Positions 1 through 64,000 of a stretch of DNA of 64,000 nucleotides are shown piece after piece. The DNA is from a bacterium. Its GTDB lineage: Bacteria; Planctomycetota; JAFGQW01. How positions within the stretch are numbered: the stretch's first letter is position 1; the number at the start of each line of letters is the position of its first letter. Both the position numbers and the translations under genes were made by a program. The notes under the pieces are model-generated. The model was not told where the DNA came from. It made no database searches and worked only from the letters and a program-made list of their open reading frames with translations. The stretch is from contig JAUHXU010000003.1 in the NCBI GenBank assembly GCA_030426805.1, positions 665,488-729,487 on the forward strand, given 5' to 3'.

Positions 1-16
1 CCGCACGGAGAGACCG

Positions 17-190
17 ATGGTCGAGACCGTCTTGCTCGCGCTGCTGACGGGGTTCCTCGTCGGCGTGATCTTCCGCGCCGTACACCTGCCGTTGCCGGCA
101 CCGCCGGTGCTCGCCGGCGTCATGGGCATCGTCGGGATCTTCCTCGGCGGCCGCGCCTACGAATGGGTCGTCGGGCGCTACTTCTCGTGA
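17..190 (+). CDS. Small hydrophobic membrane protein, XapX/DUF1427-like (57 aa)
   Basis: ATG at 17 and TGA at 188-190. Translation is MVETVLLALLTGFLVGVIFRAVHLPLPAPPVLAGVMGIVGIFLGGRAYEWVVGRYFS, a pattern of two hydrophobic helices. The stop overlaps the GTG of the next gene in a GTGA arrangement. It is absent from the ORF track because it is shorter than 60 aa. Confidence 0.45.
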   Translation: MVETVLLALLTGFLVGVIFRAVHLPLPAPPVLAGVMGIVGIFLGGRAYEWVVGRYFS

Positions 191-573
191 CCGAACGCGA
201 CCCGTTGATCGCGGCGGCGACGCGCGCGCGCGACAACGCGTACGCGCCCTACTCCCGCTTCCGGGTCGGCGCGGCGCTCCGCGGGGAGGACGGGTCGATC
301 CACGCCGGGTGCAACGTCGAGAACGCGTCGTTCGGCATGACGATCTGCGCGGAACGTGCGGCGATCGTGCGCGCGGTCGCGGACGGGTGTCGTCGCTTCT
401 CGGCGCTTGCACTCGTGCTCGACGGCGACGGGACGCCGTGCGGCGCGTGCCGACAGATGCTGCACGAGTTCGCGCCCACGTTGCCGATCACGATCGCCCG
501 TCCGGACGGAACCGTCGTTCGGGAGACGACGCTCGACCGGCTGCTGCCGGAGCCGTTCTCGACGTTCGAGTAG
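163..573 (+). CDS. cdd: Cytidine deaminase
   Basis: Zinc-ligand motifs CAERAAI and PCGACRQ are present and the length is typical (about 130 aa). An alternative GTG start at 187 overlaps the upstream small-ORF stop (GTGA). Confidence 0.8.
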   Translation: MGRRALLLVTERDPLIAAATRARDNAYAPYSRFRVGAALRGEDGSIHAGCNVENASFGMTICAERAAIVRAVADGCRRFSALALVLDGDGTPCGACRQMLHEFAPTLPITIARPDGTVVRETTLDRLLPEPFSTFE

Positions 574-649
574 GCCTCGGCCGAAGCGCTGCAGACACGA
601 AAACGGGGCGGTCGGCATGGCCGAGCCGCCCCGCGATTCGGAGAGCGAC

Positions 650-1648
650 CTACTGGAGAGTGATGTGGAGGTCGGGGGCGATCTCCGACACGGCGCTGCC
701 GTTGAGCGACACCGCGCTGGCGAAGATCCGGACGCCCTTGAGCGCCGCCGCGTTCGGAGCGTTGATCGTGAGCGAGAACGCACCGTTGGTCTGCGCCGTG
801 GTGCCGGTGAAGTTCGAGAAGACCTGCGGCACGTTCAGCGACGCGAACGTCAACGCGTCGAGCGAGAGCGGGATCGAGCGGCCGCCACCGATCGAGACGC
901 CGGCGTTGCCGAACGAGCACGCGGCGACGTAGGTCTCGCCGCGTCCGAGGCGACCGTCGATCTGGATCGCGGTGCCGACCACCGGCTGCGACACGAGGAA
1001 GAGCGCGCCGTTGAAGTAGTTCAGGTCATCGATCACGCCGTCGCCGAAGCCGGCGGCGCCGACCTTGCCGGTCGCGCCGAGGCCGAACGTCGTCGCGGCC
1101 GAGCGCGAGTAGTCCCACCGGCCGTCCATGTCCCAGTCGACGAACGCCTCGACGAGCACGCTCGAGGCCTGCTCGACGACTTGCATGCGGATGCGCGCTT
1201 GCTTGAACGCGGTCAGCGACGTCGCGGTGAACGGCACGAGCGTCTCGTAGCCGTGGATGTCGTGGAAGTAGAGGAAGATCGAGTCGAAGCCGTCGTACGG
1301 CCCGAAGCTGTCTTGCACCTTGAGCTGGAAGAAGCCGGCGGTGCCGCCGCTGCCGGAGTGACGCGCGATCACACCGCTGTAGCACAGCGTCGTGGCCGTG
1401 TGCGTCGCGACGACCTCGATGCAACAGTCGTTGTCGGTGATCGAGTCGTTCGTCACCTCCTGGAACGTCAGCGCCGAGTCCTGCACGAGGGTCGTGCCGG
1501 AGACGGTCCAGTCACCGCGCTCCTCGGTGTAGCCCGGCACGCTGGTGCCGGCGCCGTAGTTGAACGGATCCGTGAACTGCTGCGCGATCGAACCGCCGGC
1601 CGCACCGATCAGTGCGGCGAGGGTGAGCGCGACGCGTGACATACGCAT
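650..1648 (-). CDS. Secreted hypothetical protein; member of the window-wide paralog family with the shared C-terminal domain
   Basis: Start taken at the ATG for MRMSRVALTLAALIGAAGGSIAQ (signal peptide), which has a GGAAGG RBS. The C-terminus (...RGETYVAACSFGNAGVSIGGGRSIPLSLDALTFASL...) aligns with the conserved C-terminal module of the other paralogs. Confidence 0.6.
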   Translation of the reverse strand: MRMSRVALTLAALIGAAGGSIAQQFTDPFNYGAGTSVPGYTEERGDWTVSGTTLVQDSALTFQEVTNDSITDNDCCIEVVATHTATTLCYSGVIARHSGSGGTAGFFQLKVQDSFGPYDGFDSIFLYFHDIHGYETLVPFTATSLTAFKQARIRMQVVEQASSVLVEAFVDWDMDGRWDYSRSAATTFGLGATGKVGAAGFGDGVIDDLNYFNGALFLVSQPVVGTAIQIDGRLGRGETYVAACSFGNAGVSIGGGRSIPLSLDALTFASLNVPQVFSNFTGTTAQTNGAFSLTINAPNAAALKGVRIFASAVSLNGSAVSEIAPDLHITLQ

Positions 1649-1863
1649 CGTAGACCTTCCTTCGTCGTTGGACGGCACCTCGGGCCGTCACTCCTCTCTC
1701 CGGACGGTCGACTCGGCGGTTGGTTGTGCTTGGCATGCACGCCGGGACGACCACTATCTCTGAAGTCTGCTTCCAAGCTACTCCAGGTGTCCGAAGCCTG
1801 CAATCCCCAAAGGGTTGGAATGCACCGAGCAGAGAATTCCGACGCCAAGGGCGGGGTCGGGGG

Positions 1864-1906
1864 TTGACGGATCCGGGAAACATCCTAATATCCGAATATT
1901 CGGATA
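1864..1906 (+). promoter_or_regulatory. Sigma70-like promoter (TTGACG-N16-TAATAT) with an overlapping 18-nt perfect palindrome TATCCGAATATTCGGATA; putative autoregulatory operator of the downstream ArsR-type regulator
   Basis: -35 at 1864-1869 and -10 at 1886-1891. The perfect inverted repeat at 1889-1906 lies in an unusually AT-rich patch for this roughly 70% GC sequence. Confidence 0.5.
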
Positions 1907-1946
1907 CCCGGTTTCGCGAATCGAGACAGATCGGCAGACACGGACG

Positions 1947-2909
1947 ATGGACGACCAGGCGGTCTTCAAGGCGATGGCAGACGCGACGCGGCGCAACATC
2001 CTGCAGCTCGCATCGCGCCAGGAGCTCAGCGTGAGCGAACTGGTCGACTGCCTGCGTCAGCCCCAGTCCACCGTTTCGCGCCACCTGAAGGTCCTCCGCG
2101 ATGCAGGACTTCTCCACGACCGACGCGAAGGCACCGCCGTGCTCTACGCGGCGCCGGAGAACGCGACGAACGGCAACGGCGACGCGGACCTGCAGGGCCA
2201 CCTCGTCCATTGGCTGGCCGACCGGCCGCTGCCCCCGTCGCTCGCGCGGCGCCTGCGCGGCATCGTCCAGCGGCGGGCGGGGCGCAGTGACGCGTTCTTC
2301 TCGCAGGTCGGTCACCGCTGGGACCAGATGCGACTCGACGCCTTCGGCGACGCGTTCCACCTCGAGGCGCTCGCGATGCTGCTGCCGGGGGACTGGACCG
2401 TCGCCGACATCGGAACCGGGACCGGCTACCTCCTGCCGACGCTCGGGCGTGCGGTCGAGCGCGTGATCGCGGTCGACCCGGTCGCGGCGATGCTCGACAT
2501 CGCCCGCGACCGCGCGGCGGCCGCGGGCGTCGACAACGTCTCGTTCCGCGAGGGCGGACTGTCGCGGCTGCCGCTGGACGACGGTGCGGTCGATCTCGCG
2601 CTCGCCGTCCTCGTCTTGCATCACGTGCCGTCGCCGGCCGATGCGCTGGCCGAGATCTGCCGCGTCGTGCGGCCCGGCGGCCGCGTGCTGATCGTCGAGC
2701 AGTATGCGCACAGCCTCGAGGCGTTCCACGATCGGATGCAGGATCGCTGGTGGGGCTTCGAGCCGGAGGCGCTCGCCGAGTCGGTGACCAGCGCCGGCTT
2801 CGATGCCGTGCGCCACCGACGCCTGCCGGCGAACGGCGCGGCGGACGCGCCCGACCTCTTCGCACTCACAGCCACTCGACCGGACGGCGCGACGCCGAGC
2901 CGGAATTGA
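1947..2909 (+). CDS. sahR: ArsR/SmtB-type winged-helix regulator fused to a SAM-dependent methyltransferase-like domain (SahR-like SAH-responsive regulator)
   Basis: N-terminus [48 protein letters not shown] is an ArsR HTH. The C-terminus [14 protein letters not shown]...VIAVDP...LVLHHVPSP...[12 protein letters not shown] is a class I methyltransferase fold. It lies immediately upstream of ahcY, which is the SahR arrangement. Start chosen at the ATG for MDDQAV; the ORF-track start at 1815 lies within the promoter. Confidence 0.65.
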
Positions 2910-2961
2910 CTTCTTTCGACTGTTCCCAACGAACCCACGGCCCCGGGCCAAGGAGACTTCG

Positions 2962-4272
<1,311 letters not shown>

Positions 4273-4289
4273 TCCGGCCCGCCTCGATC

Positions 4290-4323
4290 GGCGCGAGCGC
4301 GGCCCGGCACCGACCGGGCCGCG
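4290..4323 (+). terminator. GC-rich hairpin with a 14-bp perfect stem (CGAGCGCGGCCCGG caccga CCGGGCCGCGCTCG) downstream of ahcY
   Basis: Perfect inverted repeat 18 nt after the ahcY stop. There is no U-tract, which is common in high-GC genomes. Confidence 0.45.
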
Positions 4324-4362
4324 CTCGTGTACGCCCCGGAACATGTTCGCAAAACGCGGTTT

Positions 4363-4407
4363 CGGCGACACGTTTGAGTTGACGTGTCGCCGCAGACGAC
4401 GTATCTT
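4363..4407 (+). promoter_or_regulatory. Promoter TTGACG-N17-TATCTT for fic, embedded in a 10-bp-arm inverted repeat (CGGCGACACG-N10-CGTGTCGCCG)
   Basis: -35 at 4379-4384 and -10 at 4402-4407. The ATG at 4414 lies about 7 nt after the -10, which suggests a leaderless transcript. Inverted-repeat arms are at 4363-4372 and 4383-4392. Confidence 0.4.
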
Positions 4408-4413
4408 CCAGAT

Positions 4414-5556
4414 ATGTCGTCAAAACGCCATTCTGCGAACATGACCTGGGCTCCCGATCGCCCTTACAACGACCTGCCGCCCCTCCCGCCGGCCGCAGAC
4501 GTCGAGACGAAGCCCGTCCTCCGGCGGTGCGCGACCGCGCGAGCCGCCCTCGGCGAGCTCAAACACGCCGTCGACCTGATCCCGAATCAGGGCATCCTCC
4601 TGAACACGCTCCCGCTCCTCGAGGCCCAGGCCAGTTCGGAGATCGAGAACGTCCTCACGACCGCCGATGCCCTTTTCCGCCACCTCGAAGCGGAGCGGGA
4701 CGTCGACCCGGCCACCCGCGAGGCACTCCGCTACCGGGAAGCCCTGATGGACGGCTACCGGGCACTCGCCGACCGTCCGCTCGGCACGCGCACGGCCGAG
4801 GCGATCTGCACGCGCATCAAAGGCGTCGACATGCGCGTCCGCGTCGTGCCCGGCACCACGATCGCGAATGCGGCGACCGCGGAGACGATCTACACGCCGC
4901 CCGACGGCGAGTCCCGGCTCCGCGACCTGCTCGCGAACTGGGAGCGCTTCCTGCACGAACCCTCCGAGCTCGACCCGCTGATTCGGATGGCGATCGCACA
5001 CTATCAGTTCGAGGCGATCCACCCGTTCACGGACGGCAACGGCCGCACCGGGCGGATCCTGAACAGTCTCTACCTCGTGCAGCAGGGGCTCATCGCACTG
5101 CCCGTGCTCTACATGAGCCGCTACATCATCGCAAACAAGCGCGACTACTACCGCATGCTCGCGGCGGTCACGCGCGACGACGACTGGGAACCGTGGATCG
5201 TCTACATGCTGTCGGTGATCACCGACACGGCGCAGTGGACCACGGCCAAGATCTCGGCGATCCGCTCGCTGGCCAACCAGACGAACGAACACGTGCGGCG
5301 CCACCTGCCGAAGATCCACAGTCGCGAGCTGATCGACGTGCTCTTCGAGCAGCCGTATTGCCGTATCGGCAACGTCACCGACGCGGGCATCGTCAGGCGG
5401 CAAGCGGCGTCACGCTACCTGCAGCAGCTCGCGTCGATCGGCGTGCTCGAGGCGCACCGCATCGGCCGCGAGTTGCTGTTCACGCACCCCCGCTTGCTCC
5501 ACCTCCTGACGACCGACGCGAACGACTTCGCGCCGTTCGAGCCTACTGCACCGTGA
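4414..5556 (+). CDS. Fic-family protein (class II Fic AMPylator/adenylyltransferase)
   Basis: Canonical Fic motif HPFTDGNGRTGR is present. An N-terminal inhibitory-helix-like motif SSEIEN matches (S/T)xxxE(G/N). Length about 380 aa. The ORF-track start at 4384 (GTG) lies inside the -35 box, so the ATG at 4414 is preferred. Confidence 0.8.
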   Translation: MSSKRHSANMTWAPDRPYNDLPPLPPAADVETKPVLRRCATARAALGELKHAVDLIPNQGILLNTLPLLEAQASSEIENVLTTADALFRHLEAERDVDPATREALRYREALMDGYRALADRPLGTRTAEAICTRIKGVDMRVRVVPGTTIANAATAETIYTPPDGESRLRDLLANWERFLHEPSELDPLIRMAIAHYQFEAIHPFTDGNGRTGRILNSLYLVQQGLIALPVLYMSRYIIANKRDYYRMLAAVTRDDDWEPWIVYMLSVITDTAQWTTAKISAIRSLANQTNEHVRRHLPKIHSRELIDVLFEQPYCRIGNVTDAGIVRRQAASRYLQQLASIGVLEAHRIGRELLFTHPRLLHLLTTDANDFAPFEPTAP

Positions 5557-6766
5557 AGCCGGCGGTGTTCGCGACCGCTTGCAGGCCGGCGCCGGTGAAC
5601 GTGACGAAGGACACGTAGAAGCGCAGCCCCTGGAGCGGGCCGTTCGGGATCACGACGCCGGCGGCGGCGGTGCCGTTGGCGCCGAGCGTGCCGACGAAGC
5701 CGGGGAAGAGTGCAGGCACGTTCTGGCTCAACAGGAACAGCGTGTCCGGCGTGAGATCGACCGTGCCGATCGGCAGCGCAAACCCCGGTGTGTGCGAGAA
5801 GGACGCAGCCGCGACGTAGTTCGCGCCGGCACTGCCAGGCTCGCTGAAGCGCAGGGCGAGCGTCGTACCCGGCGTCGGGTCGGCGGCCGCGACGACGTTG
5901 CGGCTTCCATAGACCTCGACGTCGAGCGGGAACGGAATCGCGGTCAGCGTCGTCGCGTTCCCGCTGCGATCCACACGAATCAGGTTCGCGTTCGCGGTCG
6001 CGCAACTACCGCCCATGACGAACGCATCCCGCGTGCGATCGTATGCGAGGCCCGGGAAGCAGCCGTTGAACCCGCCGACGATCGTCGTCATCGTGCCGAG
6101 CGTCAGGTTCACCGAGACCAGGCTGTTCTGCTGGCTCACGATCGCCTCGCCGGTGCGGGCATCGCTGATCATGTCGATCGAGTTGTTGATCGCGACCGAA
6201 CCCACCACGAGCGACGACGTGCCGTCGCGTCGCACCGAGAAGAGGTTCGGGATCTCACCCACGAGGTAGCTGCCGGTGCCGATGTCGACCGCCATTCCGC
6301 GCGGCTTGCCGTTGCCGATCGACGGCGCGGGCATGATCGTCGTGACCGCGCCGGTCGCGTCCATCTTGCCGATCATGATGCTGCTCAACCCGATCAGCGG
6401 CACGAGGTAGCTGCCGTCCTGGTCGACCGCGAGGTTCTCGCTGAAGCTGACCGGCAGCGTACCGACGGTCGCGACCGCACCGCCCGGCGACACCTCGGCG
6501 ATGAACGCCGCCGAGCCGGAGCTGCCGAGGACGGCGACATCGCGGTTGTTGGGCGCCATCGTCGCGGCGCTGATCCGGAAGCCGAACGTCGTCATCGTCG
6601 TGATCACGCCGTTGGGCGTCACGGTGAGCAATGCCGCCCCGCCGGTGACGCTCGCCGGGACGACGTAGTCACCCGGGGCCGGTTGGGCCGTCGCGCGAGG
6701 CGCGCCGATCGACGTCGCGAGCGCGAATCCGGCCACGAGCAGCCGCTGTCGGAAAGAGTGGATCAT
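5543..6766 (-). CDS. Secreted hypothetical protein, paralog family with the shared C-terminal domain
   Basis: Start at the ATG for MIHSFRQRLLVAGFALATSIGAPRATAQ (signal peptide) with an AGGAGA RBS. The C-terminus LALRFSEPGSAGANYVAAASFSHTPGFALPIGTVDLTPDTLFLLS...GLRFYVSFVTF is the family signature. The 3' end overlaps the fic stop convergently. Confidence 0.7.
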   Translation of the reverse strand: MIHSFRQRLLVAGFALATSIGAPRATAQPAPGDYVVPASVTGGAALLTVTPNGVITTMTTFGFRISAATMAPNNRDVAVLGSSGSAAFIAEVSPGGAVATVGTLPVSFSENLAVDQDGSYLVPLIGLSSIMIGKMDATGAVTTIMPAPSIGNGKPRGMAVDIGTGSYLVGEIPNLFSVRRDGTSSLVVGSVAINNSIDMISDARTGEAIVSQQNSLVSVNLTLGTMTTIVGGFNGCFPGLAYDRTRDAFVMGGSCATANANLIRVDRSGNATTLTAIPFPLDVEVYGSRNVVAAADPTPGTTLALRFSEPGSAGANYVAAASFSHTPGFALPIGTVDLTPDTLFLLSQNVPALFPGFVGTLGANGTAAAGVVIPNGPLQGLRFYVSFVTFTGAGLQAVANTAGFTVQ

Positions 6767-6905
6767 CGGGCGTTCTCCTGTTCTGTCATCTCGTCTGCCT
6801 GTCCCTCGACCCCGAGTGTCCCTCGCCCCGCCCCCCACCGCAACCGCAAACCCCACAGCCGTGCACGCGACACTACAATGGCGCCCGACGACATCCCGGA
6901 GGTTG

Positions 6906-7277
6906 ATGATGCGCACACTCCTCGGCGCCGCGGTGATCGCGAGCGCGCTCGCCGGTGCCCTTGCGGCCCAATCGGCCCGATTCGCACTCGACGTGGTCTA
7001 CGTCGGCACGCCCGACTCCGACCGCGGCCGCGCGTTCGAGTCGTTCCTGCGCGAGCGATTCGCGTCCGTGCGGGTCGCCGATCGCACCGCGTGGGATCCC
7101 TCGACGGTGGGCGAGGCCTCGGTCGTCGTCCTCGACTGGCCGCAGGACATCAAGGACATGCCGCCGAAGCATTGCCCGCTCGGCCGCTTCGATGCGTGGA
7201 GCACGCCGACGGTACTGATCGGCAGCGCCGGGCTGATGCTCGCGGTCGCCTGGGACGTGCGCGGCGGGATGGGCTGA
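6906..7277 (+). CDS. Signal-peptide protein, 5' portion of a gene interrupted by an in-frame TGA (see findings)
   Basis: GGAGG RBS followed by ATGATG. The signal peptide is MMRTLLGAAVIASALAGALAAQSA. It ends at TGA 7275-7277, and the following 111 nt in the same frame keep a coding-like GC3 of about 78% up to the next ORF. Confidence 0.5.
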   Translation: MMRTLLGAAVIASALAGALAAQSARFALDVVYVGTPDSDRGRAFESFLRERFASVRVADRTAWDPSTVGEASVVVLDWPQDIKDMPPKHCPLGRFDAWSTPTVLIGSAGLMLAVAWDVRGGMG

Positions 7278-7388
7278 ACCTGCCTCGACCCGCTCGCGTA
7301 CGGGCTACGCGACAACGACGCCACCTTCCGGCACCCTGTCTTCCGTGAACCGATTCCGATCGATACGACCAAGACCGTCGAAGCACGC

Positions 7389-8231
7389 GTGCCCAAGTCG
7401 TGGGGCGCCGGCGACGGGCCATACCGCTTCCTGCGCCTCACCCGTGACGACGCGCCTCGCTCGAGGCCAGGCTGGTGCGTCTACCCGTCCGGCTTCGACG
7501 CGACGCCCGAGGTCGAGGTGATCTGCGGCGGACGCAACTCGAAGAAGCCGAGCGCGGCCGCGATCTGGCGGCAGGGCAACTTGCTGCACTTCGGCTTCGA
7601 GCCGGACCCATCGGCTTACAACGAGGTCGGACGCGCGCTGCTGACGAACGCGATCGTCTACGCGTCGCGCTTCGGCGACGACCGGCCGCTGTTTCGCGAG
7701 AAGAGCCCGTTCAAGTCGAAGGGCCGCGGTCGGCGCCCGATCACGCCCGACTTCGTCGGGCAGTGGCGGGACAAGTTCAACGTCAAGATGATCGACTACT
7801 GGTTCGAGCCGGAGTTGCTCGCGGCGGTCCCGCGCGACGATGCCGAGATATTCTGGGCGTGGTTCGATGCGAACCGCCCGTTCCTGCGCACGACCGAGGC
7901 CGGCAAGCTCGCCTTCGACGAGGAGGCGCGGGCGCTCGGTGCGAAGCCACGCGCCGCGTCGTTCTTCGCCGACACGATCGCGATGCTCGATCGCGGCGAC
8001 CGCGCCCGGGCGCAGAAGCTGCTCGCACGGTACGCCCCCGAAGGCGCGCCGAAGAGCGAAGCGGGCGCCGAGATCTGGTCCACGTGGTGGCGCGACAACG
8101 GGCCGTATCTCTACTGGTCCGAGTCCGACGGCCATCGCTGGGCGCTCGACCGGCTCGCAAAGCGTCGCGGCATACCGACCGGCGAATGCCGCGGCCCGAA
8201 ACGCGCGGGCCCCTATCCGCTACCCCGGTAG
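7389..8231 (+). CDS. Hypothetical protein, 3' portion in the same frame as 6906-7277 (GTG start in the track; probably a continuation)
   Basis: Same reading frame as the upstream ORF, with a single intervening stop. No recognisable domain. The 3' end overlaps fxsA convergently. Confidence 0.5.
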   Translation: MPKSWGAGDGPYRFLRLTRDDAPRSRPGWCVYPSGFDATPEVEVICGGRNSKKPSAAAIWRQGNLLHFGFEPDPSAYNEVGRALLTNAIVYASRFGDDRPLFREKSPFKSKGRGRRPITPDFVGQWRDKFNVKMIDYWFEPELLAAVPRDDAEIFWAWFDANRPFLRTTEAGKLAFDEEARALGAKPRAASFFADTIAMLDRGDRARAQKLLARYAPEGAPKSEAGAEIWSTWWRDNGPYLYWSESDGHRWALDRLAKRRGIPTGECRGPKRAGPYPLPR

Positions 8232-8714
8232 CTTGTCGCGGTCGTCGTCGCGGACTTCGACTTCGACGTCGATCACGTCGGGGCCGGGGCCCCGCGGGGA
8301 CTCGCCGCCGGGGAAGCCACCCCCGGGGAAGCCACCGAACGTCCGGACCTCGACCTGCTTCGCGAAGTGGCGCTTGAGGCTCTCCGCGCCGCTGCGACGC
8401 GCGCCCGGTGCCAGCAGCAGGAAGCCGAGCGCGTCCGTGACGAAACCCGGTACGAGCAGCATCACGCCGGCGACGACGAGGATCACGCCCTCGAGAATCT
8501 CGGTCGCAGGAACACGCCCCGCCATCGCCTCGGCGTTCACCCGTTGGAGGGTGAGTCGCCCCTGACGTCGCGCGATCGTCCCGCCGATCACCGCGGTCAG
8601 CAGGCACAGTCCGACGGCCGTCAACGGGCCGAACGCGCCCGCGACCTTGACGAGCAACACGAGCTCGACGAACGAGAGCGCGAGCGCGATCAGAAAGAAG
8701 AGTCCGACGAAGGG
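8220..8714 (-). CDS. fxsA: FxsA family cytoplasmic membrane protein
   Basis: MPFVGLFFLIALALSFVELVLLVKVAGAFGPLTAVGLCLLTAVIGGTIARRQGRLTLQRV...LVVAGVMLLVPGFVTDALGFLLL matches the FxsA architecture. The C-terminus is low-complexity and Gly/Pro-rich, with a 12-bp direct repeat. Confidence 0.75.
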   Translation of the reverse strand, partial: PFVGLFFLIALALSFVELVLLVKVAGAFGPLTAVGLCLLTAVIGGTIARRQGRLTLQRVNAEAMAGRVPATEILEGVILVVAGVMLLVPGFVTDALGFLLLAPGARRSGAESLKRHFAKQVEVRTFGGFPGGGFPGGESPRGPGPDVIDVEVEVRDDDRDKLPG

Positions 8715-8757
8715 CATGGAGCAGTGTTCGCGCCGGTTCGTGCTCGGGTCAAGGAGC

Positions 8758-8793
8758 GACCAGCTTCTGGCCACCGGTCACCAGTTTCTGGTG
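8758..8793. promoter_or_regulatory. Two adjacent palindromes, GACCAGCTTCTGGCC and CACCAGTTTCTGGTG, in the fxsA/efflux divergent intergenic region; candidate operator
   Basis: CACCAGTTTCTGGTG (8779-8793) is a perfect 15-nt palindrome. The upstream copy (8758-8772) has a perfect 11-nt core. They lie about 70 nt upstream of the first efflux gene. Confidence 0.3.
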
Positions 8794-8863
8794 CCGCGCG
8801 CGCGATCGGGCCCGCGCCGACTCGACTTACGGCTCGATTCGCGAACGGCCCGACGTTTGCGCT

Positions 8864-10273
8864 GTGTCGGCCATGCTCGATCGATCCCACCGCGTGGCCA
8901 TCGCCGCCGCGCTCCTGACGCTCGCCGGCTGCGCGGCTTCGGGCCCGGGTTTCCGCGCCGACGAGACGCCGGCACTCGCGCCCGCGCGCACGACGCCGGC
9001 CGCGCCAGCCGCGGTCACACCGCGGAAGCGATCCGACGAGCCTGCGCGGCTGCACGACTCCGACGGTCGCCTCTCGCTCGCGGGCGCCCTGCGCACCGCA
9101 CTGGAGACGAGCCCGCGCATCCGCGCCGCGCGCGAAGCCGCCGGCGCAGCGGCAGCCCGCGAAGGACACGTCGCCGCATTGCCGGATCCGATGGTGCGCC
9201 TCGGCTGGTACGCCGAACCGATCGAGACCCGAACCGGCCCACAACGCTGGTCGCTCGCCGTGCAACAGGCGATCCCGTGGCCGGGCGCGCTCACGGCCAC
9301 CGCGCGGGTCGCCGAGGCGGGCCGCCGTGTCGCAGAGACGCGGGCAGCGATCACGACGCGCGACGTGCTCGTCGACGTCGCGCGCACCTACCACGAACTC
9401 GACTACCTGCACCGTGCCCGTCAGACGACGACGGCGATCACGCGCGCCCTCGAACGGCTGGTCGCATTCGCCGCGCGAGGTGACGACGACGGACAGGCAC
9501 GCATCCCCGAGACGGTCCGCGCCGAGACGTGGCTCGTGCGCACACGCAACGACGCGCTGATGCTCGAGGAACTCGAACGCACCGAACGCGCACGACTCCG
9601 CTCCCTGCTCGGCCTCTCCCCCGACGCGTCGATCGGCACGCCTCGCGGCATCATCGCGATACCGTTGAATGCATCGGTCGACGCTCTGGCTGCACGCGCG
9701 GAGCAGGGCAACCACGATCTCGCGCTCGCCGCGCTCGAGGCCGAACACGCCGAGCGCGACGCCGAGCGCCTCGCGACGCGCAGCTATCCCCAACTCGCGA
9801 TCGGCGGCCGCTACATCGCGACCGAACGGCGCGACGACGCGGACCCGCGCGGCAACGGGGACGACCCGCTGTTCCTCGAACTCGGGGTGTCGATCCCGAT
9901 CTGGCTCGGCGCGAACGGCGCGGCACACCGCGAGGGCGCGAGTCGTGCGCGCGCCGCCGCGCACGCGCACGACGCGATGCGTCACCGGCTGCGTGCCGAC
10001 ATCGCGCGGGCCTACTGGCGCGCCGCGAACGCCGAACGGTTGTGGCACCTGCATCGCGACGCGTTCGTCCCGCAGGCGCAGCGCGCGGCTGCATCCGCGG
10101 AAGCGCTGTTCGACGAGGGCCACGCGTCGTTCACGGCCGTCGTCGAGACACTCGCCGCGTGGCACCAACTCGAACTCGCGATGCACCGCGCCCGCGCCGA
10201 CTACTTGCAGACGATCGCCGCGATCGAACGCCTCGTCGGCGCGCCGCTCGCTCGCACCGGAGACGACCGATGA
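8864..10273 (+). CDS. TolC-like outer membrane efflux protein (OMF lipoprotein, CusC/CzcC-like), copy 1
   Basis: Signal peptide plus lipobox (LLTLAGCAAS). An alpha-helical, Ala/Arg-rich TolC-like repeat structure, about 470 aa. GTG start at 8864 (ATG at 8873 is an alternative). Confidence 0.75.
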   Translation: MSAMLDRSHRVAIAAALLTLAGCAASGPGFRADETPALAPARTTPAAPAAVTPRKRSDEPARLHDSDGRLSLAGALRTALETSPRIRAAREAAGAAAAREGHVAALPDPMVRLGWYAEPIETRTGPQRWSLAVQQAIPWPGALTATARVAEAGRRVAETRAAITTRDVLVDVARTYHELDYLHRARQTTTAITRALERLVAFAARGDDDGQARIPETVRAETWLVRTRNDALMLEELERTERARLRSLLGLSPDASIGTPRGIIAIPLNASVDALAARAEQGNHDLALAALEAEHAERDAERLATRSYPQLAIGGRYIATERRDDADPRGNGDDPLFLELGVSIPIWLGANGAAHREGASRARAAAHAHDAMRHRLRADIARAYWRAANAERLWHLHRDAFVPQAQRAAASAEALFDEGHASFTAVVETLAAWHQLELAMHRARADYLQTIAAIERLVGAPLARTGDDR

Positions 10274-11781
10274 TCCGCGCAGCACTCGCGCTCGTCGTCG
10301 TGGTCGTCGCCGGTTGCGCCCACCCCGCGCCGGCGCCGACGACGACGCCGTTCGCGCGCGACTTCATCGATGCGGCAGACGCGGCAGACGCGGCGGCCGC
10401 CGAAGAGCCGGCGAGCGCACCCGTCCCGTCGGCCGAGCCCGCCGAGCGACCGGCGGTCCGCGGCCGCGACGACGAACTCGCCGCGACCCTCGGCGGCTCC
10501 GCGCCGCCGATCGACCTGACCGACGACGACCGCTTCGCGTCGTGGCTCGCTGAACCGCGCACAGCCGACGCGCTGATGCGCGCCGCCTGGTTGCGCCATC
10601 CGGCCGTCGCCGCTGCACGCGCGAAGCACCGCGCCGTCGCCCATCGCTACGACCAAGCGCACTACCTCGCCGACACCGTCGGCCGCTACCGCACGTTCAC
10701 CCGCACCCAGATGCAGCGGATCGGTCCGTCCGGCGCCGCGGGCACGCGCGCCGCCGAGTCGATGCTCGTCCCGGCGCCCTCGATCGCGACGCTGCGTGAA
10801 CGCCTCGCGACGCTCGCGACCGACGACGCCTGGCAACGACTGCGCAAGACGATCGTCGACCGGGCGGCGGACGTTCTGGACGCGACCGCGGCACTGCGAC
10901 TCGCCGCGAACCTCGAGCGGATCGCGACCGCGCATGCGGCGCTCCTCGGCGACCTCGAACCGGTCGTGCAGCGACGCGTGTCCGCGGGGCACGGCAGCCG
11001 CGCCGACGTGCTGCGCATCCGCGCCGCAATCGCCGACCTCGAACGCGAGGCGACGGTCCGCGCCGCGGAGCGGACGCACGCGACGACGTGGCTGCGCACG
11101 GCACTCGCTTGCGACGGCACGCCCGAGGTCCGACTCGCGTCCGCGCCGCGCTGGGCGGCGCCGCCGGCAGCCGCCGACCTCGAGCGCGTCGCGCGCACCG
11201 ACGCACCGGCAAGTCGAATCGCGGCGATCGCCGAGGCGCGGGCCGATGCGGCGATCGCGCTCGCCGAACGCATGACGATCCCGCAGGTCGACCTCGGCTC
11301 GACACGCGTGGAGCGCGGGATGACCGGCGACGCCGGCGACGCGCGCACGCCGATGTTGACGCCGACACGGCCCCGCGTCGACGTCGGCCCGATCGGCTTC
11401 GCGCCGACGACCGCGATGCTCGACGAGTTGCGCGAGCGACGCGCGGCGGCGCGCGAACACGTGCGGAGCGTCGCGCGCGACACGACGACGGCGGCGTCCG
11501 CCGCGCGCACGCGCGTGATCGACGCCGATGCACGCTTCGCGGTCCACGAATCGCGGCTCGTCCCGCTGAGCCGCCAGGCATACGACACGCTGCTCGGCGC
11601 CTATGCGGGCCGTCGCGCCGCGTTCGTCGACGTGATTCGCGCCGCCGAGGAGCGGCTGCGCGTCGACCGCGGCCTCGCGCAAGCACAGCACGACGCGACC
11701 CGCGCGCGCGCGACGCTCCTCCGAGCGACCGGCGATGCGCGCACGATCCCCTTCGCACCCACCGCCGGAGACGACCGATGA
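10270..11781 (+). CDS. TolC-like outer membrane efflux protein (OMF lipoprotein), copy 2
   Basis: The ATG overlaps the upstream stop (ATGA). Lipobox VVAGCAHP. It ends in ...TGDDR, as copy 1 does, and has similar composition, which suggests a tandem paralog. Confidence 0.7.
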   Translation: MIRAALALVVVVVAGCAHPAPAPTTTPFARDFIDAADAADAAAAEEPASAPVPSAEPAERPAVRGRDDELAATLGGSAPPIDLTDDDRFASWLAEPRTADALMRAAWLRHPAVAAARAKHRAVAHRYDQAHYLADTVGRYRTFTRTQMQRIGPSGAAGTRAAESMLVPAPSIATLRERLATLATDDAWQRLRKTIVDRAADVLDATAALRLAANLERIATAHAALLGDLEPVVQRRVSAGHGSRADVLRIRAAIADLEREATVRAAERTHATTWLRTALACDGTPEVRLASAPRWAAPPAAADLERVARTDAPASRIAAIAEARADAAIALAERMTIPQVDLGSTRVERGMTGDAGDARTPMLTPTRPRVDVGPIGFAPTTAMLDELRERRAAAREHVRSVARDTTTAASAARTRVIDADARFAVHESRLVPLSRQAYDTLLGAYAGRRAAFVDVIRAAEERLRVDRGLAQAQHDATRARATLLRATGDARTIPFAPTAGDDR

Positions 11782-12467
11782 AGACACTCGTCGTGCCCGT
11801 AGTCGCCGCGATCGTCGCTGGCGTCGCGATCGCGATCCTGATTCGCGCGGGCGGATCCCCGCCGCGACCGACACCCGCCCCGGCGTCCCACGCGCATGCC
11901 GGCCACGCGATGCCGGACAAGCCGAAGAAAGCCGACGCGCACGCGGGACACGCGAAGCCCGCTACACCGACCGACCCGAAACCGGCGGACCCGGCACCGT
12001 CTCCGCCCGACACGCTGCTCGCCCGCCTCGTCGACGCCGGCTACCGGGACGCCGGCAACGAGACGTGCCCGATCATGGGCAACGCGTCCGACGGCGACGA
12101 CCCGACCGTGATCGCCTACAACGGCTGGCTCGTTCGCTTCTGCTGTCCCGGCTGCGACACCCGATTCCTCGCGTCGCCGCGCGACCACCTGCGGGCACTC
12201 CGCGACGGCGGCGACACGATTCCCGACGCACTCCTCGCGGCGGACGCGCACCCCGCGGTCGTCCGCGCGAACAACACCGCGTGCCCGATCACCGGCGCAC
12301 CGGTCGACGACAAGAGCCCGACGATCGTGCACCGCGGAGTCGTCGTGCGGGTGCGCGACACCGACGCGCTCGTCGCGTTCGCGAAGGCGCCCGACCGTGC
12401 GCTCGCCGAGGCCGCAAAGACCGGGACCGTCCCCGCGGACCGCCTCCCCGGCGGAGGTGAACGATGA
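11778..12467 (+). CDS. Membrane-anchored periplasmic His-rich / Cys-motif putative metal-binding protein
   Basis: ATGA overlap with the upstream gene. An N-terminal TM segment is followed by the His-rich stretch HAHAGHAMPDKPKKADAHAGHAKP. Two repeats follow with CPI(M/T)G ... and FCCPGC Cys motifs. It sits inside the heavy-metal efflux operon. Confidence 0.6.
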   Translation: MKTLVVPVVAAIVAGVAIAILIRAGGSPPRPTPAPASHAHAGHAMPDKPKKADAHAGHAKPATPTDPKPADPAPSPPDTLLARLVDAGYRDAGNETCPIMGNASDGDDPTVIAYNGWLVRFCCPGCDTRFLASPRDHLRALRDGGDTIPDALLAADAHPAVVRANNTACPITGAPVDDKSPTIVHRGVVVRVRDTDALVAFAKAPDRALAEAAKTGTVPADRLPGGGER

Positions 12468-13858
12468 CCGGACTGCGACTCGGCTTGGTGCTTGGCGGAA
12501 TCGTGCTCGGGCTCGCGGTCGGGTTCGTGCTGCCGGACCGGTGGCTGTTCGACGGCGTGACCGCGGAATCGGCGCCATCGGGCGCCGGCACTCAGTACGC
12601 GTGCCCGATGTTCTGCGTCGTCGAGAAGACGCTTCCCCCCGACGGCAAGTGCTCGGTGTGCGGCATGGAACTCGCGGCGATCTCGTCGGCGCCGACGATC
12701 GACCGGCACGAGCGCGCGATGATCGGCCTCGAGCCGGCGCGAATCCGGGCGCTGCCGCTCGTGCGTGAGGTACGCCTCTTCGGCGAGGTCGACTACGACG
12801 ACACGCGCATCGTCGCCGTGTCGGCGCGCGCCGACGGCTGGCTCGAGCGGGTCGACGCCCGCGCGACGTGGACCGACGTGAACGAAGGCGACCCGTTGTT
12901 CGCGCTCTACAGCCCGGCGCTCTTCGAGGCGCAGCAGGAGTTCTTGAGCCTGCGCAACGCCGACGCGACGCTTCGCGACAGCGCGGTCGAACGACTCCGA
13001 CTGCTCGGCCTCGACCGCCGCGAGATCGACGCGATCGCCGACGCCGGCGCACCCCAGCGCACGCTCACCTACCGAGCGCCGCGCGCGGGCACGATCGTTC
13101 GGCGTCGCGCGGTCGAAGGTGCCGCGGTCAAACAGGGCCAGGAGATCTACGCGATCGCCGACCTCGATCGGGTGTGGCTCCAGATGGAGGCGTTCGAGAG
13201 CGACCTGCCGTTGCTCCGGCCCGGCGTCGAGGTGCGCATCACCGCCGATGTGCACCGCGCCGACGAACCGGTCGAACGCACCGGCCGCATCGCGTTCGTC
13301 GACCCGGTCGTCGATCCGCGTGCACGCACCGTCCGCGTGCGCGTCGAGATGGACAACCCCCGCACGGACGGTCGCTACGCACTGCTGCCGGGCCAGCGCG
13401 TCGTCGGCGTCGCGCGGTTGCCGCTCGGTGCCGACGAGCCGGACGGCGAACCGGTCCCGACGCTCGCGATCCCGCGCGACGCGATCCTGCGCACCGGGGA
13501 GCGCACGATCGTCTACGTCCTGCACGGGATGACCGACGAGGGCGCACCGGACTACGCGATCGACGCCGATGCACTCCCCGACACGCTCGGCTACGAACTC
13601 GTCGAGGTGGCGCTCGGTCCGCTCGCGCGGCGCGCGGACGCCGAGACCCGTGAGGACTACTATCCGCTCGTCCGCGTCGTGCCGCCGCCACCCGGCGAGG
13701 GCAACGACCTGCGGCTGCGCCGCCTGCGCGCCGGTCACGTGATCGCGCGCCACGGCGCGCTGCTGCTCGACTCGCAGGCACAACTCGCGGGCCGCCCGTC
13801 GCTCCGCTTCCCCACCGGTCGCGACGGCGCGCCCGCCGACCCGCACGCGAACCACTGA
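12464..13858 (+). CDS. Efflux RND periplasmic adaptor (membrane-fusion protein, CusB/CzcB-like) with an N-terminal heavy-metal-binding domain
   Basis: ATGA overlap. YACPMFCVVEKTLPPDGKCSVCGMEL is the YxCPMHP...CPxCGM heavy-metal-binding motif. The rest is HlyD-like beta-barrel and lipoyl-type adaptor sequence. Confidence 0.85.
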   Translation: MTGLRLGLVLGGIVLGLAVGFVLPDRWLFDGVTAESAPSGAGTQYACPMFCVVEKTLPPDGKCSVCGMELAAISSAPTIDRHERAMIGLEPARIRALPLVREVRLFGEVDYDDTRIVAVSARADGWLERVDARATWTDVNEGDPLFALYSPALFEAQQEFLSLRNADATLRDSAVERLRLLGLDRREIDAIADAGAPQRTLTYRAPRAGTIVRRRAVEGAAVKQGQEIYAIADLDRVWLQMEAFESDLPLLRPGVEVRITADVHRADEPVERTGRIAFVDPVVDPRARTVRVRVEMDNPRTDGRYALLPGQRVVGVARLPLGADEPDGEPVPTLAIPRDAILRTGERTIVYVLHGMTDEGAPDYAIDADALPDTLGYELVEVALGPLARRADAETREDYYPLVRVVPPPPGEGNDLRLRRLRAGHVIARHGALLLDSQAQLAGRPSLRFPTGRDGAPADPHANH

Positions 13859-13871
13859 TCGGGAGTCGTCC

Positions 13872-16800
13872 GTGCTCAACGCGATGATCCGCTTCTCCGT
13901 TCGCAACCCGGTGCTCGTGCTGGTGTTCACCGCCGCCGCGTTCGCATGGGGGTGGTCGGCGTGGACGAACAAGACCGTCGACGCGATCCCGGACATCAGC
14001 GAGAACCAGGTGATCGTCGACGCCGCGTGGCCCGGACGCTCACCGAAGGACGTCGAAGACCAGGTGACGTTCCCGCTGTCGACGCGACTCGCGGGCGTCA
14101 AGGGCGTCAAGGAAGTCCGCGGCCTCTCCGGCTTCGGGTTCAGTCGGATCTACGTCGTGTTCGACGAGCCGATCCGGCTCTTCGAGCGCTCGGCGATCGA
14201 CGACTTCTACGAGTCGCGCACGCGCGTGCTCGAGCACCTCGCGACGGTCGCGTCCGATCTGCCGCCGGACGTGACGCCGGAACTCGGCCCCGACGCGACC
14301 GCGCTCGGGCAGATCTTCATGTACACGGTCGACGGGCCGTACGACCTCGCCACGCTGCGCAGCGTCCAGGACTTCGTCGTGAAGTACGAGCTGCAAGCGG
14401 TGCCCGGCGTCGCCGAGGTCGCGAGCGTCGGCGGGCAGGTGCGCGAATACCAGATCGACGTCGACCCCGACAAGATGCGCCACTACCACGTCGGCATCGC
14501 CGAGATCGCGCAGGCGATCCGCCGGGCGAACCTCGACGTGGGCGCGAAGACCCTCGAACAGGGCGGCGAAGAGGCGATCCTCCACGGCCTCGGCTTCATC
14601 GATTCGATCCGCGACATCGAAGAAGTGCCGATCCTCACGCACCAGGCGATGACGCCGGATCGCGACGCGCGTGCGGGGTTGCGCACGCTCGTCGTGCCGC
14701 GAACCGACGGCGGGATCGTCGCCGGCGACCGCGGCGCGCCGGCGCACCGACCGGTGCTCGTGCGCGACGTCGCGACCGTGAAGATCGGGCCGGCGTTCCG
14801 GCGCGGCGCACTCGCGGACGGCGCCGGCGAGCGCACCGGCGGCATCGTCACGATGCGGCTCGGGGCGAACCCCCGCGACGTGATCGAGGGCGTGCGCGCG
14901 GCGATCCTCCGGATGAACGAACCGGCGAACTCGATCCTGCCGCCGGGGGTCCGGATCGTGCCGTTCTACGACCGCACGCAGCTGATCGACGAAACCGTCG
15001 AGACGCTCGAGACCGCACTCGGTCAGGAACTGTGGATCACGATGTTCGTCGTGCTCGTGTTCCTGCTGCACTTGCGATCGGCGCTCGTGATCTCGGTGAC
15101 GCTGCCACTCGCGGTGATCTCGAGCTTCGTGCTGATGGACCTCACCGGCGTCGCGTCGAACATCATGAGCCTGACCGGCATCGCGATCGCGATCGGCACG
15201 ATGGTCGACATGGGCGTCGTGATGACGGAGAACATCTACCAACGGTTGCAGGCCGACGGTGGCGCTCGACCGCGACGCGAGGTGATCGAGGAGGCCGCGT
15301 GCGAGGTCGGACCGGCGCTGCTGACCGCCGTCGCGACGACCGTGATCAGCTTCATCCCGATCCTGTTCCTGACGGATCAGGAAGGCAAGCTCTTCCGACC
15401 GCTCGCGTGGACGAAGACGTTCGCGCTCGGGATGGCGGCGATCGCCGGCGTCTTCGTCGTGCCGGTGCTGTGCCGACTGTTCCTGCGCGAGGGCGCCGCG
15501 GTCCGCGCGCCGGGACAGGGTCGCGCGCGACGAATGCTGACGGTCGCGGCCGTCGCTTCCCTGCTCGGATTCGTCGCCGCGCGGCTGGGGCTGCTCGGCC
15601 TCGAGCCGCTCGTCGCATTCGCGGTCGTCGCCGTGCTCGTCGCGACCGCGGTCGCGTGGATGATGCGCGAACGGCTCGTGCCGATCGACGACAACCCGGT
15701 CACGCGCGCGATCCACGGCGCCTATCGTCCGACGATGCGGTGGATCCTCGACCACAAGCTCACGTTCCTCTCGATACCGCTGCTGATGATCGTCGTCGGG
15801 CTCGTGGTCGCCATCGGCCTGCCGACTGCGCTGCGCCCGGTGCGCGCGATCGTCGGCGACGGCGTCGACCGACTGAAGCCGGTCGCGTGGCTGTCGGAGA
15901 AGTTCGGCGGCATCGGCCAGGAGTTCATGCCGCCGCTCGACGAGGGCAGCCTCCTCTACATGCCGTCGCTGCTGCCGCGCGCGTCGCTCGACGAGGCGCT
16001 CGCGGTGATGCAGCGGCAGAACGCGCAGATGGAACGCGTGCCCGAGGTCGCCAAGGTGATGGGCAAGCTCGGTCGCGCGGAGACCGCGCTCGACCCGGCG
16101 CCGGTCGGGATGTTCGAGACGATCGTCGTGTTGAAGCCGCGCTCGGAATGGCGGCCGGGCAAGCTCAAACGCGACATCGTCAACGAACTGATGCGTGTCG
16201 CGCACACGCCCGGCGCGGCCGCCGGTCCGGGTGCGTGGCTGCAGCCGATCGAGACGCGCGTCGTGATGCTCAGCTCCGACGTGCGCGCGCCGCTCGCGAT
16301 CCGGCTGATCGGCAGCCCGCGCGACGCGAGCGGCCGCACGCTCGACGCGAAGGAGGGAATCGTCGAACTCGAGCGCGTCGCCGCGAAGATCCGCGACGTC
16401 GTCGCGGCCGTCCCCGGCGCGGCCGGCCCCAACGTCGAGAACCTCGGCGGCAAGCCCTACATCGAGTTCGAGATCGATCGCGAGCGCGCGGCGCACTACG
16501 GCGTGTCGGTCGGCGACGTGCAGGACGTGATCGCGACCGCGATCGGCGGCATGGTCGTCGGGCAGACGCTCGAAGGGCGCGAACGCTACGGCATCCGTGT
16601 CGCGTACGAGCGTGAGCGCCGCGACCGACTCGAGTCACTCGACCGCGTGCTCGTTCGGACCGGCACGCGCGGTCACGTGCCGCTCTCGTACGTCGCGACC
16701 GCGAAGCAGACGACCGGGCCGGCGATGATCAAGACCGTCGACGGACGGCTGCGACTCCACGTGATGTTCGCGGCGCGCGACCGCGACGAGCGCTCGGTCG

Positions 16801-17501
16801 TGCTGGACGCGATGAGCCACATCCGCGACTGGCGCCAGGGCGAGATCGCCGCCGGACGGGTCGATCCGATCCCGGCCGGCGTGTCCGTCGAGCCGGCCGG
16901 CCGCTACGAATCGCAGAAGCGCGCGCGCGACCGCTTCATGGTGCTGATCCCGATCTGCTTCGCGCTGATCCTGCTGTTGCTCTACCTCAAGTTCAACGAC
17001 TGGCTGATGACGGTCAACGTACTGCTGGCGGTGCCGGTCTGCGTCGCCGGCGGCGTCGTGCTGATGGCTCTCTTCCCCGACCTGAAAGACGCGATGTTCG
17101 CGATCGGCCTCTGGGACCAGCCCAGCACCGGACCGGTCTACTTCACGGTGGCGGTCGTCGTCGGGTTCATCGCGCTCGCGGGCATCGCGACCGACGACGG
17201 CGTCGTGATCGGTGCGTTCCTCGAGCAGTCGTTCCGCGAGCGCAAGACCGACACGATCCGCGGCATCCGCGATGCGACGATCGAAGCCGGCCTCCGCCGC
17301 ATCCGCCCGTGCCTGATGACGACCGCGACGACGATCCTCGCGCTCTACCCGATCCTCGCGAGCACCGGCCGTGGCTCCGACGTCGCCCAGCCGATGGCGA
17401 TCCCGGCGGTCGGCGGCATGATCGCCGGACTCGTCTCGCTGTTCATCGTCCCCTGCGTCTACTGCTGGGTGCAGGAGGTGCGCCTGAAGCGGAGCGGCTG
17501 A
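13872..17501 (+). CDS. Heavy-metal efflux RND transporter, CusA/CzcA family (HME-RND), with extra internal insertions
   Basis: MIRFSVRNPVLVLV...; twelve-TM RND architecture; the LDEGSLLYMP motif is typical of CusA/CzcA. It is 1209 aa against a typical length of about 1045, because of an extra hydrophobic hairpin before TM7 and an extended periplasmic loop. GTG start at 13872 with a GGGAG RBS. Confidence 0.9.
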   Translation: MLNAMIRFSVRNPVLVLVFTAAAFAWGWSAWTNKTVDAIPDISENQVIVDAAWPGRSPKDVEDQVTFPLSTRLAGVKGVKEVRGLSGFGFSRIYVVFDEPIRLFERSAIDDFYESRTRVLEHLATVASDLPPDVTPELGPDATALGQIFMYTVDGPYDLATLRSVQDFVVKYELQAVPGVAEVASVGGQVREYQIDVDPDKMRHYHVGIAEIAQAIRRANLDVGAKTLEQGGEEAILHGLGFIDSIRDIEEVPILTHQAMTPDRDARAGLRTLVVPRTDGGIVAGDRGAPAHRPVLVRDVATVKIGPAFRRGALADGAGERTGGIVTMRLGANPRDVIEGVRAAILRMNEPANSILPPGVRIVPFYDRTQLIDETVETLETALGQELWITMFVVLVFLLHLRSALVISVTLPLAVISSFVLMDLTGVASNIMSLTGIAIAIGTMVDMGVVMTENIYQRLQADGGARPRREVIEEAACEVGPALLTAVATTVISFIPILFLTDQEGKLFRPLAWTKTFALGMAAIAGVFVVPVLCRLFLREGAAVRAPGQGRARRMLTVAAVASLLGFVAARLGLLGLEPLVAFAVVAVLVATAVAWMMRERLVPIDDNPVTRAIHGAYRPTMRWILDHKLTFLSIPLLMIVVGLVVAIGLPTALRPVRAIVGDGVDRLKPVAWLSEKFGGIGQEFMPPLDEGSLLYMPSLLPRASLDEALAVMQRQNAQMERVPEVAKVMGKLGRAETALDPAPVGMFETIVVLKPRSEWRPGKLKRDIVNELMRVAHTPGAAAGPGAWLQPIETRVVMLSSDVRAPLAIRLIGSPRDASGRTLDAKEGIVELERVAAKIRDVVAAVPGAAGPNVENLGGKPYIEFEIDRERAAHYGVSVGDVQDVIATAIGGMVVGQTLEGRERYGIRVAYERERRDRLESLDRVLVRTGTRGHVPLSYVATAKQTTGPAMIKTVDGRLRLHVMFAARDRDERSVVLDAMSHIRDWRQGEIAAGRVDPIPAGVSVEPAGRYESQKRARDRFMVLIPICFALILLLLYLKFNDWLMTVNVLLAVPVCVAGGVVLMALFPDLKDAMFAIGLWDQPSTGPVYFTVAVVVGFIALAGIATDDGVVIGAFLEQSFRERKTDTIRGIRDATIEAGLRRIRPCLMTTATTILALYPILASTGRGSDVAQPMAIPAVGGMIAGLVSLFIVPCVYCWVQEVRLKRSG

Positions 17502-17515
17502 TCCGGCCGATCAGC
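17497..17515. terminator. Bidirectional hairpin GCTGATC-cggcc-GATCAGC spanning the convergent stops of the RND and sulfotransferase genes
   Basis: 7-bp perfect stem with a 5-nt loop between convergent genes. No U-tract. Confidence 0.35.
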
Positions 17516-18323
17516 GCGCCGCGGCCGACGTCGCGGTGCCGTTGGCCGCGGGTGCGACCCGCGGGAAGACGACGTGGTCGCGCTTGACCCAGCGGTGCAG
17601 CAGGTAGCGGGCGCGGGCGCCGGCGATCTGGAGGCCGGAGTAGCGCTTCTCGCGCAGGTTGCCCCGGTAGGTGCGCTCGAGCGCGGCGACGTCGAGGTCG
17701 GTGCCGACGAACGCGGCGAGCTTCTCGACGGTCGCCTCGGGCTCGCAGATCAGGTCCTCGAACGTGATGCGGACGAACTTCGCGCCGGTGCGCTCGAAGA
17801 ATCGGTGGCAGCTGTCCCAGTAGTTGTCGAGGATGCGGACGTTCTCGGCGTAGCTCATCGGCACGCGACGGCTGAGCAGTTGCCCGGCGTAGGACTGCCC
17901 CGCCTCGCGCCCCATGTAGATGAAGCGCACCTGCGACCAGTCGACGATCTCGTTCCAGAAGTGGATCGTGTAGCAGAGGCGCGGGTCCTTCCAGACCCAC
18001 GGCTGGTGCTTGTCGCACTGCTCGGCGAACGCGCGAAACGGCGCGACGTCGATCCGTTCGGCGACCGCGCGCACCGCGTCGGGGTCGGGCGCCGGCAGGT
18101 CGGTGCAGATCGTGTTCGCGTAGCCCGACTCCTTCAGGATGCGGATGTCGAGGTCGACGAGGCCGGCGTTCTCGAACGTGTCGAAGTCGAGCTTGGCGTC
18201 CTCGCCGGGCTTGAAGATCTTCTTCGTGTCCCCGCCCACCCAGTAGCCGTGCTCGGCGAGAAAGCCGCTGAGCACCGAGCTGCCGCTCGAGCCGGGCGTC
18301 AGGATCACCAGGTTCGCTGCCAT
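17511..18323 (-). CDS. Sulfotransferase-family protein (Stf0-like)
   Basis: Start at the ATG for MAANLVILTPGSSGSSVLSG (P-loop-like PAPS 5'-phosphosulfate-binding motif). About 270 aa. It borders the polysaccharide locus. Confidence 0.55.
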   Translation of the reverse strand: MAANLVILTPGSSGSSVLSGFLAEHGYWVGGDTKKIFKPGEDAKLDFDTFENAGLVDLDIRILKESGYANTICTDLPAPDPDAVRAVAERIDVAPFRAFAEQCDKHQPWVWKDPRLCYTIHFWNEIVDWSQVRFIYMGREAGQSYAGQLLSRRVPMSYAENVRILDNYWDSCHRFFERTGAKFVRITFEDLICEPEATVEKLAAFVGTDLDVAALERTYRGNLREKRYSGLQIAGARARYLLHRWVKRDHVVFPRVAPAANGTATSAAAR

Positions 18324-18551
18324 CGTCGTTTCTCGTTCCCCATCGTGTGAACCGCTGCCGCACCCACCGGCCGCGCGAACGGTCACGCCCCGACGTCAAT
18401 CATCACGATCACGCGGTCGTCGTTCAAGTGCAGGAGTCGTGAATGGTGTGCAAAACGACGCTCCCGGAATTCTTTTCAGGGGCCGCCGGGGTTTCGGCTA
18501 AGGGAATGTCCTGCGGGCTGGGGAGCCCGGACCTCGACGACGGACGCGCAC

Positions 18552-19295
18552 ATGCACCGAGAACCACATCTTCTCCCGAGCGACGCGATGGGTCGCAAGC
18601 TCTACCTGTGGCAGTACGGCCACTTCGGCCCGCCGCTGCTCGTCTTCCCGTCGGCGTCGGGCATGGCGCACGAGTGGGAGTCCCACGGGATGATCGAGGC
18701 GCTCGCGCCGCTGATCGACCGCGGACGGCTCAAGGTCTACTGCGTCGAATCCAACGTGTCGGAAGCGTGGACCCGGCGCGAAACCGATCCCGCGTGGCGC
18801 ATTCAACGCCACCTCACCTACGAGCGGTTCGTCATCGACGAACTCGTGCCGGCGATCCGTCGCGACTGCCGTACGCCCGACATCCCGATCGCGGTGACCG
18901 GCTGCAGCCTCGGTGCGCTCTACTCCGCCAACGTCGCACTGAAGCACCCGGAGATCTTCCGCTACGCACTCTGCCTGAGCGGCCGCTACGACATCACCGA
19001 GTTCACCGGCGGCCACGACGGCGTCGACTTCTACTACAACAACCCGATCGCGTTCGTCCCGCAGCTCGACGGCCCGGCCCTCGACCGCGTTCGCCACAAC
19101 ACGCACCTCACGCTCGTGTGTGGCCGCGGCAAGTGGGAGGACGGCAACTGGCAGGAAGCGCAGCGCTTCGCCGGCATCCTCGACGCCAAGGGCATTCCCC
19201 ACTACCTCGACCTGTGGGGCACCGAGGTCGCGCACGAGTGGGTCTGGTGGCGACGCCAAGCGGCGATGCACCTGACGCAACGCTTCGGCCGGTAG
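18552..19295 (+). CDS. Esterase-family alpha/beta hydrolase
   Basis: Nucleophile elbow GCSLG, with the putative-esterase family pattern LWQYGHFGPPLLVFPSASG. An alternative ATG lies at 18588. It is on the opposite strand to its flanking genes. Confidence 0.65.
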   Translation: MHREPHLLPSDAMGRKLYLWQYGHFGPPLLVFPSASGMAHEWESHGMIEALAPLIDRGRLKVYCVESNVSEAWTRRETDPAWRIQRHLTYERFVIDELVPAIRRDCRTPDIPIAVTGCSLGALYSANVALKHPEIFRYALCLSGRYDITEFTGGHDGVDFYYNNPIAFVPQLDGPALDRVRHNTHLTLVCGRGKWEDGNWQEAQRFAGILDAKGIPHYLDLWGTEVAHEWVWWRRQAAMHLTQRFGR

Positions 19296-19304
19296 CCTAC
19301 GCGC

Positions 19305-20762
19305 TCAGCGGATCCACGAGAGGCGCTTGAGCAGCGGGCTTCCGAAGAGCGACCGCCCGCCGCTCACCGCGAGCAGCACCTGCGCGGTCGCGACCGCAAT
19401 GCACGCCTTGATCACCGCGAGGCCGAGTGAGGGCTCCGGCGCCCACACCGTGACCGCGAGCGCGAGCACGAGCGTCCCGACGTAGATCGCGACGAATCGC
19501 CCGACGTCCCAGCGGACGAGGTTCACGCGGCAGGAGATCAGGCCCAACACCGTCGTCTGCGCGACCTGGCTGAGCAGCGCGACGAGCGCTGCGCCGACGA
19601 TGCCGTAGCGCGGAATCACCAGCACGTTGACGGCCGCGCCGACGAGCACGCTGGACACGCCGGTCACCGAGATCCAGCGCGCGGTGGTCGTCGAGTAGAG
19701 CAGCTCGCGGCTGAAGATCGACTGGATGCCGAGCGCGGCGAACGAGAACGCCAGCGGCAACACGACGATCGCCGCCTCAGCGTAGCCCGGGCCGGCGAGC
19801 AGCGCGACCGCTTCTCGCGCGAACAGCGACACGACGAGCGCGAGCGTACAGTGCACCGACACGAGCAGCCCGGCGACCGAGCGCATCTCCTCGATCCGCG
19901 CCGGCTCCGACGAACGGATCGCCTCGATGAAGACCGGAAACAGCGCGCGATTCACGCACGCCACCGCGACCTGCACGAGCGCCGCCAACTGGAACCCGAT
20001 GCTGTAGACACCCGCGGCGGTCAAGCCGACGAAGTGATTCAGGAAGACGCGATCGAGCACGCCCTTGACGCCCATCGCGATGCTCTGCGGCGCCATCACG
20101 CGCCCGAACGCGAACGCGCGAGCGAGCAGCGCGCGATCGATCGTCCACGCGATGTCGTGGCGCAGCGCGACGACGACCACCACCGACGTCGCCGCGAGCG
20201 CGAGCGCCTGAGCGAGCAGCGCGCCGGCCGCGCCGAGTTCGGCGCCGACGACGAGCGCGACCGCGAGCCCGACCTTCAGCACGAAACTCGTCAGGCTGAC
20301 GATGCTGTAGCGCACCGAGCGGTGCGTCGCTTGGAGGTAGCAGAGGAACGTGTCGTACGCCGGCGCGAGCGCGACCGTCACGAGACCGATCGCGACGAGC
20401 GGGTAGAACGGCACGTCGCCGAGGAACGGCCCGAGCACCCACGGGCCGACGAGTGCGAGCAACGCCGCTGACGAGACCGAGACGAGCGCGAGCACCGAGA
20501 TGACCGTGCCGAGCAGCCGCTTGCGCGCGACCTCGTCGTCCTTCACCTCGGGGTAGAGTCGGACGAGTGCGGTGTCGAGCCCCATCGAGCAGAGCACCGC
20601 GAGGATCACGCCGACCGCCGACACGACCGCCAGTGCGCCGTAGTCGTCCGGCACGAGACAGCGCGTGTAGAGCGGCAGCAGGATGACGCCGAGCCCCTTT
20701 TGCAGGAGCGTCGCCGCGGTGTAGACCGCGGAGTGGAGCCCGACGTGGCGGATCGGGGTCAC
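19305..20762 (-). CDS. Polysaccharide biosynthesis protein / oligosaccharide flippase (Wzx, MOP superfamily)
   Basis: About 485 aa polytopic membrane protein. The N-terminus IRHVGLHSAVYTAATLLQKGLGVILLPLYTRCLVPDDYG is typical of Wzx. GTG start at 20762 with a GAGG RBS. Confidence 0.8.
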   Translation of the reverse strand: MTPIRHVGLHSAVYTAATLLQKGLGVILLPLYTRCLVPDDYGALAVVSAVGVILAVLCSMGLDTALVRLYPEVKDDEVARKRLLGTVISVLALVSVSSAALLALVGPWVLGPFLGDVPFYPLVAIGLVTVALAPAYDTFLCYLQATHRSVRYSIVSLTSFVLKVGLAVALVVGAELGAAGALLAQALALAATSVVVVVALRHDIAWTIDRALLARAFAFGRVMAPQSIAMGVKGVLDRVFLNHFVGLTAAGVYSIGFQLAALVQVAVACVNRALFPVFIEAIRSSEPARIEEMRSVAGLLVSVHCTLALVVSLFAREAVALLAGPGYAEAAIVVLPLAFSFAALGIQSIFSRELLYSTTTARWISVTGVSSVLVGAAVNVLVIPRYGIVGAALVALLSQVAQTTVLGLISCRVNLVRWDVGRFVAIYVGTLVLALAVTVWAPEPSLGLAVIKACIAVATAQVLLAVSGGRSLFGSPLLKRLSWIR

Positions 20763-20769
20763 GATCGCC

Positions 20770-21978
20770 TCACGTCGCCGAGACCGCCTCGGGGGTCTCG
20801 ATCGGCACACGGCTGCGACGCCCGTTCCGGCGCGCGCGGATCAACAGGTCGCCGACCTCACGCACACATCCCTGCCCGCCCGCGTGTTCGCACACGTAGT
20901 GCGCCGCCCGGCGAACCTGCTCCACGGCGTCGTGCGGGCACGCGGCGAAGCCGACCGCGGTCATCACTGCCAGATCGTCGACGTCGTCGCCGATATAGCA
21001 GCACTGCGACAGCTCGATCCCCTCGGATTGGCAGATCGCCTCGACGATGCTCTTCTTGTCGCGCACACCCTGGTGCACGTGGTCGGCACCGACGACGTCC
21101 GCGTGCCGCGACACGAGTTCGGTGATCTCCCCGGTGACGATCCCGGTCCGAAATCCAGCGGCACGCAACCGGCTGAACGCGAGGCCGTCACGCGAGTGGA
21201 ATCGCCGCAACTCGTCGCCGTGCTCGCTGTGGTAGACGCCCCCGCCGGTCATCACGCCGTCGACGTCGGTCAGGACGATCCGGATGCTGCGCGACGCGAG
21301 ATCGGGGCCGATCACGTGGCGACGCATCAGGACCTCGATCACGTCCCAGTCGTCGGGCTCGCCGACCTCGATCGCGTTGTACGGCGCCATCTCGTGCACG
21401 ACGACGCGACCCGGCAACCGGTGTCCCGCTTCACGCAGCGCTCCGACGCGCGTGATGCAGAACGCACCGTTCTCCATCAGCTGCCCGTCCAGCTCCCGGC
21501 GCCGCGGCCGGGATGCGGGATCGTAGTTCTTCGCGGTGCCGTCGGCGTTCCAGAGGAAGCGCCGGATGCGAACCGCGGTCACGAGCGAATCCGCGTCGGA
21601 CGCCCAGAACCGCTCGAGCCCGGCGACGAAGTCGCGGCGCCGCGTGAGCGGAGCCGCCGCACGCACGAGCAGAAACGTCGTGTCGTCGTCCAGCGGCTCG
21701 CGCGCGAGCACGTCGTGGATCGCGTCCTCCGCGGTCGCACCGTCGGCCGCGGTCGCGGGATCCCGATCGAACAGCTCGACCTTGCGCAACCGGAAGCCCT
21801 GCACCTCGCGACGGATTCGCGGACATTCGGTCGAGACGACGATCCGTTCGACGAGCCCCACCCGCTCGAGCGCGCGCAGCGACCAGTAGATCAACGGCCG
21901 GCCGCAGATCGGCTCGAGCATGCTCCCGTGCATCGGGCTGCCACGCGCCGGCGTCGGAACGAACGCGACGACACTCAT
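20770..21978 (-). CDS. Bifunctional sugar-acid cytidylyltransferase (NeuA/KdsB-like) fused to a HAD-IIIA KdsC-like phosphatase
   Basis: N-terminus MSVVAFVPTPARGSPMHGSMLEPICGRPLIYWSLRALE...IVVSTE is a nucleotidyltransferase. The C-terminus IVLTDVDGVMTGGGVYHSEHGDELRRFHSRDGLAFSRLRAAGFRTGIVTGE...CYIGDDVDDLAVM is a YrbI/KdsC-type HAD domain. ATG at 21978 with a GGAGAC RBS. Confidence 0.75.
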   Translation of the reverse strand: MSVVAFVPTPARGSPMHGSMLEPICGRPLIYWSLRALERVGLVERIVVSTECPRIRREVQGFRLRKVELFDRDPATAADGATAEDAIHDVLAREPLDDDTTFLLVRAAAPLTRRRDFVAGLERFWASDADSLVTAVRIRRFLWNADGTAKNYDPASRPRRRELDGQLMENGAFCITRVGALREAGHRLPGRVVVHEMAPYNAIEVGEPDDWDVIEVLMRRHVIGPDLASRSIRIVLTDVDGVMTGGGVYHSEHGDELRRFHSRDGLAFSRLRAAGFRTGIVTGEITELVSRHADVVGADHVHQGVRDKKSIVEAICQSEGIELSQCCYIGDDVDDLAVMTAVGFAACPHDAVEQVRRAAHYVCEHAGGQGCVREVGDLLIRARRNGRRSRVPIETPEAVSAT

Positions 21979-22078
21979 CAGTAGGTCTCCACTCCGGGCT
22001 CGGCCGTGATCGGCCCGCGGTCGTCGTCTTGTTTCGACCGGATGTCCTACCGAACTGAACCCCAAGGCTGCCGGCGGG

Positions 22079-22999
22079 TTACTCGCGGCCGTGGGCGATC
22101 GCGACCGCGGGTTCCTCCGGGGCGACGGCGTCGTAGCCGAGCTGCCGCATCGCAGCCGATCCGCCCACCGATTCCGCGAATGCGACCAGCCGCGGATCCG
22201 ACCGCCACGCGAACGCGCGGGTCGCATCCACGCCGTCGCACAGGCGATCGACCACCGCAGGCGCCGGATCGACCCCGACGAAGGACGCGAGTGCCTCGAC
22301 ACCGCGGCGCGGCTCGGCGAGGAGCGCTTCGTAGCCGACGGTGAACAGTCGATCACCCGGGATCGCGTCGAGGTTGCGCACCGCGAACGCCGCGTATTCC
22401 TCCCACAGCGCGAACGCAGCGTCGAGCGACCGGAAGCGAACCGAGTCCGCGATCCGCGCGCCGACACGCGCGACCCGCTCCGGCAGGCGCCCGTGCTCGG
22501 CGAGCCGGCGGCGCGTCGCCTCCAGCTGGCGCTCCATCCGGGTGACGAGGCTGTGTGCGACGTCGACGCCGTGACGATGCACGAACACGACGCGCGCCTC
22601 GGGGAAGAGGTCGAGCCACAGCGGGAGCGTCAGCGTCGCGCGCGGGTCCTTGAACCCCCACGGCTCGGTCATCCGCGCGAGTCCGCGACAGCGCATGTAG
22701 CGCGCGAGGCCCAGGTAGCGAACCGCACGCGGTGACGTGACGAAACCGCGGAGCGCGTCGACCGCAATGCCGCGCACCGCCGGGACGTCGAGCAACTCGG
22801 CCGCGAGCGCCGGGCGATCCCAGCTCGCACCCACCTGCTCGAGCAACCACTCGTTGAGCCGCAGGAAGAAGAGGGCCTCGTGGTTGATCTCCTTGCGCGC
22901 ACCGAGGAACACGCCGAACGCATCGAGTGCGCGCGTGACCATGCTCGTGCCGCTGCGGTGCATGCCCACGACGATGATCGGAGGGTTCGCCGCGTTCAT
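22079..22999 (-). CDS. Sulfotransferase
   Basis: 5'-PSB motif IIVVGMHRSGTSMV. ATG at 22999 overlaps the stop of the upstream GT4 gene (ATGA). Confidence 0.75.
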   Translation of the reverse strand: MNAANPPIIVVGMHRSGTSMVTRALDAFGVFLGARKEINHEALFFLRLNEWLLEQVGASWDRPALAAELLDVPAVRGIAVDALRGFVTSPRAVRYLGLARYMRCRGLARMTEPWGFKDPRATLTLPLWLDLFPEARVVFVHRHGVDVAHSLVTRMERQLEATRRRLAEHGRLPERVARVGARIADSVRFRSLDAAFALWEEYAAFAVRNLDAIPGDRLFTVGYEALLAEPRRGVEALASFVGVDPAPAVVDRLCDGVDATRAFAWRSDPRLVAFAESVGGSAAMRQLGYDAVAPEEPAVAIAHGRE

Positions 23000-24240
23000 C
23001 GATCCCCCCCGCCGAGCAGTCGCTCGAGCGCTGCGCGGCGCTGCTCGCCGATCGCGTGCCACGAGCGCTCGCGCTCGACCAGCGCGCGCCCCGCGGCGCC
23101 GATCCGGCAGCGGTCCGCGTCATCGCGCAGCCCACGCAGCGTCTCCGGGAAGTCGGCCGCATCGCGCACGAACAGGTGCACGCCGTCCCGTGCGTCGATT
23201 CCACGCGCGCCGAACGGCGTCGTCACGACCGGATGGCCGGTCGCGAGATACTCGAGCAGCTTCACGTTCGCACCGGAACCGTCGGTGACCGGGTTCACGC
23301 ACACATCGGCGGCGGCGAACCACGGCGCGAGGTCGGCGACCGGTCCGGTGACGCGCAACCGCGGGCCTGCCTCCGGTCGCGCCTCGACCGAGCCGGCGAC
23401 GACGAACAGGAAACGATCGTCGAGGCGTGCTGCCCACTCGCGCATCCGCCGCGCCGCGGCGCGATTCGGCACGTGCCAGCCGCCGGTGAAGAGCACGACG
23501 AAGCGATCGTCGACACCGAGCGCGTCGCGCGCGGCGGAACGCGCCGCGGCGCTCGGCGGGCGGAATGTGTCGAGGTCGACGCCGAGGGGCACGACGGCCG
23601 CGTCACGCGCACCGTAGCGCGCCGCGAGTTCGTCGCGGTCGGCGTCGGTGAAGCAGAACACGAGATCCGACTCGCACCACGCGCGCCGTTCGAGGTCGGC
23701 GGCCCGCCGAACGCTCGACGCCGGCGCGTCGGGCAGTCGCTCGAGCAGTGCCGCTTCGCAGTTGTGCGCGACGAGCACGCGCGTGTGCCGCGCTTCACCG
23801 AGCGGAAAGAGCCACGGGCACTCGAACTGCACGATGTCGGCCTCGTCGCACCGGCGGCGAAGCAGTCCCGAACGGCGGCGCGCGAGATGCGCCGCAGCGT
23901 CCAGGCCCGGCAAGCCGCTTCGGCCCCGGCGGAGGTAGTCCAGCCAGTTGAAGAGCGAGACGTGGCGCTCCTCGACGAGGCGGGGCTCGATCTCGCGCAC
24001 GAACGACCGGACGTGCCGGAACGCCTCGAAGCGCCGGACCCCCATCCCGAACAGGTGCACCTGCGTGCCGAGCCGCGCGAGCGCACGAGCCGGCTCCAGC
24101 ACGGCGACGTGACCGCCCGATCGGGCCGGATAGACCCCGAACGGGGACAGGATCGCGATCCGGTCGAGCGTGCGCCCCCCGGCCACGGCCCCGGCGGGAC
24201 GCGGCTCACGGACCATCGGGCGTGCGCGCGTGTTCATCAC
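22996..24240 (-). CDS. Glycosyltransferase family 4 (GT-B)
   Basis: C-terminal GT4 pattern VLFTGGWHVPNRAAARRM...VNPVTDGSGANVKLLEYLATGHPVVTT. Confidence 0.8.
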   Translation of the reverse strand: MMNTRARPMVREPRPAGAVAGGRTLDRIAILSPFGVYPARSGGHVAVLEPARALARLGTQVHLFGMGVRRFEAFRHVRSFVREIEPRLVEERHVSLFNWLDYLRRGRSGLPGLDAAAHLARRRSGLLRRRCDEADIVQFECPWLFPLGEARHTRVLVAHNCEAALLERLPDAPASSVRRAADLERRAWCESDLVFCFTDADRDELAARYGARDAAVVPLGVDLDTFRPPSAAARSAARDALGVDDRFVVLFTGGWHVPNRAAARRMREWAARLDDRFLFVVAGSVEARPEAGPRLRVTGPVADLAPWFAAADVCVNPVTDGSGANVKLLEYLATGHPVVTTPFGARGIDARDGVHLFVRDAADFPETLRGLRDDADRCRIGAAGRALVERERSWHAIGEQRRAALERLLGGGDR

Positions 24241-24378
24241 GAGTTCCTCTTCGACGCCGGCCGGCGAGGCACTGCAGCCCGAGCCACAATCCCTTTTTCG
24301 TCATGGTGTTACGTCGCCCGGACCGCCACGGCCCCCGGCCACTGCAGACGCCCGCGCCGAACTGCCGATGATGCGGCC

Positions 24379-25437
24379 ATGAGCGATACGGCCACCCGCC
24401 CCGCGCCCCCGACGGACGCCGCCCCGGTCGATCCGGCCTCCTCGGTGCTGACGATCGCGGTCCACGAACCGCCCGGCCAGCCGCTCAGCATCACCGGCTA
24501 CGCGACCGCGATCCGGCGCGAACTCGCGGGCGACCGCGTCGTGTTCGCCCCGTTCACCGGCGCCACGCCGTTGCCGGCCGCGGACGTCTACTGGGACCCG
24601 ACCGTCTCGGGCGGCAACGCGCCGACCGACGCGCTTCGACACGCACCCGGCCCGGTCGTGCTGACGGTCCACGGCGCCGCGCCGATGGCCGTGCCCGCGC
24701 GCGACTACTTCCCCACGATGCTCGACGCGATGCGCGGCCTCGTCCACAACGCGACGAACCGTCAGCGGTGGCGTCGCATCGCCGGCCACTACGCCGCAGT
24801 CATCGCGGTCTCGAACTACGCCAAGGGCGAGCTGGTCCGTTGCCTCGGCATCGCGCCGGAGTTGATCACGCCGATCCACCACGCCGCCGACCCCGAGTCG
24901 TTCCGACCGGCACCGGCCGCCGACGGCGTCGCGCCCTACCTGCTGCACGTGTCGCAGTACCAGCCGAAGAAGAACCTCGACCGCGTGCTCGCCGCCTACG
25001 ATCGCCTCGCCACACCGCGACCGCGACTCGTCGTCGTCGCGCCGGGCTTCCCCGAGCGACGGGTCCCGAATGGTGTCGAGGTCGTTCGCAACGCACTCGA
25101 CCACGGCGCGCTCGCCGGTCTCTACGCCGGTGCGATCGCGTTCGTCTTCCCCTCGCTGCACGAGACGTTCGGCATGCCGATCGTCGAGGCGATGGCGAGC
25201 GGCTGCCCTGTGATCACCGCGCGCGACACCGCGTGCGGCGAGGTCGGCGGCGACGCAGCGATGCGGGTCGACCCGCGCTCAATCGACGAGATCGCGGCCG
25301 CGATGCGCCGCCTGGTCGACGACGACGCGTGCCGCGCCCGCCTCGCCGACGCGGGACTCGAACGCGCCCGGTCGTTCTCCTGGAGCGAGTCGGCAGCGCG
25401 CCACCTCGCCGTCTTCGAACGGGTCGTCGGGCGATGA
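24379..25437 (+). CDS. Glycosyltransferase family 4
   Basis: LLHVSQYQPKKNLDRVLAAY...FVFPSLHETFGMPIVEAMASGCPVITA. It is divergent from the minus-strand cluster. Confidence 0.8.
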   Translation: MSDTATRPAPPTDAAPVDPASSVLTIAVHEPPGQPLSITGYATAIRRELAGDRVVFAPFTGATPLPAADVYWDPTVSGGNAPTDALRHAPGPVVLTVHGAAPMAVPARDYFPTMLDAMRGLVHNATNRQRWRRIAGHYAAVIAVSNYAKGELVRCLGIAPELITPIHHAADPESFRPAPAADGVAPYLLHVSQYQPKKNLDRVLAAYDRLATPRPRLVVVAPGFPERRVPNGVEVVRNALDHGALAGLYAGAIAFVFPSLHETFGMPIVEAMASGCPVITARDTACGEVGGDAAMRVDPRSIDEIAAAMRRLVDDDACRARLADAGLERARSFSWSESAARHLAVFERVVGR

Positions 25438-26423
25438 GCGCCGGCCTCGTCGCACCGGTCACCGACGCGCCGACGCCTCCCGCGGCCGATGCGCCGACGG
25501 TCAGCGTCGTGATCCCGCTCTACCAGGGCGAGCGCTGGATCCGCACCGCGATCGAGAGCGTCCTCGCGCAGCGCGGGTTCGACGACTTCGAGATCGTCGT
25601 CGTCGACGACGGATCGACGGACGCCGGCGCCGATGCCGTACGCGCGATCGCCGACGATCGAATCCGCGTGATCCGCCAGCCCAACCGGGGCATCGCGGCG
25701 GCGCGCAACGAAGGCATCGCGAAGAGCCGTGGTCGGTTCATCGCGTTCCTCGATCAGGACGATCTGTGGCAACCCGACAAGCTCGCGACCCAGATCCCGA
25801 TGTTCGCCGACGCACCCGACGTCGGGCTCGTCCACTGCCAGGCGGCGCGGGTCGATTCGCAAGGCCGGCAGATCCACTCGGGCCCACGCGTGAACCCGGA
25901 CCGGATGCGCGGGGACGTGCGCTCCGACATGCTCGTGATGAACATCGTCCCCGGCACCGCCGGCGTCGTCGTGCGCCGCGAGTGCTTCGACGCGCTCGGC
26001 GGGTTCGACGAGGCGCTGTCCGGCGCGGACGACTGGGACATGTGGTCGCGCATCGCCGGGCGATGGGCGTTTCGCTACGCCGAAGCGCCGCTCTGCTGCC
26101 TGCGCCTGCACGAGCACAACACGTCGCTCGACGTCGAGCACATGCGCACCGTGTCGGCCGCCGTGCGCGATCGGCTCTTCGCGAACCCGGACATCCGACG
26201 CGGCTTTTCGACGCGAACCCTGCGCCGCCTTCGTCGACGCAGCGATGCGCGGATTCACCACTACTGCGCGACCTGGTTGCTTCGCGCGGGGCGACGCACC
26301 GATGCGCGGCGAGAGCTCTCGGCCGCGCTGCGACTGCACCCGACCCGCCTGCGCCACATCGTGCTCTGGACCTACGCCGTGATCGGCTGGCTGCCGGGGC
26401 CACTGCGTCGCCGCCTGATCTGA
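25434..26423 (+). CDS. Glycosyltransferase family 2
   Basis: VSVVIPLYQGERWIRTAIESVLAQRGFDDFEIVVVDDGSTD...FLDQDDLW (DxD). ATGA overlap with the upstream gene. Confidence 0.85.
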   Translation: MSAGLVAPVTDAPTPPAADAPTVSVVIPLYQGERWIRTAIESVLAQRGFDDFEIVVVDDGSTDAGADAVRAIADDRIRVIRQPNRGIAAARNEGIAKSRGRFIAFLDQDDLWQPDKLATQIPMFADAPDVGLVHCQAARVDSQGRQIHSGPRVNPDRMRGDVRSDMLVMNIVPGTAGVVVRRECFDALGGFDEALSGADDWDMWSRIAGRWAFRYAEAPLCCLRLHEHNTSLDVEHMRTVSAAVRDRLFANPDIRRGFSTRTLRRLRRRSDARIHHYCATWLLRAGRRTDARRELSAALRLHPTRLRHIVLWTYAVIGWLPGPLRRRLI

Positions 26424-26435
26424 CCCATACCCGCA

Positions 26436-27446
26436 ATGAACGCCACCATGACCCCGCACTTCATCATCATCGGCGCGCAGAAGGCCGGCTCGTCGAGTCT
26501 GCAGCACTACCTGAACGCTCACCCCGACATCAGCCTGATCCGGCAGGAGGCGAACGTCCTGCAGGATCCGTTCTACTCGGAGGCCGCGGTCGACGAGTTG
26601 CTCCGCCGCTTCCCCGCCGACGCTGCCGACAAAGTCCGCGGGATCAAGCGACCGAACTACCTGAACCTGCCCGAGGTCCCGGCGCGCATCGAGCGCCACT
26701 TCCCCGACGCGAAGCTGCTCGTGACGCTGCGCGACCCGGTCGAGCGCATCGTCTCCGCCTACTTTCACTACATGCAGTACGGCGTGATCCCGGTCGTGCC
26801 GATCGAACGGGGTTTGCGCGCGATCCTGCGCGGGGACTACGACGACACCCATCCGGCGGCGATCGAAGTGCGCGAGTACGGCTTCTACGGCGCCCACCTC
26901 GCACGCTACTACGACCGCTTCCCGGCCGAACGGATCGCCGTGATCCTGTTCGCCGACCTCGTCACGGACGGGGCCGCGACGGTGCAGCGTCTCTACGAGT
27001 TCCTCGGCGTCGACCCGACGCGCGGCCCGTCGGAGGCATCGCGGGTCGTCACGAAAGGCACCTACTCGCTGCCGCGCGCCCGATTGCTCGCGCAGCGTCG
27101 CCGGTTCACGCACGACTTCGATCGCGCCCGGGGCATCGTCTCCCCGAAGCGGGTGACGACGGTCGGTCGCTACGCGGTGTCGGCGATCGACGCGGCCGAC
27201 CGGATGCTCTCACGCGTGTTCCCGAGCGACAAGCCGCGACTCGACACGGAACTCGTCGCGATGATCCGCGGGTTCTACGCCGAAGACGGACGCACACTCG
27301 AGCGCGTGCTCGGCGCGGACGCCGCCGTGAAGCTCGGATACACGACCGCAGAGCGACCGACGTCAACGCCGGTATCCCCGAGTCCTTCGAGCGCTTCGCC
27401 GGCGTTCGCCGACGACGCCAAGACGCCCCGGGCCATCTGCCGATGA
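26436..27446 (+). CDS. Sulfotransferase (heparan-sulfate-type fold)
   Basis: 5'-PSB FIIIGAQKAGSSSL and 3'-PB TLRDPVERIVSAY motifs are present. Confidence 0.8.
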   Translation: MNATMTPHFIIIGAQKAGSSSLQHYLNAHPDISLIRQEANVLQDPFYSEAAVDELLRRFPADAADKVRGIKRPNYLNLPEVPARIERHFPDAKLLVTLRDPVERIVSAYFHYMQYGVIPVVPIERGLRAILRGDYDDTHPAAIEVREYGFYGAHLARYYDRFPAERIAVILFADLVTDGAATVQRLYEFLGVDPTRGPSEASRVVTKGTYSLPRARLLAQRRRFTHDFDRARGIVSPKRVTTVGRYAVSAIDAADRMLSRVFPSDKPRLDTELVAMIRGFYAEDGRTLERVLGADAAVKLGYTTAERPTSTPVSPSPSSASPAFADDAKTPRAICR

Positions 27447-28252
27447 GCACTTCCATGAGCGAATCGATCGTTTCCACTCTGCCGCGCGCGAGCGTCGACA
27501 CGACGATCGACGTTGGACCGACCGAACGCATCGATCGGCACGACCCGGTCGGCAAGCGCGACTACCTCTCGCAGCAGCACGTCGGTCGGTATCGCTTTGC
27601 GACCGAGCGGTTGCGCGCCGGCATGCGCGTCCTCGACGCCGCGTGCGGCACCGCGTACGGCACCGAACTGCTCCTCGGTCGCGGGTGCGTCGCGATCGGC
27701 GGCGACATCGACACGGCGCAACTCACGGCAGCCAAGCGAGCACGAAGCGGCGACGACTACGTCTCGTTCGACGTGCTCGACACGCCGTTCCCCGACGCCT
27801 CCTTCGACGCGATCGTCAGTTTCGAGACGATCGAACACGTCGTGGACGGTCAGCGGTTCCTCGACGAGATGCATCGCATCCTCCGGCCCGGCGGCACGCT
27901 GATCTGTTCGACGCCGAACATCGCCTACACGTCGCACCCCGCGTATCACCTGCACGAGTATCGCCCCGAGGAGTACTACCGGCTCGTCGAAGCGCGATTC
28001 GCGTCGACGGAGCGCCACGCGCAGTACTTCACCGCGATCGACCGTCTGCAGGATCGCCTCCAGTTCATGCCGCCGACGTCGCGCACGTGGGTCCGACTCG
28101 CGCGCTATCCGCTCGAACTGTTGGGCAAGGCGTTGCGTCGGGTTCGCGGAACAGGGAGCGGCGACGGGGCGGCACGCGCCTGCTACGGCGTGGCGCCGTG
28201 CCGCGGCGACCGGCTGCTGCGAATCATGGTCACGGTGTCGACCAAGTCGTAG
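27443..28252 (+). CDS. Class I SAM-dependent methyltransferase
   Basis: VLDAACGTAYGTELL (motif I) and LRPGGTLICSTPN. ATGA overlap with the upstream sulfotransferase. Confidence 0.8.
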   Translation: MSTSMSESIVSTLPRASVDTTIDVGPTERIDRHDPVGKRDYLSQQHVGRYRFATERLRAGMRVLDAACGTAYGTELLLGRGCVAIGGDIDTAQLTAAKRARSGDDYVSFDVLDTPFPDASFDAIVSFETIEHVVDGQRFLDEMHRILRPGGTLICSTPNIAYTSHPAYHLHEYRPEEYYRLVEARFASTERHAQYFTAIDRLQDRLQFMPPTSRTWVRLARYPLELLGKALRRVRGTGSGDGAARACYGVAPCRGDRLLRIMVTVSTKS

Positions 28253-28257
28253 CCGTC

Positions 28258-28290
28258 CCGATCCGGGACCCGGATTCCCCTTTTTCGCAG
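28258..28290 (+). terminator. Hairpin (ATCCGG-gac-CCGGAT) followed by a T5 run, downstream of the GT/sulfotransferase/MTase operon
   Basis: A stem-loop at 28265-28281 is followed a few nt later by TTTTT, which is a rare T-run in this sequence. Confidence 0.35.
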
Positions 28291-28359
28291 CTTGCAACAC
28301 AACTTTCCCCGGCGGATTCCGAAGATCCAGAGGGAGGGATCGAAGCGGAGGAGCAGGGG

Positions 28360-29052
28360 ATGAACGGGCAACGTGGCTTTACACTCATCGAGCTGATGAT
28401 CGTCGTCGGGATCATCGCGATCCTCGCGTCGATCGCGATTCCCAACCTCGTGAACGCGCGAGTGCTGTCGAACGAGACGGCCGCGGTCGCGACGCTGCGC
28501 ACGATCACCTCGGCGCAGGCACAGTTCCAGACGTCGCGGGTGATCGACGTCGACGAGAACGGCCAAGGCGAGTTCGGCTACTTCGGCGACATGTCGGGCG
28601 CCACCGCGGTGCGCACGAACGCCGGGGTCAACGCCGGCGAGGTCGTGATGACCCCCGTGCTGAGTTCCGCGTTCCGCTCCATCGAGTCCGGCGTCGTCAC
28701 GAAGGCCGGCTACATGTTCCGAATCGCGATCGCCGACGTCGACGGCGTCGGCGTGCTCGAAGCGGCCAACGGCGGGGCCACGCAGCTGCTCGTCGGCGGC
28801 AACGCCGAGATCTTCTGGTGCTGCTACGCCTGGCCGATCACCTACCGTACGTCCGGCACGCGCGCGTTCTTCGTCAACCAGGAGGGCGACGTGCTGATGA
28901 CGAACAACCGGGCGACCGAATACAGCGGCCAGTTCGCCTCGCCGGAGATGGACGCCGCGTTCGTCGCTCCCTCCACCGACGACGCGATCGTCGGCCTCGT
29001 CGCGGTGAACACGACGGGCACCGACGGCAACCTCTGGATCCCGGTCAACTAA
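28360..29052 (+). CDS. Prepilin-type N-terminal cleavage/methylation domain protein (type IV pilin or T2SS pseudopilin-like)
   Basis: N-terminus MNGQRGFTLIELMIVVGIIAILASIAIPNL is the classic class III signal with an N-methylation site. GGAGG RBS. Confidence 0.85.
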   Translation: MNGQRGFTLIELMIVVGIIAILASIAIPNLVNARVLSNETAAVATLRTITSAQAQFQTSRVIDVDENGQGEFGYFGDMSGATAVRTNAGVNAGEVVMTPVLSSAFRSIESGVVTKAGYMFRIAIADVDGVGVLEAANGGATQLLVGGNAEIFWCCYAWPITYRTSGTRAFFVNQEGDVLMTNNRATEYSGQFASPEMDAAFVAPSTDDAIVGLVAVNTTGTDGNLWIPVN

Positions 29053-29067
29053 GACCGGCGCTCGGAT

Positions 29068-29337
29068 CTACCGAATGGTCGGGTTGTCTCGGGTCTGTTC
29101 GCCGAACGATCGTCGATCGTGTCGGTCCAACGCGTCCGCGATCCGCCGGCGCGGCCGGTAGGTCGCGACCTCCCACACGGAACCGAGGCCGTCGAACAGG
29201 ACGAACGCGACCGCACCGATGATCAAGCCGAGCGTCCAGCCCAGGAGCAGGCAAGCCACACCGGTGCCGATCGCGAGCACGATGAGCGTCGCGACCGCGA
29301 TCTGGAGCCCGAAGTGTTGAACCATCCGTCGTAGCAT
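29068..29337 (-). CDS. Small two-TM membrane protein (hypothetical)
   Basis: MLRRMVQHFGLQIAVATLIVLAIGTGVACLLLGWTLGLIIGAVAFVLFDGLGSVWEV... has a GGAGAC RBS. It is embedded in a longer R/E-rich artefact ORF (29068-30189). Confidence 0.4.
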   Translation of the reverse strand: MLRRMVQHFGLQIAVATLIVLAIGTGVACLLLGWTLGLIIGAVAFVLFDGLGSVWEVATYRPRRRIADALDRHDRRSFGEQTRDNPTIR

Positions 29338-29376
29338 GGGGTCTCCGCAATGGGCCGCGCGTAGAATGAGTCTATC

Positions 29377-30525
29377 ATGCGCGCGAGCCGAGCGAACCCG
29401 CTGAGGATCACCTCCTACAACCGATTCGCAGCAGTGGGTGCGCTGGCACTGATCGTCGCGACGGTCACCCTCGCGATCTACGGGCACGGCAAGTCGGCCG
29501 GGGCAGTCGGCCGCGCGCAGATCGTCGGCGTCGCCCTCACGGTGCTCGCGGCCTATGCAGTCGGACTGCTCGTCGTCGAGGCGCTTCTCGCGCGTTATCG
29601 CCTGCTCGGCATCGTGGCCGGCACGCTCTTCTCGCTCGGATGCGCAGCCGGCGTGCTGCTCGCGCTCACCGAGGGCCCCCGCCTTCGCGGACCGTCGGAG
29701 GTCGCCTACCTCGAAGCGGCGTTCGGCCTCGGCTGCGGTTGGGCGGTCGCGACGACGTGGGTGACGCGAGCGCTTCCGCGAGCGATGTTCGACGGGCTGT
29801 TCGCGGTCGCGCTGACGATCGGGTTGCTCGTCATGGCCGCGACGACCCTCGCACCCCTCGTCCCGAGCCTTCGCTCCCTCGACGACGGGCGCGATCAGGT
29901 GAATCCGGCGTGGCGCGTCATACTCGGTATCTACACCGGCTGCGCGCTGTGTCTCGGCGGTGGCCTTCGCCGATGGCCGCGGACGGTGTTCGCGATCGTC
30001 GCGCTCTTCGCATTCCTCGGCGTCCTGCTCGCGTTCACCGTCGCGGCGTTCTCGGCGGAGACGAGCCGGCCGTTTGCGCTCGCGTGGGCCGCGGGGCTCG
30101 GCCTGACGAGCGCCGCACTCGGCGCCCGCCTGGTGCGATGGGCGCTCGACTTGCCGGCGCCGAAGAGCTTCGAGGACCCGGGCTACCAACGGTTGCTCGC
30201 GTCACGCGATGCGGCGGCCGCGACGAGCGACGACGACGCGCCTCGATTGCGAGTCGACGACGACGGGCTCCTCCACTGCGACGGGCGCACGTATGAGTTC
30301 ATCACTGGCTACGGTCCCGACTTCGTCACACTCGAACTCGTCGACGTGACCGACCGGCGCGCGTCGCGTGAACTCCTGTTCGCGATCAAGGGCGAGGGCC
30401 GGCCGATCGGGTTCCTGGGCGTCGCCAACCGCGGCAAGAGCACCCACGAGAACCACTACCTCCCGCTCGAAGTCGTCGACCATTTCATGTCGGTGGCCCG
30501 GGAGCTCCGTGACGAGGACGAGTAG
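29377..30525 (+). CDS. Polytopic membrane protein with a C-terminal cytoplasmic domain (hypothetical)
   Basis: Six to eight hydrophobic helices followed by a soluble C-terminal region. No recognisable family. Confidence 0.55.
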   Translation: MRASRANPLRITSYNRFAAVGALALIVATVTLAIYGHGKSAGAVGRAQIVGVALTVLAAYAVGLLVVEALLARYRLLGIVAGTLFSLGCAAGVLLALTEGPRLRGPSEVAYLEAAFGLGCGWAVATTWVTRALPRAMFDGLFAVALTIGLLVMAATTLAPLVPSLRSLDDGRDQVNPAWRVILGIYTGCALCLGGGLRRWPRTVFAIVALFAFLGVLLAFTVAAFSAETSRPFALAWAAGLGLTSAALGARLVRWALDLPAPKSFEDPGYQRLLASRDAAAATSDDDAPRLRVDDDGLLHCDGRTYEFITGYGPDFVTLELVDVTDRRASRELLFAIKGEGRPIGFLGVANRGKSTHENHYLPLEVVDHFMSVARELRDEDE

Positions 30526-30558
30526 CGCCGGCCGCGAGATCGTGCGAGAATCCGACGC

Positions 30559-32811
30559 ATGGGCGTCCGGAAGCACCTCTTCGTTTGCGCGATCACGGCC
30601 TGGCTCGCGCTGGTGGGCTCGGCGCAACCGGACGCGGCGGCGGATCTGCTGCCGAAGCCGCTCTTGCGGGACATCGAGAAGCTCGCGAGCGCCCTCGCGC
30701 GCAAGGGACAAACGGCGCACGCGGCGGAGACGGTGCAGTTGCTCGGACGGCTCGGCTACGAGTCGACGACGCTGAAGAAGCTCGACAACACGCTCCGCTC
30801 GAGCACCGCCCGCGAACGGCGGGCTCGGTCCGCGAAGTCGGAAGCGCGCAAGGCCGAGGCGATCGCACGGCGGATCGCGCGGCTCGTCGAGGAAGCGCAC
30901 GAGCCGAACCGCGAGAAACTGGCGCGGCTCGCTCTGTTCTTCGACGCCGACGTGGAGCAGGCGCGCAAGGCGCTCGGCCACACCCGGTCCGACGGCGTCT
31001 GGCGGTCCGCGGCCGAAGCGAAGCGCCTGCAACGCCGCGCGGACATCCAGGCCGCGTTGCAGCGTGCGCGCCGCTTGCCGGTCGACCTCGACGTCACCGA
31101 CAGCACGGACCCGGTGTTTCGGTTCTTCGGCCGGCCCGCGACCGCCGTGCGCTACGGCGGGCTCACGATCCACACCGACATCGGGCGCGGGCGTGCGGTG
31201 AGTCTCGTGCGTGCGGCGCTTCGCGCGAGCGCGCTCTCCGCGTTCATCCGGGGCAAACCGCTCCGGTTGCCCACGTGTGCGGCGAGGCGGCGCATCATCG
31301 TCGTGAAGACGCACGTGTCGTTCGTCGCGCTCCTCGACGAGCTGATCAAGCGCGGGAAGATCGCAAAGGACAAGCGGGCACCGTTCGAGACGCAGGCGTG
31401 GTTCTACGTCGACCGATTTTTCGAGCCCGGCTTTCGCATCTACGAAGTCCGCGAGTACGAGGCGTTCTTGCCGACGTTTGCATACCTCGCGTATGACCTC
31501 AGTGTCGACTGGACCGAAGTCAAGGGGCGCAAGGTACAGCCGTGCTTGCACTTCGGGCACCTGAGCTGGGTCTGCCTCGCGTATCTCGGCGCGGAAGCGC
31601 CCACGCTGTGCGGCGAGGAGATCGACGAGAAGCGCATCGCGGCCCGCTACCCCGACGCCGTCCAGTCGCCGGAGTGGCGACGCGTGAGACACCTGCGCGG
31701 CGCGGGACTCGCGGGCACACGCGCGTGGCTCCGCTACATGGCCGGGCATCGAGCCGATCCCGCCTGGTCGCACGCGATGGTCGACAACGCGGTGAAGCTG
31801 TCCGGCGTGGACGTCTTGAAGAGCACGTTCGTCGTCGAATACCTGCAGGAGGAAGGGCGTTTCGTCGATCTCCTCGAGAAGTCGGCCTTCACGCCGGGAA
31901 GCTCGGCGATGCGCGCGAAGATGGAGAGCGCGCTCGGCGAGCCGATCGCGGCGTTCGACGAACGCTGGCGCGGTTGGCTGATCGGTCGGACCGTCGGGCT
32001 CAAACAACGCCTGACTCCTGCCGATCGTGGGGCGCTGCCCGCACGAACGAGCAAGGCGCTCGCGTACTTGGAACGGATCCGCGCCGAAGCATTCGAACCC
32101 CAGTTCTCCGGGATCGAGCCGCTCGAGATCGAGCCGGAACTCAGCGCCGGCGCGCTCGCTCACGCGCAGTACCTCGCGAAGCACCGCGCGCAGCTCGCGA
32201 AGTGGCCGGACGCGCACGAGGAATACCCCGACCGCGAGGGCTTCTCGGCAGCGGGTGCGTGGGCAGGTCAGCATTCGGTGATCGCGCCGGGCAGCCGCAC
32301 GTCGAAAGACGCGATCGATGGCTGGATGGGCACGTTCTACCACCGCCTTCCGTTGCTCAACCCGTGCCTGCTTCGAATCGGGTGGGGCATGCACGACGAC
32401 ATCGCCGTGCTCGACGCGACGTCGGTGTCGAATCCGTCGCTCCAACGCGGTTGGGTCCCGTGGCCCCCGCCGAACATGCGGTCGGTCCCGGTCGCCTTCC
32501 AACCCGAACTGCCGAACCCGGTGCCCGGGGCGAACCAGGCCGGCTTCGGCTATCCGGTCACGCTGCAGCACTTCGGATGGAGCAGCGAGGCAACCGCGAC
32601 GATGACGCTGCACCACGGCGGTTCGCCGTCCGCGCCACAAGTCGATTGCTGGGCCATCACGCCCGCGACCCCGATCAACCCCGAACTCGTGCCCCCGGGC
32701 GCCTACTGCCTGATTCCGAAAGCGCCCCTGAAGCGCGCCTCCCGCTACACCGTCGTCGCACAGCTCAGCACCGGCGACGAGCCCTGGGTCTGGACGTTCT
32801 CGACCAGATGA
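30559..32811 (+). CDS. Secreted protein with a C-terminal CAP (SCP/PR-1-like) domain
   Basis: Signal peptide MGVRKHLFVCAITAWLALVGSAQP. The C-terminal LAHAQYLAKHRAQ...GQHSVIAPGSRTSKDAIDGWMGTFYHRLPLLNPCLLRIGWGM resembles the CAP domain. Confidence 0.55.
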   Translation: MGVRKHLFVCAITAWLALVGSAQPDAAADLLPKPLLRDIEKLASALARKGQTAHAAETVQLLGRLGYESTTLKKLDNTLRSSTARERRARSAKSEARKAEAIARRIARLVEEAHEPNREKLARLALFFDADVEQARKALGHTRSDGVWRSAAEAKRLQRRADIQAALQRARRLPVDLDVTDSTDPVFRFFGRPATAVRYGGLTIHTDIGRGRAVSLVRAALRASALSAFIRGKPLRLPTCAARRRIIVVKTHVSFVALLDELIKRGKIAKDKRAPFETQAWFYVDRFFEPGFRIYEVREYEAFLPTFAYLAYDLSVDWTEVKGRKVQPCLHFGHLSWVCLAYLGAEAPTLCGEEIDEKRIAARYPDAVQSPEWRRVRHLRGAGLAGTRAWLRYMAGHRADPAWSHAMVDNAVKLSGVDVLKSTFVVEYLQEEGRFVDLLEKSAFTPGSSAMRAKMESALGEPIAAFDERWRGWLIGRTVGLKQRLTPADRGALPARTSKALAYLERIRAEAFEPQFSGIEPLEIEPELSAGALAHAQYLAKHRAQLAKWPDAHEEYPDREGFSAAGAWAGQHSVIAPGSRTSKDAIDGWMGTFYHRLPLLNPCLLRIGWGMHDDIAVLDATSVSNPSLQRGWVPWPPPNMRSVPVAFQPELPNPVPGANQAGFGYPVTLQHFGWSSEATATMTLHHGGSPSAPQVDCWAITPATPINPELVPPGAYCLIPKAPLKRASRYTVVAQLSTGDEPWVWTFSTR

Positions 32812-32826
32812 CGGCGCTCGAGACGC

Positions 32827-35800
32827 TCACCTCGAATCCGACTCGCGCGAAGCCGCCTCGAGCCGGATCCGGACGTGTTGCTCCGACCCCGCGACGAGTG
32901 CGAGTGTGCTCCGATGCGGGGCGTGACCGGGCGCGTTGACGCCGATCGTGTAGTCGCCAGGAAGCACGACAAGCGGCACCAGGCGACCGTCCGCACCGGT
33001 CTTCGTCAGCCCTTCGAGCGCGCGCCGACGGGCTGCGAGCACTTCCGCGCGTGACGTCGACCCACTCGCCTTGCTTGCCTTGCGCGACCATGCGATCAGC
33101 GCAGCCGAACGGCTGAGGTCCAGGGCGAACGGAACCGCGTCGGAACGAACGATCGTGACGGTTGCGTCCGGGCACGGACGGCCGTCCGCCCCGAGCACGA
33201 GGACTCGCGCCGTTGCCGGCGGATCGACGTCGAGTGTCACGTCGGTGGCGGCGCCGTTGCGCAACACGACGCGCGTGGTCGCGACGAGCCGACGGTCGTC
33301 GCTGTCGACGGCGTTCGCGTAGAGCACGTGTTCTCCGGCATCGAGACCGCTCGCGGTGAATTCGCTGTCCAGTCCCAGCGTGACCTGCTTGACACGATGC
33401 AGCCCGGCGGGACGCCGCGCGTAGATCTCGATGCGTGCGTGACGAAGCTCGCCCTCGGGTGGGCGGAGCCGACCGCGCACCGTCGCACCGGTCGAGACGA
33501 GAAACTCGAGCGGCGGCGGATCCCCGGACGCGGGTACGTCGAGTCGAATCGCGTCGGAACGACGGCCGTCGCTCGCGGTCACGGCCAAGGAGTAAGACCC
33601 CGGCGATACGAGCAGCGTGAAGCGGCCGTCTGTCGTCGTGAAGTGACCGCCCATGCGAGCGCTTTGGGACCACTGCGGCTTGGTGCCTTCCGCATCCGCG
33701 AGCGGCCGCGTGCGAATCAGGAACGCGGTCACCGGATCGCCCGTTCGCGCGTCGACCACGCGGCCGGCGACCTCGCGAAGTGCGTCGAGCGTAATGGTCA
33801 GGGGCGCGCTCGACGGGAGGACACCGCTTTCGATGCGGTCGTGATAGCCGCGCTTGAACGCACGCACGTAGTACGGCTGCTCGACGTCCCAGAGCCCGTC
33901 GATCTTGAAGCGGCCGTCGCCGTCGGACTGCGCGATCCGTTGGCAAGGAACGGTCACGTCGCGTACCCGACCGGGCTGGGCGACGGTCGCGCGGATGATC
34001 GCGTCCGCGATCGGCCGTCCCGTTGCGTCGACGACGCGACCCGTGATCGCGGTCCCCCGCTCGAGTGTCACGTCGACGCGTGGCGCCGCGCCGTTGCGGA
34101 CGACGACCGGCGCGTAGATCGCACCGCGCCACGGGGAGGCGTCGCCGTCCACGACGCCGGGTGGGATCACCCGCACCTCGTATTCACCATCCGGCACGCC
34201 CGGAATCGAGTAGTGCCCCCCCGCGTGGGACTCGATCGTGATCCGCCGAACGAACAGGCCGCCTCGCCGAGCGTGCGGAGCCCAGAGACTCACCCGAGCA
34301 CCGACGACATCGGCGCCGCCGGCCGTTCGCACGCGCCCGACGATCGTCGCGCCGGGCAAGAACCGGACGTCGAGTCCATCGACGGTCTCGCCCGCCGTCA
34401 CGCGGACTTCCGCCGAACGAGTCCACCCCAAGCCCGGAGCCGTCGCATACACCCGCAGCGAACGGCCGTTCCCGGCCGGTGCCGGTATCGAGAACGCCCC
34501 GTCGGCGTCGGTTCGCCAGACGATCGGCGGGAGCGGACCGCCATACGCGTCGACCATCGCGGGGTTGGTCGACACGCGCGCGCCCGGCACCGGTCCGGCG
34601 GGGCCGACGACCCGACCGCGAATCGTCGCGGCCGGACGCAGCGCTGCATCGAGTACGCGCTCGACGTCGTAGTGGTTCCATCCCAGCATGAACTGACGCG
34701 GGTAGTAGCCCGGCGCCACGACGATCGGAACCATGTGGCGGTCGTAGGGATTGCGAGCGAATCGTACCAGCTCGAACGAGCCGTCGGCGGCGCTCGTCGT
34801 GCGGTGGTGACGGCCCGCGACGATCGACGCGCCTGCGATCGGCTCACCGGTGACGCGATCGGTCACACGTCCGGCGAGGCGGATCGTCGGCGCGAGCACG
34901 ACGTCCCGTTCGACCGTGGCGCCGGCAGCGACGACGATCGCATCGCTGTGCGTCTGGGGACCGTTGTCCGGCACGACCCGCAGCCGCACCGTGCCCTGCG
35001 CAACGCCGTCGAGTCGGAAGCGTCCGTCATCGCCCGTGCGCGTGCTGCCGAGCGGTGCCCGCGAGCCCGCGTAGTTCCGTCGGTAGTCGAACGCATCGTT
35101 CGCCCGCCAGTGGTAGAGTGCGACCCGCGCACCGGCGACCGGCGTCGATCCCTCCGCGAGCAGGACGCGGCCCCGCACCGTCGCGGCCCGGTCGAGCACG
35201 AAGTCGACGCGAGTGTGCGGGGTCGCGTGTCGACGAACGCGACCGTGCCCTTCGGCCGACGCCTCGACGACGCAGCGCGTGTCGAGCGACCCGAGGCGAT
35301 AGTGCCCCGCATCGTCGGCGCGGGTTTCGGCAATGACCTCGAGATCGACGGCGTATGGTTCATACGCGAGCGCTCGCACCAATGCTCTCGCGAGCGCGGC
35401 GCCGTCGACACCCCGCACGACGCCGCTGACCGCGCCCGGGCCGGGTTCGATCGACACCGGCGGCGTCGCGGCCGGCTCGCTCGTGCGAGGTCGAGCCGCC
35501 GGTGTCGATGTGACCGGCGGAGCGGCAGCAGTTGGAGCCTCGGGCGCCCCGTCGTCGCGCGCGACGCCGGGTGCCGCGCCGGTCGGACGTGTCGGGTCGG
35601 GAGATCCCGGCCAAAACAGCACGGTCGCCGCAACGGTCGCAACGGTCGCAACGGTCGCAACGGTCGCGACGGCGAACTTCGTCTTGATACCCATCAGCAC
35701 GACTCCAGTCGGGATTCGGGGGAGAAACGTCGACGCGACGGGGGCGATGATCACACCGAGCGCGCGGTCGCGATCGGAGTCGCCGCCGAACTCGCGCCCC

Positions 35801-36267
35801 AAACGCGCCCGCAACTGTGCCAAGCCTCGCGACAGTCGCTTTTCGATCGTCCCGACCGCCACGTCGTGACGGCGCGCGATCTCACGCGGCGGAAGGTCAT
35901 TGAAGTAGCGGCGCAGGATCGCGCTTCGATACGGCTCGTCAAGCGCGAAGACCGCGTGCACGACGCGCTGCCGAACCGCTTCTCGCTCGCTCATCTCCGC
36001 GACCGACGGCAACGTCTCCGCGCGGGCGACTCGGGGCTCGAGAGCACGACGCCGCTCGCGTTCCCTGTGGTGACGGCGAGCGAGATTGCGGACGACACCA
36101 CGAAGCCACGCGCGGGGATGGGACGGAGAGCCGGCGGAGCGCTCGAGCGCCGCGACCCAGGTCTCGTGGACCAGGTCCTCCGCTGCATGCTCGTCGGTGA
36201 CGAGGCGCATCGCGAGCGCACGCACCCATGCGTCGTGCGCGAGGAGTTCATCGAGGCTGATCCGCAT
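32827..36267 (-). CDS. ECF sigma-70 factor fused in-frame to a TM helix and a roughly 900-aa extracytoplasmic region of carboxypeptidase-regulatory-like (CarbopepD_reg_2) repeats
   Basis: N-terminus MRISLDELLAHDAWVRALAMRL...HETWVAALER (sigma region 2) ...LDEPYRSAILRRYFNDLPPREIARRHDVAVGTIEKRLSRGLAQLRARL (sigma region 4). This is followed by a TM segment (VLMGIKTKFAVATVATVATVATVAATVLFW) and at least seven repeats of the type T(I/V)xGRV(V/T)DxxGxP(I/V)AGAx(V/I). The ORF track shows a continuous frame from 36756. ATG at 36267 with a GGAG RBS. Confidence 0.7.
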   Translation of the reverse strand: MRISLDELLAHDAWVRALAMRLVTDEHAAEDLVHETWVAALERSAGSPSHPRAWLRGVVRNLARRHHRERERRRALEPRVARAETLPSVAEMSEREAVRQRVVHAVFALDEPYRSAILRRYFNDLPPREIARRHDVAVGTIEKRLSRGLAQLRARLGREFGGDSDRDRALGVIIAPVASTFLPRIPTGVVLMGIKTKFAVATVATVATVATVAATVLFWPGSPDPTRPTGAAPGVARDDGAPEAPTAAAPPVTSTPAARPRTSEPAATPPVSIEPGPGAVSGVVRGVDGAALARALVRALAYEPYAVDLEVIAETRADDAGHYRLGSLDTRCVVEASAEGHGRVRRHATPHTRVDFVLDRAATVRGRVLLAEGSTPVAGARVALYHWRANDAFDYRRNYAGSRAPLGSTRTGDDGRFRLDGVAQGTVRLRVVPDNGPQTHSDAIVVAAGATVERDVVLAPTIRLAGRVTDRVTGEPIAGASIVAGRHHRTTSAADGSFELVRFARNPYDRHMVPIVVAPGYYPRQFMLGWNHYDVERVLDAALRPAATIRGRVVGPAGPVPGARVSTNPAMVDAYGGPLPPIVWRTDADGAFSIPAPAGNGRSLRVYATAPGLGWTRSAEVRVTAGETVDGLDVRFLPGATIVGRVRTAGGADVVGARVSLWAPHARRGGLFVRRITIESHAGGHYSIPGVPDGEYEVRVIPPGVVDGDASPWRGAIYAPVVVRNGAAPRVDVTLERGTAITGRVVDATGRPIADAIIRATVAQPGRVRDVTVPCQRIAQSDGDGRFKIDGLWDVEQPYYVRAFKRGYHDRIESGVLPSSAPLTITLDALREVAGRVVDARTGDPVTAFLIRTRPLADAEGTKPQWSQSARMGGHFTTTDGRFTLLVSPGSYSLAVTASDGRRSDAIRLDVPASGDPPPLEFLVSTGATVRGRLRPPEGELRHARIEIYARRPAGLHRVKQVTLGLDSEFTASGLDAGEHVLYANAVDSDDRRLVATTRVVLRNGAATDVTLDVDPPATARVLVLGADGRPCPDATVTIVRSDAVPFALDLSRSAALIAWSRKASKASGSTSRAEVLAARRRALEGLTKTGADGRLVPLVVLPGDYTIGVNAPGHAPHRSTLALVAGSEQHVRIRLEAASRESDSR
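35621..35674. repeat. Tandem 9-bp repeat (GCAACGGTC, 4 perfect and 2 imperfect units) inside the TM-encoding segment of the ECF-fusion gene
   Basis: Perfect units at 35630-35665 encode (VAT)n on the minus strand. Confidence 0.8.
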
Positions 36268-36352
36268 CGCTGCTCCGGTCGTGTCCGTCCTCACAGTGCC
36301 TCGGCCGCCGGAATCCCGGACCGATCGGCGCCCGCAATTTTCGAAAACGTGC

Positions 36353-36380
36353 CGAACGCCCGGGGGTTCGACGGCGGTTC
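36353..36380 (-). promoter_or_regulatory. Candidate ECF-type promoter (GGAAC-N18-CGTTC) upstream of the ECF-fusion gene
   Basis: On the minus strand, GGAAC lies at 36380-36376 and CGTTC at 36357-36353. Speculative autoregulated ECF promoter. Confidence 0.25.
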
Positions 36381-36487
36381 CAACCGCTGCCGTGTACGGG
36401 TGGTGGCTACCTGACGCGCCGTTGACGATCGTGCGTGGGCCGGCTACCGTCTGGGCGGTGGTGGCGGGAAGTGACGGGAGCGCAACG

Positions 36488-39109
36488 ATGGGGTATCGAC
36501 TCGCCGGGATCGCGTGCATCGTGTGGGTCGCGTGTGCCGTTTCGGCGCGCGGCCAGGAGACGGTCAGCGACGGTGTGCGACAGGCGCAGGCGTGCTTCGA
36601 TCGGGGCGAGATCGACGACGCACACCGCCTCGTGACGGACGCGATCGACGCCAACGGTGACGACGTCGCGGCGCGCATGCTGCGCGCCGAGATCGGCATC
36701 TTCCGCTTCGATCTCGACGAGGCGTCCGCGGACGCGCGCGCGATTCTCGCGCGCAACGCCGAGCACGTCGGTGCACGCTACATCCTCGCGCGGGTGATCG
36801 GACGCCGCTTCCACGATACCGAGGCACTCGCCGCGCACGAGGCGCTCGCCGAGTCGGCACCCGAGAGCGCGCAGGCGGTGCGGGGTCTCGCCGTCGCGCT
36901 GGCGGCCGTCGAACGCGAGGAAGAGGCGCTCGCCGCCGCGCAACGGGCTATCGAACTCGACGACACCGATGGACGGGCGTGGGTCGTGCTCGCACGGATC
37001 CGCGCCGAGCTCGACGACACCGTCGGCGCGGTCGCCGCCTACGACAAGGCGATCGAGCGCCTGCCGAAAGCGCACCGGCCGTACCAAGGCCGGGCGCTGG
37101 CCCTCGCCGAACTCGGCCGCCTCGACGCGGCACGCGAGGACGCCGAGCGCGCGCTCGAGCAACCGATCGAGCGGCCGCGCGCGCTGCTCACGTTCGCCTA
37201 CGTCATCGGTCAGGCCGATTCCGTGCAGCCGAAGGCCGCGAAGGACGCGATCGACGAGGCGTTCGCCGCGGAGGTGACCGACCCCGACGACCGGTTGGAC
37301 CGCGCGAGCTGGGCGAGCTGGCTCGGAGAACCGTGGCGCGGGAAGGCCGATCTCGCCGCCATTCTCGAGACCCACCCGCACTCGGTGGATGCGCACCGCA
37401 TCCACGCGCGCTCGCTGCTCGCCCGCTACCGCACTCACGACGCGCTGCAAGCCGCTTCGGCGATGCTCGAGCGGCTGCCGGGGAGCTGGCGCGCGCACCG
37501 GATCCGCGGCCGGGCGCACCTGCGCCGGCGCGACTACGACGCGGCGATCGAGGCGCTGGACACGGCCCTCGAGAAACACCCGCGCAGCTACCCGCTGCTC
37601 CTGATGCGGGCGGCGGCGAAACACGAAGGCAAACGCGAAGGCTACGATGCCGACCTCGCGACCGCGATCGAACTCTTCCCCGACCGGCCGGATGCGTATG
37701 CCCAACGCGCGTACTACCGAGAGCGAGCGGACGACTGGAAGGCCGCGCTGGCCGACCGCGACCGCACGGTCGAACTGCGACCGGACAACACGCTGCTTCG
37801 CGCCTTTCGTGCGGTCACTCGAAAGCGCCTCGGCGATTCCGACGGGGCGGCCGCCGACCTCGAGCGCGTCGGCGCCCGCCGCACGTTCGAAGCCGGCGCG
37901 ATCGCGCGACACGCCGCAGAGCTCGCCGAAGACGCGCGCCACGCCGAGGCGGAGCGTCGAATGAAGGACGCGCTGTTCGTGTCGGCCGACTCGGACCTCG
38001 TCTACTACGCCAAGGCGCGAATGGCCGACGACGCCGAGGACCCGAAGGAGGCGTTGGTCGCCGCGAACCGGATGATCGAACTCCGCGACACCGCCGCAAA
38101 CCGTGCGCTGCGCAGTCGGATCTTCGGCTCGCTCGAACGACTCGACGATGCGGTCGCCGACCTCGACCGCGCCCTCGAGCTCGAGCCCGGCGATGCCCGC
38201 ACCCTCGTCTCGCGCGCCTACCTCCACCGCAGTCGCGAGGACACCGAAGCGGTCAGCCGCGACTTCAAGGCCGCGCTCGCGGCCGCACCCGGCAACGACA
38301 CGATCCGGTGCCAGCGCGCATACGCGTGCGGCCCGGAGCGCAGCGACGATGCCCTCGACGAACTGGACGCCGTGCTCGAGAAGGACCCGCGCAACGCGTT
38401 CGCGCTCTCGATCCGCGCGCTCGTCTACATGATGACCGACGAGAGCGCCAAGGCGATGAAAGACGTCGAGCGCGCCCTCGCACTACGCCCCTCCGTCCCG
38501 GACGTCCTGCTCCGCATCGCCCAGGTGCAGCGCGGCGCCGACGAACGGGATGCGTCGATCGAGACGCTCGACGACGTGCTCAACCGCTACCCATACTCGC
38601 TGCGGGCTCGCGAGTTTCGCGCCTACGAGCGCACGGTCGACGAGGACTTCGAGGGTGCGCTCGAGGACGTCGATGCAGCGCTTCGACGCGCCCCCAAGTG
38701 CGCGCGGTTCCGGATGCGACGCGCGGACATCCTGATGCGATTGGAGCGGCCCGACGACGCGCTCGAGGAACTCGACGCGGTGATCGCGGCGGACCCGAAG
38801 AACCGCGACGCGCGCAGCCAGCGCGGCTACCTTCTCGCGATGCGCAAGGCGTTCGACCGCGCGCTCGAGGACTACGACGTGCTGGTCAAGCTCGACCCGA
38901 AGGACGCGCAATCGCTCGCGACGCGCGCCTGGATCCACGTCCAGCTCGAGAACTGGGACGAGGTGATCGAGGACTGCGACGCGGCGATCGAGGCCGACCC
39001 GAAGCTCGCCGTGGCCTACCACTACCGCGGCCAGGCCCGCGCAGCGCTCGGCGACCAAGTCGGTGCCGGCGAGGACTTCGAGCGCTACGAGGAGCTGCGC
39101 CAGCGGTAG
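36488..39109 (+). CDS. Secreted TPR-repeat protein (about 870 aa)
   Basis: Signal peptide MGYRLAGIACIVWVACAVSARGQ. Many tetratricopeptide-like repeats (AxxxYxxAIELDPxxAxAxxxRA pattern). It is divergent from the ECF-fusion gene. Confidence 0.8.
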   Translation: MGYRLAGIACIVWVACAVSARGQETVSDGVRQAQACFDRGEIDDAHRLVTDAIDANGDDVAARMLRAEIGIFRFDLDEASADARAILARNAEHVGARYILARVIGRRFHDTEALAAHEALAESAPESAQAVRGLAVALAAVEREEEALAAAQRAIELDDTDGRAWVVLARIRAELDDTVGAVAAYDKAIERLPKAHRPYQGRALALAELGRLDAAREDAERALEQPIERPRALLTFAYVIGQADSVQPKAAKDAIDEAFAAEVTDPDDRLDRASWASWLGEPWRGKADLAAILETHPHSVDAHRIHARSLLARYRTHDALQAASAMLERLPGSWRAHRIRGRAHLRRRDYDAAIEALDTALEKHPRSYPLLLMRAAAKHEGKREGYDADLATAIELFPDRPDAYAQRAYYRERADDWKAALADRDRTVELRPDNTLLRAFRAVTRKRLGDSDGAAADLERVGARRTFEAGAIARHAAELAEDARHAEAERRMKDALFVSADSDLVYYAKARMADDAEDPKEALVAANRMIELRDTAANRALRSRIFGSLERLDDAVADLDRALELEPGDARTLVSRAYLHRSREDTEAVSRDFKAALAAAPGNDTIRCQRAYACGPERSDDALDELDAVLEKDPRNAFALSIRALVYMMTDESAKAMKDVERALALRPSVPDVLLRIAQVQRGADERDASIETLDDVLNRYPYSLRAREFRAYERTVDEDFEGALEDVDAALRRAPKCARFRMRRADILMRLERPDDALEELDAVIAADPKNRDARSQRGYLLAMRKAFDRALEDYDVLVKLDPKDAQSLATRAWIHVQLENWDEVIEDCDAAIEADPKLAVAYHYRGQARAALGDQVGAGEDFERYEELRQR

Positions 39110-39112
39110 CCG

Positions 39113-40318
39113 TCAGTGCTGCACGACCGTCTCGGTGTTTCCGACGAGGAACCCCCCGGGCTGCGCGGGATCGATCACGACGCCCGACACGTGGATGGGC
39201 GTGCCGACCGGAACGTGTGCCGGGATCGTGAAGTAGCCGTTGGCGCTGTTCGTCGGTCGCATCGTCCCGGTGAAGGCCTGTGTGAAGAACGGTTGGCCGC
39301 CGCACACGGTCGCGAAGAACAATCCGTCCGGCGCGAGGTTGATGCGGCCGGCGCCCGGGATCGTCAGGCCGGGCGCCACGCCGAGCGATAGCGCGAGGCA
39401 GTACGGCTTCCCCGCCGATCCGGCGAAGTAGAGGATCACGTTCACGGACGACGGTCCCGTCGCGACGACACGCACACTGATCCGCTGGTCACCGAAGACA
39501 TCGATGCCGGAGATCGAGCCCCTCGTCGTGGAGCGTCGTCGCACGAACGCCCCGGTGTTCGTCAGCTCGTAGAGAACACCCTCGGCGGTTCCGACGTAGA
39601 GTCGGCTCGTGCGCTGGTCGTAGGCGCAGCAGTTGCCGCGCACGTTCGTCGGCAGGACCACGCTCCGTTGCAACGTCCCGCTCGAGCTGTAGATCTGCAG
39701 CGGTGTCGTGGTCGACAAGAACGTCACCGCGTACTGATCGATGTCGGGCATGTAGCAGATGCCCGTCGCACCGCTCGGGATCAACGAAAGCCGCGTCATC
39801 GACTGCCCGTTGAACGGAACGACGGCGAGAACCTCCGGGGCCGGTGCGGTCGTGACGAACGCCCAGTCCCCGGTTCGCAGGTTGCGGCAGATCCCGTTGA
39901 CCGTCGCGCCGGACGCATTGTGGAAGACGGAACTCCCGCCGGAGATCCCCTTCGTCACGAGCCCGGCGGTGCTCGCCGAGCAGATGTAGCGGTGCTCGGT
40001 GTCGAGGTCGATGCCGGTCGCCCACCCGCTCGTGAGGCTGGTCAACGAAAACACGGTGCCGGCGACCGTCAGCTGGAACATCGCGCCCGTCGCGCTTCCG
40101 CCGACGACGCTCTGGTTGCCGCTGGCGGTCTTGATGCACTGCAACCGGATCGACCCGACGCCGGTGCCCGGCCACACGCTCTCGGCGCTCGAGAAGTCGG
40201 CCGGCAGGTGAAACACACCGGCCGTCGTCGAGAAGACGATCTCGCCTTCGGCGGGTTGTGCGTGGGCACCGGCCACACAACCGATCGCGACCGCGACCCC
40301 AGTCAAGAGCCGCTTCAT
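39113..40318 (-). CDS. Secreted hypothetical protein, paralog family (tandem copy B)
   Basis: MKRLLTGVAVAIGCVAGAHAQPAEG... with a GGAGAC RBS. It is about 80% identical to the upstream copy. The ORF-track entry 39113-41662 merges it with an out-of-frame artefact. Confidence 0.8.
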   Translation of the reverse strand: MKRLLTGVAVAIGCVAGAHAQPAEGEIVFSTTAGVFHLPADFSSAESVWPGTGVGSIRLQCIKTASGNQSVVGGSATGAMFQLTVAGTVFSLTSLTSGWATGIDLDTEHRYICSASTAGLVTKGISGGSSVFHNASGATVNGICRNLRTGDWAFVTTAPAPEVLAVVPFNGQSMTRLSLIPSGATGICYMPDIDQYAVTFLSTTTPLQIYSSSGTLQRSVVLPTNVRGNCCAYDQRTSRLYVGTAEGVLYELTNTGAFVRRRSTTRGSISGIDVFGDQRISVRVVATGPSSVNVILYFAGSAGKPYCLALSLGVAPGLTIPGAGRINLAPDGLFFATVCGGQPFFTQAFTGTMRPTNSANGYFTIPAHVPVGTPIHVSGVVIDPAQPGGFLVGNTETVVQH

Positions 40319-40329
40319 GTAGGTCTCCA

Positions 40330-41535
40330 TCAATGCTGCACGATCGTCTCTGTGTTGCCGAGCAGGAATCCGCCCGGCTGCGCGGGGTCGATCACGACGC
40401 CCGATACGTGGACCGGCGTGCCGAACGGCACGTGCGCGGGGATCGTGAAGAAGCCGTTCCCGCTGTTCGCCGCGCGCATCGTCCCGGTGAACCCTTGCGT
40501 GAAGAACGGCTGGCCGCCGCACACGGTCGCGAAGAACAGCCCGTCCGGCGCGAGGTTGATCCGGCCGGCGCCCGGGATCGTCAGGCCGGGCGCCATCCCG
40601 AGCGAGAGCGCGAGGCAGTAGGGTTTCCCCGCCGACCCGCGGAAGGACAGGATGACGTTCATGTCGACCGGTGAAGTCCCGAACACGCGGATGCTGATCC
40701 GCTGGTCGCCGAACACGTCGATCCCGTTGATCGCGCCGCGTGTCATCGCCCGTCGACGAACGAACACGCCGGTGTTCGTCAGTTCGTAGGCAACGCCCTC
40801 GATCGTGCCGACGTAGAGTCGGCTCGTGCGCTGGTCGTACGCGCAGCAGTTGCCGCGGACGTTCGTCGGCAGGAACACGCTCTGACGCAGCGCTCCGGTC
40901 GAGCTGTAGATCTGCAGCGGCGTCGTGGTGGACAGGAACGTCACCGCATACTGATCGACGTCCGGCATGTAGCAGACGCCGGTCGCCCCGCCTGGAATCG
41001 TCGCGAGCCGGGTCAGCGACGCACCGCTGTGGGAGACGACACCGAGGTAGGTCTGCGTCGGCGCCGTCGTGACGAATGCCCAGTCCCCGGTTCGCAGGTT
41101 GCGGCAGATCCCGTTGACGGTCGCGCCGGACGCATTGTGGAACACCGAACTTCCCGCGGAGATCCCCTTCGTCACGAGCCCGGCGGTGCTCGCGGAGCAG
41201 ATGTAGCGGTAGTCGGTGTCGAGGTCGATGCCGGTCGCCCAACCACTCGTGAGATTGCCGAGCGTCACGATCGAGCCGCCGGTCGTGATGCGATACATCG
41301 CGCCGGAGATGTCCCCGCCGACAACGCCTTGGTTGCCGTAGGCAGTCTTGATGCACTGCAGGCCGAGGGAGCCGATACCGGTGCCCGGCCAGATGCTCTC
41401 GGCGGTCGAAAAGTCGGCCGGCAGATGGAACACGCCGGAGGTGGTCGAGAAGACGATGTCGCCTTCGGCGGGTTGCGCGCTCGCGCCGGCCACACAGCCG
41501 ATCACGATCGTGAGGGCGATCAGAAGTCGCTTCAT
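40330..41535 (-). CDS. Secreted hypothetical protein, paralog family (tandem copy A)
   Basis: MKRLLIALTIVIGCVAGASAQPAEG... with a GGGAGAC RBS. It ends ...PAQPGGFLLGNTETIVQH, as copy B does. Confidence 0.8.
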   Translation of the reverse strand: MKRLLIALTIVIGCVAGASAQPAEGDIVFSTTSGVFHLPADFSTAESIWPGTGIGSLGLQCIKTAYGNQGVVGGDISGAMYRITTGGSIVTLGNLTSGWATGIDLDTDYRYICSASTAGLVTKGISAGSSVFHNASGATVNGICRNLRTGDWAFVTTAPTQTYLGVVSHSGASLTRLATIPGGATGVCYMPDVDQYAVTFLSTTTPLQIYSSTGALRQSVFLPTNVRGNCCAYDQRTSRLYVGTIEGVAYELTNTGVFVRRRAMTRGAINGIDVFGDQRISIRVFGTSPVDMNVILSFRGSAGKPYCLALSLGMAPGLTIPGAGRINLAPDGLFFATVCGGQPFFTQGFTGTMRAANSGNGFFTIPAHVPFGTPVHVSGVVIDPAQPGGFLLGNTETIVQH

Positions 41536-41712
41536 GTCGGTCTCCCAAGAACGGACGAGCCGTCAGACGGCCCGCGGGTCGGAAGCCCGATGTCACGAGT
41601 GCCCTCCGGATATCAGGAAAGTGCGTCGGGAAGTTGAACGATAGAGAATCGCTTGACACCACGCGCGCGACAGCGGTCCAATGCGAGCCCAGCCGACGAT
41701 CGCGAGGAACCG

Positions 41713-42882
41713 ATGATGCGTGCCGTGCTCTTCCTACTGATGCTGGCCGTCGGCGCGGTCGGGGCGCAATACCAGCCGGGCGACCTGCTGTTCGCGGTCG
41801 ATACGCAATCGCCGGGCACCTACCTGCTCATGCGGTACACGCCGACGTCCAACGTCCCTTCGACGGTGGTGGGCTTCCCCGGGGCGCCCCGCACGATCTT
41901 GTCGAGCCCGGACAACCGATCGATGCTGATCTCGACGTGGGGCAAGACCCTCGCCGTGCCCCCCAACGGCGTCGTGCAGACCGTCTCCGGAACGGTCCCC
42001 GGTGCACTGATGGAGCTGGACGGCGCTGGACGGCTGTGGGGAAGCGACTTCGGCGTGCGCACGGTCGATTTCTTCGACTTCACCCCGGCGGGCCCCGCCC
42101 GGCTACGAACCTACAACGTGTTGGCATGGGGCAATCCGGTGTTGGAGCCGCACTCGGGACACGCGATCGACACGTTTGCGAATCGGGCGTACACACTGCA
42201 CGGGCCGAGCGTGACGACCACGCTCAATCTGCCGAGTTTCGCCGGCGCCAACGCAGAGTGGTCGCCCGAGCTCGCAGCGATGGTCGGCAAGCACGGCGAC
42301 CACCTCGCGGCGTTCACACTCGCGTCACCGCCCCTCGTGACGACGTTGGTGACCAACGCCAAGCCGAACGTGATCGAACGCGGACCCCGGGGCACCCTCT
42401 TCTCCATGAGCCTATGGCACAACCGCATCGACGAGTTCGATCCGATCCAAAACGTCACGATCCGCAGCCTCCCTCTGCCGCCCCGGTCGCAACCGCTGAT
42501 GGCCGTCGCCCGCGGCCGCACGCTGGCCGGCCTGGGGCCTGCGACCCGCGGTTCAACGTGGCCGCTGCGCATCTCGTTTCCCGGCGAACCGGGCGCCCTC
42601 TACATGTCGGCGATCGCGTTCTCGATCCACCGCGGATCCCCGATCGGCAACGGGTTTCGCCTCTTCCTGGCGCACGATCCGCTCCTTCGGCTCTCCGTTA
42701 CCAACGCCGGCCTCTTCACCGGAATGCACGGCCAATTGGACGCGCGCGGCGAAGCCTCCGCACGGGTGACCATTCCGCAACTCGCCGGGCTCGCCGGCCT
42801 GCGCATCTTCGCCCAGGCGATCGCAATTCGTAGCGGCCGGGTCGTCGGCGCATCGGCGCCGGTCGGCGTGACGATCCCGTAG
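41713..42882 (+). CDS. Secreted hypothetical protein, paralog family
   Basis: MMRAVLFLLMLAVGAVGAQ (signal peptide) with a GAGGAA RBS. The C-terminus LRISFPGEPGALYMSAIAFS...GLRIFAQAIAI is the family signature. Confidence 0.7.
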   Translation: MMRAVLFLLMLAVGAVGAQYQPGDLLFAVDTQSPGTYLLMRYTPTSNVPSTVVGFPGAPRTILSSPDNRSMLISTWGKTLAVPPNGVVQTVSGTVPGALMELDGAGRLWGSDFGVRTVDFFDFTPAGPARLRTYNVLAWGNPVLEPHSGHAIDTFANRAYTLHGPSVTTTLNLPSFAGANAEWSPELAAMVGKHGDHLAAFTLASPPLVTTLVTNAKPNVIERGPRGTLFSMSLWHNRIDEFDPIQNVTIRSLPLPPRSQPLMAVARGRTLAGLGPATRGSTWPLRISFPGEPGALYMSAIAFSIHRGSPIGNGFRLFLAHDPLLRLSVTNAGLFTGMHGQLDARGEASARVTIPQLAGLAGLRIFAQAIAIRSGRVVGASAPVGVTIP

Positions 42883-42918
42883 GCCGCCTACCCTCGTCCG
42901 CCGGAAAGGCAGGGTTCG

Positions 42919-45516
42919 ATGCCGTACGCTCTCCGCGCATTGCTCGCGGTCTTCGCACTCCTCGTGTCCGGCTGTGGCGGCGGAGAAGCGCCCGAGCCCC
43001 CGATCGCGACGGCCGTCACGCAACTGCGGGTTCAGGACGTCGTCCGCGACGAGAAGCTGATGGGGCTCGACATCAGTTGGCGGGGCAAGCTGGATCCGGC
43101 GGCAGTGAAGGCGTTGCAGGCGCACTCGGCGATCGCCGGCGTCGACCGGCGCATGGACGAAGCGTCCGGGACGATGCGCGTCGACGTTCGTGCGAACCAC
43201 GGCGACCTCGCCCGGCTGATCCTCTACACCGACCCGAAGTCCGATGATGTGCTGGGCTACTACTGCGAGTTGCGGAGTCCGGCACGCAAGCCACGTCGCC
43301 CGGGCCCCGACGCGTGGGGTGAGCGATGCCGTCGTCAGTTCGAGATGAGGCCGCTCGGTTTCTTCGGCACGGTGGACTCGCAAGGACCCACGCTGGTCTT
43401 CGACACGGACCTGCCCCGTCGGTATGCCGCGGTGCGGGATCGGCGCCTGGTCGGTTTCCTCGTCGCGACGGCAGACTTCTTCCGTCCGGATTGCCACGGC
43501 TTCCAGTCGCGGGCCGAGATCCTCGCCGACGCGAAACGACGGATCGAGGAGAAGCGCCCGCGCGAGAACCCGCTGATCGACTACGAGATCGCGGGCGTCG
43601 AGTTGAAGGAGGTCGGCCGCCAGTTGGCGGCACTGCGCAAGACGATCGCCAAAGAGCGCCACCGGGAGCAGCAGCGAGAAGGCGCGAAGCGGTGGGAGGC
43701 GTTTCTCGCGGAAGTGCGCGACGAGCCGTTCGACGTGAAGATGCAGCGCTACGCGGATGCGTACGGGCGACTGCCGACGTCCGGACGGTTCGCCGTCGAC
43801 CGGGCGCTCCGCGCCGACGCGCGGCGCGAGCTGGAGGCGACGGACGTCGGGGTCGCGCGGCGTTCGATGCTATCCAGCCTCGCGAAGTCGGGCTACCTGT
43901 CCCGGGCGAAGACGCTCCTCGCGTATGCGAATACGATCGATGGTTCACCGAACCTCGAGGCACTCGGAGCGTGGTATGCAAATCGCGACCCGCGCGCGAA
44001 CAAGCGGTTCGCCCAACGCGTCAACCAAGCGGTTCGGTTGCGCGCGTTGCACTTGCTCGCGGCCGAACGCAAGGCGCTCGCGAACCGAACGGGCGGCGCA
44101 ACGTACACCGCGCTCGGCGCGGTGAGGCGCGCGCTGAACGCACGACGCACGACGGTGACGCTCGACCTCCGCGCGACGGAGCGCTGGCTGGAGACGTGTC
44201 GCGCGTTCGACACGCTCACCGATCCGTTCGAGCGGGTCGCCGCAGCACCGTGGCTGACCGCGCCGACGAAGGCTGTCGGGGAGCGGGTCGCGCGGGCCGT
44301 TTGCCCCGCGTTGAAGCGCCAGCTGGTCGAGCGGGCGGGCGCCGCTGCCGAAGCCGGCCGGAAAGCGACGGCGGCAGCGTGCTGGCTCGCGGCGGCCGTC
44401 GCGGGCCGCGACACGTGGCCGACCGCGACGACCGGGGAGCAGCTCATCGGCAAACGGGCCACCCCGGACGATCCGCTGGCGCAAGCACGACACGCGTTGC
44501 TGATCGAGAGCCTGCAGTTCGTACCGACGCCCGACGACGGCGCGCGCGACCTCGACCCGGTGCTGATCGACGGGGCGGCGCTGGAGTGGCCGATCGTGTC
44601 CAAGCTCGGCATCGCCTACTCGCCGAGCGCGAGGCGACGAAAGGCGATCAACGAGATCGGTGGCCGAACGGACAAGGTCACGCGCCTGCTCCGTCGCAAC
44701 GGCCGTGTCGCGTGGGTCGACATCCTGCGCTCGACGCCTGACGAGCGCCTGCCCGGGACACCGGTTCAGTTCCTCGCGCCGACGCGTGACGCACTGTCGG
44801 CGAAGTCGCGCAGAGAATCCGACGCGCTGAACCGCGAGAGCGAGGCATTGCGTGCGCGGGCGAAGGAACTCGAGGACTTGCCGCCGACCAAGGACTCCAA
44901 CGAGTTCGCGCGGCGATGGAAGATGCGCGAGGAGTTCGCGAAGCGACAACAGCGCTACAACGAGCGTACGGCCGAATGGGCCGACGCGGCGGCGAAGGAA
45001 CTCGCGCCTCGCTACGCCCGCGTGCGCTACGCGCGACGCACAGTGCTCGACGACTACGTCGACACGAGCTTGTTGGTCTACTCGCGACAGGTGGGCCGCA
45101 GCCTCGGCGGCGGCGAGGCGAACGAACGCGAGGTCGCGTGGATGCGCTGGTTCTTCGGGCGATCGACGCCGGGGTTCGAAGGGCTGCCGATCGAGCGGGG
45201 TGACAATCCGAACACACGCATGCGACGGTGCGATCGCCTCGAGCGGGAGGCACTGGAGCAGCCGGGCCGAGCCGAGATGGGGCGTGCAATCGCGCGCTTC
45301 TGGGACGCGGCCGAGGCGTGCGACCTCCCCCGGCGCGCCCCGCGCACGCGCAAGCTGCTCGATCAATACCGGACGACGTTCACGGCCGCACATGTGCTCG
45401 AGCACGTCGTCAAGGCGGCGAAACACGGCAAGACGCTCGAAGCCGAGGTTCTCTCGAAAGACGAGCGCCAGGAACTCGAGCGGAGCGAGCAGCGAAAGAA
45501 AACGCGACGCCGCTAA
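42919..45516 (+). CDS. Large hypothetical lipoprotein (865 aa)
   Basis: Lipobox LLVSGCGGG. Charged and helical; no recognisable domain. Confidence 0.65.
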   Translation: MPYALRALLAVFALLVSGCGGGEAPEPPIATAVTQLRVQDVVRDEKLMGLDISWRGKLDPAAVKALQAHSAIAGVDRRMDEASGTMRVDVRANHGDLARLILYTDPKSDDVLGYYCELRSPARKPRRPGPDAWGERCRRQFEMRPLGFFGTVDSQGPTLVFDTDLPRRYAAVRDRRLVGFLVATADFFRPDCHGFQSRAEILADAKRRIEEKRPRENPLIDYEIAGVELKEVGRQLAALRKTIAKERHREQQREGAKRWEAFLAEVRDEPFDVKMQRYADAYGRLPTSGRFAVDRALRADARRELEATDVGVARRSMLSSLAKSGYLSRAKTLLAYANTIDGSPNLEALGAWYANRDPRANKRFAQRVNQAVRLRALHLLAAERKALANRTGGATYTALGAVRRALNARRTTVTLDLRATERWLETCRAFDTLTDPFERVAAAPWLTAPTKAVGERVARAVCPALKRQLVERAGAAAEAGRKATAAACWLAAAVAGRDTWPTATTGEQLIGKRATPDDPLAQARHALLIESLQFVPTPDDGARDLDPVLIDGAALEWPIVSKLGIAYSPSARRRKAINEIGGRTDKVTRLLRRNGRVAWVDILRSTPDERLPGTPVQFLAPTRDALSAKSRRESDALNRESEALRARAKELEDLPPTKDSNEFARRWKMREEFAKRQQRYNERTAEWADAAAKELAPRYARVRYARRTVLDDYVDTSLLVYSRQVGRSLGGGEANEREVAWMRWFFGRSTPGFEGLPIERGDNPNTRMRRCDRLEREALEQPGRAEMGRAIARFWDAAEACDLPRRAPRTRKLLDQYRTTFTAAHVLEHVVKAAKHGKTLEAEVLSKDERQELERSEQRKKTRRR

Positions 45517-45580
45517 TGCTCGTCGTCACCTCCTCATGGAGATGATTCAAACCCGAATCTGTCCCCCAACGCTGCCATTT

Positions 45581-45610
45581 TTGCGCTTGAAGCGCTTCAA
45601 ACGTGAATAT
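45581..45610 (+). promoter_or_regulatory. AT-rich putative promoter (TTGCGC-N18-GAATAT) containing the perfect 14-nt palindrome TTGAAGCGCTTCAA
   Basis: Palindrome at 45587-45600, inside a locally low-GC island of about 120 bp (45517-45640) upstream of the paralog gene at 45822. Confidence 0.35.
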
Positions 45611-45821
45611 GTCAGCGTTGAGGGACACTTTTGGATGTGAAGCTGCCGAACCGTCCGGCGGACGTGCTCGCGCACGTCGTCCGACAAGCGAAACACCGCA
45701 AGACGCTCGGGAGCAGCGTCCTCGACGACGCGGTTGACGCGCCGAGCGCGTCGCGATTGGATGGGGTCGGGCCTCGTGTTACCGCGAGCGCCGGTCCACG
45801 ACTTCGGCGAGGAGCGACATC

Positions 45822-47115
45822 GATGAGAACCCGGGCAGCACTCCACGCGGCTGCACTCGTCGCGATCACCGCGATCGCCGCGCCGAGCCAGGACCGCTTC
45901 GTCGTCGCCGGCTGGACGACGTCGACGCCGCAACCGCTCCTCGAGATGGACGCGACCGGAACGTCGTTCACGACCGTCCTGACGTTTCCGTGGAACTTCG
46001 GTGTCCACGAGATTCGCATGGCCGACGACAACCGGTCGTATCGGATCTTCGGCCGCGACACGCAGCTCGGGCCACAGGCGATCCTCGACGCCACCGGCGG
46101 CGTGCTCACGACCGTCGCGAGTGGCGGGCCGTTGTTCCTCGCGTTCGGCGGCGTCAGAAACAGCGACGGCGACTGGTACGTGCTGAACCGCACCCCGCTC
46201 AGCGACCTGACGATCCTGCGGCTGCGAGGGAACACACTCACCCAGCTCTCGACGGCCGGCAAGATCACGCCGATCGCACTGACGCGCGACGAAGCGACCG
46301 GCCAGTTGATCGTGCGTGGCACGATCATCGGCGGGGCGTCCGGCTACTTCCGGATCGACCCGAACACCGGCACGGTCACGAGCCTCGCCGCGCGTGCGGC
46401 GAACACCACCGCGACCGGCAGCGTCGAGTTGCTGTACGACCCGGCGACCGGTGGCGTCATCGACGGACAGCGGATCAACCTCGCCGCGCAGGTCATGCTC
46501 GTCGATCCCACGTTCGGCGAGGTGCCGTTCGGAGCGGCGCTGCAAACCCATGTGCCGATCGGCATGGCGCGGTCCGGCCCGCGCCGGCACCCGGTGGCCT
46601 ACTACCTGCTCACGCACCAGACCGCGGGAAATCCGCACGTCTTCCAGTATCAGGGGGATGGGTCGATCACGGTCACGTCGTCGTTCCCGACCCCGATCTT
46701 CCCCGCTGCGTTCGCCCGCATCGGCGCGCGCCACCTCGCGTGGTTCGTCAACCGCGCGCCGAACGACCGGCGGCTACGCGTGTCGTTCCCCGGCGAAGGG
46801 GGCAAGGCGTACACGGTCGCGTTCAGCCTGACCGGAATGCGGCCGGGCATCGGACTCCCGGACGGCCGCACGATCCCGCTCGTCGTCGATGCGCTGACGG
46901 TGGCGTCGCTGGCCGGCGGGATTCCGAACGTGCTCCAGAACACGGTGGGATTCCTGAACGCGCAGGGGCAGGCGGTCGTCACCGTCGACACGAGTCGCTT
47001 CGGGAGCGCGCTGAAGGGGCGCAAGGCCTGGGCCGTCGCCGTGCTGCTCGACCCGGCCAGCCCGACGGGAGTGGCCTACATCACGAAGCCGACGCTCCTC
47101 GAAATCAACGAGTAA
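45822..47115 (+). CDS. Secreted hypothetical protein, paralog family
   Basis: MRTRAALHAAALVAITAIAAPSQ (signal peptide). The C-terminus LRVSFPGEGGKAYTVAFSLTGMRPGIGLPDGRTIPLVVDALTVASL is the family signature. Confidence 0.7.
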
Positions 47116-47133
47116 CGCTCGAGCCTGCGCGCG

Positions 47134-49614
47134 TCAGTTGATGCGGAAGCTCTCGGTGTTGGAGATCGAGTGGATGCCCTGGGGGGCGCCGGGCTTGAAC
47201 GTGACGAACGCGGAGTAGACGAACAGCCCGATCAGGGCTTGCTGGTTCGGGACGCGCACCGTCGCGAGACCGGCACCGTGGTTGTCCAGCACGCCGCCGT
47301 AGCCGGCGAACGTGCCTGGCGCGAGACCACTCGTCGACAAGAGCAGCAGCGCATCCGCGCTCAACCCGAGCGGACGCGTGCCGATCGGCGTCGGCCCCGT
47401 CCCGAGCGATGAGCCGACCTGATACGAAAGGCCCCCGTCGTCGGAGAGGTTCAGCGTGACGAGCCCGCCGATGCGCGATGAGCCGCCGACCTTCAGATCG
47501 GTGGTTTGGATCTTCGCGACGAACTGGTCGGCGCCGCTACTGCTCCGGTTGTACGTCAGGTCGGGACCGACACGCACCGGGAACTGCGTCTGGTTGGCCC
47601 AGGTCGAGCCGGCCACCCAGGCGTTGTTTCCGAGCGGGTCGGTCGCGCACGCCCGTCCATCATCGGAGAGCGCGCTGCCGAGGAGCGTGCAGTACTCGAG
47701 TGCGGCGCCTGCGGGGTCGACGCGCGCGATGAACGCGTCGCCGTTGCCGAGGTACGGAAACGACGGGCCGACGACCAGGAAGTCCGAGCTGCGCGTCACC
47801 CCGACGACCGTCGCGCGACCGCCGGCGTCGACGGCGACCGCATCCGCCGAGTCGTACGCCGATCCTCCGATGTAGCCGAGATACTCCCAGCCGCTCCCGT
47901 CGGGTCGGAGCCGCCCGACGAATCCGTCGTGGGTCGCACCGGAGCTGCGATGAACGAGGCCCGGTCCGACCGCGACGGGAAAGGTCGACTCGGTACTCAG
48001 CGTCCTGCCGCACACCGAGGCCCGGCCGGTGGGGTCGACGGCGATGCCCGAGAAGTCGGCCCCGCGGATGCCACCGATGAACCCGCAGAAGTCGAGCGAC
48101 GCACCGCTGGCGTTCACCTTCGCGACGAAACCCTCCGGGGGCTGCGTCGGCGACTGGCGCACGAGTAGCGGACCGACGCGAACGGGCAGGCTCTGCTCAT
48201 CGCTCGTCGTTGCGCCGACCACATACGCGGCGCCCCACGGGTCGACCGCGATCGCCCGACCGGTCTCCTGCCCGGCGCCGCTGATGAAACCGCAATAATC
48301 CAGACCGCTTCCGTCGGGCTTCACCCGCGCGACGAGGACCGACTGGGAGCCGTTCGCCTTCAACGACGGTCCCACCCTGATCGGGAGGGAGGCCTGCGGA
48401 CTGGTCGTCGCGCCGACGACGTAGGCGCTACCCAGCGCGTCGACGGCGATCCCGGTAAGCTGATCGAGCCCCGTACCCCCGATGTAGCCGCAGTAGTCGA
48501 GCAGCCTTCCGTCGGGGCGAACCTTGGCGACGAACCCGTCATACCCGCCGGCGATCGTCAACGACGGTCCGCCGACGACCGGGAAGGTCGCCTCGGTACT
48601 GTCGGTCGTTCCGGTGACGTACGCCGCGCCGGTCGCGTCCACCGCGATCCCGATGCCCGAATCCCTGGAAGCGCCCCCGATGAAGCCGCAGTAGACGAGC
48701 CCCGTGCCGTCGATCCGCACCTTGGCGACGAATGCATCGCTGAAGGAGCGACTGTTGTGTGTCAGATCCGGTCCGACCTTGACGGGGAATGTCGTCTCGT
48801 CGGAGAACGTGCTTCCCGTGACGTAGAGCGCACCCTTCGGGTCGACCGCGACATCCGTGATGGAGCCGGACTGTGCGCCGCCGAGGTAGCCGCAGTAGAT
48901 CAGCATCGGCGGGTCGATCACGAGCGGGCGCGTTCGGTCGTAGGCGGCCACGTCGAACGCGACGTCGCATCCATCCGGCGCCGGGTTCACGACGAGCGTC
49001 GCTGCGACGGACTCTCGCGTATCACCCGCGAGCTGATGCACGACCGGTGGCTCTTCCTCGATCTCGCCGGCCGGCGTGATCACGCGGAGCCCGCCGGCGT
49101 CGGTGCGCGCGATGCGCTCGGCTCCCTTGTAACGGAACCGCGCACGCGTCGGGTCGGCGCCCGGGTGAACGACGGCATCGTATTTGAGTCGACTGCCGAC
49201 GATCTTGTAGACGACGTCGATCCCCGGCCAGACGTCGCGGTAGACGATGCGCTCGTATGTCGGGAGCCCGGCCTGCGATCGGCCGCCGCCTCGGAAATAG
49301 CTCACGACCGTGTCGGCCTTCGCTTCGCCCACCGGCACGACCTCGGCGCCGTCGACGAACGAGAGCTTCACCGTCCACGCCGGTTCGCCCGCGAGCCGAA
49401 ACGTCACGCCGCTCGACGTGAAGAACACGGTCCGTCCGCTCGCTTCGACGAAGTAGCGAACCGCGGTCGGATAACGACCGCGGTTCTCCACGAGCGGCGT
49501 GGACAGGCCGCTCATGATCGCCTCGGCCTTTGCCCGCGAAACCGTCTGGGCAGCCGCGGAGCACCCAATGGCTGCGAGCAGAAGCGCAACCGAGCAATCT
49601 CGAACTCGACCCAT
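47134..49614 (-). CDS. Secreted beta-propeller (SBBP) repeat protein carrying the paralog-family C-terminal domain
   Basis: Signal peptide plus possible lipobox (LLLAAIGCSAAAQ). At least seven repeats DGFVAKVxxDGSGLxYCG(Y/F)IGGxxxDxGxGIAVDxxGxAYVTGxTxSxxxFPV match the SBBP pattern. The C-terminus PIGTRPLGLSADALLLLS...GLFVYSAFVTF is shared with the paralogs. GGAGGTG RBS. Confidence 0.8.
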   Translation of the reverse strand: MGRVRDCSVALLLAAIGCSAAAQTVSRAKAEAIMSGLSTPLVENRGRYPTAVRYFVEASGRTVFFTSSGVTFRLAGEPAWTVKLSFVDGAEVVPVGEAKADTVVSYFRGGGRSQAGLPTYERIVYRDVWPGIDVVYKIVGSRLKYDAVVHPGADPTRARFRYKGAERIARTDAGGLRVITPAGEIEEEPPVVHQLAGDTRESVAATLVVNPAPDGCDVAFDVAAYDRTRPLVIDPPMLIYCGYLGGAQSGSITDVAVDPKGALYVTGSTFSDETTFPVKVGPDLTHNSRSFSDAFVAKVRIDGTGLVYCGFIGGASRDSGIGIAVDATGAAYVTGTTDSTEATFPVVGGPSLTIAGGYDGFVAKVRPDGRLLDYCGYIGGTGLDQLTGIAVDALGSAYVVGATTSPQASLPIRVGPSLKANGSQSVLVARVKPDGSGLDYCGFISGAGQETGRAIAVDPWGAAYVVGATTSDEQSLPVRVGPLLVRQSPTQPPEGFVAKVNASGASLDFCGFIGGIRGADFSGIAVDPTGRASVCGRTLSTESTFPVAVGPGLVHRSSGATHDGFVGRLRPDGSGWEYLGYIGGSAYDSADAVAVDAGGRATVVGVTRSSDFLVVGPSFPYLGNGDAFIARVDPAGAALEYCTLLGSALSDDGRACATDPLGNNAWVAGSTWANQTQFPVRVGPDLTYNRSSSGADQFVAKIQTTDLKVGGSSRIGGLVTLNLSDDGGLSYQVGSSLGTGPTPIGTRPLGLSADALLLLSTSGLAPGTFAGYGGVLDNHGAGLATVRVPNQQALIGLFVYSAFVTFKPGAPQGIHSISNTESFRIN

Positions 49615-49788
49615 AGTGCACCTCCGTGCCTGCACTCTACCCGCGTTCCGCGAAGCGCGAAAGGCATGTAGGCGAGCGGCCGAGGGTCTCGCCCGGGGGG
49701 CGAATCTGGGCTACCCTTGCGAAACCGACCCCCGTCGCAAATGCGGGGCCGTCGGGGGATCCGGGAGTACTATTGGCATCGGAGGAAT

Positions 49789-50191
49789 CATGAAGAAGAT
49801 CGCTCTCAGTCTGCTCGTCGGTATCGCGGCGTTCGTCACGTCGTGTGGTGGCGAGGGTGGCACCGGCGGCGCGGCAGCCAACTTCGCGAAACAGACGAAG
49901 ATCGTGTCCGACCTGATGGCCGAGGTCGGCAAGGTCGACACGCAGGAGAAGGCGACGTCGCTCGCGAAGACGTTCGAGCAAAAGGGCGGCGAGCTGAAGG
50001 TTCTCGCCGACAAGGCGAAAGAGCTGACGAAGTCGCTCGGAAAGCCGGCGCTCGACAAGCTCACCGCCAGCCTCCACGGCGCGACGGGCAAGCTGAGCGG
50101 CGCGGTCGCGAAGCTCGTCGGCTCGAACCCGGCGGTCGGCAAGATCGTCCAGGACGGGTTCGACAAGTTCAAGAGCCTCGCCGGCCTCTAG
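49789..50191 (+). CDS. Small Lys-rich lipoprotein (hypothetical)
   Basis: MKKIALSLLVGIAAFVTSCGG (lipobox) with a GGAGGA RBS. 134 aa. Confidence 0.65.
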
Positions 50192-50236
50192 GCCGATCCC
50201 TCCTCGTCCGCGAGCGGCGACCCCGCTCGCGGACGG

Positions 50237-50686
50237 TCACGCGCTTCGCTCTGCGTGCGCGTTCAAGTCGTCGAGGTCGCGCTCGAAGAGCTTGATCATC
50301 GGCCCCTTCATCAAGGCACCGAGCGGCGACATCAGCTTCGCCGCGAACGTCACCGGCTTCGACGTGAACTCGACGTCGACCCGCGTGCCGTCGCCGTCCG
50401 GCGAGAACCGGAAATCCGTCCGGTAGTGCGCCCCGCACGAATCGGCCTCGACCGAGTAGCCGCGCCCGGGATCGAACCGCGTGATCTCCATCTCCTCGGT
50501 CGCCTCGCGCTTGAAGACGATCCGCGTCTCGCGGAATCGTGTCCCCTCGCGAACCGGTCCGTCCGTCAGCATCTCGAGCCGCGTGACGCCGCTCAACCGC
50601 TCCTCGGCGTTGGCGAGGTCCGTGTAGATCGCGAACACGCGCTCCGGCGGCGCGCCGACGCGCTTGGTGAGCTTGAATCCGGCCAT
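50237..50686 (-). CDS. SRPBCC-superfamily protein (polyketide cyclase / Bet v1-like)
   Basis: About 150 aa. MAGFKLTKRVGAPPERVFAIYTDL...GTRFRETRIVFKRE has the START/Bet v1-like fold pattern. Confidence 0.65.
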   Translation of the reverse strand: MAGFKLTKRVGAPPERVFAIYTDLANAEERLSGVTRLEMLTDGPVREGTRFRETRIVFKREATEEMEITRFDPGRGYSVEADSCGAHYRTDFRFSPDGDGTRVDVEFTSKPVTFAAKLMSPLGALMKGPMIKLFERDLDDLNAHAERSA

Positions 50687-51061
50687 CTCGGGCGCTCCTC
50701 TCGATTCGATTCCAGGGGCGGATTGTAGCAGGCCGTCAGGGCCACGGTCCTGTTGCGCAACCGCCCTCCGGCGGCGGCGTGTTTCGCGCCGAGACGAAAT
50801 CCGCCCGAATCTTCGTAGCCGCGGCGGCCGAATTTGCGGAAGGGTAAGGCTGGCCGCCCCCGGCGGCCGAAGAGACCGATGCCGCTCGTCGGCTCGCTGA
50901 AGACAGGTGCGGGCCGTGAAACCACACGATATAGTCAGGATGGAGCGAACAGACGGCGCGATGATCGACTCGCCCTACGACGCGAGCCCCGGCATGCCAC
51001 CGGATCCGACCGCCACACGCTCCGTGCGACCCGGCTGCGCGACGGCGCACCCGGCGAGGTG

Positions 51062-52144
51062 ATGGAGAAGACGACGATGCGAGTGCGGGCCTGGCCGGCG
51101 TTTGCCAGCCGAACGCGAAATCCCTACAACTGGCTGCTCTACACGACGCTGCGCGACATGGGCGTGGAGGTCGACGAGTGGTCTCCGGCCGAGTCGATCA
51201 CACCGGGCGACTCCGAGGAGCCGACGGTCTACCACCTGCACTGGCCGGAGCACCTGTTGCTGCTGCCGAGCGCGGCGCAAGCCAACGAGATGCTCGTCCG
51301 TCTCGGCGATTGGTTCGACCACGCACGCGCGAACGGGCACAAGGTCTTCTGGACCGTCCACAGCCTCAAGCAGCAGCGCACCCACCACCCCGAGCTCGAA
51401 CGGCCGCTGTTCGACCTCGTCACCCGCCGCGTCGACGCGGTGATCCACATGAGCGACGGCGCCCGCGGTGCGGCCGAACACGCGTTCCCCGCGATCCGAA
51501 ACAAGCCGAGCTTCGTGATCCCGCACGGTCACTACCGCGACGTCTACCCGAACGCGATCAGCCGCGAGGACGCGCGGCGCGCGCTCGACCTGCCGAGTGA
51601 CGCGACCGTGATGGCGTTCGTCGGGTGCATGCGATACAACAAGAACCTCCCGAGCCTCGTGCGCGCGATGCGCGGGCTCGCCGATCCCAACACGTTCCTG
51701 TTGCTCCACGGCGAGGTGCCCGATCGCACGCTCGCTGCCGAGATCGCGTTCATGGCCGGCGGCGATCAGCGCGTGCGCTTCACGCCGATCCGCGTCGAAG
51801 AGAACGCGCTTCAACGCAACCTGAAGGCGGCCGACCTCGTCGTGCTGCCCTACACCAACTTGTTGAACTCCGGCGCCGCGATGCTCGGGCTGTCGTTCGA
51901 CCGCCCGGTGCTCGTCCCGGCGAGCGGCGCGATGCCGGACCTGCAGGAAGCCGTCGGTCGCGACTGGGTCTTCACCTACCAGGGCGAACTGAGCGGCGTC
52001 GACCTCGCGGTCGCGCTCGAGGCGTGCACCGCGGTGCGCGACCGACACGCCGACCTCTCGTTCGCTTCCTGGGATCGCATCGCGGCGAAGACGCTCGACG
52101 CCTACCGCGAGATCACCCCGCAGGTCGAAGTCACGAGCGTCTGA
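51062..52144 (+). CDS. Glycosyltransferase (GT-B, GT1/GT4-like)
   Basis: C-terminus LVVLPYTNLLNSGAAMLGLSFDRPVLVPASG. It is preceded by an intergenic region of about 375 bp. Confidence 0.65.
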   Translation: MEKTTMRVRAWPAFASRTRNPYNWLLYTTLRDMGVEVDEWSPAESITPGDSEEPTVYHLHWPEHLLLLPSAAQANEMLVRLGDWFDHARANGHKVFWTVHSLKQQRTHHPELERPLFDLVTRRVDAVIHMSDGARGAAEHAFPAIRNKPSFVIPHGHYRDVYPNAISREDARRALDLPSDATVMAFVGCMRYNKNLPSLVRAMRGLADPNTFLLLHGEVPDRTLAAEIAFMAGGDQRVRFTPIRVEENALQRNLKAADLVVLPYTNLLNSGAAMLGLSFDRPVLVPASGAMPDLQEAVGRDWVFTYQGELSGVDLAVALEACTAVRDRHADLSFASWDRIAAKTLDAYREITPQVEVTSV

Positions 52145-52162
52145 ATCGCCGGAGTCCGGCGC

Positions 52163-53395
52163 TCAACGCACCGAGAACGCGGCCGACGGGGCGACGTCGA
52201 TTCCCCCCGGAAACGCCGGGTTCTCCGCGACCGCAGCGACGAACAGCCGAAGCCCGACGGGCGCCGACGCCGGCAGCTTCACGGCGATCGTCGCCGAGCC
52301 GTTCGCATCCAGCCGCCCGCGCAACCCCTGCGTCACGCCCGGGATGTCGCCGTTGCCGATCGTCACCCGCGCGAGCGCGTCGATCGCGAGGTTGATCGTC
52401 CGGCGACCCGGCAGCGGAATCGCCGGCCGCAGTCCGGACAGCGACATTGCGGCGCGATACGGTCGGCCGGCGCTGCCCGGCATCGACAGGCGAAGCGAGT
52501 ACGTCGTGCCCGGGCGCGCGCTCCCGCTCCCGACGAGCTTGTGGCTGCCGTAGATCGCGATCGACCGGAACACCTGACTGTGCTCGCGTTTCACCGGCCA
52601 CGTGCGCAACACCGCGCCCTTCAGGGTCACCTCGAGGATATCGTCGAGCCGCACGAGGAAGAGGTTACCGGTCTCCGGGTCCGTCGTCACCGAGTAGAAC
52701 CCACCCGGCCCTTGCCATTGCAATACGGTTCCGCCGTTCTGATCGAGCACGAGGTAGTCGCTGACGGTCGAGGAGGCGTTCCCCACGACGGCGTAGTTCC
52801 CGCTCGCGTCGTCGAACGACACGACACCGGGAAACGGCAACGTCGTCAGCGTCGTGATCGCGGATCCCGTCATGCGGAGCAGATGCGCCCCACTCGGAGA
52901 GGTGGTGCCGCTGCGAGCCACGACGATGTCCCCGGAGTCGCGATCGATCGTCGGAAAGCCCGCACCACTCGAGAACAGCGCCACGGTGCTGAAGAGCCCG
53001 GAGGCGGACAGGCGGACCACCGCCGCCGATCGCGACGTCACGAACCCGGCGATGAAGCGCCCGTCCTGGTCGAGCGTCATGCCGGCCATGCCCGAATACA
53101 TCGACGTCGCGTACGACTGCGCGGACACGAGCACGCCGCTCGGGGACATGCGTCCGAAGATCAGCGGCCTGGCCTGGTCGACGATCCGAATGTCGGTGTT
53201 GTTCGCCGCCATCCACACACTTCGTCGCGAGTTCGACGGCAGCGGACCGACCAGCGCTTCCGCGCCGGTCACGCGATCGATCGATCGCACGCCGGTGTCG
53301 GACGACACGAGGAGGTCGCCCGGCTTGGGCTGGGCCCCGACGCCGGCCGTGACGGCGGCGAGCACGAGCGGGGCGAGGACGATACGGGCGATCAT
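52163..53395 (-). CDS. Secreted hypothetical protein, paralog family
   Basis: MIARIVLAPLVLAAVTAGVGAQP (signal peptide). The C-terminus YSLRLSMPGSAGRPYRAAMSLSGLRPAIPLPGRRTINLAIDALARV...GLRLFVAAVAE is the family signature. Confidence 0.75.
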   Translation of the reverse strand: MIARIVLAPLVLAAVTAGVGAQPKPGDLLVSSDTGVRSIDRVTGAEALVGPLPSNSRRSVWMAANNTDIRIVDQARPLIFGRMSPSGVLVSAQSYATSMYSGMAGMTLDQDGRFIAGFVTSRSAAVVRLSASGLFSTVALFSSGAGFPTIDRDSGDIVVARSGTTSPSGAHLLRMTGSAITTLTTLPFPGVVSFDDASGNYAVVGNASSTVSDYLVLDQNGGTVLQWQGPGGFYSVTTDPETGNLFLVRLDDILEVTLKGAVLRTWPVKREHSQVFRSIAIYGSHKLVGSGSARPGTTYSLRLSMPGSAGRPYRAAMSLSGLRPAIPLPGRRTINLAIDALARVTIGNGDIPGVTQGLRGRLDANGSATIAVKLPASAPVGLRLFVAAVAENPAFPGGIDVAPSAAFSVR

Positions 53396-53475
53396 CAGGG
53401 ACTCCCGGATTGCTGTCGTGGCCTCGACGCACCGAGTATAGCCACGATCGGCGCCGGTCGGGGTATCATCCCGGG

Positions 53476-56394
53476 GTGATTGTGCTGCTGATCGCCTTCC
53501 TCGCGCTCGTCGGCGTCGCTGCCGAACCCGGTGCCCAGACCGTCGTATTCGACGAACCGGGCTTCCCGTCCATCGGAATCGCCGGTCCGGTGATCACGGC
53601 CGAGACGATCGGCGGCCGCGTCTGCAAATCGAGCGACGCGTTCATCCGCGAACTCGAGACGACGTCGGTCGTGATCTGGCGGCACGGATCGGCGTTTCCG
53701 GCCGAGGCGTGGCCCGCGTTCGTGCGGTTCCTCGAACGCGGCGGGTCGTGGGTCCATCTCGGCGGCGCACCGCTCGTGCATCCGGTCGTCGGCGAGGCGG
53801 GCGCGCGCATCGTGCAGCCGCGCACGCTCGCGCTGCTCGAAGCGCTCGGAATCAACCAGTGTCGAACGGTCAAGGTCGCCGGGGACGCGCAGTCGGTGTC
53901 GATCCTCGAACCGCGCCTGACCGACGCGCGCGACTACGACGACGAGGACGGATCCGCCGGCCCGCGCGACGGCGTGATCCGCACGCTGATGCCCCTCGTG
54001 TCGACGAAGGCCGATCGCAAGGAGGCGATCGCGGCGGCCGCGGTCACGATCGATCGGCTGCGCGGCCGTTTCGCCGGCGGCAACTGGACGCTGTTCCTGC
54101 TCGGACGCTCACCGACGAACGAAGAGACCGTGCGCCTGCTGCGCGCCACCGCATTCGACGCGCTCGACGGCGTGCGCATCGATCCGACGTTCGCGTGCTT
54201 TCACGCCGGCGAACAACCGTCACTCCTCGTGCGGCGGTCACGACCGGCAATCGGCGACACGTCCCTGCGCCTGACGCTCCACGTCGGCGAGCGCGTCTAC
54301 CGAGTCGTGCTCGCCCCGCCGCTCGGCCAGACGCGCGTCCCGCTCACCGGGACGTTCGCCCCCGGCTACCACGCGGTCGTCGTCGAAGCCGGCGGCAAGA
54401 AGCTCGACACGCCGTCGACCGGATTCTGGGTGTTCGACGAGGCCCTCTTTCGCTCCGGCCACCCGATCACGACGGACGGCGAAACGCTTCGACGCGACGG
54501 CAAGCCGATGCCGCTCGTCGGGACGACCGTGATGTCGCGCACGGTGCACCGCAAATTCCTGTTCGAACCGAACGCCGCGGTGTGGGACGCGACGTTTCGC
54601 GACCTCGCGGCACGCGGGATCGACTTCGTGCGCACCGGGCTGTGGACCGGTTTTCGCAAGGCATCCCTGGACGCGGGCCACGTCGACGAGTCGTTCCTCC
54701 GGGCCCTCGAAGCCTACTACCTGACCGCCCGCCGCCACGGCGTCGCGGTGCTGTTCACGTTCTTCGCGTTCGTCCCACCGGCCTTCGGCGCCGACAACCC
54801 CTACCTCGACCCGCGCGCCGTCGAGGGGCAACGCGCGCTGGTCGCCGCGATCGTCGGTCGCTTCGGCGGCGCGCGCGAGATCCTGTGGGACCTGATCAAC
54901 GAGCCGTCGTTCGCGAACCCCGAGAAGCTGTGGGTGTGCCGCCCGGTCGGCGACCGCCACGGCCGCGCGGCGTTTCGCGCCTGGCTCGCCGAACGCTTCG
55001 CCGACGCCCCCGGCGGCTGGGAGGCGCACGTTCGCGCGCGCTGGCGCCTCACGCCCGACGCCGCGATCGACGTCCCGACCGACGCCGACTTCGCCGAGCC
55101 GCATCTCTTCGGTGACGCGAAGCCCTACCGTGCGCGCGACTGGCTGCGGTTCGCGCAGCATGCGTTCACCGGGTGGGCGGACCGGCTCCGGCGCGTGATC
55201 GACCTCCACAGCGGCAGCGGGCAGCTGGTCACCGTCGGACAGGACGAGGGTGGCCTGATCGAACGGCCCCACCCCCAACTGCACGCCGGCGCGGTGGACT
55301 TCACGTCGATCCACACCTGGTGGCTCAACGACGCGCTGCTGTGGGACGCCGTTTGCGCGAAGGCGCCGGGCAAGCCGCTGCTCGTCAGCGAGACCGGCGT
55401 CATGGGACGCGAGCGCCTCGACGGGTCGGCGCACCGCTCCGAGGCCGACGCGGCGGCGCTCCTGTCGCGCAAGATCGGCTACGCGTTCGCCGGCGGTGCG
55501 TGCGGCGTCGTGCAGTGGTGCCTCGACGTGAACCCGTACATGCCGAGCGACAACGAGGTCGCGATCGGTGCCCGCCGCGCCGACGGCAGCGTGAAACCCG
55601 AACTCGCGGAGCTGACCGCGTTCGCGAGCTTCATCCAGCGCAATCGCGAACGACTCGACGGCCGCGTCGAGCCCGACACGGTCGTGCTGATCCCGCACGC
55701 CGACGGCTTCCCGCCCCGCGGCGTGTCGATCGCGGCGAGCCAGCGCGTCGTCGACCTCGTCGGCCGCCAGTTCGCCGAGCCGCTGCGAGCCGTCTCGTCG
55801 GAACGCACCGCGACCGACCTCGGCGCCGCGGCGGTGATCCTGCTCCCGACGTGCCGCGGACTGCACGACGACACGTGGCGCGACCTGCGCGCGGCGGTCG
55901 AGCGTGGCGCGACGCTCGTGTGCGGCGGCTACTTCGAGGCCGACGACGCCGGGCTGCCGGCCCACCGCATCGGCACGAAGGACGCGCCGCTGCGGTCGCG
56001 GCCGCTCGCGCGCGAGGAGACGGCGCCCGAGGGCATCGTCCGCTTTCCGCGCAGCGCGACGGAGTCCGTGCGCGCGGCCGATCGCGACAAACCGGCGACG
56101 ATCACGCTCGGCAAGGGGCGCATCGTCCACCATCCGCTACCGCTCGATCTCGCCGAGCCGGGACCGATCGTGCGCTTCTGGTTCGCGACCGCGGTCGGCA
56201 CCGACCCGAGCGATGCGTTCCATCCGTTCGTCGTCCGCTATCGCAACGCGACGCTCGTGATCGCGGTGAACGAGGCGAGCGTTCCCCGGCGATGCTCGCA
56301 CGCGGAGACGACGCTCACGGTCCCGGGCGGCCACGCCCGAATGCTCTTGTTCGACGCGCACGGCCGGCTCGTCGATCGTTCGCACCCGGAGTGA
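53476..56394 (+). CDS. Secreted glycoside hydrolase, GH5-like TIM barrel with flanking domains
   Basis: Signal peptide VIVLLIAFLALVGVAAEPGAQ. WDLINEP (acid/base NEP motif) and LLVSETGV (nucleophile) are spaced as in GH5. GTG start at 53476; the true start is uncertain. Confidence 0.6.
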   Translation: MIVLLIAFLALVGVAAEPGAQTVVFDEPGFPSIGIAGPVITAETIGGRVCKSSDAFIRELETTSVVIWRHGSAFPAEAWPAFVRFLERGGSWVHLGGAPLVHPVVGEAGARIVQPRTLALLEALGINQCRTVKVAGDAQSVSILEPRLTDARDYDDEDGSAGPRDGVIRTLMPLVSTKADRKEAIAAAAVTIDRLRGRFAGGNWTLFLLGRSPTNEETVRLLRATAFDALDGVRIDPTFACFHAGEQPSLLVRRSRPAIGDTSLRLTLHVGERVYRVVLAPPLGQTRVPLTGTFAPGYHAVVVEAGGKKLDTPSTGFWVFDEALFRSGHPITTDGETLRRDGKPMPLVGTTVMSRTVHRKFLFEPNAAVWDATFRDLAARGIDFVRTGLWTGFRKASLDAGHVDESFLRALEAYYLTARRHGVAVLFTFFAFVPPAFGADNPYLDPRAVEGQRALVAAIVGRFGGAREILWDLINEPSFANPEKLWVCRPVGDRHGRAAFRAWLAERFADAPGGWEAHVRARWRLTPDAAIDVPTDADFAEPHLFGDAKPYRARDWLRFAQHAFTGWADRLRRVIDLHSGSGQLVTVGQDEGGLIERPHPQLHAGAVDFTSIHTWWLNDALLWDAVCAKAPGKPLLVSETGVMGRERLDGSAHRSEADAAALLSRKIGYAFAGGACGVVQWCLDVNPYMPSDNEVAIGARRADGSVKPELAELTAFASFIQRNRERLDGRVEPDTVVLIPHADGFPPRGVSIAASQRVVDLVGRQFAEPLRAVSSERTATDLGAAAVILLPTCRGLHDDTWRDLRAAVERGATLVCGGYFEADDAGLPAHRIGTKDAPLRSRPLAREETAPEGIVRFPRSATESVRAADRDKPATITLGKGRIVHHPLPLDLAEPGPIVRFWFATAVGTDPSDAFHPFVVRYRNATLVIAVNEASVPRRCSHAETTLTVPGGHARMLLFDAHGRLVDRSHPE

Positions 56395-56398
56395 TCCG

Positions 56399-59329
56399 AT
56401 GAAGCTCGCATCCGCGCTCGCCGTCCTGCTCGGCATCGCCGCGTCGCTCGACGCGCAGCCGAAGTCGCCCGACGACGACGTGTTGACGTGGGTGAACCCG
56501 TTCATCGGCACGGGCGGCCACGGCCACACGTTCCCCGGCGCGACCACACCGTTCGGCATGGTTCAGCTCAGCCCCGACACGCGACTGGACGGCTGGGACG
56601 GCTGTTCGGGTTACCACTACAGCGACACGACGATCTACGGCTTCAGCCACACGCACTTGAGCGGCACCGGCGTCGCCGACTACTGCGACATCCTGTTCAT
56701 GCCGATGGCGGATGCGTACGAACTGCACAACGGCGCCGACGGTCGACCGGGATACAAGTCGACGTTCGCGAAGGAGAGCGAGGTCGCGTCGCCCGGCTAC
56801 TACGCGGTCACGCTCGACCGCGGGCCGATCCGCGTCGAGCTGACGGCGACGCCGCGCGTCGGCGTGCACCGCTATCGGTTCCCGAAGACCGAGAACGCGT
56901 TCGTCGTGATCGACCTGACCCACCGCGACCGGGTGCTCAGCTCGGGGCTCGCCGTGCACGGCACCCACGAGATCCGCGGCTTCCGGCAGTCGTCGTCGTG
57001 GGCCAAGGACCAGCGGGTGTGGTTCGTCGCGCGGTTCTCGAAGCCGTTCACGATGCGGCGGATCGTCACGCCGGATGACCCCGACGGCGATGACAATAGC
57101 GCCCGTGGCACCGACGTGCGCGCCGCCCTGCGATTCGACGCGCGCGACGGCGAACCGCTCGTCGTGCGCGTCGGGCTGTCGTTCACCGGGATCGAGGGGG
57201 CGCTCGCGAACCTCGATACGGAGGCTGGCGACGCCTGGTTCCACAACGTCCGCGAATGGGCACGCCAGCGATGGCGCCGCGCGCTCGAAACGATCGCGAT
57301 CGACACCGACGATGATACCGTGCGGACGAACTTCTACACCGCGCTCTACCACTGCTGCCTCGCGCCGACCCTCGCGGGTGACGTGAACGGCGCGTTTCGC
57401 AGCAACTTCGGCCCGCACACCGGCTACCGGGACTATCACCACTACTCGGTCTTCTCGCTGTGGGACACGTTCCGAGCGTTGCATCCGTTGCTGACGCTGA
57501 TCGAACCCGAGCGCTCCGTCGACTTCGTCAACGCGATGCACTTGCACGCGAACACGCACGGGCGGCTGCCGGTCTGGGAGTTGGCCGGCAACGAGACCGA
57601 CTGCATGGTCGGCTACCACGCGGTGAGCGTGATCAACGACGTGGATGAGGCAGGTTTGCTCCGCCGCACGTTTGCCCACCCGCTGTTGCTGCCCCAACTG
57701 GTGCACAGCGCCGACCGCAAGCAGGCCGGATTGAACGCGTATCGACGGCTGGGTTACATCCCGACGACCGTCGAGGCGGAGTCGGTGTCGAAGACGCTGG
57801 AGTACGCCTACGACGACTGGTGCATCGCTCGGTTCGCCGAGCGGGCCGGCAAACCCGAGCTCGTGAAGCGCTTCGACCGGCGGGCGCAGCACTACAAGAA
57901 CCTCTTCGATCCGAAGACCGGCTTCTTCCGTGCGCGCCGCGACGGCGGCTTCGTCGAGCCGTTCGACCCGACGGAGATCAACTTCCATTACACCGAAGCG
58001 AACGCGTGGCAGTATCGCTTCTTCGTGCCCCACGACATGACCGGCCTGATTCGGCTGCACGGCGGCCCAGCGCGCTTCGAGAAAGCGCTCGACTCGCTGT
58101 TCACGACGTCGTCGGCGATGACCGGCCGCAAGCAAGTCGACGTCACCGGGCTCATCGGTCAATACGCACACGGCAACGAGCCGAGCCATAGTTTCGCGTG
58201 GCTCTACCACTACGTCGGCCGGCCGGACAAGACGCGCGACCGCGTGCACGAGATCCGCACGAGCCTCTACAAGCCGACCCCCGACGGGCTGTGCGGCAAC
58301 GAAGACTGCGGACAGATGTCCGCGTGGTACGTGCTCGCCGCGCTCGGCTTCTATCCGCCGTGCCCCGGCGACGACATGTGGCTGATCACGACGCCGCTCG
58401 TACGCCGGGCGACGATCGACCTCGGCAGCAACGAGTCGCTCCGAATCGAGCGCAAGGGCGACGGGCGGTACGTTTCGCGTGTGCGGCAGGACGGCGCCGA
58501 CTACCGGTGGTCCTACCTCACGCGCGACGCGATGCGCGCACACATCGTCATCGAAACGGCCGACGAGCCCGGGACATGGGGCACCGAGCCGTCGGCCCGA
58601 CCGAAGTCCGCCGTGGCCGCGACGCTCGTGCCGGTGCCGTTCGTCGCCGAGGGCTCGACGGTGTTCCGCGATCGCACCGCGGTGCGCTTCGACGTCGCCG
58701 AGCCGGGCGCGATCGTGCTCGTCGCACGCGACGACGGACCGTTCGAGGCCCGCGCGAAGCCGATCGTGCTCGACCGCGACGCGACGCTCCGCGCCTACGC
58801 CGAGTGCGGCGACCGGCGGAGCGAGACGGTCACGGTGCGCTTCCGTCGGCTGTCGCACGACTGGACCGTGCGCCTCGCGTCACGCTACGCGAACCAGTAT
58901 TCGGCCGGCGGGGATCGTGCACTCGTCGACCTGCGCTTCGGGGGCAGCGACTACCGCACCGGCGGCTGGCAGGGCTACCACGGTGTCGATCTCGACGCGG
59001 TGATCGACCTCGGCGCACCGACCGACCTCGACGGTGCATCGCTCGGCTGCCTGCAGGACCAGCGCTCCTGGATCTGGATGCCGACCGCGATCGCGTTCGA
59101 GACGTCGCTCGACGGCGACACGTTCACGCCGTGGGGGCGCGCCACGCCGAAGACCGACGCGCGTGCCGAGGGGACGATCGTCAAGCGCTATCGGGTCGAC
59201 GGCCCGCGCCGCGCGCGATTCGTCCGCGTCGTCGCGAGCACGCGCGGCACCTGCCCGGAGTGGCACCCGGGCGCCGGCCACCGTGCGTGGCTGTTCGTCG
59301 ACGAGATCGGGCTCGATCCCGCGCGGTAA
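56399..59329 (+). CDS. Glycoside hydrolase family 92 (alpha-1,2-mannosidase-like) with a C-terminal discoidin/F5/8-type domain
   Basis: VNPFIGTGGHGHTFPGATTPFGMVQLSPDT...GYHYSDTTIYGFSHTHLSGTG is the GH92 N-terminal signature. Signal peptide present. The C-terminal roughly 150 aa is a beta-sandwich-like module. Confidence 0.85.
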   Translation: MKLASALAVLLGIAASLDAQPKSPDDDVLTWVNPFIGTGGHGHTFPGATTPFGMVQLSPDTRLDGWDGCSGYHYSDTTIYGFSHTHLSGTGVADYCDILFMPMADAYELHNGADGRPGYKSTFAKESEVASPGYYAVTLDRGPIRVELTATPRVGVHRYRFPKTENAFVVIDLTHRDRVLSSGLAVHGTHEIRGFRQSSSWAKDQRVWFVARFSKPFTMRRIVTPDDPDGDDNSARGTDVRAALRFDARDGEPLVVRVGLSFTGIEGALANLDTEAGDAWFHNVREWARQRWRRALETIAIDTDDDTVRTNFYTALYHCCLAPTLAGDVNGAFRSNFGPHTGYRDYHHYSVFSLWDTFRALHPLLTLIEPERSVDFVNAMHLHANTHGRLPVWELAGNETDCMVGYHAVSVINDVDEAGLLRRTFAHPLLLPQLVHSADRKQAGLNAYRRLGYIPTTVEAESVSKTLEYAYDDWCIARFAERAGKPELVKRFDRRAQHYKNLFDPKTGFFRARRDGGFVEPFDPTEINFHYTEANAWQYRFFVPHDMTGLIRLHGGPARFEKALDSLFTTSSAMTGRKQVDVTGLIGQYAHGNEPSHSFAWLYHYVGRPDKTRDRVHEIRTSLYKPTPDGLCGNEDCGQMSAWYVLAALGFYPPCPGDDMWLITTPLVRRATIDLGSNESLRIERKGDGRYVSRVRQDGADYRWSYLTRDAMRAHIVIETADEPGTWGTEPSARPKSAVAATLVPVPFVAEGSTVFRDRTAVRFDVAEPGAIVLVARDDGPFEARAKPIVLDRDATLRAYAECGDRRSETVTVRFRRLSHDWTVRLASRYANQYSAGGDRALVDLRFGGSDYRTGGWQGYHGVDLDAVIDLGAPTDLDGASLGCLQDQRSWIWMPTAIAFETSLDGDTFTPWGRATPKTDARAEGTIVKRYRVDGPRRARFVRVVASTRGTCPEWHPGAGHRAWLFVDEIGLDPAR

Positions 59330-59337
59330 CCCGCGGC

Positions 59338-60099
59338 TCAGACGCGACGCCACTCGAGCGACGCGACGACCGGCCGATGGTCCGACAGGCGGACGTCCGG
59401 CGCCCCGTAGTCGACGAAGCGAAACTCGGCGCTCGCCCACACGTGATCGATCGCGCGGCGCGGACGGCGTGACGGAAACGTCGCGGCCTTCTCGAACAGG
59501 AACGGATGCCCCCGCAGTCCCATCGGCTCCAGCGCGCGGAACAGGTCGCGCTCGGCGATCGTGCACGCGTTGAAGTCGCCGGCGAGGATCAGCGGGGCGC
59601 CGTGCTCGTCGCCGAGCAGCTCGACGAGCGTCGCGACCTGGTCGGTGCGCGTCCGGGCGCGCGCGAAGTCGAGGTGGAGGCTCACGACGTCCACGAGGCG
59701 CTCACCGATCTCGACCGTGCCGGCGCAGAACCCCTTGCGGCCGGTCAGCCGCCGCGGAAACCGCGCCGCGTGCTTCTGCTGGATCGGAAAGCGCGACAAG
59801 ATCGCCGAGCCGTAGCGAAACGGACCGACGGGGCCGCGTCGAATCTGCACGTAGTCGCTCCACGTGACGTGGCGCAGGTGCGTCGTCCGCTCGGCGAGGA
59901 ACTCGAGGTGGTTCAGCCGACCGCTCCACGCGCAATCGATGTCGACTTCCTGCAGGCACGCGACGTCGGCGTCGACCTCGTCGAGGAACGACGCGACTGC
60001 GGTGAGGTTCTGCTCGAGCCGCGATCGGCTGACCAGCGCCTGATGCGCGGCGACACCGCGACCGTGCGCGAGGTTCAGGCTGACGACGCGCAGCGTCAT
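59338..60099 (-). CDS. Endonuclease/exonuclease/phosphatase (EEP) family protein
   Basis: LRVVSLNLAHGRG...VACLQEVD...ILAGDFNA...LSDHRPV are the catalytic EEP motifs. ATG at 60099 overlaps the upstream stop (ATGA). Confidence 0.8.
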   Translation of the reverse strand: MTLRVVSLNLAHGRGVAAHQALVSRSRLEQNLTAVASFLDEVDADVACLQEVDIDCAWSGRLNHLEFLAERTTHLRHVTWSDYVQIRRGPVGPFRYGSAILSRFPIQQKHAARFPRRLTGRKGFCAGTVEIGERLVDVVSLHLDFARARTRTDQVATLVELLGDEHGAPLILAGDFNACTIAERDLFRALEPMGLRGHPFLFEKAATFPSRRPRRAIDHVWASAEFRFVDYGAPDVRLSDHRPVVASLEWRRV

Positions 60100-60590
60100 C
60101 GTTCGTCTCCGTCGTCCGGCAGCTCGAGGGGCGGCTGACCGTAGCGCGCGCGCATCCAGTCGATGCCGCGATGCACCGCGGGGATCCGCACGATCGCGAG
60201 TTCGAGGCGACGCTTGCCGGGGAAGTTCATCAGTGAGATCCCGATCAGAATCGTCAACACGCCTTGGCCGGGGAGCACGAGCATCGCGATCCCGGCGATC
60301 ACGAGTATGACGCCGAGCACGTTCTTCAACACGACGGCGAGTTGCGCCTGGACCGGGTGGCGCCCGACCCACGAGTCGCCGGGACCGCGGTCGGGCATGA
60401 AGTGATCGGCGCGCATGCGAACGACGAGGATCGGCAGGATCACGAGGCTCGCGACGAACGTCGCGACCGACAGGCCGACGAGCGACCAGAACAACCACGG
60501 GTGCGCGCCGAGCCAGTCGGTCAGGGTGCCGAACCACGCGGCCAGCGTGTCGGTGACGGTTGCTGCGACGGGAATCGGCACGGCACTCAC
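60096..60590 (-). CDS. PGPGW-like small transmembrane protein
   Basis: Hydrophobic helices including LVLPGQGVLTILIGISL. GTG start at 60590 overlaps the cls stop (GTGA). Seen only as the C-terminal part of a longer artefact ORF in the track. Confidence 0.5.
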   Translation of the reverse strand: MSAVPIPVAATVTDTLAAWFGTLTDWLGAHPWLFWSLVGLSVATFVASLVILPILVVRMRADHFMPDRGPGDSWVGRHPVQAQLAVVLKNVLGVILVIAGIAMLVLPGQGVLTILIGISLMNFPGKRRLELAIVRIPAVHRGIDWMRARYGQPPLELPDDGDER

Positions 60591-62014
60591 AACAACGGGG
60601 ACAGGAGACGCGCGGTATTCTGCGCGAGCCGCGCGACGAGGCCGGCGCGTTCCGGCCGCATCACCGGCCGGCTCGCCGCGAAATCGGCATCGAGCGCGCG
60701 GTCGATCGCCGCGGTGACCGCCGGGTCGAACACGAACGCACTCACCTCGTAGTTCAACCGGAGGCTGCGGATGTCCAAATTCGGCGTGCCGACCGCGGCG
60801 AAGCGGCCGTCGACCGAGAGGACCTTCGCGTGCATCATCCGCGGCCCGAACTCGAACACTTCGATGCCGGCCTGAATCAGCTCGGGGTAGTAGGAGCGCG
60901 CGGCCCATTGCACGATCCGCGAGTCGCCCTCCGCGGGCACGAGCATCCGGACGCGCACCCCGCGTAGCGCGCAGACGACGATCGCCTGGAGCATCGCATC
61001 CGACGGGATGAAGTAGGGCGTCGCGATCGACACCGACTCGCGCGCCGAGTGCAGCGCGGTGAGATAGGTCTTCTCGATGTGGTTGACCCACGCGTCGTCC
61101 GGGCCGCCGGCGATCAGTTGCGCACACGACCCTCCGTCCGCCGACGGCTCCGGAAACTGGTCCGGCGTCGCGAGCATCCTGCTCGTCGACAGGTGCCAAA
61201 TGTCCATCAGGCAGCGTTCGAGGTCGTGGACGAGCGGCCCCTCGACGCGCAGGTGCGTGTCGCGCCACGGCGTGTCGTCGCGATCGGTCTCCAGGTAGTC
61301 GTCGCAGATGTTGATCCCACCGACGAACCCGACCCGCCCGTCGATGACCTTGATCTTGCGGTGGTTGCGAAAGTCCGGCCGACGCCGCCACCGATGCAGC
61401 CGGACCGGACTGAAGAACTCGACCTCGGCGCCGCTGTCGAGCAGCGGTTTCACCCACGCCCACGACGTGCGGATCGAGCCGAACGCATCGGCCATCATCC
61501 GGACTTCGACGCCGCGCTCGGCCGCGTCGCACAGCGCGTCGCGAAACCGATCGGCCACGAGACCGGGCTCGAAGATGAAGTACTCGAAGTGCACGTAGCG
61601 CTCGGCGGCTTCGATCGCCTCGATCATCGAGTCGAACGTGTCGGGGCCGTCCTGCAGCACGTCGATGCGGTTGGCCGGACGCAGTTCGAAACCGTCGAGG
61701 CCGTTGATCAGATCGGCCACCGGTGCGTCGCGGGGATCGAGTGCACTCGAATCGCACGCGACCGCGGTCGGATAGCCGCCCTCGCGGGTCGAGTCGACGA
61801 ACTGCCGCGTCGCGGCCGCGCTCTTCTTGATGTTGCGCCGGACGATCGTCCGGCCGAAGAGCAGATAGAACGGCAGTCCGACGATCGGCACGAACACGAG
61901 GATCATCAGCCATGCGAGCGTCGCGGTGGGGTTTCGGCGCTCCATGACGATGCCGATCGCCGCCTGCACCGCGAGCACGATCACGACGAGCAGCGCGATG
62001 TTCCACCAGTTCAT
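60587..62014 (-). CDS. cls: Cardiolipin synthase (PLD family)
   Basis: Two HKD motifs (HRKIKVIDG and HAKVLSVDG) and two N-terminal TM helices. 475 aa. Confidence 0.9.
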   Translation of the reverse strand: MNWWNIALLVVIVLAVQAAIGIVMERRNPTATLAWLMILVFVPIVGLPFYLLFGRTIVRRNIKKSAAATRQFVDSTREGGYPTAVACDSSALDPRDAPVADLINGLDGFELRPANRIDVLQDGPDTFDSMIEAIEAAERYVHFEYFIFEPGLVADRFRDALCDAAERGVEVRMMADAFGSIRTSWAWVKPLLDSGAEVEFFSPVRLHRWRRRPDFRNHRKIKVIDGRVGFVGGINICDDYLETDRDDTPWRDTHLRVEGPLVHDLERCLMDIWHLSTSRMLATPDQFPEPSADGGSCAQLIAGGPDDAWVNHIEKTYLTALHSARESVSIATPYFIPSDAMLQAIVVCALRGVRVRMLVPAEGDSRIVQWAARSYYPELIQAGIEVFEFGPRMMHAKVLSVDGRFAAVGTPNLDIRSLRLNYEVSAFVFDPAVTAAIDRALDADFAASRPVMRPERAGLVARLAQNTARLLSPLL

Positions 62015-62065
62015 GGGCGGATCGTACGTCGGTCCGAGGCGCCGGTCAACCGGAGCGGTGGCGCG

Positions 62066-62698
62066 CTACAGTCGCCCGAGCACCCAGGCAGCCGCGTCGT
62101 CGGCCCCCGCGAACGCCTCGACCGGCGACGCCGAGCGAGCGATCGCCGCGCGCGTCTCGTCGTCGAGTTCGTCCACGCACCATCCGACGAGTGCCAACGG
62201 CCGGTCGTGCTCGACCGCGAGCCGGATCTCGGACGCGGTGCCCGCGCGCCCCCGAAACGCGACGACGACATCCGACGCGAGCACGTTCACGAGATTGCGG
62301 CCCGGCGCACCGGTCTCCGGGTCGAGCGCACCGAGCCCGGTGAACACGGCCCGGTCGACGAACGCGTTCGGATACCCGCCGCCCGGCACCGCCCCGGGCA
62401 ACACGCCGACCGCGAACGCCGCCCCCCGACACCCCGCCTCCATGATCCCGGGCCCACCCCCGGTCAACACCGCGACATCGTCCCGCGACACCGCCCGCGC
62501 AAACGCCTCCGCGAGCGCCGCATCCCCCGCCGCGACGTCACGCCCACCCCCCATCACCCCCACGACCCGCCGCCCCTCCGCCACCTCCCACACAAGCTCG
62601 ACCCACCGGCGTGCTTCTCCTTCTCTCGCCCGGCACACGGTCAGCGATTCCCCGCGCAAGAGATGGGCAGCACGAACGAGCGGTGGTGAGGGGGCCAC
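62066..62698 (-). CDS. TIGR00725/LOG-like Rossmann-fold protein
   Basis: VVGVMGGGRD...VLTGGGPGIMEAG is the LOG-family pattern. The start is uncertain. Confidence 0.5.
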   Translation of the reverse strand: MAPSPPLVRAAHLLRGESLTVCRAREGEARRWVELVWEVAEGRRVVGVMGGGRDVAAGDAALAEAFARAVSRDDVAVLTGGGPGIMEAGCRGAAFAVGVLPGAVPGGGYPNAFVDRAVFTGLGALDPETGAPGRNLVNVLASDVVVAFRGRAGTASEIRLAVEHDRPLALVGWCVDELDDETRAAIARSASPVEAFAGADDAAAWVLGRL

Positions 62699-63004
62699 GG
62701 TTCGCGTCCGTTGAGGCTCGCGCCCATGCCCGCTCGGCAGACCGGCACGACTCCCCCGCGAGCCGATAGAGAGCGAACCGAGGTCCCCTCACCACTGCTC
62801 GCTGCCGCGCGCCCCGACTCGTCTGGGCGGCAATCGCCGCTGACCGTCGCGCCAAAGAAAGAAACCGGGGCCGGACGAAGGTGTGGGGTGATCGGTCTCG
62901 TCATGGGTCGTCTCGGTCCCCCGAGGGACCGGGAAGCCGTCCGGCCGCCGGTTGCAACTGATCCGGGAGCCGAACCGCTTTCGCGGCAGGAACTCGAAAA
63001 AGTC

Positions 63005-63955
63005 TCAACGCGCGGCGAGGCGGAGGCGGTAGATGCGGGTCTTCGCGGTGATGAAGAGCGCGCGGCCGTCGCGGCCACCGATCGTCACGTCGGTCGGGAT
63101 GCCGGGGACCGCGACGCGACCGACGAGACGGTCGTCCGCACCGTAGATCCACAGGCCACCGGGGCCGACCGCGAACACGGTGCCGTCCGCGTCGACCGCG
63201 ACGCCGTCGGCGTCTCCGGTCTCGCCGAGCGCACGATCGAACGTCGCGACCTTGCGCGCGGCGCCGAGCGTGCCGTCGGCGTTGACCGGGTAGCGGTAGA
63301 GCGAATCGTCCGCGTCGTCGGTCACGTAGAGGCGCGAACCGTCGGGCGAGAACGCGAGTCCGTTCGGCTGCTTGCGATCGCGCGCGAGGCGTTCGGCCGC
63401 GCCGTCGGTGCCGACCCGGTAGATGCCGCACGCGGGCAACTCGGGCTCTGCCGAGTCCGGCCCGTTGCCGGTGATCGCATACGTCGCGTCCACGAAGTAG
63501 ATGCGCCCCTCGGGGCCGATCGCCACGTCGTTCGGTCCATTGAGGAGATGGCCCGCGTGTCGATCGGCGATCACGATCGGCATGCCGCGTTCGTCGGTGC
63601 GCGTCACCGTGCGATCGTGCTGCGCGGTGACGAGTCGGCCTTCGGCGTCGAACACGTTGCCCGCCGGGTGACCGGACGGGCTTCGGAAGACGACCGGCGG
63701 ACCCGGCTCGTCCCACAGGTAGAGTCGATCGGCGAGCGTGTCGCTGAACAGGAGCCGGCCACCGCGCGTCCACACCGGGCCGTCGGCGTGCGCGAAGCCG
63801 GTCAGCACGAGCTCGACACCCGCGCCCGACGCGAGCACGTCGCGAAGCGGCCCCTCGACCGCTCGCGGCGCCTCCGGCTTCGATCCGCAGCCGACGATGC
63901 ACACGAGTGCGCATGCGAGCGCCGCCATCGTCCCGATTCGCCTGTGGTCGTTCAT
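63005..63955 (-). CDS. SMP-30/gluconolactonase/LRE-like beta-propeller lipoprotein
   Basis: Lipobox CIVGCGS. Repeated SGL motifs (PNDVAIGPEGRIYFVD, PNGLAFSPDGSRLYVTD). Confidence 0.7.
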   Translation of the reverse strand: MNDHRRIGTMAALACALVCIVGCGSKPEAPRAVEGPLRDVLASGAGVELVLTGFAHADGPVWTRGGRLLFSDTLADRLYLWDEPGPPVVFRSPSGHPAGNVFDAEGRLVTAQHDRTVTRTDERGMPIVIADRHAGHLLNGPNDVAIGPEGRIYFVDATYAITGNGPDSAEPELPACGIYRVGTDGAAERLARDRKQPNGLAFSPDGSRLYVTDDADDSLYRYPVNADGTLGAARKVATFDRALGETGDADGVAVDADGTVFAVGPGGLWIYGADDRLVGRVAVPGIPTDVTIGGRDGRALFITAKTRIYRLRLAAR

Positions 63956-64000
63956 CGCGTCGACGCTACTTCGCCGACGCGGGCGCGTCAACGATCCGAG

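What the first reader, a model, noticed from the sequence alone, without database searches (positions are those of the whole stretch)
11778..12467. Uncharacterised His-rich, Cys-motif periplasmic protein embedded in the efflux operon
A 229-aa protein with an N-terminal membrane anchor and a His-rich low-complexity segment (HAHAGHAMPDKPKKADAHAGHAKP). It also has two repeats carrying CPI(M/T)G-x(8-10)-P(T)-(I/V) ... and FCCPGC Cys clusters. This looks like a metallochaperone that feeds the adaptor/RND, analogous to CusF/CzcE in function. The sequence is unrelated to CusF (no Met/Trp site) and its Cys motifs differ from classical HMA/TRASH domains.
Basis: partly seen in the sequence, partly recalled or inferred. 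Interest (0 to 1): 0.55.

Follow-up and report, generated by a model that had tools for sequence, protein, structure and literature searches.

The report
Exported TRASH/YHS copper-binding protein in cus operon
The gene is real and encodes an exported protein with one intact and one decayed copy of a known small metal-binding fold (TRASH/YHS); it sits where E. coli keeps its copper chaperone CusF inside a copper/silver efflux-pump operon, so it is probably an untested, cysteine-based stand-in for CusF.

Summary
Window 11778-12467 (+) is a real 229-aa gene. It joins both neighbours by ATGA overlaps, inside a five-gene operon: two outer-membrane factors, this gene, a CusB-like adaptor and a CusA-like RND pump.

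The protein is unrelated to CusF, and it occupies the CusF slot of a Cu(I)/Ag(I)-type pump. All three CusA methionines are conserved.

The claim that the Cys motif lies outside TRASH is wrong. Residues 80-155 (domain A) are a divergent TRASH/YHS domain:
- 10 of 14 orthologues and 111 of 125 wider homologues hit Pfam TRASH/YHS models.
- hhalign against a canonical YHS gives 92% probability.

The motif is a variant, C97-x2-M100-x21-C122-C123-x2-C126. The four cysteines are invariant in 125 homologues.

Residues 156-229 (domain B) are a decayed copy. It lacks the CCxxC cluster but is still under purifying selection. The His-rich linker is only loosely conserved.

Synteny is conserved in five independent loci. 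Small lipoprotein relatives sit beside CusCBA-like, Cu-ATPase or multicopper-oxidase genes in 5 of 6 loci examined.

I found no solved structure and no publication for this family. Verdict: a new variant of a known domain, probably a periplasmic Cu(I)/Ag(I) chaperone, of moderate interest.

The parts
8873..10273 (+). Outer-membrane factor 1, 466 aa, a lipoprotein with lipobox LTLAGC. First gene of the operon.
   Evidence: Pfam OEP E 1.3e-31 with two stretches. The exact product is on record. N-terminus shown. Its stop overlaps the next start by 4 nt.
10270..11781 (+). Second outer-membrane-factor-like lipoprotein, 503 aa, lipobox VVAGC.
   Evidence: Only a weak OEP hit at the C-terminus, E 3e-7. 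The exact product is on record. It is paired with factor 1 in every syntenic locus.
11778..12467 (+). The gene in question: a 229-aa exported tandem TRASH/YHS-like protein.
11778..11849 (+). Residues 1-24. N-terminal signal anchor, or a cleavable signal peptide. The hydrophobic core is residues 4-22, followed by I-R-A.
   Evidence: Kyte-Doolittle 19-mer score of 3.04. An Arg directly after the segment is present in all 12 full-length orthologues, and -1 is A/S/G in most. Relatives carry classical signal peptides or lipoboxes.
11889..11960 (+). Residues 38-61. The His-rich stretch HAHAGHAMPDKPKKADAHAGHAKP, inside a Pro-rich disordered linker (residues 25-79).
   Evidence: pLDDT below 50 for residues 28-56. 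A loose GH.MP(D/E) motif and His+Met enrichment appear in 10 of 12 orthologues. Amino-acid identity in the linker is only 62% against the closest orthologue.
12015..12242 (+). Residues 80-155. Domain A, the intact TRASH/YHS-like domain. Its motif C97-P-I-M100-G ... F-C122-C123-P-G-C126 spans nt 12066-12155.
12243..12464 (+). Residues 156-229. Domain B, a decayed copy of domain A that keeps C169 but has lost the CCxxC cluster. It ends in the conserved tail AAKTGTVPADRL.
   Evidence: hhalign against the domain-A profile gives 96.4% probability, E 1e-9. Its secondary-structure pattern is the same as domain A. dN/dS is 0.21. Most orthologues still have CCxxC at this position.
12464..13858 (+). CusB-like periplasmic adaptor, 464 aa. 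It has a TM anchor (residues 6-24) and an N-terminal Cys4 HMBD-like motif, YACPMFCVV...CSVCGMEL (residues 45-71, nt 12596-12676).
   Evidence: Pfam HlyD_D23 E 1e-57, the CusB hairpin model HlyD_D4 E 3.3e-7, and HMBD at 20.2 bits, below the 23.6 cut-off. The motif is invariant in four other syntenic adaptors.
13872..17501 (+). CusA-type heavy-metal RND pump, 1209 aa.
   Evidence: TIGR00914 scores 783.7 bits, above the 701.45 cut-off. It scores 650 bits against E. coli CusA. The residues aligned to CusA M573, M623 and M672 are all Met. TM4 reads AIGTMVDMGVVMTEN.

Best explanation
The protein is an exported accessory of a CusCBA-type Cu(I)/Ag(I) efflux pump. It is either tethered to the inner membrane by its N-terminal helix or released by signal peptidase.

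Proposed mechanism:
- Domain A is a TRASH/YHS-fold mini-domain. The classical second Cys ligand has become Met100, and an extra Cys123 has appeared next to ligand 3.
- This gives an all-sulfur site (C97, M100, C122/C123, C126) suited to binding Cu(I) or Ag(I) in the periplasm.
- The bound ion is passed to the membrane-proximal Cys4 HMBD-like N-terminal domain of the CusB-like adaptor. From there it goes to the three-methionine site of the CusA-like pump and out through the outer-membrane channel.
- Functionally this is the job CusF does in E. coli, done with a different fold and with thiolate rather than Met/His/Trp chemistry.
- Domain B is a decayed duplicate that no longer forms the cluster. 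It packs against A as one rigid unit and probably serves as a scaffold or docking surface.
- The flexible Pro/His(/Met)-rich linker may act as a low-affinity capture arm.

Shown here: gene reality, domain homology and fold, Cys invariance, operon structure, the Cu/Ag signature of the pump, conserved synteny, and export signals in the family.

Inferred only: metal binding, metal identity, direction of transfer, and partner contacts.
For: Operon and coupling:
- ATGA overlaps on both sides, and a 13-nt gap before the RND gene.

Pump type:
- TIGR00914 above its cut-off.
- Best PDB match is CusA at 650 bits, against ZneA at 351. Met is conserved at the positions of CusA M573, M623 and M672.
- The same EGxLLYM and AIGTMVDMG(I/V)V motifs occur in syntenic RNDs.

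Domain identity:
- The profile of 13 repeat copies retrieves 158 small proteins, most with precomputed PF04945 and several named YHS/TRASH domain-containing protein.
- 10 of 14 orthologues hit TRASH_HVO_1752_C (best E 2.3e-9) and 8 of 14 hit YHS (best 2.8e-11). In the wider set, 111 of 125 hit YHS.
- hhalign against a canonical YHS from a Cu-ATPase in a syntenic locus gives 92% probability, E 6.5e-7. It maps C97 to ligand 1 and M100 to ligand 2.
- The AF2 model of the A-B module has pLDDT 95 and pTM 0.87.

Conservation:
- The four cysteines are invariant. M100 is nearly invariant in orthologues.

Context:
- The cassette OMF-OMF2-X-adaptor-RND occurs in L001, L002, L003, L011/L012 and L015. In two of these a P1B-1 Cu-ATPase follows, with the CPC, YNx4P and MxxSS motifs.
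- Relatives lie next to CusCBA-like pumps, a Cu-ATPase, or CsoR plus a multicopper oxidase in 5 of 6 loci examined.

Export:
- 105 of 125 homologues have an N-terminal hydrophobic signal, and 76 of these are lipobox-like.

Adaptor:
- A conserved Cys4 motif sits at the position where CusB carries its metal site.

Literature:
- YHS/TRASH domains bind metals through (C/D)x2C...Cx3C, and a YHS domain acts as a copper-sensing module (PMC4626032).
- An archaeal TRASH protein, CopM, is described as a copper-binding protein of the cop operon (PMC5328820).
Against: - No biochemical data exist for any member, and no solved structure of a sequence relative was found.
- The target itself scores below Pfam thresholds.
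- Cys4-type TRASH sites are often structural Zn sites. L24e and phenol hydroxylase are examples.
- In an oxidising periplasm the cysteines could form disulfides.
- Topology is predicted only. The charge distribution around the TM helix is ambiguous: K2 lies on the N-side, R23 and R30 on the C-side.
- I could not inspect model coordinates, so the clustering of the sulfur ligands is unverified.
Confidence: 0.5

Rival explanations
1. It is a structural accessory subunit. The TRASH/YHS-like domain holds a structural Zn(II) or disulfides. The protein then acts as a stoichiometric scaffold or assembly factor for the unusual pump (two outer-membrane factors, an enlarged RND) without carrying substrate metal.
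For: - Domain B has lost the cluster yet is under equally strong purifying selection.
- The A-B module is predicted to be one rigid unit, with pTM 0.87.
- Tight translational coupling suggests fixed stoichiometry.
- The invariant Arg after the TM helix and the conserved C-terminal VPADRL tail look like contact motifs.
Against: - The family tracks copper loci of different architectures: RND pumps, P1B-1 ATPases, and a multicopper oxidase with CsoR. That fits a metal-handling role better than a pump-specific scaffold.
- Single-domain lipoprotein relatives have no scaffold-like extensions.
- Ligand 2 is replaced by Met in orthologues, which suggests tuning for a soft metal.
Confidence: 0.2
2. It is a periplasmic copper buffer or thiol-based redox protein rather than a hand-off chaperone. 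It would sequester Cu(I), possibly as a multinuclear thiolate cluster using the CC pair. Or it would reduce Cu(II) to Cu(I) so that the pump can take it, with no specific docking to the adaptor.
For: - The adjacent CC-x2-C cysteines are invariant.
- Many relatives are multi-repeat proteins with 3-9 copies, which would give high capacity.
- Some relatives sit beside a multicopper oxidase and an outer-membrane factor with no RND gene.
- The linker is rich in His and Met.
Against: - This protein has only one intact site, so its capacity is low.
- Its fixed position between the outer-membrane-factor and adaptor genes, with overlapping stop/start codons, recurs in five loci. That argues for a pump-coupled role.
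Confidence: 0.15
3. The topology is reversed: N-terminus out, domains in the cytoplasm. The protein would then be a membrane-tethered cytoplasmic TRASH chaperone, like archaeal CopM or ATPase N-terminal YHS domains. It would feed cytoplasmic Cu(I) to the RND or to a Cu-ATPase.
For: - Nearly all described TRASH/YHS domains are cytosolic (PMC4626032).
- The positive charges flanking the TM helix do not clearly favour N-in: K2 against R23 and R30.
- Rhizobial Cu-ATPases carry a His-rich stretch followed by two TRASH/YHS copies, the same order as here (PMC5552934).
Against: - Orthologue P0134 has a 45-residue Arg-rich N-terminal extension before the TM helix, which cannot plausibly be exported.
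- Relatives have unmistakable cleavable signal peptides and lipoboxes.
- The [ILVA]-R-[ASG] pattern after the hydrophobic core resembles a signal-peptidase site.
Confidence: 0.05
4. It is a periplasmic metal sensor or regulator of the operon: a membrane-anchored sensing module that signals to a partner.
For: A YHS domain acts as a copper-sensing module in the M. phlei adenylyl cyclase (PMC4626032). No dedicated regulator gene lies next to the operon.
Against: - There is essentially no cytoplasmic part, only 3 residues before the TM helix.
- No kinase, sigma or anti-sigma partner appears in this locus or in any syntenic locus.
- The gene sits in the middle of the structural genes.
Confidence: 0.05

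Closest known systems
TRASH / YHS metal-binding domain superfamily (Pfam PF04945 YHS, PF24273 TRASH_HVO_1752_C, PF08394; structural prototypes are ribosomal protein L24e and the C-terminal domain of phenol hydroxylase PhN)
   Same: - About 50 residues: a beta-hairpin followed by a helix.
- One ligand pair lies before the hairpin and a Cx3C lies at the hairpin/helix junction.
- It shares the FC.xxC...F...P signature.
   Different: - Ligand 2 is Met rather than Cys (Ser in the lipoprotein relatives).
- An extra invariant Cys follows ligand 3, giving CCxxC.
- The protein is exported rather than cytosolic.
- The domain is duplicated and the second copy has lost the cluster.
- The target itself is below the Pfam gathering scores.
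CusF, the periplasmic Cu(I)/Ag(I) chaperone of E. coli CusCFBA
   Same: - A small exported protein encoded between the outer-membrane-factor gene and the adaptor gene of a CusA-type pump.
- It is presumed to deliver metal to the N-terminal region of the adaptor. CusF's own role is described in PMC6235853.
   Different: - There is no sequence or fold relationship. CusF is an OB-fold with a His/Met/Met/Trp site (my own knowledge), and no Pfam hit was found here.
- The chemistry here is thiolate-based.
- The protein may stay membrane-tethered.
- It has two domains.
Archaeal CopM, the small TRASH-domain copper-binding protein of the Sulfolobus copTMA/copRTA cluster
   Same: A stand-alone TRASH-type protein encoded inside a copper-efflux gene cluster and proposed to traffic copper to the transporter (PMC5328820).
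   Different: CopM is cytosolic, has a single domain, partners a P-type ATPase, and has the classical Cys pattern. The protein here is exported, tandem, and partners an RND pump.
N-terminal metal-binding region of some rhizobial P1B Cu-ATPases (a short His-rich segment followed by two TRASH/YHS copies)
   Same: The order of elements is the same: a His-rich stretch, then two TRASH/YHS-type domains (PMC5552934).
   Different: That region is fused to the ATPase and is cytoplasmic. Here the protein is separate and exported, and its second copy is degenerate.
Small lipoproteins annotated 'YHS domain-containing protein' in Verrucomicrobiota and Planctomycetota, for example P0037, P0089 and P0106
   Same: They have the same CCxxC variant of the domain, are exported, and are encoded next to OMF/HMBD-adaptor/RND genes.
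   Different: - They have a single domain and a lipobox instead of a TM helix.
- They carry a different conserved loop (GSMG, HEG).
- Their position in the operon varies: before the outer-membrane-factor gene or after the RND gene.
- They are uncharacterised as well.
SilE / PcoE-type disordered His/Met-rich periplasmic metal binders
   Same: The linker (residues 25-79) is disordered and enriched in His, with recurring H.M-type spacing. SilE is described as an intrinsically disordered silver binder in PMC10407283.
   Different: Here this is only a short linker with 5 His and 1 Met. It is poorly conserved and is attached to folded domains.

Membership tests
TRASH/YHS domain superfamily | Match of the protein itself to a family HMM above the curated threshold | tested here: not met
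   The best scores for the excised domain are 17.3 bits on TRASH_HVO_1752_C (cut-off 27) and 13.7 bits on YHS (cut-off 30.3). The full protein scores 14.7 and 11.6 bits.
TRASH/YHS domain superfamily | Homology demonstrable through intermediates or profiles | tested here: met
   - 10 of 14 orthologues hit TRASH_HVO_1752_C (best E 2.3e-9) and 8 of 14 hit YHS (best 2.8e-11).
- 111 of 125 wider homologues hit YHS.
- hhalign of the repeat profile against a canonical ATPase YHS gives 92% probability, E 6.5e-7.
- Several hits are named YHS/TRASH domain-containing protein by their sources.
TRASH/YHS domain superfamily | Ligand signature (C/D)-x2-C-x19-22-C-x3-C (PMC4626032) | tested here: not met
   The mapping gives C97-x2-M100-x21-C122-x3-C126. 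The spacings fit, but ligand 2 is Met, and an extra Cys123 is present. Domain B keeps only ligand 1 (C169).
TRASH/YHS domain superfamily | L24e-like hairpin-plus-helix zinc-ribbon fold | tested here: met
TRASH/YHS domain superfamily | Binds a transition-metal ion through the conserved residues | not testable with these tools
   This needs purified protein.
CusF family (periplasmic Cu/Ag chaperone) | CusF-type sequence and fold with a His/Met/Met/Trp site | tested here: not met
   No CusF-family hit appears in Pfam or NCBIfam even at E up to 10 or 1. The predicted fold is a zinc-ribbon type, not a beta-barrel.
CusF family (periplasmic Cu/Ag chaperone) | Encoded between the outer-membrane-factor and adaptor genes of a CusA-type pump | tested here: met
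   Gene order and overlaps are shown. The same order recurs in L001, L002, L003, L011 and L015.
CusF family (periplasmic Cu/Ag chaperone) | Periplasmic location | tested here: inconclusive
   An N-terminal hydrophobic segment is present and family-wide signal peptides or lipoboxes are seen. However, the topology of this protein is only predicted, and its flanking charges are ambiguous.
CusF family (periplasmic Cu/Ag chaperone) | Transfers Cu(I)/Ag(I) to the adaptor N-terminus | not testable with these tools
   This requires metal-transfer assays.
HMA (heavy-metal-associated, ferredoxin-like GMxCxxC) domain | PF00403 match and the GMxCxxC loop | tested here: not met
   No HMA hit was found, and no CxxC occurs in the protein.
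CusCBA-type Cu(I)/Ag(I) HME-RND system (the operon) | RND of the CusA/CzcA family with the CusA three-methionine site; CusB-like adaptor; outer-membrane factor | tested here: met
   - TIGR00914 scores 783.7 bits, above the 701.45 cut-off.
- Met is aligned to CusA M573, M623 and M672.
- The adaptor hits HlyD_D23 at E 1e-57 and the CusB hairpin model.
- OEP domains are present.
- Substrate specificity itself is not tested.

The most novel reading that the evidence does not exclude
The CCxxC variant of the TRASH/YHS fold defines a previously unrecognised class of exported, thiolate-based Cu(I)/Ag(I) chaperones. This class would replace CusF in the CusCBA-type pumps of Planctomycetota, Verrucomicrobiota and related bacteria. 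It would hand the metal to a Cys4 HMBD-like domain on the adaptor. That would be an all-cysteine periplasmic relay, chemically distinct from the methionine relay of E. coli. In this lineage the protein is a tandem in which one copy has been converted into a metal-free docking domain.
Probability: 0.35. Interest if true: 0.65.

Novelty: new variant of a known kind. Interest (0 to 1): 0.45.

Why it matters
Periplasmic copper hand-off to RND pumps is understood almost entirely from E. coli CusF and CusB, which use methionine, histidine and tryptophan. That choice is usually explained as avoiding oxidisable thiols in the periplasm.

This family would test that explanation. It has about 2,200 representative clusters by exhaustive HMMER. 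It is exported, keeps invariant cysteines, and repeatedly sits beside CusCBA-like pumps, Cu-ATPases and a multicopper oxidase. If it traffics copper, then thiolate chemistry is used for the same job in a large, poorly studied part of the bacterial tree.

It would also give the TRASH/YHS domain its first periplasmic role. The domain was predicted in 2003 to traffic metals but has rarely been tested.

Practically, these proteins could then be annotated better than 'hypothetical' or 'YHS domain-containing'. They would also serve as a marker for copper/silver efflux loci in metagenomes.

Tried and rejected
- Direct Pfam, NCBIfam and PADLOC scans of the protein gave nothing above threshold. The weak NCBIfam BamI and IniB hits are low-complexity noise.
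- Foldseek against the PDB gave no hit with E <= 0.001. The afdb50 library was unavailable.
- PDB sequence searches with the repeat profile and the orthologue profile gave only sub-significant PhN YHS hits and a spurious low-complexity capsid hit.
- The genome-contig scan failed with the diverse repeat alignment. With the close alignment it returned only two distant loci and did not recover the source genome.
- The third word-index homology search, using the orthologue alignment, was swamped by linker words and returned only 6 proteins.
- The organism could not be identified. The window has no Rfam hit, and every window protein looked up is an unnamed singleton cluster.
- The promoter/terminator scan was uninformative.
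- I first read N94 as the counterpart of TRASH ligand 1. I dropped this after hhalign placed C97 at ligand 1 and M100 at ligand 2. N94 is also not conserved in the wider family.
- I rejected a second functional Cys site in domain B of this protein, because the CCxxC positions read RDxxA.
- I rejected divalent Czc-type specificity (the CzcE analogy), because the RND carries the CusA-type TM4 motif and methionine triad.
- There are no other copies of the motif in the 64-kb window.
Full report
**1. The observation**

It is a real gene, for five reasons:
- The identical product is on record from public assemblies, including a 1.1-Mb NCBI contig.
- GC3 in this frame is 0.87 (0.91 over the folded part). 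The overlapping minus-strand and alternative plus-strand ORFs, typical shadow ORFs of a ~70% GC genome, have 0.58-0.66.
- Against the 77%-identical orthologue P0002, dN/dS is 0.25 overall.
- The start overlaps the stop of the upstream gene (ATGA at 11778-11781).
- The stop overlaps the start of the downstream gene (ATGA at 12464-12467).

Residues 4-22 are a strongly hydrophobic 19-mer. The His-rich string is at residues 38-61, exactly as quoted.

The two repeats are genuine. Residues 155-229 align over 51 columns to a profile built from 13 domain-A-type repeats, with hhalign probability 96.4% and E 1e-9.

Two details need correcting. The spacer after CPI(M/T)G is 7 residues, not 8-10. Only repeat 1 has the FCCPGC cluster.

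**2. Surroundings**

The gene is the third of five tightly packed co-directional genes:
- An outer-membrane factor lipoprotein (8873-10273, Pfam OEP E 1e-31).
- A second, divergent outer-membrane-factor-like lipoprotein (10270-11781).
- The gene in question.
- A CusB-like adaptor (12464-13858; HlyD_D23 E 1e-57 and the CusB hairpin model).
- A 1209-aa RND pump (13872-17501).

The pump is of the Cu(I)/Ag(I) type:
- It passes the curated NCBIfam cut-off for CusA/CzcA heavy-metal RND transporters, 783.7 against 701.45 bits.
- Its best solved relative is E. coli CusA at 650 bits, against 351 for the zinc pump ZneA.
- In that alignment the residues opposite CusA M573, M623 and M672 are all methionine.
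- Its TM4 reads AIGTMVDMGVVMTEN. From my own knowledge of HME-RND signatures, this is the monovalent-cation pattern rather than the DFG...DGA...VEN pattern of Czc pumps.

The adaptor has an N-terminal TM helix followed by YACPMFCVV-x8-CSVCGMEL. This is a four-Cys variant of the HMBD motif, at 20.2 bits, just under the 23.6-bit cut-off.

The flanking genes are unrelated to metals: FxsA, Fic, SAH hydrolase, an ArsR-methyltransferase fusion, sulfotransferases and polysaccharide genes. There is no adjacent regulator.

**3. What the protein is**

Direct database scans fail. Pfam gives only sub-threshold TRASH_HVO_1752_C (E 0.005 on the excised domain) and YHS (E 0.06). Homologues settle the matter:
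- A profile of 13 copies of the repeat retrieved 158 proteins of 100 aa or less. Most carry precomputed PF04945 (YHS) hits. Several are named 'YHS domain-containing' or 'TRASH domain-containing' protein, from Akkermansiaceae, Verrucomicrobiaceae, Limisphaerales, Phycisphaerales and Planctomycetes.
- Scanning members individually, 111 of 125 hit YHS and 101 of 125 hit TRASH_HVO_1752_C at E <= 0.01.
- Among the 14 proteins sharing the target's full architecture, 10 hit TRASH_HVO_1752_C (best 2.3e-9) and 8 hit YHS (best 2.8e-11).
- hhalign of the repeat profile against a textbook YHS domain gives 92% probability, E 6.5e-7. That domain, DPVCGM...FCSESC...F..DP, comes from the N-terminus of the Cu-ATPase in a syntenic locus.

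That alignment maps the site onto the published signature (C/D)-x2-C-x19-22-C-x3-C (PMC4626032). C97 is ligand 1, M100 is ligand 2, C122 is ligand 3 and C126 is ligand 4. C123 is an extra residue. The motif is therefore C-x2-M-x21-C-C-x2-C: a variant pattern on a homologous scaffold.

C97, C122, C123 and C126 are invariant in 125 of 125 homologues. M100 is nearly invariant among orthologues, and is Ser in the single-domain lipoprotein relatives.

**4. Structure**

AlphaFold2 on the full protein predicts a TM helix, a disordered linker (pLDDT below 50 for residues 28-56) and two confident domains. The A-B module alone, modelled with 37 homologues, reaches mean pLDDT 95 and pTM 0.87. Domains A and B have identical secondary-structure patterns: short strands, a hairpin and two helices.

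- MYND, HIT and YacG zinc fingers.

**5. Family and evolution**

An exhaustive HMMER search of 1.84 billion representatives with the A-B module found 2,231 clusters at E <= 1e-3, 417 at <= 1e-10 and 18 at <= 1e-30. Most are proteins with 2-9 tandem CCxxC repeats.

About 14 representatives share the target's architecture of TM helix, low-complexity linker and A-B module.
- In most of them, domain B still has CCxxC (P0129, P0130, P0132, P0134, P0135, P0137, P0139, P0146) or CSxxC (P0128).
- The cluster is lost in the target, P0002, both modules of P0003, P0159 and P0141, and partly in P0131.
- In P0003 and P0159 even C169 is Ser.

So domain B here is a decayed metal site. It is nevertheless as constrained as domain A (dN/dS 0.21 against 0.23) and retains conserved non-Cys residues such as HP.V, VHRGV, PDR.L and the VP(A/E)(D/E)RL tail.

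The linker varies in length (40-99 aa) and sequence. His+Met are enriched about two-fold in 10 of 12 orthologues, and a loose GH.MP(D/E) motif recurs. Two orthologues have almost none.

**6. Context elsewhere**

The cassette OMF / OMF-like / A-B protein / CusB-like adaptor / large RND recurs in L001 (P0003), L002, L003, L011/L012 (P0159) and L015 (P0135). The adaptor motif CPMFCVV...C.VCGM.L is the same in each.

In L011 and L015 the next gene is a P-type ATPase with CPC, YNx4P and MxxSS. This is the P1B-1 Cu+ signature quoted in PMC5552934.

More distant relatives gave the following:
- P0005 and its relative in L005 lie between a CsoR-like repressor plus Cu-ATPase and an OMF plus multicopper oxidase.
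- P0006, P0037, P0089 and P0106 lie immediately beside OMF / HMBD-adaptor / RND genes.
- P0117 does not.

That is 5 of 6 in a small sample, partly chosen for long contigs.

The family is exported. Of 125 homologues, 105 have an N-terminal hydrophobic signal, and 76 of these have a lipobox-like motif. The rest are mostly truncated ORFs.

**7. Mechanism**

The best-supported reading is a periplasmic Cu(I)/Ag(I) chaperone that does CusF's job with a TRASH/YHS fold.
- An all-sulfur site in domain A captures the ion.
- The protein stays close to the inner membrane, either tethered or concentrated there.
- It passes the ion to the Cys4 mini-domain at the adaptor's membrane-proximal N-terminus. CusB carries its acceptor methionines at the equivalent place (PMC6235853, PMC6715271).
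- The CusA-type methionine triad then takes over.

Shown here: homology, fold, invariance, operon structure, pump type, synteny, and export signals in the family. Inferred: binding, metal identity, transfer and docking.

Rivals:
- A purely structural Zn or disulfide accessory subunit (0.2).
- A buffer or redox protein (0.15).
- Reversed topology with cytoplasmic domains (0.05). The 45-residue Arg-rich N-terminus of P0134 and the family's signal peptides argue against this.
- A sensor (0.05).

**8. Known or new**

The domain is known. TRASH was predicted in 2003 to serve metal sensing, trafficking and resistance (Ettema et al., cited in PMC5328820 and PMC5552934). Database pipelines already label the single-domain relatives as YHS proteins.

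Full-text searches found no study of an exported TRASH/YHS protein in a cus-type operon.

The new elements are:
- The compartment.
- The Met/extra-Cys ligand rearrangement.
- The tandem with a decayed copy.
- The fixed CusF-like position.
- The pairing with a Cys4 adaptor domain.

I class it as a new variant of a known kind. Interest is moderate. It is not surprising in principle, but it is a concrete, testable alternative to the methionine relay.

Noticed in passing
window 8873-10273 and 10270-11781: Two outer-membrane-factor lipoprotein genes lie in tandem with overlapping stop and start. The second is divergent, with only a weak C-terminal OEP hit. The pair is conserved in every syntenic locus (L001, L003, L011, L015), which hints at a heteromeric outer-membrane channel.
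   Followed up: partly
window 13872-17501, especially about 15543-15665 (RND residues 558-598): The CusA-like RND is 1209 aa. It has about 88 extra residues between the regions aligned to CusA TM6 and TM7. These contain two additional hydrophobic 19-mers, possibly giving 14 TM helices. RNDs in related loci are similarly long (1148-1258 aa).
   Followed up: partly
window 12596-12676 (adaptor residues 45-71): The adaptor carries a four-Cys motif, Y.CPMFCVV-x7-8-C.VCGM.L, right after its TM anchor. It is a sub-threshold HMBD (PF19335) variant with Phe-Cys in place of His-Pro. The motif is invariant in the adaptors of L001, L002, L011 and L015.
   Followed up: partly
L001 6711-7328; L011 5308-5997; L001 6144-6542; L015 5591-6061: Relatives have extra genes at the head of the operon that the window lacks. 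One is a secreted protein with three CCxxC YHS-like repeats. Others are small secreted proteins with runs of 3-4 consecutive cysteines (for example SCCCGP and SCCCCRES).
   Followed up: no
L005 about 8900-12302; L006/L007 5287-11508: A different recurring cassette: CsoR-like repressor, Cu-ATPase, a three-repeat YHS-like protein whose last repeat has decayed (as in the target), an outer-membrane factor and a multicopper oxidase. There is no adaptor or RND gene. An outer-membrane factor paired with an oxidase is unusual.
   Followed up: no
window 1815-2909 and 2803-4272: An ArsR-type HTH fused to a SAM-dependent methyltransferase lies next to S-adenosylhomocysteine hydrolase. A similar pair, an HTH_20 regulator plus a methyltransferase, lies near the P0005 copper locus (L006 12702-14174).
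   Followed up: no
window 11844-11846 (R23) and 12429-12446 (VPADRL): Two conserved features of the orthologues have no explanation. An Arg directly after the TM helix occurs in all 12 full-length members. The C-terminal tail AAK.G.VP(A/E)(D/E)RL is also conserved.
   Followed up: no
whole window: There is no Rfam family hit in the 64 kb. Every window protein looked up is the sole member of its 90%-identity cluster and carries no name. The source lineage therefore has no close sequenced relatives in the collection and could not be identified.
   Followed up: partly

What the first reader, a model, noticed from the sequence alone, without database searches (positions are those of the whole stretch)
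17511..29052. Polysaccharide locus with three sulfotransferases, an O-methyltransferase and a cytidylyltransferase–phosphatase fusion, consistent with a sulfated, methylated acidic exopolysaccharide
Two divergent, translationally coupled operons share an intergenic region (24241-24378). The minus-strand operon encodes GT4, sulfotransferase, NeuA/KdsB-like cytidylyltransferase fused to KdsC-like HAD phosphatase, Wzx flippase, and (after an esterase on the opposite strand) a third sulfotransferase. The plus-strand operon encodes GT4, GT2, a heparan-sulfate-type sulfotransferase (5'-PSB/3'-PB motifs), a SAM methyltransferase, and then a prepilin-like gene. Three PAPS-type sulfotransferases in one Wzx-dependent locus is rare in bacteria. 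It predicts a sulfated glycan containing a CMP-activated 8- or 9-carbon sugar acid. No Wzy, Wzc/Wza or PAPS-synthesis genes are present in this window.
Basis: partly seen in the sequence, partly recalled or inferred. Interest (0 to 1): 0.75.

Follow-up and report, generated by a model that had tools for sequence, protein, structure and literature searches.

The report
Swappable sulfated-glycan cassette, relic sialic-acid gene
This is a strain-variable gene cassette from an uncultured, probably planctomycete, bacterium that most likely builds a sulfated and methylated surface sugar chain, which is a known kind of system; its "sugar-acid activating" gene has lost the residues that enzyme needs and its usual partner gene, so the predicted acidic sugar is doubtful.

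Summary
They form two divergent operons: GT4, sulfotransferase, NeuA-like/KdsC-like fusion and Wzx on the minus strand; GT4, GT2, heparan-sulfate-like sulfotransferase and SAM methyltransferase on the plus strand. The flanks are an esterase plus a third sulfotransferase-like gene on one side and a prepilin-like gene on the other.

- **Fusion gene.** It belongs to a widespread family that sits next to NeuB in 27 of 29 other loci. This copy has no NeuB and no sialyl/Kdo-transferase in 64 kb. It has also lost the essential Lys-Asn, Gln, Thr and one Mg-binding Asp of CMP-sialic acid synthetases. The phosphatase core is kept.
- **Variable cassette.** A related contig keeps the flanks at 87-91% nucleotide identity, but different genes fill 19301-28253, as in a serotype-type cassette.

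Verdict: a probable sulfated, methylated Wzx-type glycan locus, a new member of a known kind. The sugar-acid prediction is poorly supported. Interest is moderate to low.

The parts
19301..28253 (.). Variable glycan cassette as a whole, bounded by conserved flanks.
   Evidence: blastn of the window against the related contig L006. Identity is 91% up to 19293 (esterase end) and 87% from 28254 (one base past the MT stop). Inside, only Wzx plus the fusion align (73%). The remaining 6.3 kb has no counterpart.
17511..18323 (-). ST3: a sulfotransferase-fold protein of an unannotated subfamily with a non-canonical PAPS loop (GSSGSS). It lies in the conserved flank.
18552..19295 (+). Esterase (PF00756 family) in the conserved flank. 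A link to the glycan is not shown.
   Evidence: Pfam 48.8 bits. 97% identical in L006, dN/dS 0.04. Other assemblies call a 235-aa product, which would start at 18588.
19305..20762 (-). Wzx-type flippase.
   Evidence: Polysacc_synt 75 bits and Polysacc_synt_3 61 bits. About 12 hydrophobic segments. 40-43% identical to the Wzx that follows NeuB-fusion in L171.
20770..21978 (-). NeuA-like cytidylyltransferase (N-terminal, 21304-21978) fused to a KdsC/KDN-9-P-type HAD phosphatase (C-terminal, 20770-21303). The N domain lacks the catalytic signature residues.
   Evidence: PDB hits: PpNeuA 9t4z 1e-33, mouse CMAS 1qwj 5e-16, BT KDN-9-P phosphatase 3e81 2e-30, mouse CMAS C-terminal domain 3ewi 4e-14. 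TIGR01670 119 bits against a 107-bit cutoff. 19 of 75 conserved columns deviate. Not a frameshift, and identical in three assemblies. AF2 pLDDT 92.2.
22079..22999 (-). ST1: canonical Sulfotransfer_3-type sulfotransferase.
   Evidence: Pfam 70.1 bits. Motifs GMHRSGTS, WGFKDPR and HRHGVDVAHS. Weak alignment to Stf9 2z6v (E 0.062) over the same motifs.
22996..24240 (-). GT4a glycosyltransferase, first gene of the minus-strand operon.
   Evidence: Glyco_trans_1_4 59 bits and Glyco_transf_4 39.5 bits. 4-nt overlap with the ST1 start.
24241..24378 (.). Divergent intergenic region, presumed to hold both promoters.
   Evidence: Sequence read directly. No sigma-70 consensus match, which is uninformative for this phylum.
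24379..25437 (+). GT4b glycosyltransferase.
   Evidence: Glycos_transf_1 71.6 bits.
25434..26423 (+). GT2 glycosyltransferase.
   Evidence: Glycos_transf_2 114 bits. 4-nt overlap with the GT4b stop.
26436..27446 (+). ST2: heparan-sulfate-3-OST/NST-like sulfotransferase.
   Evidence: Sulfotransfer_3 66 bits and Sulfotransfer_1 49 bits. PDB hits 3rnl 7e-19, 1t8t 7.5e-17, 1nst 5e-10. PSB Lys and 3'-PB Arg/Ser align. The 3-OST catalytic Glu position holds Ile.
27443..28252 (+). Class I SAM-dependent methyltransferase; acceptor atom unknown.
   Evidence: Methyltransf_11 80 bits. All NCBIfam hits are below their cutoffs. Other assemblies call the start at 27455.
28260..28276 (+). Terminator-like hairpin ending the plus-strand operon.
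   Evidence: Pattern scan. Found 5 such sites against 4.1 expected, so it is weak on its own. Its position coincides with the cassette boundary.
28360..29052 (+). Prepilin-like gene in the conserved flank. Not part of the cassette.
   Evidence: N_methyl 37 bits and DUF2950 33 bits. 90% identical in L006, where it lies next to different glycosyltransferases.

Best explanation
Window 19301-28253 is a replaceable, serotype-like cassette for a Wzx-dependent surface glycan in an uncultured bacterium. Its housekeeping genes look planctomycete (Phycisphaerae-like).

**Inferred mechanism.**
1. A priming transferase encoded elsewhere starts a lipid-linked sugar unit.
2. GT4a, GT4b and GT2 extend it at the cytoplasmic face.
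3. The cytoplasmic sulfotransferases ST1 and ST2 add sulfate from PAPS, and the SAM methyltransferase adds methyl groups.
4. Wzx flips the decorated unit.
5. Polymerisation or ligation, export and PAPS supply are encoded outside the window.

**ST3.** ST3 lies in the conserved flank. It is a sulfotransferase-fold protein from a polysaccharide-locus-associated subfamily that lacks the usual loop Arg/Lys. It probably modifies the same glycan, but its activity is unproven.

**The fusion gene.** The NeuA/KdsC-like fusion descends from a widespread NeuB-fusion-Wzx nonulosonic-acid module. In this lineage NeuB is gone. The cytidylyltransferase domain keeps its fold but has lost its nucleotide-, sugar- and Mg-binding residues, so it most likely no longer makes a CMP-sugar acid. 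The HAD phosphatase core is intact, but two family-conserved residues that I expect to bind substrate are changed, so it may serve another sugar phosphate.

**Shown versus inferred.** Shown: gene content, motifs, folds, synteny and residue losses. Inferred: sulfation, methylation, the order of steps and the loss of catalysis.
For: - **Gene content and family scores.**
- **Canonical PAPS motifs in ST1 and ST2.**
- **ST3 family context.** Two genome loci lie inside Wzx/Wzy/GT clusters. Among 91 neighbouring proteins from 28 metagenome loci there were Wzx 15, Wzy_C 9, GT4 9, Sulfotransfer_3 4, Sulfotransfer_1 3 and PAPS_reduct 2.
- **Cassette behaviour.** Flanks are 87-91% identical at the nucleotide level. 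Inside, the fusion is 70% and Wzx 60% identical in protein, the glycosyltransferases about 31%, and the sulfotransferase is a different one at 28%.
- **Fusion family.** PDB and NCBIfam hits for both domains.
- **NeuB association.** NeuB is adjacent in 27 of 29 other loci with a full-length fusion. NeuB-fusion-Wzx order is seen in L171, whose Wzx is 40-43% identical to the window's. No NeuB-like or polysialyltransferase-like sequence occurs in the 64 kb.
- **Residue losses.** The window protein deviates at 19 of 75 conserved columns, where homologues above 35% identity deviate at 0-5. The losses are K19S, N20M, Q106R, T108A, Q161R, D206G, R292H and K295V. The L006 orthologue independently lost E204 and shares Q106R. 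These are real substitutions, present in three other assemblies.
- **Mapping to known enzymes.** E204-x-G206 aligns with the DID Mg site of mouse and Vibrio enzymes. In the N. meningitidis enzyme, D209A showed the greatest effect of all the mutants, D211A cut kcat 15,000-fold, and Q104L/E/N lowered kcat/Km 200- to 47,000-fold. Lys21 and Arg12 are essential in the E. coli enzyme (PMC2901514).
- **Phosphatase core kept.** D238, D240, K308 and D332 are all retained.
- **Published precedent.** Sulfotransferases sit inside a Wzx/Wzy EPS cluster that makes a sulfated polymer in Synechocystis (PMC8205485).
Against: - There is no chemistry. Sulfate, methyl groups and sugar composition are all unobserved.
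- PAPS-synthesis genes, the priming transferase, Wzy and the export genes are not in the window. The rest of the source genome (a 1.12-Mb contig) could not be read, so a NeuB, a second NeuA or a KdsB elsewhere cannot be excluded.
- Loss of cytidylyltransferase activity is inferred from sequence only. The domain is still under purifying selection (dN/dS 0.34) and folds confidently, so it does something.
- The L006 orthologue still has an intact motif I.
- ST2 lacks the Glu that acts as catalytic base in animal heparan sulfate sulfotransferases.
- ST3 lacks the PSB Arg/Lys.
- The taxonomic assignment rests on one protein at 77-78% identity.
Confidence: 0.6

Rival explanations
1. The locus makes a sulfated, methylated acidic polysaccharide that contains a CMP-activated 8- or 9-carbon sugar acid. 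The fusion is an active CMP-sugar-acid synthetase/phosphatase, fed by a NeuB or KdsA encoded elsewhere.
For: - The fusion ORF is intact and codon-biased.
- It is under purifying selection (dN/dS 0.31).
- It folds confidently and keeps the HAD catalytic core.
- It keeps its family position directly upstream of Wzx.
- The L006 orthologue keeps motif I.
- Two other fusion loci also lack an adjacent NeuB (L017 and L022).
Against: - The essential Lys-Asn pair, the Gln and Thr of QxT, the partner-subunit Gln and one Mg-binding Asp are lost. Mutations at these positions cripple characterised enzymes (PMC2901514).
- No NeuB or KdsA is present in 64 kb.
- The only glycosyltransferases are GT4 and GT2. 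By my own knowledge of CAZy, these families are not known to use CMP-sugars.
- No sialyl-, polysialyl- or Kdo-transferase family hit appears in any locus protein.
Confidence: 0.2
2. The cassette makes a short, non-polymerised decorated oligosaccharide rather than a long exopolysaccharide. This could be a single O-unit on lipid A-core, or a glycan transferred to a protein or lipid. This overlaps with the best explanation on the chemistry and differs only in the final product.
For: - No Wzy, PCP or OPX genes lie in the cassette or anywhere in the window.
- Only three glycosyltransferases are present.
- The variant cassette in L006 also lacks Wzy.
- A hypervariable cassette between conserved flanks is typical of O-antigen loci (the comparison is from general knowledge).
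Against: - Wzy genes are poorly detected by profiles and are often unlinked.
- In synechan the OPX gene is on another replicon (PMC8205485).
- ST3-family neighbours often include Wzy_C (9 of 91 proteins).
Confidence: 0.25
3. The sulfotransferase-like genes are not glycan sulfotransferases. They would sulfate a small molecule or lipid, or, in the case of ST3, be a non-catalytic or otherwise different P-loop-like protein. Their presence in the locus would then be incidental.
For: - ST3 is below the Pfam threshold and lacks the PSB Arg/Lys.
- Its closest structural matches are tyrosylprotein and polyketide sulfotransferases, not carbohydrate ones.
- ST3 lies outside the variable cassette.
Against: - ST1 overlaps the GT4a stop by 4 nt, and ST2 lies between GT2 and the MT with a 12-nt gap and a 4-nt overlap.
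- ST2's best solved relatives are carbohydrate sulfotransferases.
- ST3-family genes recur next to Wzx, Wzy, GT4 and canonical sulfotransferases.
- Sulfotransferases outrank kinases by more than 4 Z units.
Confidence: 0.08

Closest known systems
Synechan (xss) sulfated exopolysaccharide cluster of Synechocystis sp. PCC 6803 (Maeda et al. 2021, PMC8205485)
   Same: Both are Wzx-type clusters in which cytoplasmic sulfotransferases from different subfamilies sit among GT2/GT4 glycosyltransferases. In both, some export components are encoded elsewhere. The model is the same: sulfation of the lipid-linked repeat unit before flipping.
   Different: The xss cluster has 2 sulfotransferases, 8 glycosyltransferases, Wzy, PCP and its own regulators, and its product has been analysed chemically. 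The window cassette has 2 canonical sulfotransferases plus 1 atypical one, and only 3 glycosyltransferases. It also has a methyltransferase and a relic nonulosonic-acid gene, lacks Wzy, PCP and regulators, comes from a different phylum, and has no chemistry.
Putative sulfated glycosaminoglycan-like cluster of Pontiella sulfatireligans F21 (Kiritimatiellae; PMC7356697)
   Same: It comes from a PVC-superphylum bacterium. GT2 and GT4 genes sit with an adjacent methyltransferase and a PF13469 sulfotransferase, and sulfated exopolymer was detected in the culture.
   Different: It has one sulfotransferase in the cluster, hexosamine-pathway genes and no NeuA-like gene. Homology between the two sets of genes was not tested here.
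NeuB + NeuA/KdsC-type phosphatase pathway (B. thetaiotaomicron KDN pathway with BT1713 phosphatase; vertebrate CMAS with a C-terminal phosphatase-like domain; Prymnesium parvum CMP-Kdn synthetase, PMC6200933)
   Same: The fusion's N domain is most similar to PpNeuA (9t4z, 1e-33) and mouse CMAS (1qwj). Its C domain is most similar to BT1713 (3e81, 2e-30), KdsC, and the mouse CMAS C-terminal domain (3ewi). Its two-domain layout matches vertebrate CMAS. Relatives sit beside NeuB.
   Different: Here the synthetase domain, not the phosphatase domain, has lost its signature residues. From my own knowledge, in vertebrate CMAS it is the phosphatase-like domain that is inactive. NeuB and any sialyltransferase are absent. 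That 'Pp' stands for Prymnesium parvum is my assumption.
Tyrosylprotein sulfotransferases and the CurM/OLS polyketide sulfotransferase domains (closest solved folds to ST3)
   Different: The ST3 subfamily has Ser, Leu, Trp or similar where these enzymes have the catalytic loop Arg/Lys. Sequence identity is only 14-20%. The genomic context is polysaccharide synthesis, not protein or polyketide modification.

Membership tests
PAPS-dependent sulfotransferase: ST1 (22079-22999) | Profile match above the curated threshold. | tested here: met
   Sulfotransfer_3 at 70.1 bits against a 27-bit threshold.
PAPS-dependent sulfotransferase: ST1 (22079-22999) | 5'-PSB loop with Arg/Lys-Ser-Gly-Thr/Ser, and 3'-PB Arg...Ser. 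| tested here: met
   GMHRSGTSM and HRHGVDVAHS (R+8 = S). The same motifs align, weakly (E 0.062), with those of Stf9 2z6v.
PAPS-dependent sulfotransferase: ST2 (26436-27446) | Profile match and similarity to solved sulfotransferases. | tested here: met
   Sulfotransfer_3 65.9 bits and Sulfotransfer_1 49 bits. PDB hits 3rnl 7e-19, 3-OST-3 7.5e-17, NST 5e-10.
PAPS-dependent sulfotransferase: ST2 (26436-27446) | PSB Lys and 3'-PB Arg/Ser aligned with heparan sulfate sulfotransferases. | tested here: met
   GAQKAGSS aligns with GVKKGGTR, and LRDPVERIVSAY with VRDPVTRAISDY.
Heparan sulfate 3-OST/NST subfamily: ST2 | Catalytic-base Glu in the E-K-(T/S)-P-x-Y motif. | tested here: not met
   The window has G-I-K-R-P-N-Y, so Ile replaces Glu. 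ST2 resembles this subfamily, but membership is not claimed. The role of that Glu as catalytic base is from my own knowledge.
PAPS-dependent sulfotransferase: ST3 (17511-18323) | Profile match above the curated threshold. | tested here: not met
   Sulfotransfer_3 at 22.7 bits, below 27, and covering the C-terminal part only. No NCBIfam hit. Best PDB sequence hit E 0.13.
PAPS-dependent sulfotransferase: ST3 (17511-18323) | Sulfotransferase fold. | tested here: met
PAPS-dependent sulfotransferase: ST3 (17511-18323) | Arg/Lys in the 5'-PSB loop. | tested here: not met
   The window has TPGSSGSS. Across the subfamily this position is Leu, Ser, Trp, His or Gln, and only rarely Arg. More distant relatives have GM(P/H)RSGTS.
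PAPS-dependent sulfotransferase: ST3 (17511-18323) | 3'-PB Arg (and Ser), and the conserved Lys of the KDP strand. | tested here: inconclusive
   R139 and K112 (in WKDPR) are invariant. The Ser at R+8 is present in most of the subfamily but is Gly in the window protein. Binding of PAPS was not tested.
CMP-nonulosonic/octulosonic acid synthetase (CTP_transf_3; NeuA/KdsB): fusion N domain | Homology to characterised enzymes. | tested here: met
   CTP_transf_3 at 25.8 bits against a 22.6-bit threshold. PDB hits 9t4z 3e-34 and 1qwj 2e-16.
CMP-nonulosonic/octulosonic acid synthetase (CTP_transf_3; NeuA/KdsB): fusion N domain | Motif I, P-A-R-G-G-S-K/R-x-I-P-x-K-N (Arg12 and Lys21 of the E. coli/Neisseria enzymes). 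| tested here: not met
   The window has PTPARGSPMHGSML, with no Lys in the first 60 residues. K and N are 100% conserved in the 39 homologues. This is not a frameshift. The residues' roles are given in PMC2901514.
CMP-nonulosonic/octulosonic acid synthetase (CTP_transf_3; NeuA/KdsB): fusion N domain | The Q-x-T-S-P sugar/metal motif and the acidic D/E-x-D Mg site. | tested here: not met
   The window has R106-A-A108 in place of Q-A-T, and E204-V-G206 aligned to the D-I-D of mouse and Vibrio enzymes.
CMP-nonulosonic/octulosonic acid synthetase (CTP_transf_3; NeuA/KdsB): fusion N domain | Pathway context: an adjacent sugar-acid synthase (NeuB/KdsA) and a CMP-sugar-acid transferase. | tested here: not met
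   27 of 29 other loci with a full-length fusion have NeuB adjacent. None is found in the 64-kb window. The rest of the genome is not testable with these tools.
KdsC/YrbI-type HAD-IIIA phosphatase: fusion C domain | Family profile above the cutoff, with the HAD core motifs DxD, T/S, K and GDxxxD. | tested here: met
   TIGR01670 at 119.1 bits against 106.95. D238, D240, T244, K308, G330 and D332 are all kept. PDB hits 3e81 2e-30 and 4um5 2e-30.
KDN-9-P or KDO-8-P phosphatase (equivalog level): fusion C domain | Equivalog score and substrate-binding residues. | tested here: not met
   KDN-9-P phosphatase model 136 bits, below 180. KdsC model 130 bits, below 208. Family-conserved R292 (100%) and K295 (97%) are His and Val here. 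That these residues bind substrate is from memory of the BT1713 work; the papers could not be retrieved.
Wzx/Wzy-dependent polysaccharide locus | A Wzx flippase together with glycosyltransferases. | tested here: met
   
Wzx/Wzy-dependent polysaccharide locus | Wzy polymerase, PCP/OPX export pair and a priming phosphoglycosyl transferase. | tested here: not met
   None is detected in the cassette or the 64-kb window. The 382-aa membrane protein at 29377-30525 has no family hit and is absent from L006. These genes may lie elsewhere in the genome.

The most novel reading that the evidence does not exclude
Two linked oddities may be real biology rather than decay.

(1) The ST3 subfamily has the motif T-x-G-(L/S/W)-(S/T)-G-S-S and 89 cluster representatives at E<=1e-30. 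It recurs next to Wzx, Wzy and canonical sulfotransferases. It could be a widespread, unannotated class of polysaccharide-modifying sulfotransferase-fold enzymes that work without the catalytic loop Arg/Lys. They might use the KDP Lys, a different donor or a different transfer chemistry.

(2) In this lineage the NeuA-like domain may have become a pseudoenzyme scaffold for a repurposed sugar-phosphate phosphatase. That would mirror vertebrate CMAS, where the phosphatase-like half is the inactive one.
Probability: 0.3. Interest if true: 0.55.

Novelty: new member of a known kind. Interest (0 to 1): 0.38.

Why it matters
Sulfated glycans are well understood in animals and algae but poorly in bacteria. 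Sulfated and sialylated polymers have been measured in granular sludge and microbial mats without knowing which organisms or genes produce them (PMC10483923; PMC9723792; PMC7356697).

This cassette is a concrete, compact candidate outside cyanobacteria: 3 glycosyltransferases, 2-3 sulfotransferases, 1 methyltransferase and Wzx. A natural variant exists in a sister genome, which allows gene content to be compared with product.

It is also a caution for annotation-based glycan prediction. A confident 'cytidylyltransferase' hit hides the loss of the catalytic residues and of the pathway partner, so an 'acidic nonulosonate' call from domain content alone would probably be wrong.

The ST3 subfamily is a practical target for biochemistry, because most of its members carry no annotation.

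Tried and rejected
- **Frameshift or assembly error in the degenerate motif I.** Rejected. None of the three reading frames encodes the canonical motif, and the DNA differs from the L006 orthologue by substitutions plus in-frame indels. The sequence is identical in three other assemblies from different samples.
- **Recovering the source genome and its taxon from the GTDB genome scan.** Failed. The search patterns were built from the two motifs that are degenerate in this protein, and the best hit was only 41% identical. The exact-protein look-ups returned only short Logan contigs, although an NCBI 1.12-Mb contig exists. The taxon was therefore inferred only from adenosylhomocysteinase hits.
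- **NeuB-like or polysialyltransferase-like genes in the window (tblastn).** None found.
- **The membrane protein at 29377-30525 as a hidden Wzy.** Rejected. It has about 5 strong hydrophobic segments, no family hit and no counterpart in L006.
- **The prepilin-like gene as part of the operon.** Rejected on the basis of synteny and a terminator-like hairpin.
- **Rfam scan of 16500-30600.** No hits.
- **Sigma-70 promoter scan.** No hits, which is uninformative for this phylum.
- **Context look-up for the Desulfonatronovibrio ST3 homologue P0005.** Not on record.
- **Papers on BT1713 specificity residues and the B. thetaiotaomicron KDN pathway.** Not held in the library. Statements about those residues are marked as recalled from memory.
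- **dN/dS as a test for pseudogenisation.** Both fusion domains are below 1 (0.34 and 0.27), so free decay is rejected, but the test cannot tell whether catalysis is retained.

Full report
**Gene map.** The window is 68-72% GC across the locus, so raw ORF lists are crowded with spurious frames. I chose genes by third-position GC (0.84-0.94 with GC1 > GC2). I then checked them against gene calls on four independent metagenome assemblies that carry the identical sequence (L001-L005).

| Gene | Coordinates | Strand |
|---|---|---|
| ST3-like | 17511-18323 | - |
| Esterase | 18552-19295 | + |
| Wzx | 19305-20762 | - |
| NeuA-like/KdsC-like fusion | 20770-21978 | - |
| ST1 | 22079-22999 | - |
| GT4a | 22996-24240 | - |
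| Intergenic | 24241-24378 | . |
| GT4b | 24379-25437 | + |
| GT2 | 25434-26423 | + |
| ST2 | 26436-27446 | + |
| SAM methyltransferase | 27443-28252 | + |
| Prepilin-like (N_methyl + DUF2950) | 28360-29052 | + |

Coupling is real at three junctions, which have 4-nt overlaps. It does not hold between ST1 and the fusion, where the gap is 100 nt. The left flank is a CusCBA efflux operon. The rest of the window holds no Wzy, PCP/OPX, priming transferase, NeuB/KdsA or sulfate-activation gene.

**ST1 and ST2.** Both are ordinary PAPS-type enzymes by every test available.
- ST1 scores 70 bits on Sulfotransfer_3 and has GMHRSGTS, WGFKDPR and R-x7-S.
- ST2 matches a bacterial sulfotransferase structure (3rnl, 7e-19) and heparan sulfate 3-OSTs and NST (1e-16 to 5e-10). 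Its PSB Lys and 3'-PB Arg/Ser align residue for residue.
- ST2 does not keep the Glu of the animal E-K-T-P-x-Y motif. 'Heparan-sulfate-type' is therefore a resemblance, not membership.

**ST3.** This gene is different.
- It is below Pfam's threshold (22.7 against 27 bits), has no NCBIfam hit, and has no significant PDB sequence hit.
- A 26-sequence alignment gave a confident model with pLDDT 92.8.
- The family keeps an invariant WKDPR Lys and the 3'-PB Arg. Where canonical relatives have GM(P/H)RSGTS, this subfamily has T-x-G-(L/S/W/H...)-(S/T)-G-S-S, so the catalytic loop Arg/Lys is systematically missing.
- A profile search of 1.84 billion representatives found 89 at E<=1e-30.
- Its genomic company is consistent. 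Two genome loci place it inside Wzx/Wzy/GT clusters. Among 91 neighbouring proteins from 28 metagenome loci, the commonest families were Wzx (15), GT4 (9) and Wzy_C (9). Canonical sulfotransferases (4 and 3) and PAPS_reduct-domain proteins (2) were also present.

I read ST3 as a polysaccharide-associated sulfotransferase-fold protein whose activity is unproven.

**The fusion gene: family and context.**
- The N domain matches 'PpNeuA' (9t4z, 1e-33) and mouse CMP-sialic acid synthetase (1qwj).
- The C domain matches B. thetaiotaomicron KDN-9-P phosphatase (3e81, 2e-30), KdsC enzymes, and the C-terminal domain of mouse CMAS (3ewi). It passes the TIGR01670 cutoff.
- The architecture is widespread. 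I found 45 clusters in the protein search and full-length copies in many phyla.
- In 27 of 29 other loci with a full-length fusion, NeuB is immediately adjacent. In L171 the order is NeuB-fusion-Wzx, and that Wzx is 40-43% identical to the window's.
- A more distant copy sits in a legionaminic/pseudaminic-type cluster (L034).
- The window, and its close relative L006, have the fusion-Wzx pair but no NeuB. They also have no sialyl-, polysialyl- or Kdo-transferase.

**The fusion gene: residue losses.** At 75 columns that are at least 85% conserved among 39 homologues, the window protein deviates at 19, and 14 of those lie in the N domain. Homologues above 35% identity deviate at 0-5. Four kinds of residue are lost.
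- **Motif I.** The window has PTPARGSPMHGSML in place of P-A-R-G-G-S-K-x-I-P-x-K-N, and there is no Lys in the first 60 residues.
- **The QxT motif.** Q106 is Arg and T108 is Ala.
- **The RPRRQ motif.** Q161 is Arg.
- **The Mg site.** D206 is Gly, and E204-V-G206 aligns with the D-I-D of the mouse and Vibrio enzymes.

These are substitutions, not a frameshift, and they are identical in three other assemblies. The L006 orthologue shares Q106R and has independently lost E204, but it keeps motif I.

In characterised enzymes these positions matter. Lys21 and Arg12 are essential in the E. coli enzyme. In the N. meningitidis enzyme, D209A showed the greatest effect of all the mutants, D211A cut kcat 15,000-fold, and Q104L/E/N lowered kcat/Km 200- to 47,000-fold (PMC2901514).

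The domain still folds confidently (pLDDT 92.2) and is under purifying selection (dN/dS 0.34). It is therefore retained for something, but probably not for CMP-sugar synthesis. The HAD core (D238, D240, K308, D332) is intact, while the family-conserved R292 and K295 are His and Val.

**Comparison with the related contig L006.** This gives the clearest picture of what the locus is.

| Region | Identity to the window |
|---|---|
| CusA, ST3 and esterase block | 91% nucleotide; protein 95% (ST3) and 97% (esterase) |
| Pilin-like gene | 87% nucleotide; 90% protein |
| Fusion | 70% protein |
| Wzx | 60% protein |
| Glycosyltransferases | about 31% protein, unrelated paralogues |
| Sulfotransferase | 28% protein, a different gene |
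| ST2 and methyltransferase | absent from L006 |

Nucleotide similarity breaks exactly at the esterase stop (19293) and one base after the methyltransferase stop (28254). The region 19301-28253 is therefore a replaceable cassette between conserved flanks, as in O-antigen or capsule serotype loci. ST3 and the esterase belong to the flank. A terminator-like hairpin at 28260-28276 fits the right boundary, although such matches are no more frequent here than in shuffled sequence.

**Mechanism.** The following is inferred.
1. A lipid-linked unit is built by a primer encoded elsewhere and extended by GT4a, GT4b and GT2.
2. ST1 and ST2, and perhaps ST3, sulfate it in the cytoplasm using PAPS. None of the three has a signal peptide or membrane segment by inspection.
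3. The SAM methyltransferase methylates it.
4. Wzx flips it.

This is the model proposed for synechan, whose xss cluster has two sulfotransferases, eight glycosyltransferases and Wzx/Wzy/PCP, with the OPX gene on another replicon (PMC8205485). A PVC-group precedent is Pontiella, which has a GT2/GT4 cluster with a methyltransferase and a sulfotransferase and produces measured sulfated exopolymer (PMC7356697). Whether the product here is a polymer or a short glycan cannot be decided, because Wzy and the export genes are missing from the window.

**Organism.** The window's adenosylhomocysteinase is 77-78% identical to named Planctomycetes and Phycisphaerales MAG proteins, with Nitrospirota and Verrucomicrobiota hits almost as close. 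The assignment is tentative.

**Verdict.** The locus is a new member of a known kind, sulfotransferase-bearing Wzx-type glycan clusters, from an uncultured lineage. Two points are moderately interesting: an apparently catalytically disabled NeuA-like domain, and an unannotated sulfotransferase-fold subfamily that lacks the loop Arg/Lys. I score interest at 0.38.

Noticed in passing
window 29056-49686: About 20.6 kb has no counterpart in the related contig L006, where only about 1.6 kb separates the pilin-like gene from the Polyketide_cyc2 gene. This is a large indel or island next to the glycan cassette. It holds a membrane protein at 29377-30525, a CAP-domain protein at 30559-32811, an ECF-sigma domain fused to about 8 CarboxypepD_reg repeats at 32827-36756(-), a TPR protein at 36086-39109, several ORFs with no family, and a DUF7948/SBBP protein at 47134-49635(-).
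   Followed up: partly
window 32827-36756(-) and 36086-39109(+): Two very long ORFs on opposite strands overlap by about 670 nt, so at least one start is mis-set. In the 1309-aa ORF the sigma-70 r2/r4 domains begin only at residue 174.
   Followed up: no
window 8864-17501: A complete CusC/CusB/CusA-type heavy-metal efflux operon (OEP, HlyD_D23 with an HMBD motif, ACR_tran) abuts ST3 and converges on it.
   Followed up: no
window 1815-4272: An ArsR-type HTH fused to a SAM methyltransferase (1815-2909) lies directly upstream of adenosylhomocysteinase. This may be a methylation-cycle regulatory pair.
   Followed up: no
window 4384-5556: A Fic/SoFic-like protein adenylyltransferase with Fic_N, Fic and SoFic-like_C domains.
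   Followed up: no
window 50834-52144 and 56399-59329: A further weak GT1-type glycosyltransferase, and a GH92 alpha-mannosidase-family protein with an F5/8 type C domain. Both are conserved in L006 at 83-84% nucleotide identity.
   Followed up: no
L034 (Gemmatimonadaceae MAG) 182-16838: A distant copy of the fusion (30% identity) sits with NeuB, a CBS + NTP_transferase protein, an epimerase/dehydratase, a DegT aminotransferase, an N-acetyltransferase-like protein and a pyruvyl transferase. An ST2-like sequence lies 5.7 kb downstream. It is the only one of the 80 genome-scan loci with a sulfotransferase-like hit near the fusion.
   Followed up: partly
L171 4552-6006 and L007 6676-7749: In intact NeuB-fusion loci, the gene after the fusion or Wzx is a DUF6716 protein (L171) or a protein with a faint polysialyltransferase match (L007). 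Both are candidates for the missing nonulosonate transferase. Neither has a homologue in the window; only DUF6716 was also searched against L006, with no hit.
   Followed up: partly

What the first reader, a model, noticed from the sequence alone, without database searches (positions are those of the whole stretch)
32827..36267. ECF sigma factor fused in-frame to a TM helix and about 900 aa of extracytoplasmic carboxypeptidase-regulatory-like repeats
A complete ECF sigma factor (regions 2 and 4 are recognisable) continues without a stop into a hydrophobic (VAT)n helix. After that comes a Pro/Ala-rich linker and at least seven CarbopepD_reg-like beta-sandwich repeats. This would be a single-polypeptide, membrane-tethered sigma factor with a giant sensory ectodomain, effectively a sigma/anti-sigma fusion. 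ECF sigma factors with C-terminal extensions are known, but the combination of a TM helix with long Cna-B/CarbopepD-type repeats is unusual. The divergently transcribed secreted TPR protein (36488-39109) may be a functional partner.
Basis: partly seen in the sequence, partly recalled or inferred. Interest (0 to 1): 0.75.

Follow-up and report, generated by a model that had tools for sequence, protein, structure and literature searches.

The report
Membrane-anchored ECF sigma factor with beta-sandwich ectodomain
This is a real single gene for a sigma factor joined through one membrane helix to about nine outward-facing beta-sandwich domains; it belongs to a large, uncharacterised family of uncultured Planctomycetota and is a new variation on a known theme, not a one-off oddity.

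Summary
Window 32827-36267 (minus strand) is one uninterrupted 1146-codon gene. It encodes ECF sigma regions 2 and 4, a short conserved helix, one transmembrane helix (aa 198-219, partly encoded by a 9-bp tandem repeat), a Pro/Ala linker, and 8 Pfam CarboxypepD_reg stretches (about 9 beta-sandwich domains in the AlphaFold2 model).

The fusion is not an assembly or frameshift artefact. The same architecture occurs in 391 loci of species-representative genomes, almost all uncultured Planctomycetota MAGs with several paralogs each. It also occurs in at least 859 clusters (50% identity) of a 1.84-billion-protein library.

- No anti-sigma domain is detectable. About 40 residues separate sigma-4 from the membrane, so this is not a sigma/anti-sigma fusion in the IutY or ECF52 sense.
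- The architecture is common in databases, although I found no paper describing it.
- The divergent TPR gene is not a conserved partner. No neighbour is conserved.

Best model, inferred: a one-component transmembrane sigma, tethered at the inner membrane and probably released by regulated proteolysis, with positive autoregulation. The autoregulation rests on a GAACC-N13-15-CGG-type motif upstream in 18 of 72 family loci, including this one.

Rating: new variant of a known kind; moderate interest.

The parts
32827..36267 (-). Complete CDS (1146 aa plus stop) of the membrane-tethered ECF sigma factor
   Evidence: No internal stop and a uniform codon-position GC pattern. The identical gene is called on a public contig. 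Full-length homologs cover 99% of it.
36049..36237 (-). Sigma-70 region 2 (aa 11-73)
   Evidence: Pfam PF04542, 42.4 bits against a cut-off of 24. PDB ECF sigmas align across aa 5-157.
35812..35964 (-). Sigma-70 region 4.2 helix-turn-helix (aa 102-152)
   Evidence: Pfam PF08281, 40.2 bits against a cut-off of 25.7. Foldseek matches isolated sigma-4 structures with TM-score 0.74-0.85 normalised to the target.
35725..35781 (-). Extra helix after sigma-4 (aa 163-181). The family motif is RLDRxFGDRxxWxxALLPL; this protein has a divergent version that lacks the conserved Trp.
   Evidence: AlphaFold2 models a helix at aa 163-181 with pLDDT falling from 88 to 68. Family conservation is shown. No match to any anti-sigma domain.
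35611..35676 (-). Single transmembrane helix (aa 198-219), preceded by the conserved juxtamembrane motif G188-x3-M192-x2-K195-x-K197
   Evidence: Kyte-Doolittle 2.06. AlphaFold2 helix at aa 194-218. A TM segment sits at the same place in 66 of 69 complete genome-derived homologs and in 117 of 122 library representatives. Lys/Arg residues lie on the N-terminal flank.
35629..35672 (-). 9-bp tandem repeat (4.9 copies) encoding the (VAT)n part of the TM helix
   Evidence: Tandem Repeats Finder score 81, 97% matches. It makes the TM segment about 6 residues longer than in orthologs.
35434..35610 (-). Pro/Ala-rich, poorly conserved, disordered juxtamembrane linker (aa 220-278)
   Evidence: pLDDT below 50-58. 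Mean identity to orthologs is 19%.
32830..35433 (-). Extracytoplasmic array of about nine transthyretin/CarboxypepD_reg-like beta-sandwich domains (aa 279-1146). The last domain carries a helical insert at aa 1050-1085.
   Evidence: Pfam PF13620 in 8 stretches, 198 bits. The AlphaFold2 model is mostly above pLDDT 90 here. Foldseek finds only generic beta-sandwich arrays.
36356..36381 (-). Candidate ECF-type promoter, possibly autoregulatory: GGAACC-N13-CGGGCGT, 113 nt upstream of the ATG
   Evidence: The motif GAACC-N13-15-CG[GT][CG] occurs upstream in 18 of 72 family loci, against 4 of 72 on the opposite strand and a mean of 2.4 (maximum 8) in shuffles. Most sites lie at -50 to -130, and ortholog locus L008 has one at -112. 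This is consensus-level evidence only.

Best explanation
The gene encodes a type-II (N-in, C-out) inner-membrane protein.

Shown:
- A cytoplasmic, apparently functional ECF sigma domain (sigma-2 plus sigma-4).
- A short conserved helix and juxtamembrane motif joining it to a single TM helix.
- A disordered Pro/Ala linker, followed by about nine CarboxypepD_reg beta-sandwich domains placed outside the cytoplasm.
- Membership of a large family found almost only in Planctomycetota, with several paralogs per genome, in which this whole architecture is conserved and no separate anti-sigma gene or other partner gene is conserved.

Inferred mechanism: it works as a one-component transmembrane signalling sigma factor. 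Tethering to the membrane, perhaps helped by the conserved post-sigma-4 helix acting in cis, keeps the sigma domain from productive use. A signal perceived by, or damage to, the fast-evolving ectodomain leads to trimming in the linker or ectodomain. Intramembrane cleavage by a site-2 protease then frees a roughly 20-kDa sigma domain. This binds core RNA polymerase and activates promoters of the GAACC-N13-15-CGG type, including its own. The signal and the regulon are unknown.

The confidence of 0.5 applies to this release mechanism. Confidence in the architecture and family membership alone is about 0.95.
For: - Architecture.
- Real, conserved fusion: all 120 listed hits of 873 carry Sigma70_r2 and/or r4_2 plus CarboxypepD_reg and are 686-1500 aa long. 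There are 391 relatives in species-representative genomes; 66 of 69 complete ORFs have the TM helix, with a median length of 908 aa. Of 53 scanned, 53 have sigma domains and 50 have CarboxypepD_reg. 859 clusters match at E<=1e-30.
- Sigma domain under constraint: 54% mean identity, against 32% for the ectodomain and 19% for the linker. Core motifs are conserved. It matches solved ECF sigmas across both domains.
- No anti-sigma domain and no conserved neighbour.
- ECF-like promoter motif enriched upstream on the coding strand.
- Precedent for proteolytic release of membrane-fused ECF sigmas: IutY is released by Prc and RseP, and the same is proposed for ECF48/52/53 including SCO4117 (PMC8999054; PMC5826349).
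Against: - No protease gene (S2P, Prc or DegS type) is linked to the gene in any of the nine neighbourhoods inspected.
- No cleavage site can be predicted.
- The proteolysis precedents all contain an anti-sigma domain, which this family lacks.
- The promoter motif is present in only a quarter of loci. In this window it is a near-consensus variant (GGAACC rather than TGAACC).
- The sensory role of the ectodomain is pure inference: its fold matches are generic and no ligand site is evident.
- Topology rests on hydropathy, flanking charges and the need for sigma to be cytoplasmic. It was not checked with a dedicated predictor or by experiment.
Confidence: 0.5

Rival explanations
1. The sigma factor is never released and acts while membrane-tethered, like ToxR/CadC-type membrane-bound transcription factors. 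The ectodomain would modulate its activity through oligomerisation or conformational change, and RNA polymerase would be recruited to promoters held near the membrane.
For: There is no anti-sigma domain and no linked protease. The TM and juxtamembrane sequence (G-x3-M-x2-K-x-K, then Trp at the outer end) is conserved more than a passive anchor would need. The ectodomain is modelled as a well-ordered assembly, pTM 0.70.
Against: The tether from sigma-4 to the membrane is only about 40 residues, so a roughly 400-kDa holoenzyme plus DNA would have to work at the membrane surface. To my knowledge no sigma factor has been shown to work this way. The one experimentally characterised fused ECF, IutY, is released by proteolysis, and SCO4117 is proposed to be.
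Confidence: 0.22
2. It is a true sigma/anti-sigma fusion. The conserved helix after sigma-4 (aa 163-181) plus the juxtamembrane segment would be a minimal, cis-acting anti-sigma element, comparable in size to the short cytosolic domain of CnrY-type class II anti-sigmas. It would clamp sigma-2/sigma-4 until the tether is cut and degraded.
For: The motif RLDRxFGDRxxWxxALLPL directly after sigma-4 is among the best-conserved parts outside the sigma core, with Trp present in at least 90% of members. AlphaFold2 models it as a helix with fair confidence. Very short class II anti-sigma domains exist (own knowledge; PDB 4cxf, CnrH-CnrY, appears among the fold matches for the sigma part).
Against: Neither the sequence nor the profile of this region resembles any anti-sigma domain. 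The protein in this window has lost the conserved Trp (R166) and is only 30% identical to orthologs here. I could not inspect contacts in the model.
Confidence: 0.2
3. The ectodomain is a structural or adhesive envelope component, for example a periplasm-spanning strut. The sigma domain would only couple its abundance or integrity to transcription (a quality-control feedback), with no specific external ligand sensed.
For: The closest folds are structural beta-sandwich arrays: pilins, adhesin stalks and macroglobulin MG domains. There are no catalytic or ligand motifs. Invariant positions are mostly structural glycines.
Against: Several divergent paralogs per genome and a rapidly diversifying ectodomain fit a diversified sensor repertoire better than a single structural role.
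Confidence: 0.1
4. It is an artefact: a frameshift, misassembly or read-through joins a normal ECF sigma gene to a separate downstream membrane-protein gene.
For: High-GC DNA carries long chance ORFs. A tandem repeat lies exactly at the junction region.
Against: The same continuous architecture is present in hundreds of independent assemblies, with the junction aligned residue by residue. An identical product is called on an independent contig. The repeat unit is 9 bp, so it stays in frame.
Confidence: 0.02

Closest known systems
ECF52 / SCO4117 of Streptomyces coelicolor (with ECF48 and ECF53), Actinobacteria
   Same: ECF sigma domain fused in one polypeptide to TM helix or helices, then a Pro-rich extracytoplasmic linker and an extracytoplasmic beta-rich domain. 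Proteolytic release has been proposed (PMC5826349, PMC8999054).
   Different: ECF52 has a zinc-finger (ZAS-type) anti-sigma domain between sigma-4 and the membrane, and one carbohydrate-binding module; its extension is up to about 400 aa and it is restricted to Actinobacteria. Here there is no anti-sigma domain, the ectodomain is about 870 aa with about nine CarboxypepD_reg domains, and the family is in Planctomycetota.
IutY of Pseudomonas putida (ECF243 sigma/anti-sigma fusion)
   Same: A single protein with an N-terminal ECF sigma, one TM helix and a periplasmic C-terminal part. It is the only fused ECF whose release by regulated intramembrane proteolysis (Prc plus RseP) has been shown experimentally (PMC8999054).
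   Different: IutY carries a complete FecR-type anti-sigma and signalling module and works with a TonB-dependent receptor in cell-surface signalling. This family has no FecR domain and no linked receptor.
Planctomycetal ECFs with long C-terminal extensions (ECF57, formerly ECF01-Gob, with WD40 repeats)
   Same: Same phylum, several copies per genome (5.3 ECF57 copies per planctomycetal genome, PMC7826278), and very long beta-rich C-terminal extensions of varied origin (PMC7671368).
   Different: ECF57 extensions are WD40-like, and a conserved Cys pair linking sigma-2 and sigma-4 is described for them. This protein has no WD40 hit and no cysteine in aa 1-180. I could not test whether it falls in ECF57 or another ECF Hub group.
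SigI/RsgI systems of cellulolytic clostridia (own knowledge)
   Same: A sigma factor controlled through one TM helix by extracellular beta-sandwich, carbohydrate-binding-type domains. Activation is by proteolysis of the membrane component.
   Different: Those are two separate proteins, the sigma is of the SigI type rather than ECF, and a defined anti-sigma domain is present.

Membership tests
ECF (group 4) sigma-70 family | [quoted passage not shown] | tested here: met
   PF04542 scores 42.4 (cut-off 24) and PF08281 scores 40.2 (cut-off 25.7). TIGR02937 scores 66.6 (cut-off 42.9). No region 3 or region 1 hit. PDB ECF sigmas SigH, SigL, SigE, SigW and RpoE align over aa 5-157.
ECF (group 4) sigma-70 family | Recognises AAC (-35) / CGT-like (-10) promoters and is often autoregulated | tested here: inconclusive
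   GAACC-N13-15-CG[GT][CG] occurs upstream in 18 of 72 family loci, against 4 of 72 on the reverse strand and a mean of 2.4 in shuffles. The window has GGAACC-N13-CGGGCGT at -113. There is no functional test.
ECF (group 4) sigma-70 family | Cognate anti-sigma factor encoded next to the sigma gene (the most common arrangement) | tested here: not met
   Neighbours here are a divergent TPR protein and a convergent CAP-domain protein. No neighbour is conserved in nine inspected neighbourhoods or by tblastn against 87 related loci.
Sigma/anti-sigma fusion proteins (IutY/ECF243; ECF48/52/53) | Recognisable anti-sigma domain (FecR N-terminal or ZAS zinc finger) between sigma-4 and the TM helix | tested here: not met
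   No such Pfam hit at E<=0.1 on the whole protein, or at E<=10 on the sigma-4-to-TM segment. A family profile of that segment hits nothing relevant in the PDB. Only about 40 residues are available, forming one helix.
Sigma/anti-sigma fusion proteins (IutY/ECF243; ECF48/52/53) | TM helix followed by an extracytoplasmic C-terminal domain | tested here: met
   The TM helix is conserved across the family.
Sigma/anti-sigma fusion proteins (IutY/ECF243; ECF48/52/53) | Activation by site-1 and site-2 proteolysis | not testable with these tools
   Needs protein biochemistry or genetics. No protease gene is linked.
ECF57 / ECF01-Gob (planctomycetal ECFs with WD40 extension) | WD40-like repeats in the C-terminal extension | tested here: not met
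   No WD40 family among the Pfam hits of this protein, nor among the 25 most frequent of 33 families matched by 53 relatives.
ECF57 / ECF01-Gob (planctomycetal ECFs with WD40 extension) | Conserved cysteine pair linking sigma-2 and sigma-4 (as described in PMC8999054) | tested here: not met
   No cysteine in aa 1-180 of the translated sequence.
ECF57 / ECF01-Gob (planctomycetal ECFs with WD40 extension) | Assignment by ECF Hub group HMMs | not testable with these tools
   ECF Hub models are not available here, and the supplementary group descriptions are not held.
CarboxypepD_reg (PF13620) domain proteins | Transthyretin-like beta-sandwich repeats scoring above the Pfam gathering threshold | tested here: met
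   198.2 bits against a cut-off of 32.3, in 8 stretches. About nine beta-sandwiches in the AlphaFold2 model. Fold neighbours are prealbumin-like, Cna-B and MG domains.

The most novel reading that the evidence does not exclude
This gene would represent an undescribed ECF group, found almost only in Planctomycetota (at least 859 clusters at 50% identity), that has no anti-sigma domain at all. Membrane tethering through a conserved juxtamembrane motif would replace the anti-sigma factor. A periplasm-filling array of about nine transthyretin-like domains would act as the sensor. The sigma would then work in a way not yet shown for any sigma factor: either active while still membrane-bound (ToxR-like), or released by a pathway that does not need an anti-sigma moiety.
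Probability: 0.2. Interest if true: 0.75.

Novelty: new variant of a known kind. Interest (0 to 1): 0.42.

Why it matters
[quoted passage not shown] Only one membrane-fused ECF, IutY, has a demonstrated mechanism, and it contains an anti-sigma domain. This family is large and has several copies per genome. It offers a natural test of whether a bare membrane tether plus an ectodomain is enough to regulate a sigma factor. It could also explain part of the very large ECF repertoire of Planctomycetota. Compact one-protein transmembrane sigma switches are also attractive parts for synthetic biology. The gene in this window is one ordinary member of the family, so the interest lies in the family and not in this locus.

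Tried and rejected
- Frameshift or misassembly: rejected, because the junction is conserved in hundreds of independent sequences and an identical independent gene call exists.
- TPR gene (36488-39109) as functional partner: rejected as a conserved partner. tblastn against 87 related loci gave one generic 89-aa TPR match, and no TPR gene is adjacent to the fusion gene in any of the nine other neighbourhoods inspected; in L003 a TPR/Peptidase_M90 gene lies about 2 kb downstream.
- The 750-aa CAP-domain neighbour against the 749-aa gene downstream of homolog P0002: no similarity.
- Other family members in the window: none.
- Anti-sigma domain between sigma-4 and the TM helix: none found by Pfam at relaxed thresholds or by a family profile against PDB sequences.
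- Specific structural analogue of the ectodomain: Foldseek against the PDB returned only generic beta-sandwich arrays with very low global TM-scores.
- Rfam scan of the window: no hits.
- Sigma-70-type promoter scan: no sites.
- A position weight matrix built from 15 TGAACC sites gave no convincing further targets in the window.
- Literature: no paper found that links CarboxypepD_reg domains to a sigma factor.
- Unavailable resources: Jogler 2012 and Wiegand 2020 are not held; ECF Hub supplementary descriptions are not held; the afdb50 fold library was unavailable.
- A genome scan with the 40-sequence alignment failed for lack of conserved stretches and was repeated with 15 sequences.


Full report
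**1. What is in the sequence**

On the minus strand an ORF is open from 36756 to the stop at 32827-32829. The supported start is the ATG at 36267:
- A GGAG lies 5 nt upstream.
- Met1 aligns with the first residue of 14 full-length homologs.
- An independent public gene call on a Logan contig from run ERR3420974 gives exactly the same 1146-aa product.

There is no internal stop. The GC pattern by codon position (high, lower, high) is uniform along the gene, apart from the expected change in the Pro/Ala-rich linker. The other long ORFs on other frames and strands of this 70% GC region have no homology support.

**2. Domain anatomy**

- Sigma domain. Pfam finds Sigma70_r2 (aa 11-73) and Sigma70_r4_2 (aa 102-152) above their gathering cut-offs, and CarboxypepD_reg in eight stretches at 198 bits. 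NCBIfam TIGR02937 (sigma70-ECF) is above its cut-off, but no equivalog or subfamily model is. By sequence, aa 5-157 match solved ECF sigmas (SigH, SigL, RpoE, SigE, SigW). A structure model of aa 1-280 retrieves the same proteins by fold.
- Transmembrane helix. One segment is strongly hydrophobic, F198-W219 (Kyte-Doolittle 2.06). With a 73-row alignment AlphaFold2 models it as a helix, aa 194-218, pLDDT 75-81. Lys195, Lys197 and Arg184 lie on its N-terminal side. Since the sigma domain must be cytoplasmic, the topology is N-in, C-out (inference).
- The (VAT)n stretch is encoded by a 9-bp tandem repeat, 4.9 copies at 35629-35672. This makes the helix about six residues longer than in orthologs.
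- After a disordered Pro/Ala linker (aa 220-278), the full-length AlphaFold2 model (mean pLDDT 84.8, pTM 0.70) shows about nine beta-sandwich domains from aa 279 to about aa 1140. The last domain has a helical insert at aa 1050-1085.
- Foldseek against the PDB gives only generic beta-sandwich arrays (Gram-positive pilins, alpha-2-macroglobulin MG domains, teneurin TTR) with very low global TM-scores. The fold class is clear, but no specific functional analogue emerges.

**3. The fusion is a conserved family, not an artefact**

- A search of 5.8 billion proteins gave 873 hits at E<=1e-5. All 120 listed carry sigma domains plus CarboxypepD_reg and are 686-1500 aa long. The best is only 37% identical over 99% of the query.
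- A scan of one genome per GTDB species found 391 relatives. The 78 loci kept are almost all uncultured Planctomycetota MAGs, often with three to five loci from the same MAG.
- Of 69 complete ORFs at those loci, 66 have a hydrophobic helix at about aa 180-210. The median length is 908 aa and only one is shorter than 300 aa.
- Of 53 scanned with Pfam, all have Sigma70_r2 and r4_2, and 50 have CarboxypepD_reg.
- With aa 1-230 alone, HMMER finds 859 clusters (50% identity) at E<=1e-30 among 1.84 billion representatives. The top 150 have a median length near 870 aa, and 117 of 122 with at least 350 aa show the TM helix. The short ones end mid-domain, like contig-end fragments.
- Named members are annotated only as 'sigma-70 family RNA polymerase sigma factor', from MAGs.
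- The sigma core is the most conserved part: 54% mean identity to 14 orthologs, against 32% for the ectodomain and 19% for the linker.

**4. What lies between sigma-4 and the membrane**

The family shares the motif RLDRxFGDRxxWxxALLPL directly after sigma-4. A variable Ala/Ser/Thr/Gly spacer follows, then G-A-L-x-M-S-T-K-x-K leading into the TM helix, and a Trp at its outer end. AlphaFold2 models the first motif as a helix, aa 163-181. The protein in this window has a divergent version with Arg in place of the conserved Trp.

Neither the sequence nor a family profile of this region matches any Pfam anti-sigma domain or any PDB chain. Forty residues cannot hold a classical four-helix anti-sigma domain. 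A minimal cis-acting inhibitory helix cannot be excluded and is listed as a rival.

**5. Genomic context**

The gene stands alone. A TPR protein (36488-39109, plus strand) is divergent and a 750-aa CAP-domain protein (30559-32811, plus strand) is convergent.

- Nine neighbourhoods of homologs share no gene with this one or with each other. They include no protease, kinase or anti-sigma gene.
- tblastn with the window's neighbours against the 87 other related loci held finds no TPR or CAP ortholog.
- Paralogs are sometimes adjacent: two divergent copies at L004, and three in a row at the P0006 locus. Some lie next to integrases or transposases, as at L086.
- A 33%-identical relative (P0025) comes from the same sequencing run on a contig of the same GC content. 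It may be a paralog in the same genome.

**6. A candidate promoter**

In the 360 nt upstream of 72 family genes, the pattern GAACC-N13-15-CG[GT][CG] occurs in 18 on the coding strand. It occurs in 4 on the opposite strand, and in a mean of 2.4 (maximum 8) across 200 shuffles. Fourteen of the 18 sites lie between -50 and -130. A subset shows the fuller consensus TGAACCnGATT-N9-10-CGGCAT.

The window has GGAACC (36381-36376) and CGGGCGT (36362-36356) at -113, and ortholog locus L008 has a similar site at -112. This fits the AAC/CGT-type ECF promoter and the common autoregulation of ECF sigmas (PMC8103513). It remains consensus-level evidence.

**7. How it most likely works**

Shown: the architecture, its conservation, the constrained sigma core, the absence of an anti-sigma domain, and the absence of a conserved partner.

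Inferred: the protein is a one-component transmembrane signalling sigma. My preferred model (about 0.5) is tethering followed by regulated proteolysis. Trimming in the disordered linker or ectodomain would be followed by intramembrane cleavage, releasing the sigma domain, which would also activate its own promoter. The precedent is IutY, and the same has been proposed for ECF48/52/53 (PMC8999054; PMC5826349).

Rivals:
- The sigma acts while tethered (about 0.2).
- The post-sigma-4 helix is a minimal cis anti-sigma element.
- The ectodomain is mainly structural (about 0.1).
- Artefact (about 0.02).

**8. Comparison with what is known**

ECF sigmas with C-terminal extensions are the second most common regulatory type, with 19 groups (PMC7826278). 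Planctomycetal ECFs are known for long and varied extensions (PMC7671368). Membrane-spanning extensions are described for ECF48/52/53, ECF263 and IutY.

This family differs in three ways: there is no detectable anti-sigma domain, the ectodomain is a long array of CarboxypepD_reg domains, and it is found almost only in uncultured Planctomycetota (one listed hit is labelled Kofleriaceae). It fails two described features of ECF57, the WD40 repeats and the Cys pair. ECF Hub assignment could not be tested. I found no paper describing this architecture.

**9. Verdict**

- Observation: confirmed.
- Interpretation: partly supported.
- Novelty: new variant of a known kind. The family is uncharacterised and apparently undescribed, but it is already abundant in databases under a generic name.
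- Interest: moderate (0.42). The architecture is not surprising to an ECF specialist. The lack of an anti-sigma domain, combined with the size of the family, makes it a useful test case for tether-only control of a sigma factor.

Noticed in passing
window 35629-35672 (minus strand, inside the TM helix): An in-frame 9-bp tandem repeat (4.9 copies, 97% matches) encodes the (VAT)n run. It makes this TM segment about 6 residues longer than in all aligned orthologs. Copy-number changes would alter TM length in steps of 3 residues.
   Followed up: partly
window 39113-40320 and 40330-41535 (minus strand): Two tandem paralogous genes of about 400 aa with signal-peptide-like N-termini (MKRLL...AGA-AQPAEG) and no Pfam domain recorded. 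A 36%-identical homolog lies about 3.5 kb from the sigma-fusion gene of homolog P0011 (L003:12955-13779). This is the only neighbour of the window gene seen again near a family member.
   Followed up: partly
window 30559-32811 (plus strand): A 750-aa protein with a signal-peptide-like N-terminus and a CAP / cysteine-rich secretory protein domain (PF00188, 30.5 bits) is convergent with the sigma gene, with only 15 nt between the two stop codons. It is not conserved next to homologs.
   Followed up: partly
window about 19300-29000: A polysaccharide-biosynthesis cluster: a Polysacc_synt flippase, several GT1/GT2/GT4 glycosyltransferases, two sulfotransferases, a methyltransferase and an N_methyl/DUF2950 pseudopilin-like protein. 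This suggests a sulfated exopolysaccharide locus. No link to the sigma gene was established.
   Followed up: no
window 13872-17501 (plus), 47134-49635 (minus), 56399-59329 (plus): An AcrB-family RND transporter, a DUF7948/SBBP beta-propeller protein, and a GH92 alpha-mannosidase with an F5/8 type C domain. Several large ORFs (41653-47115, 53410-56394) have no Pfam match.
   Followed up: no
L004/L005 2526-9423; the P0006 locus; L086: Family paralogs occur as divergent pairs or as three genes in a row. One tandem array looks split (886 aa plus a 258-aa CarboxypepD_reg fragment). Some sit beside serine recombinase, integrase or IS21-type genes, which hints at expansion by local duplication and possibly mobility.
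   Followed up: no
L088 7001-10258 (Logan ERR3420974 contig; also on a 1.18-Mb NCBI contig): A 1085-aa family member (P0025, 33% identical) comes from the same sequencing run as the window gene, on DNA of the same GC content (0.694 against 0.696). It is probably a paralog in the same or a closely related genome. The window's own genome was not among the GTDB species representatives (best hit 37%).
   Followed up: partly
upstream regions of L013, L044, L047, L057, L070, L077, L078 and others: A subset of family genes shares a fuller upstream consensus, TGAACCnGATT-N9-10-CGGCAT, at -50 to -80. This could serve as a seed for regulon prediction in complete MAGs.
   Followed up: partly
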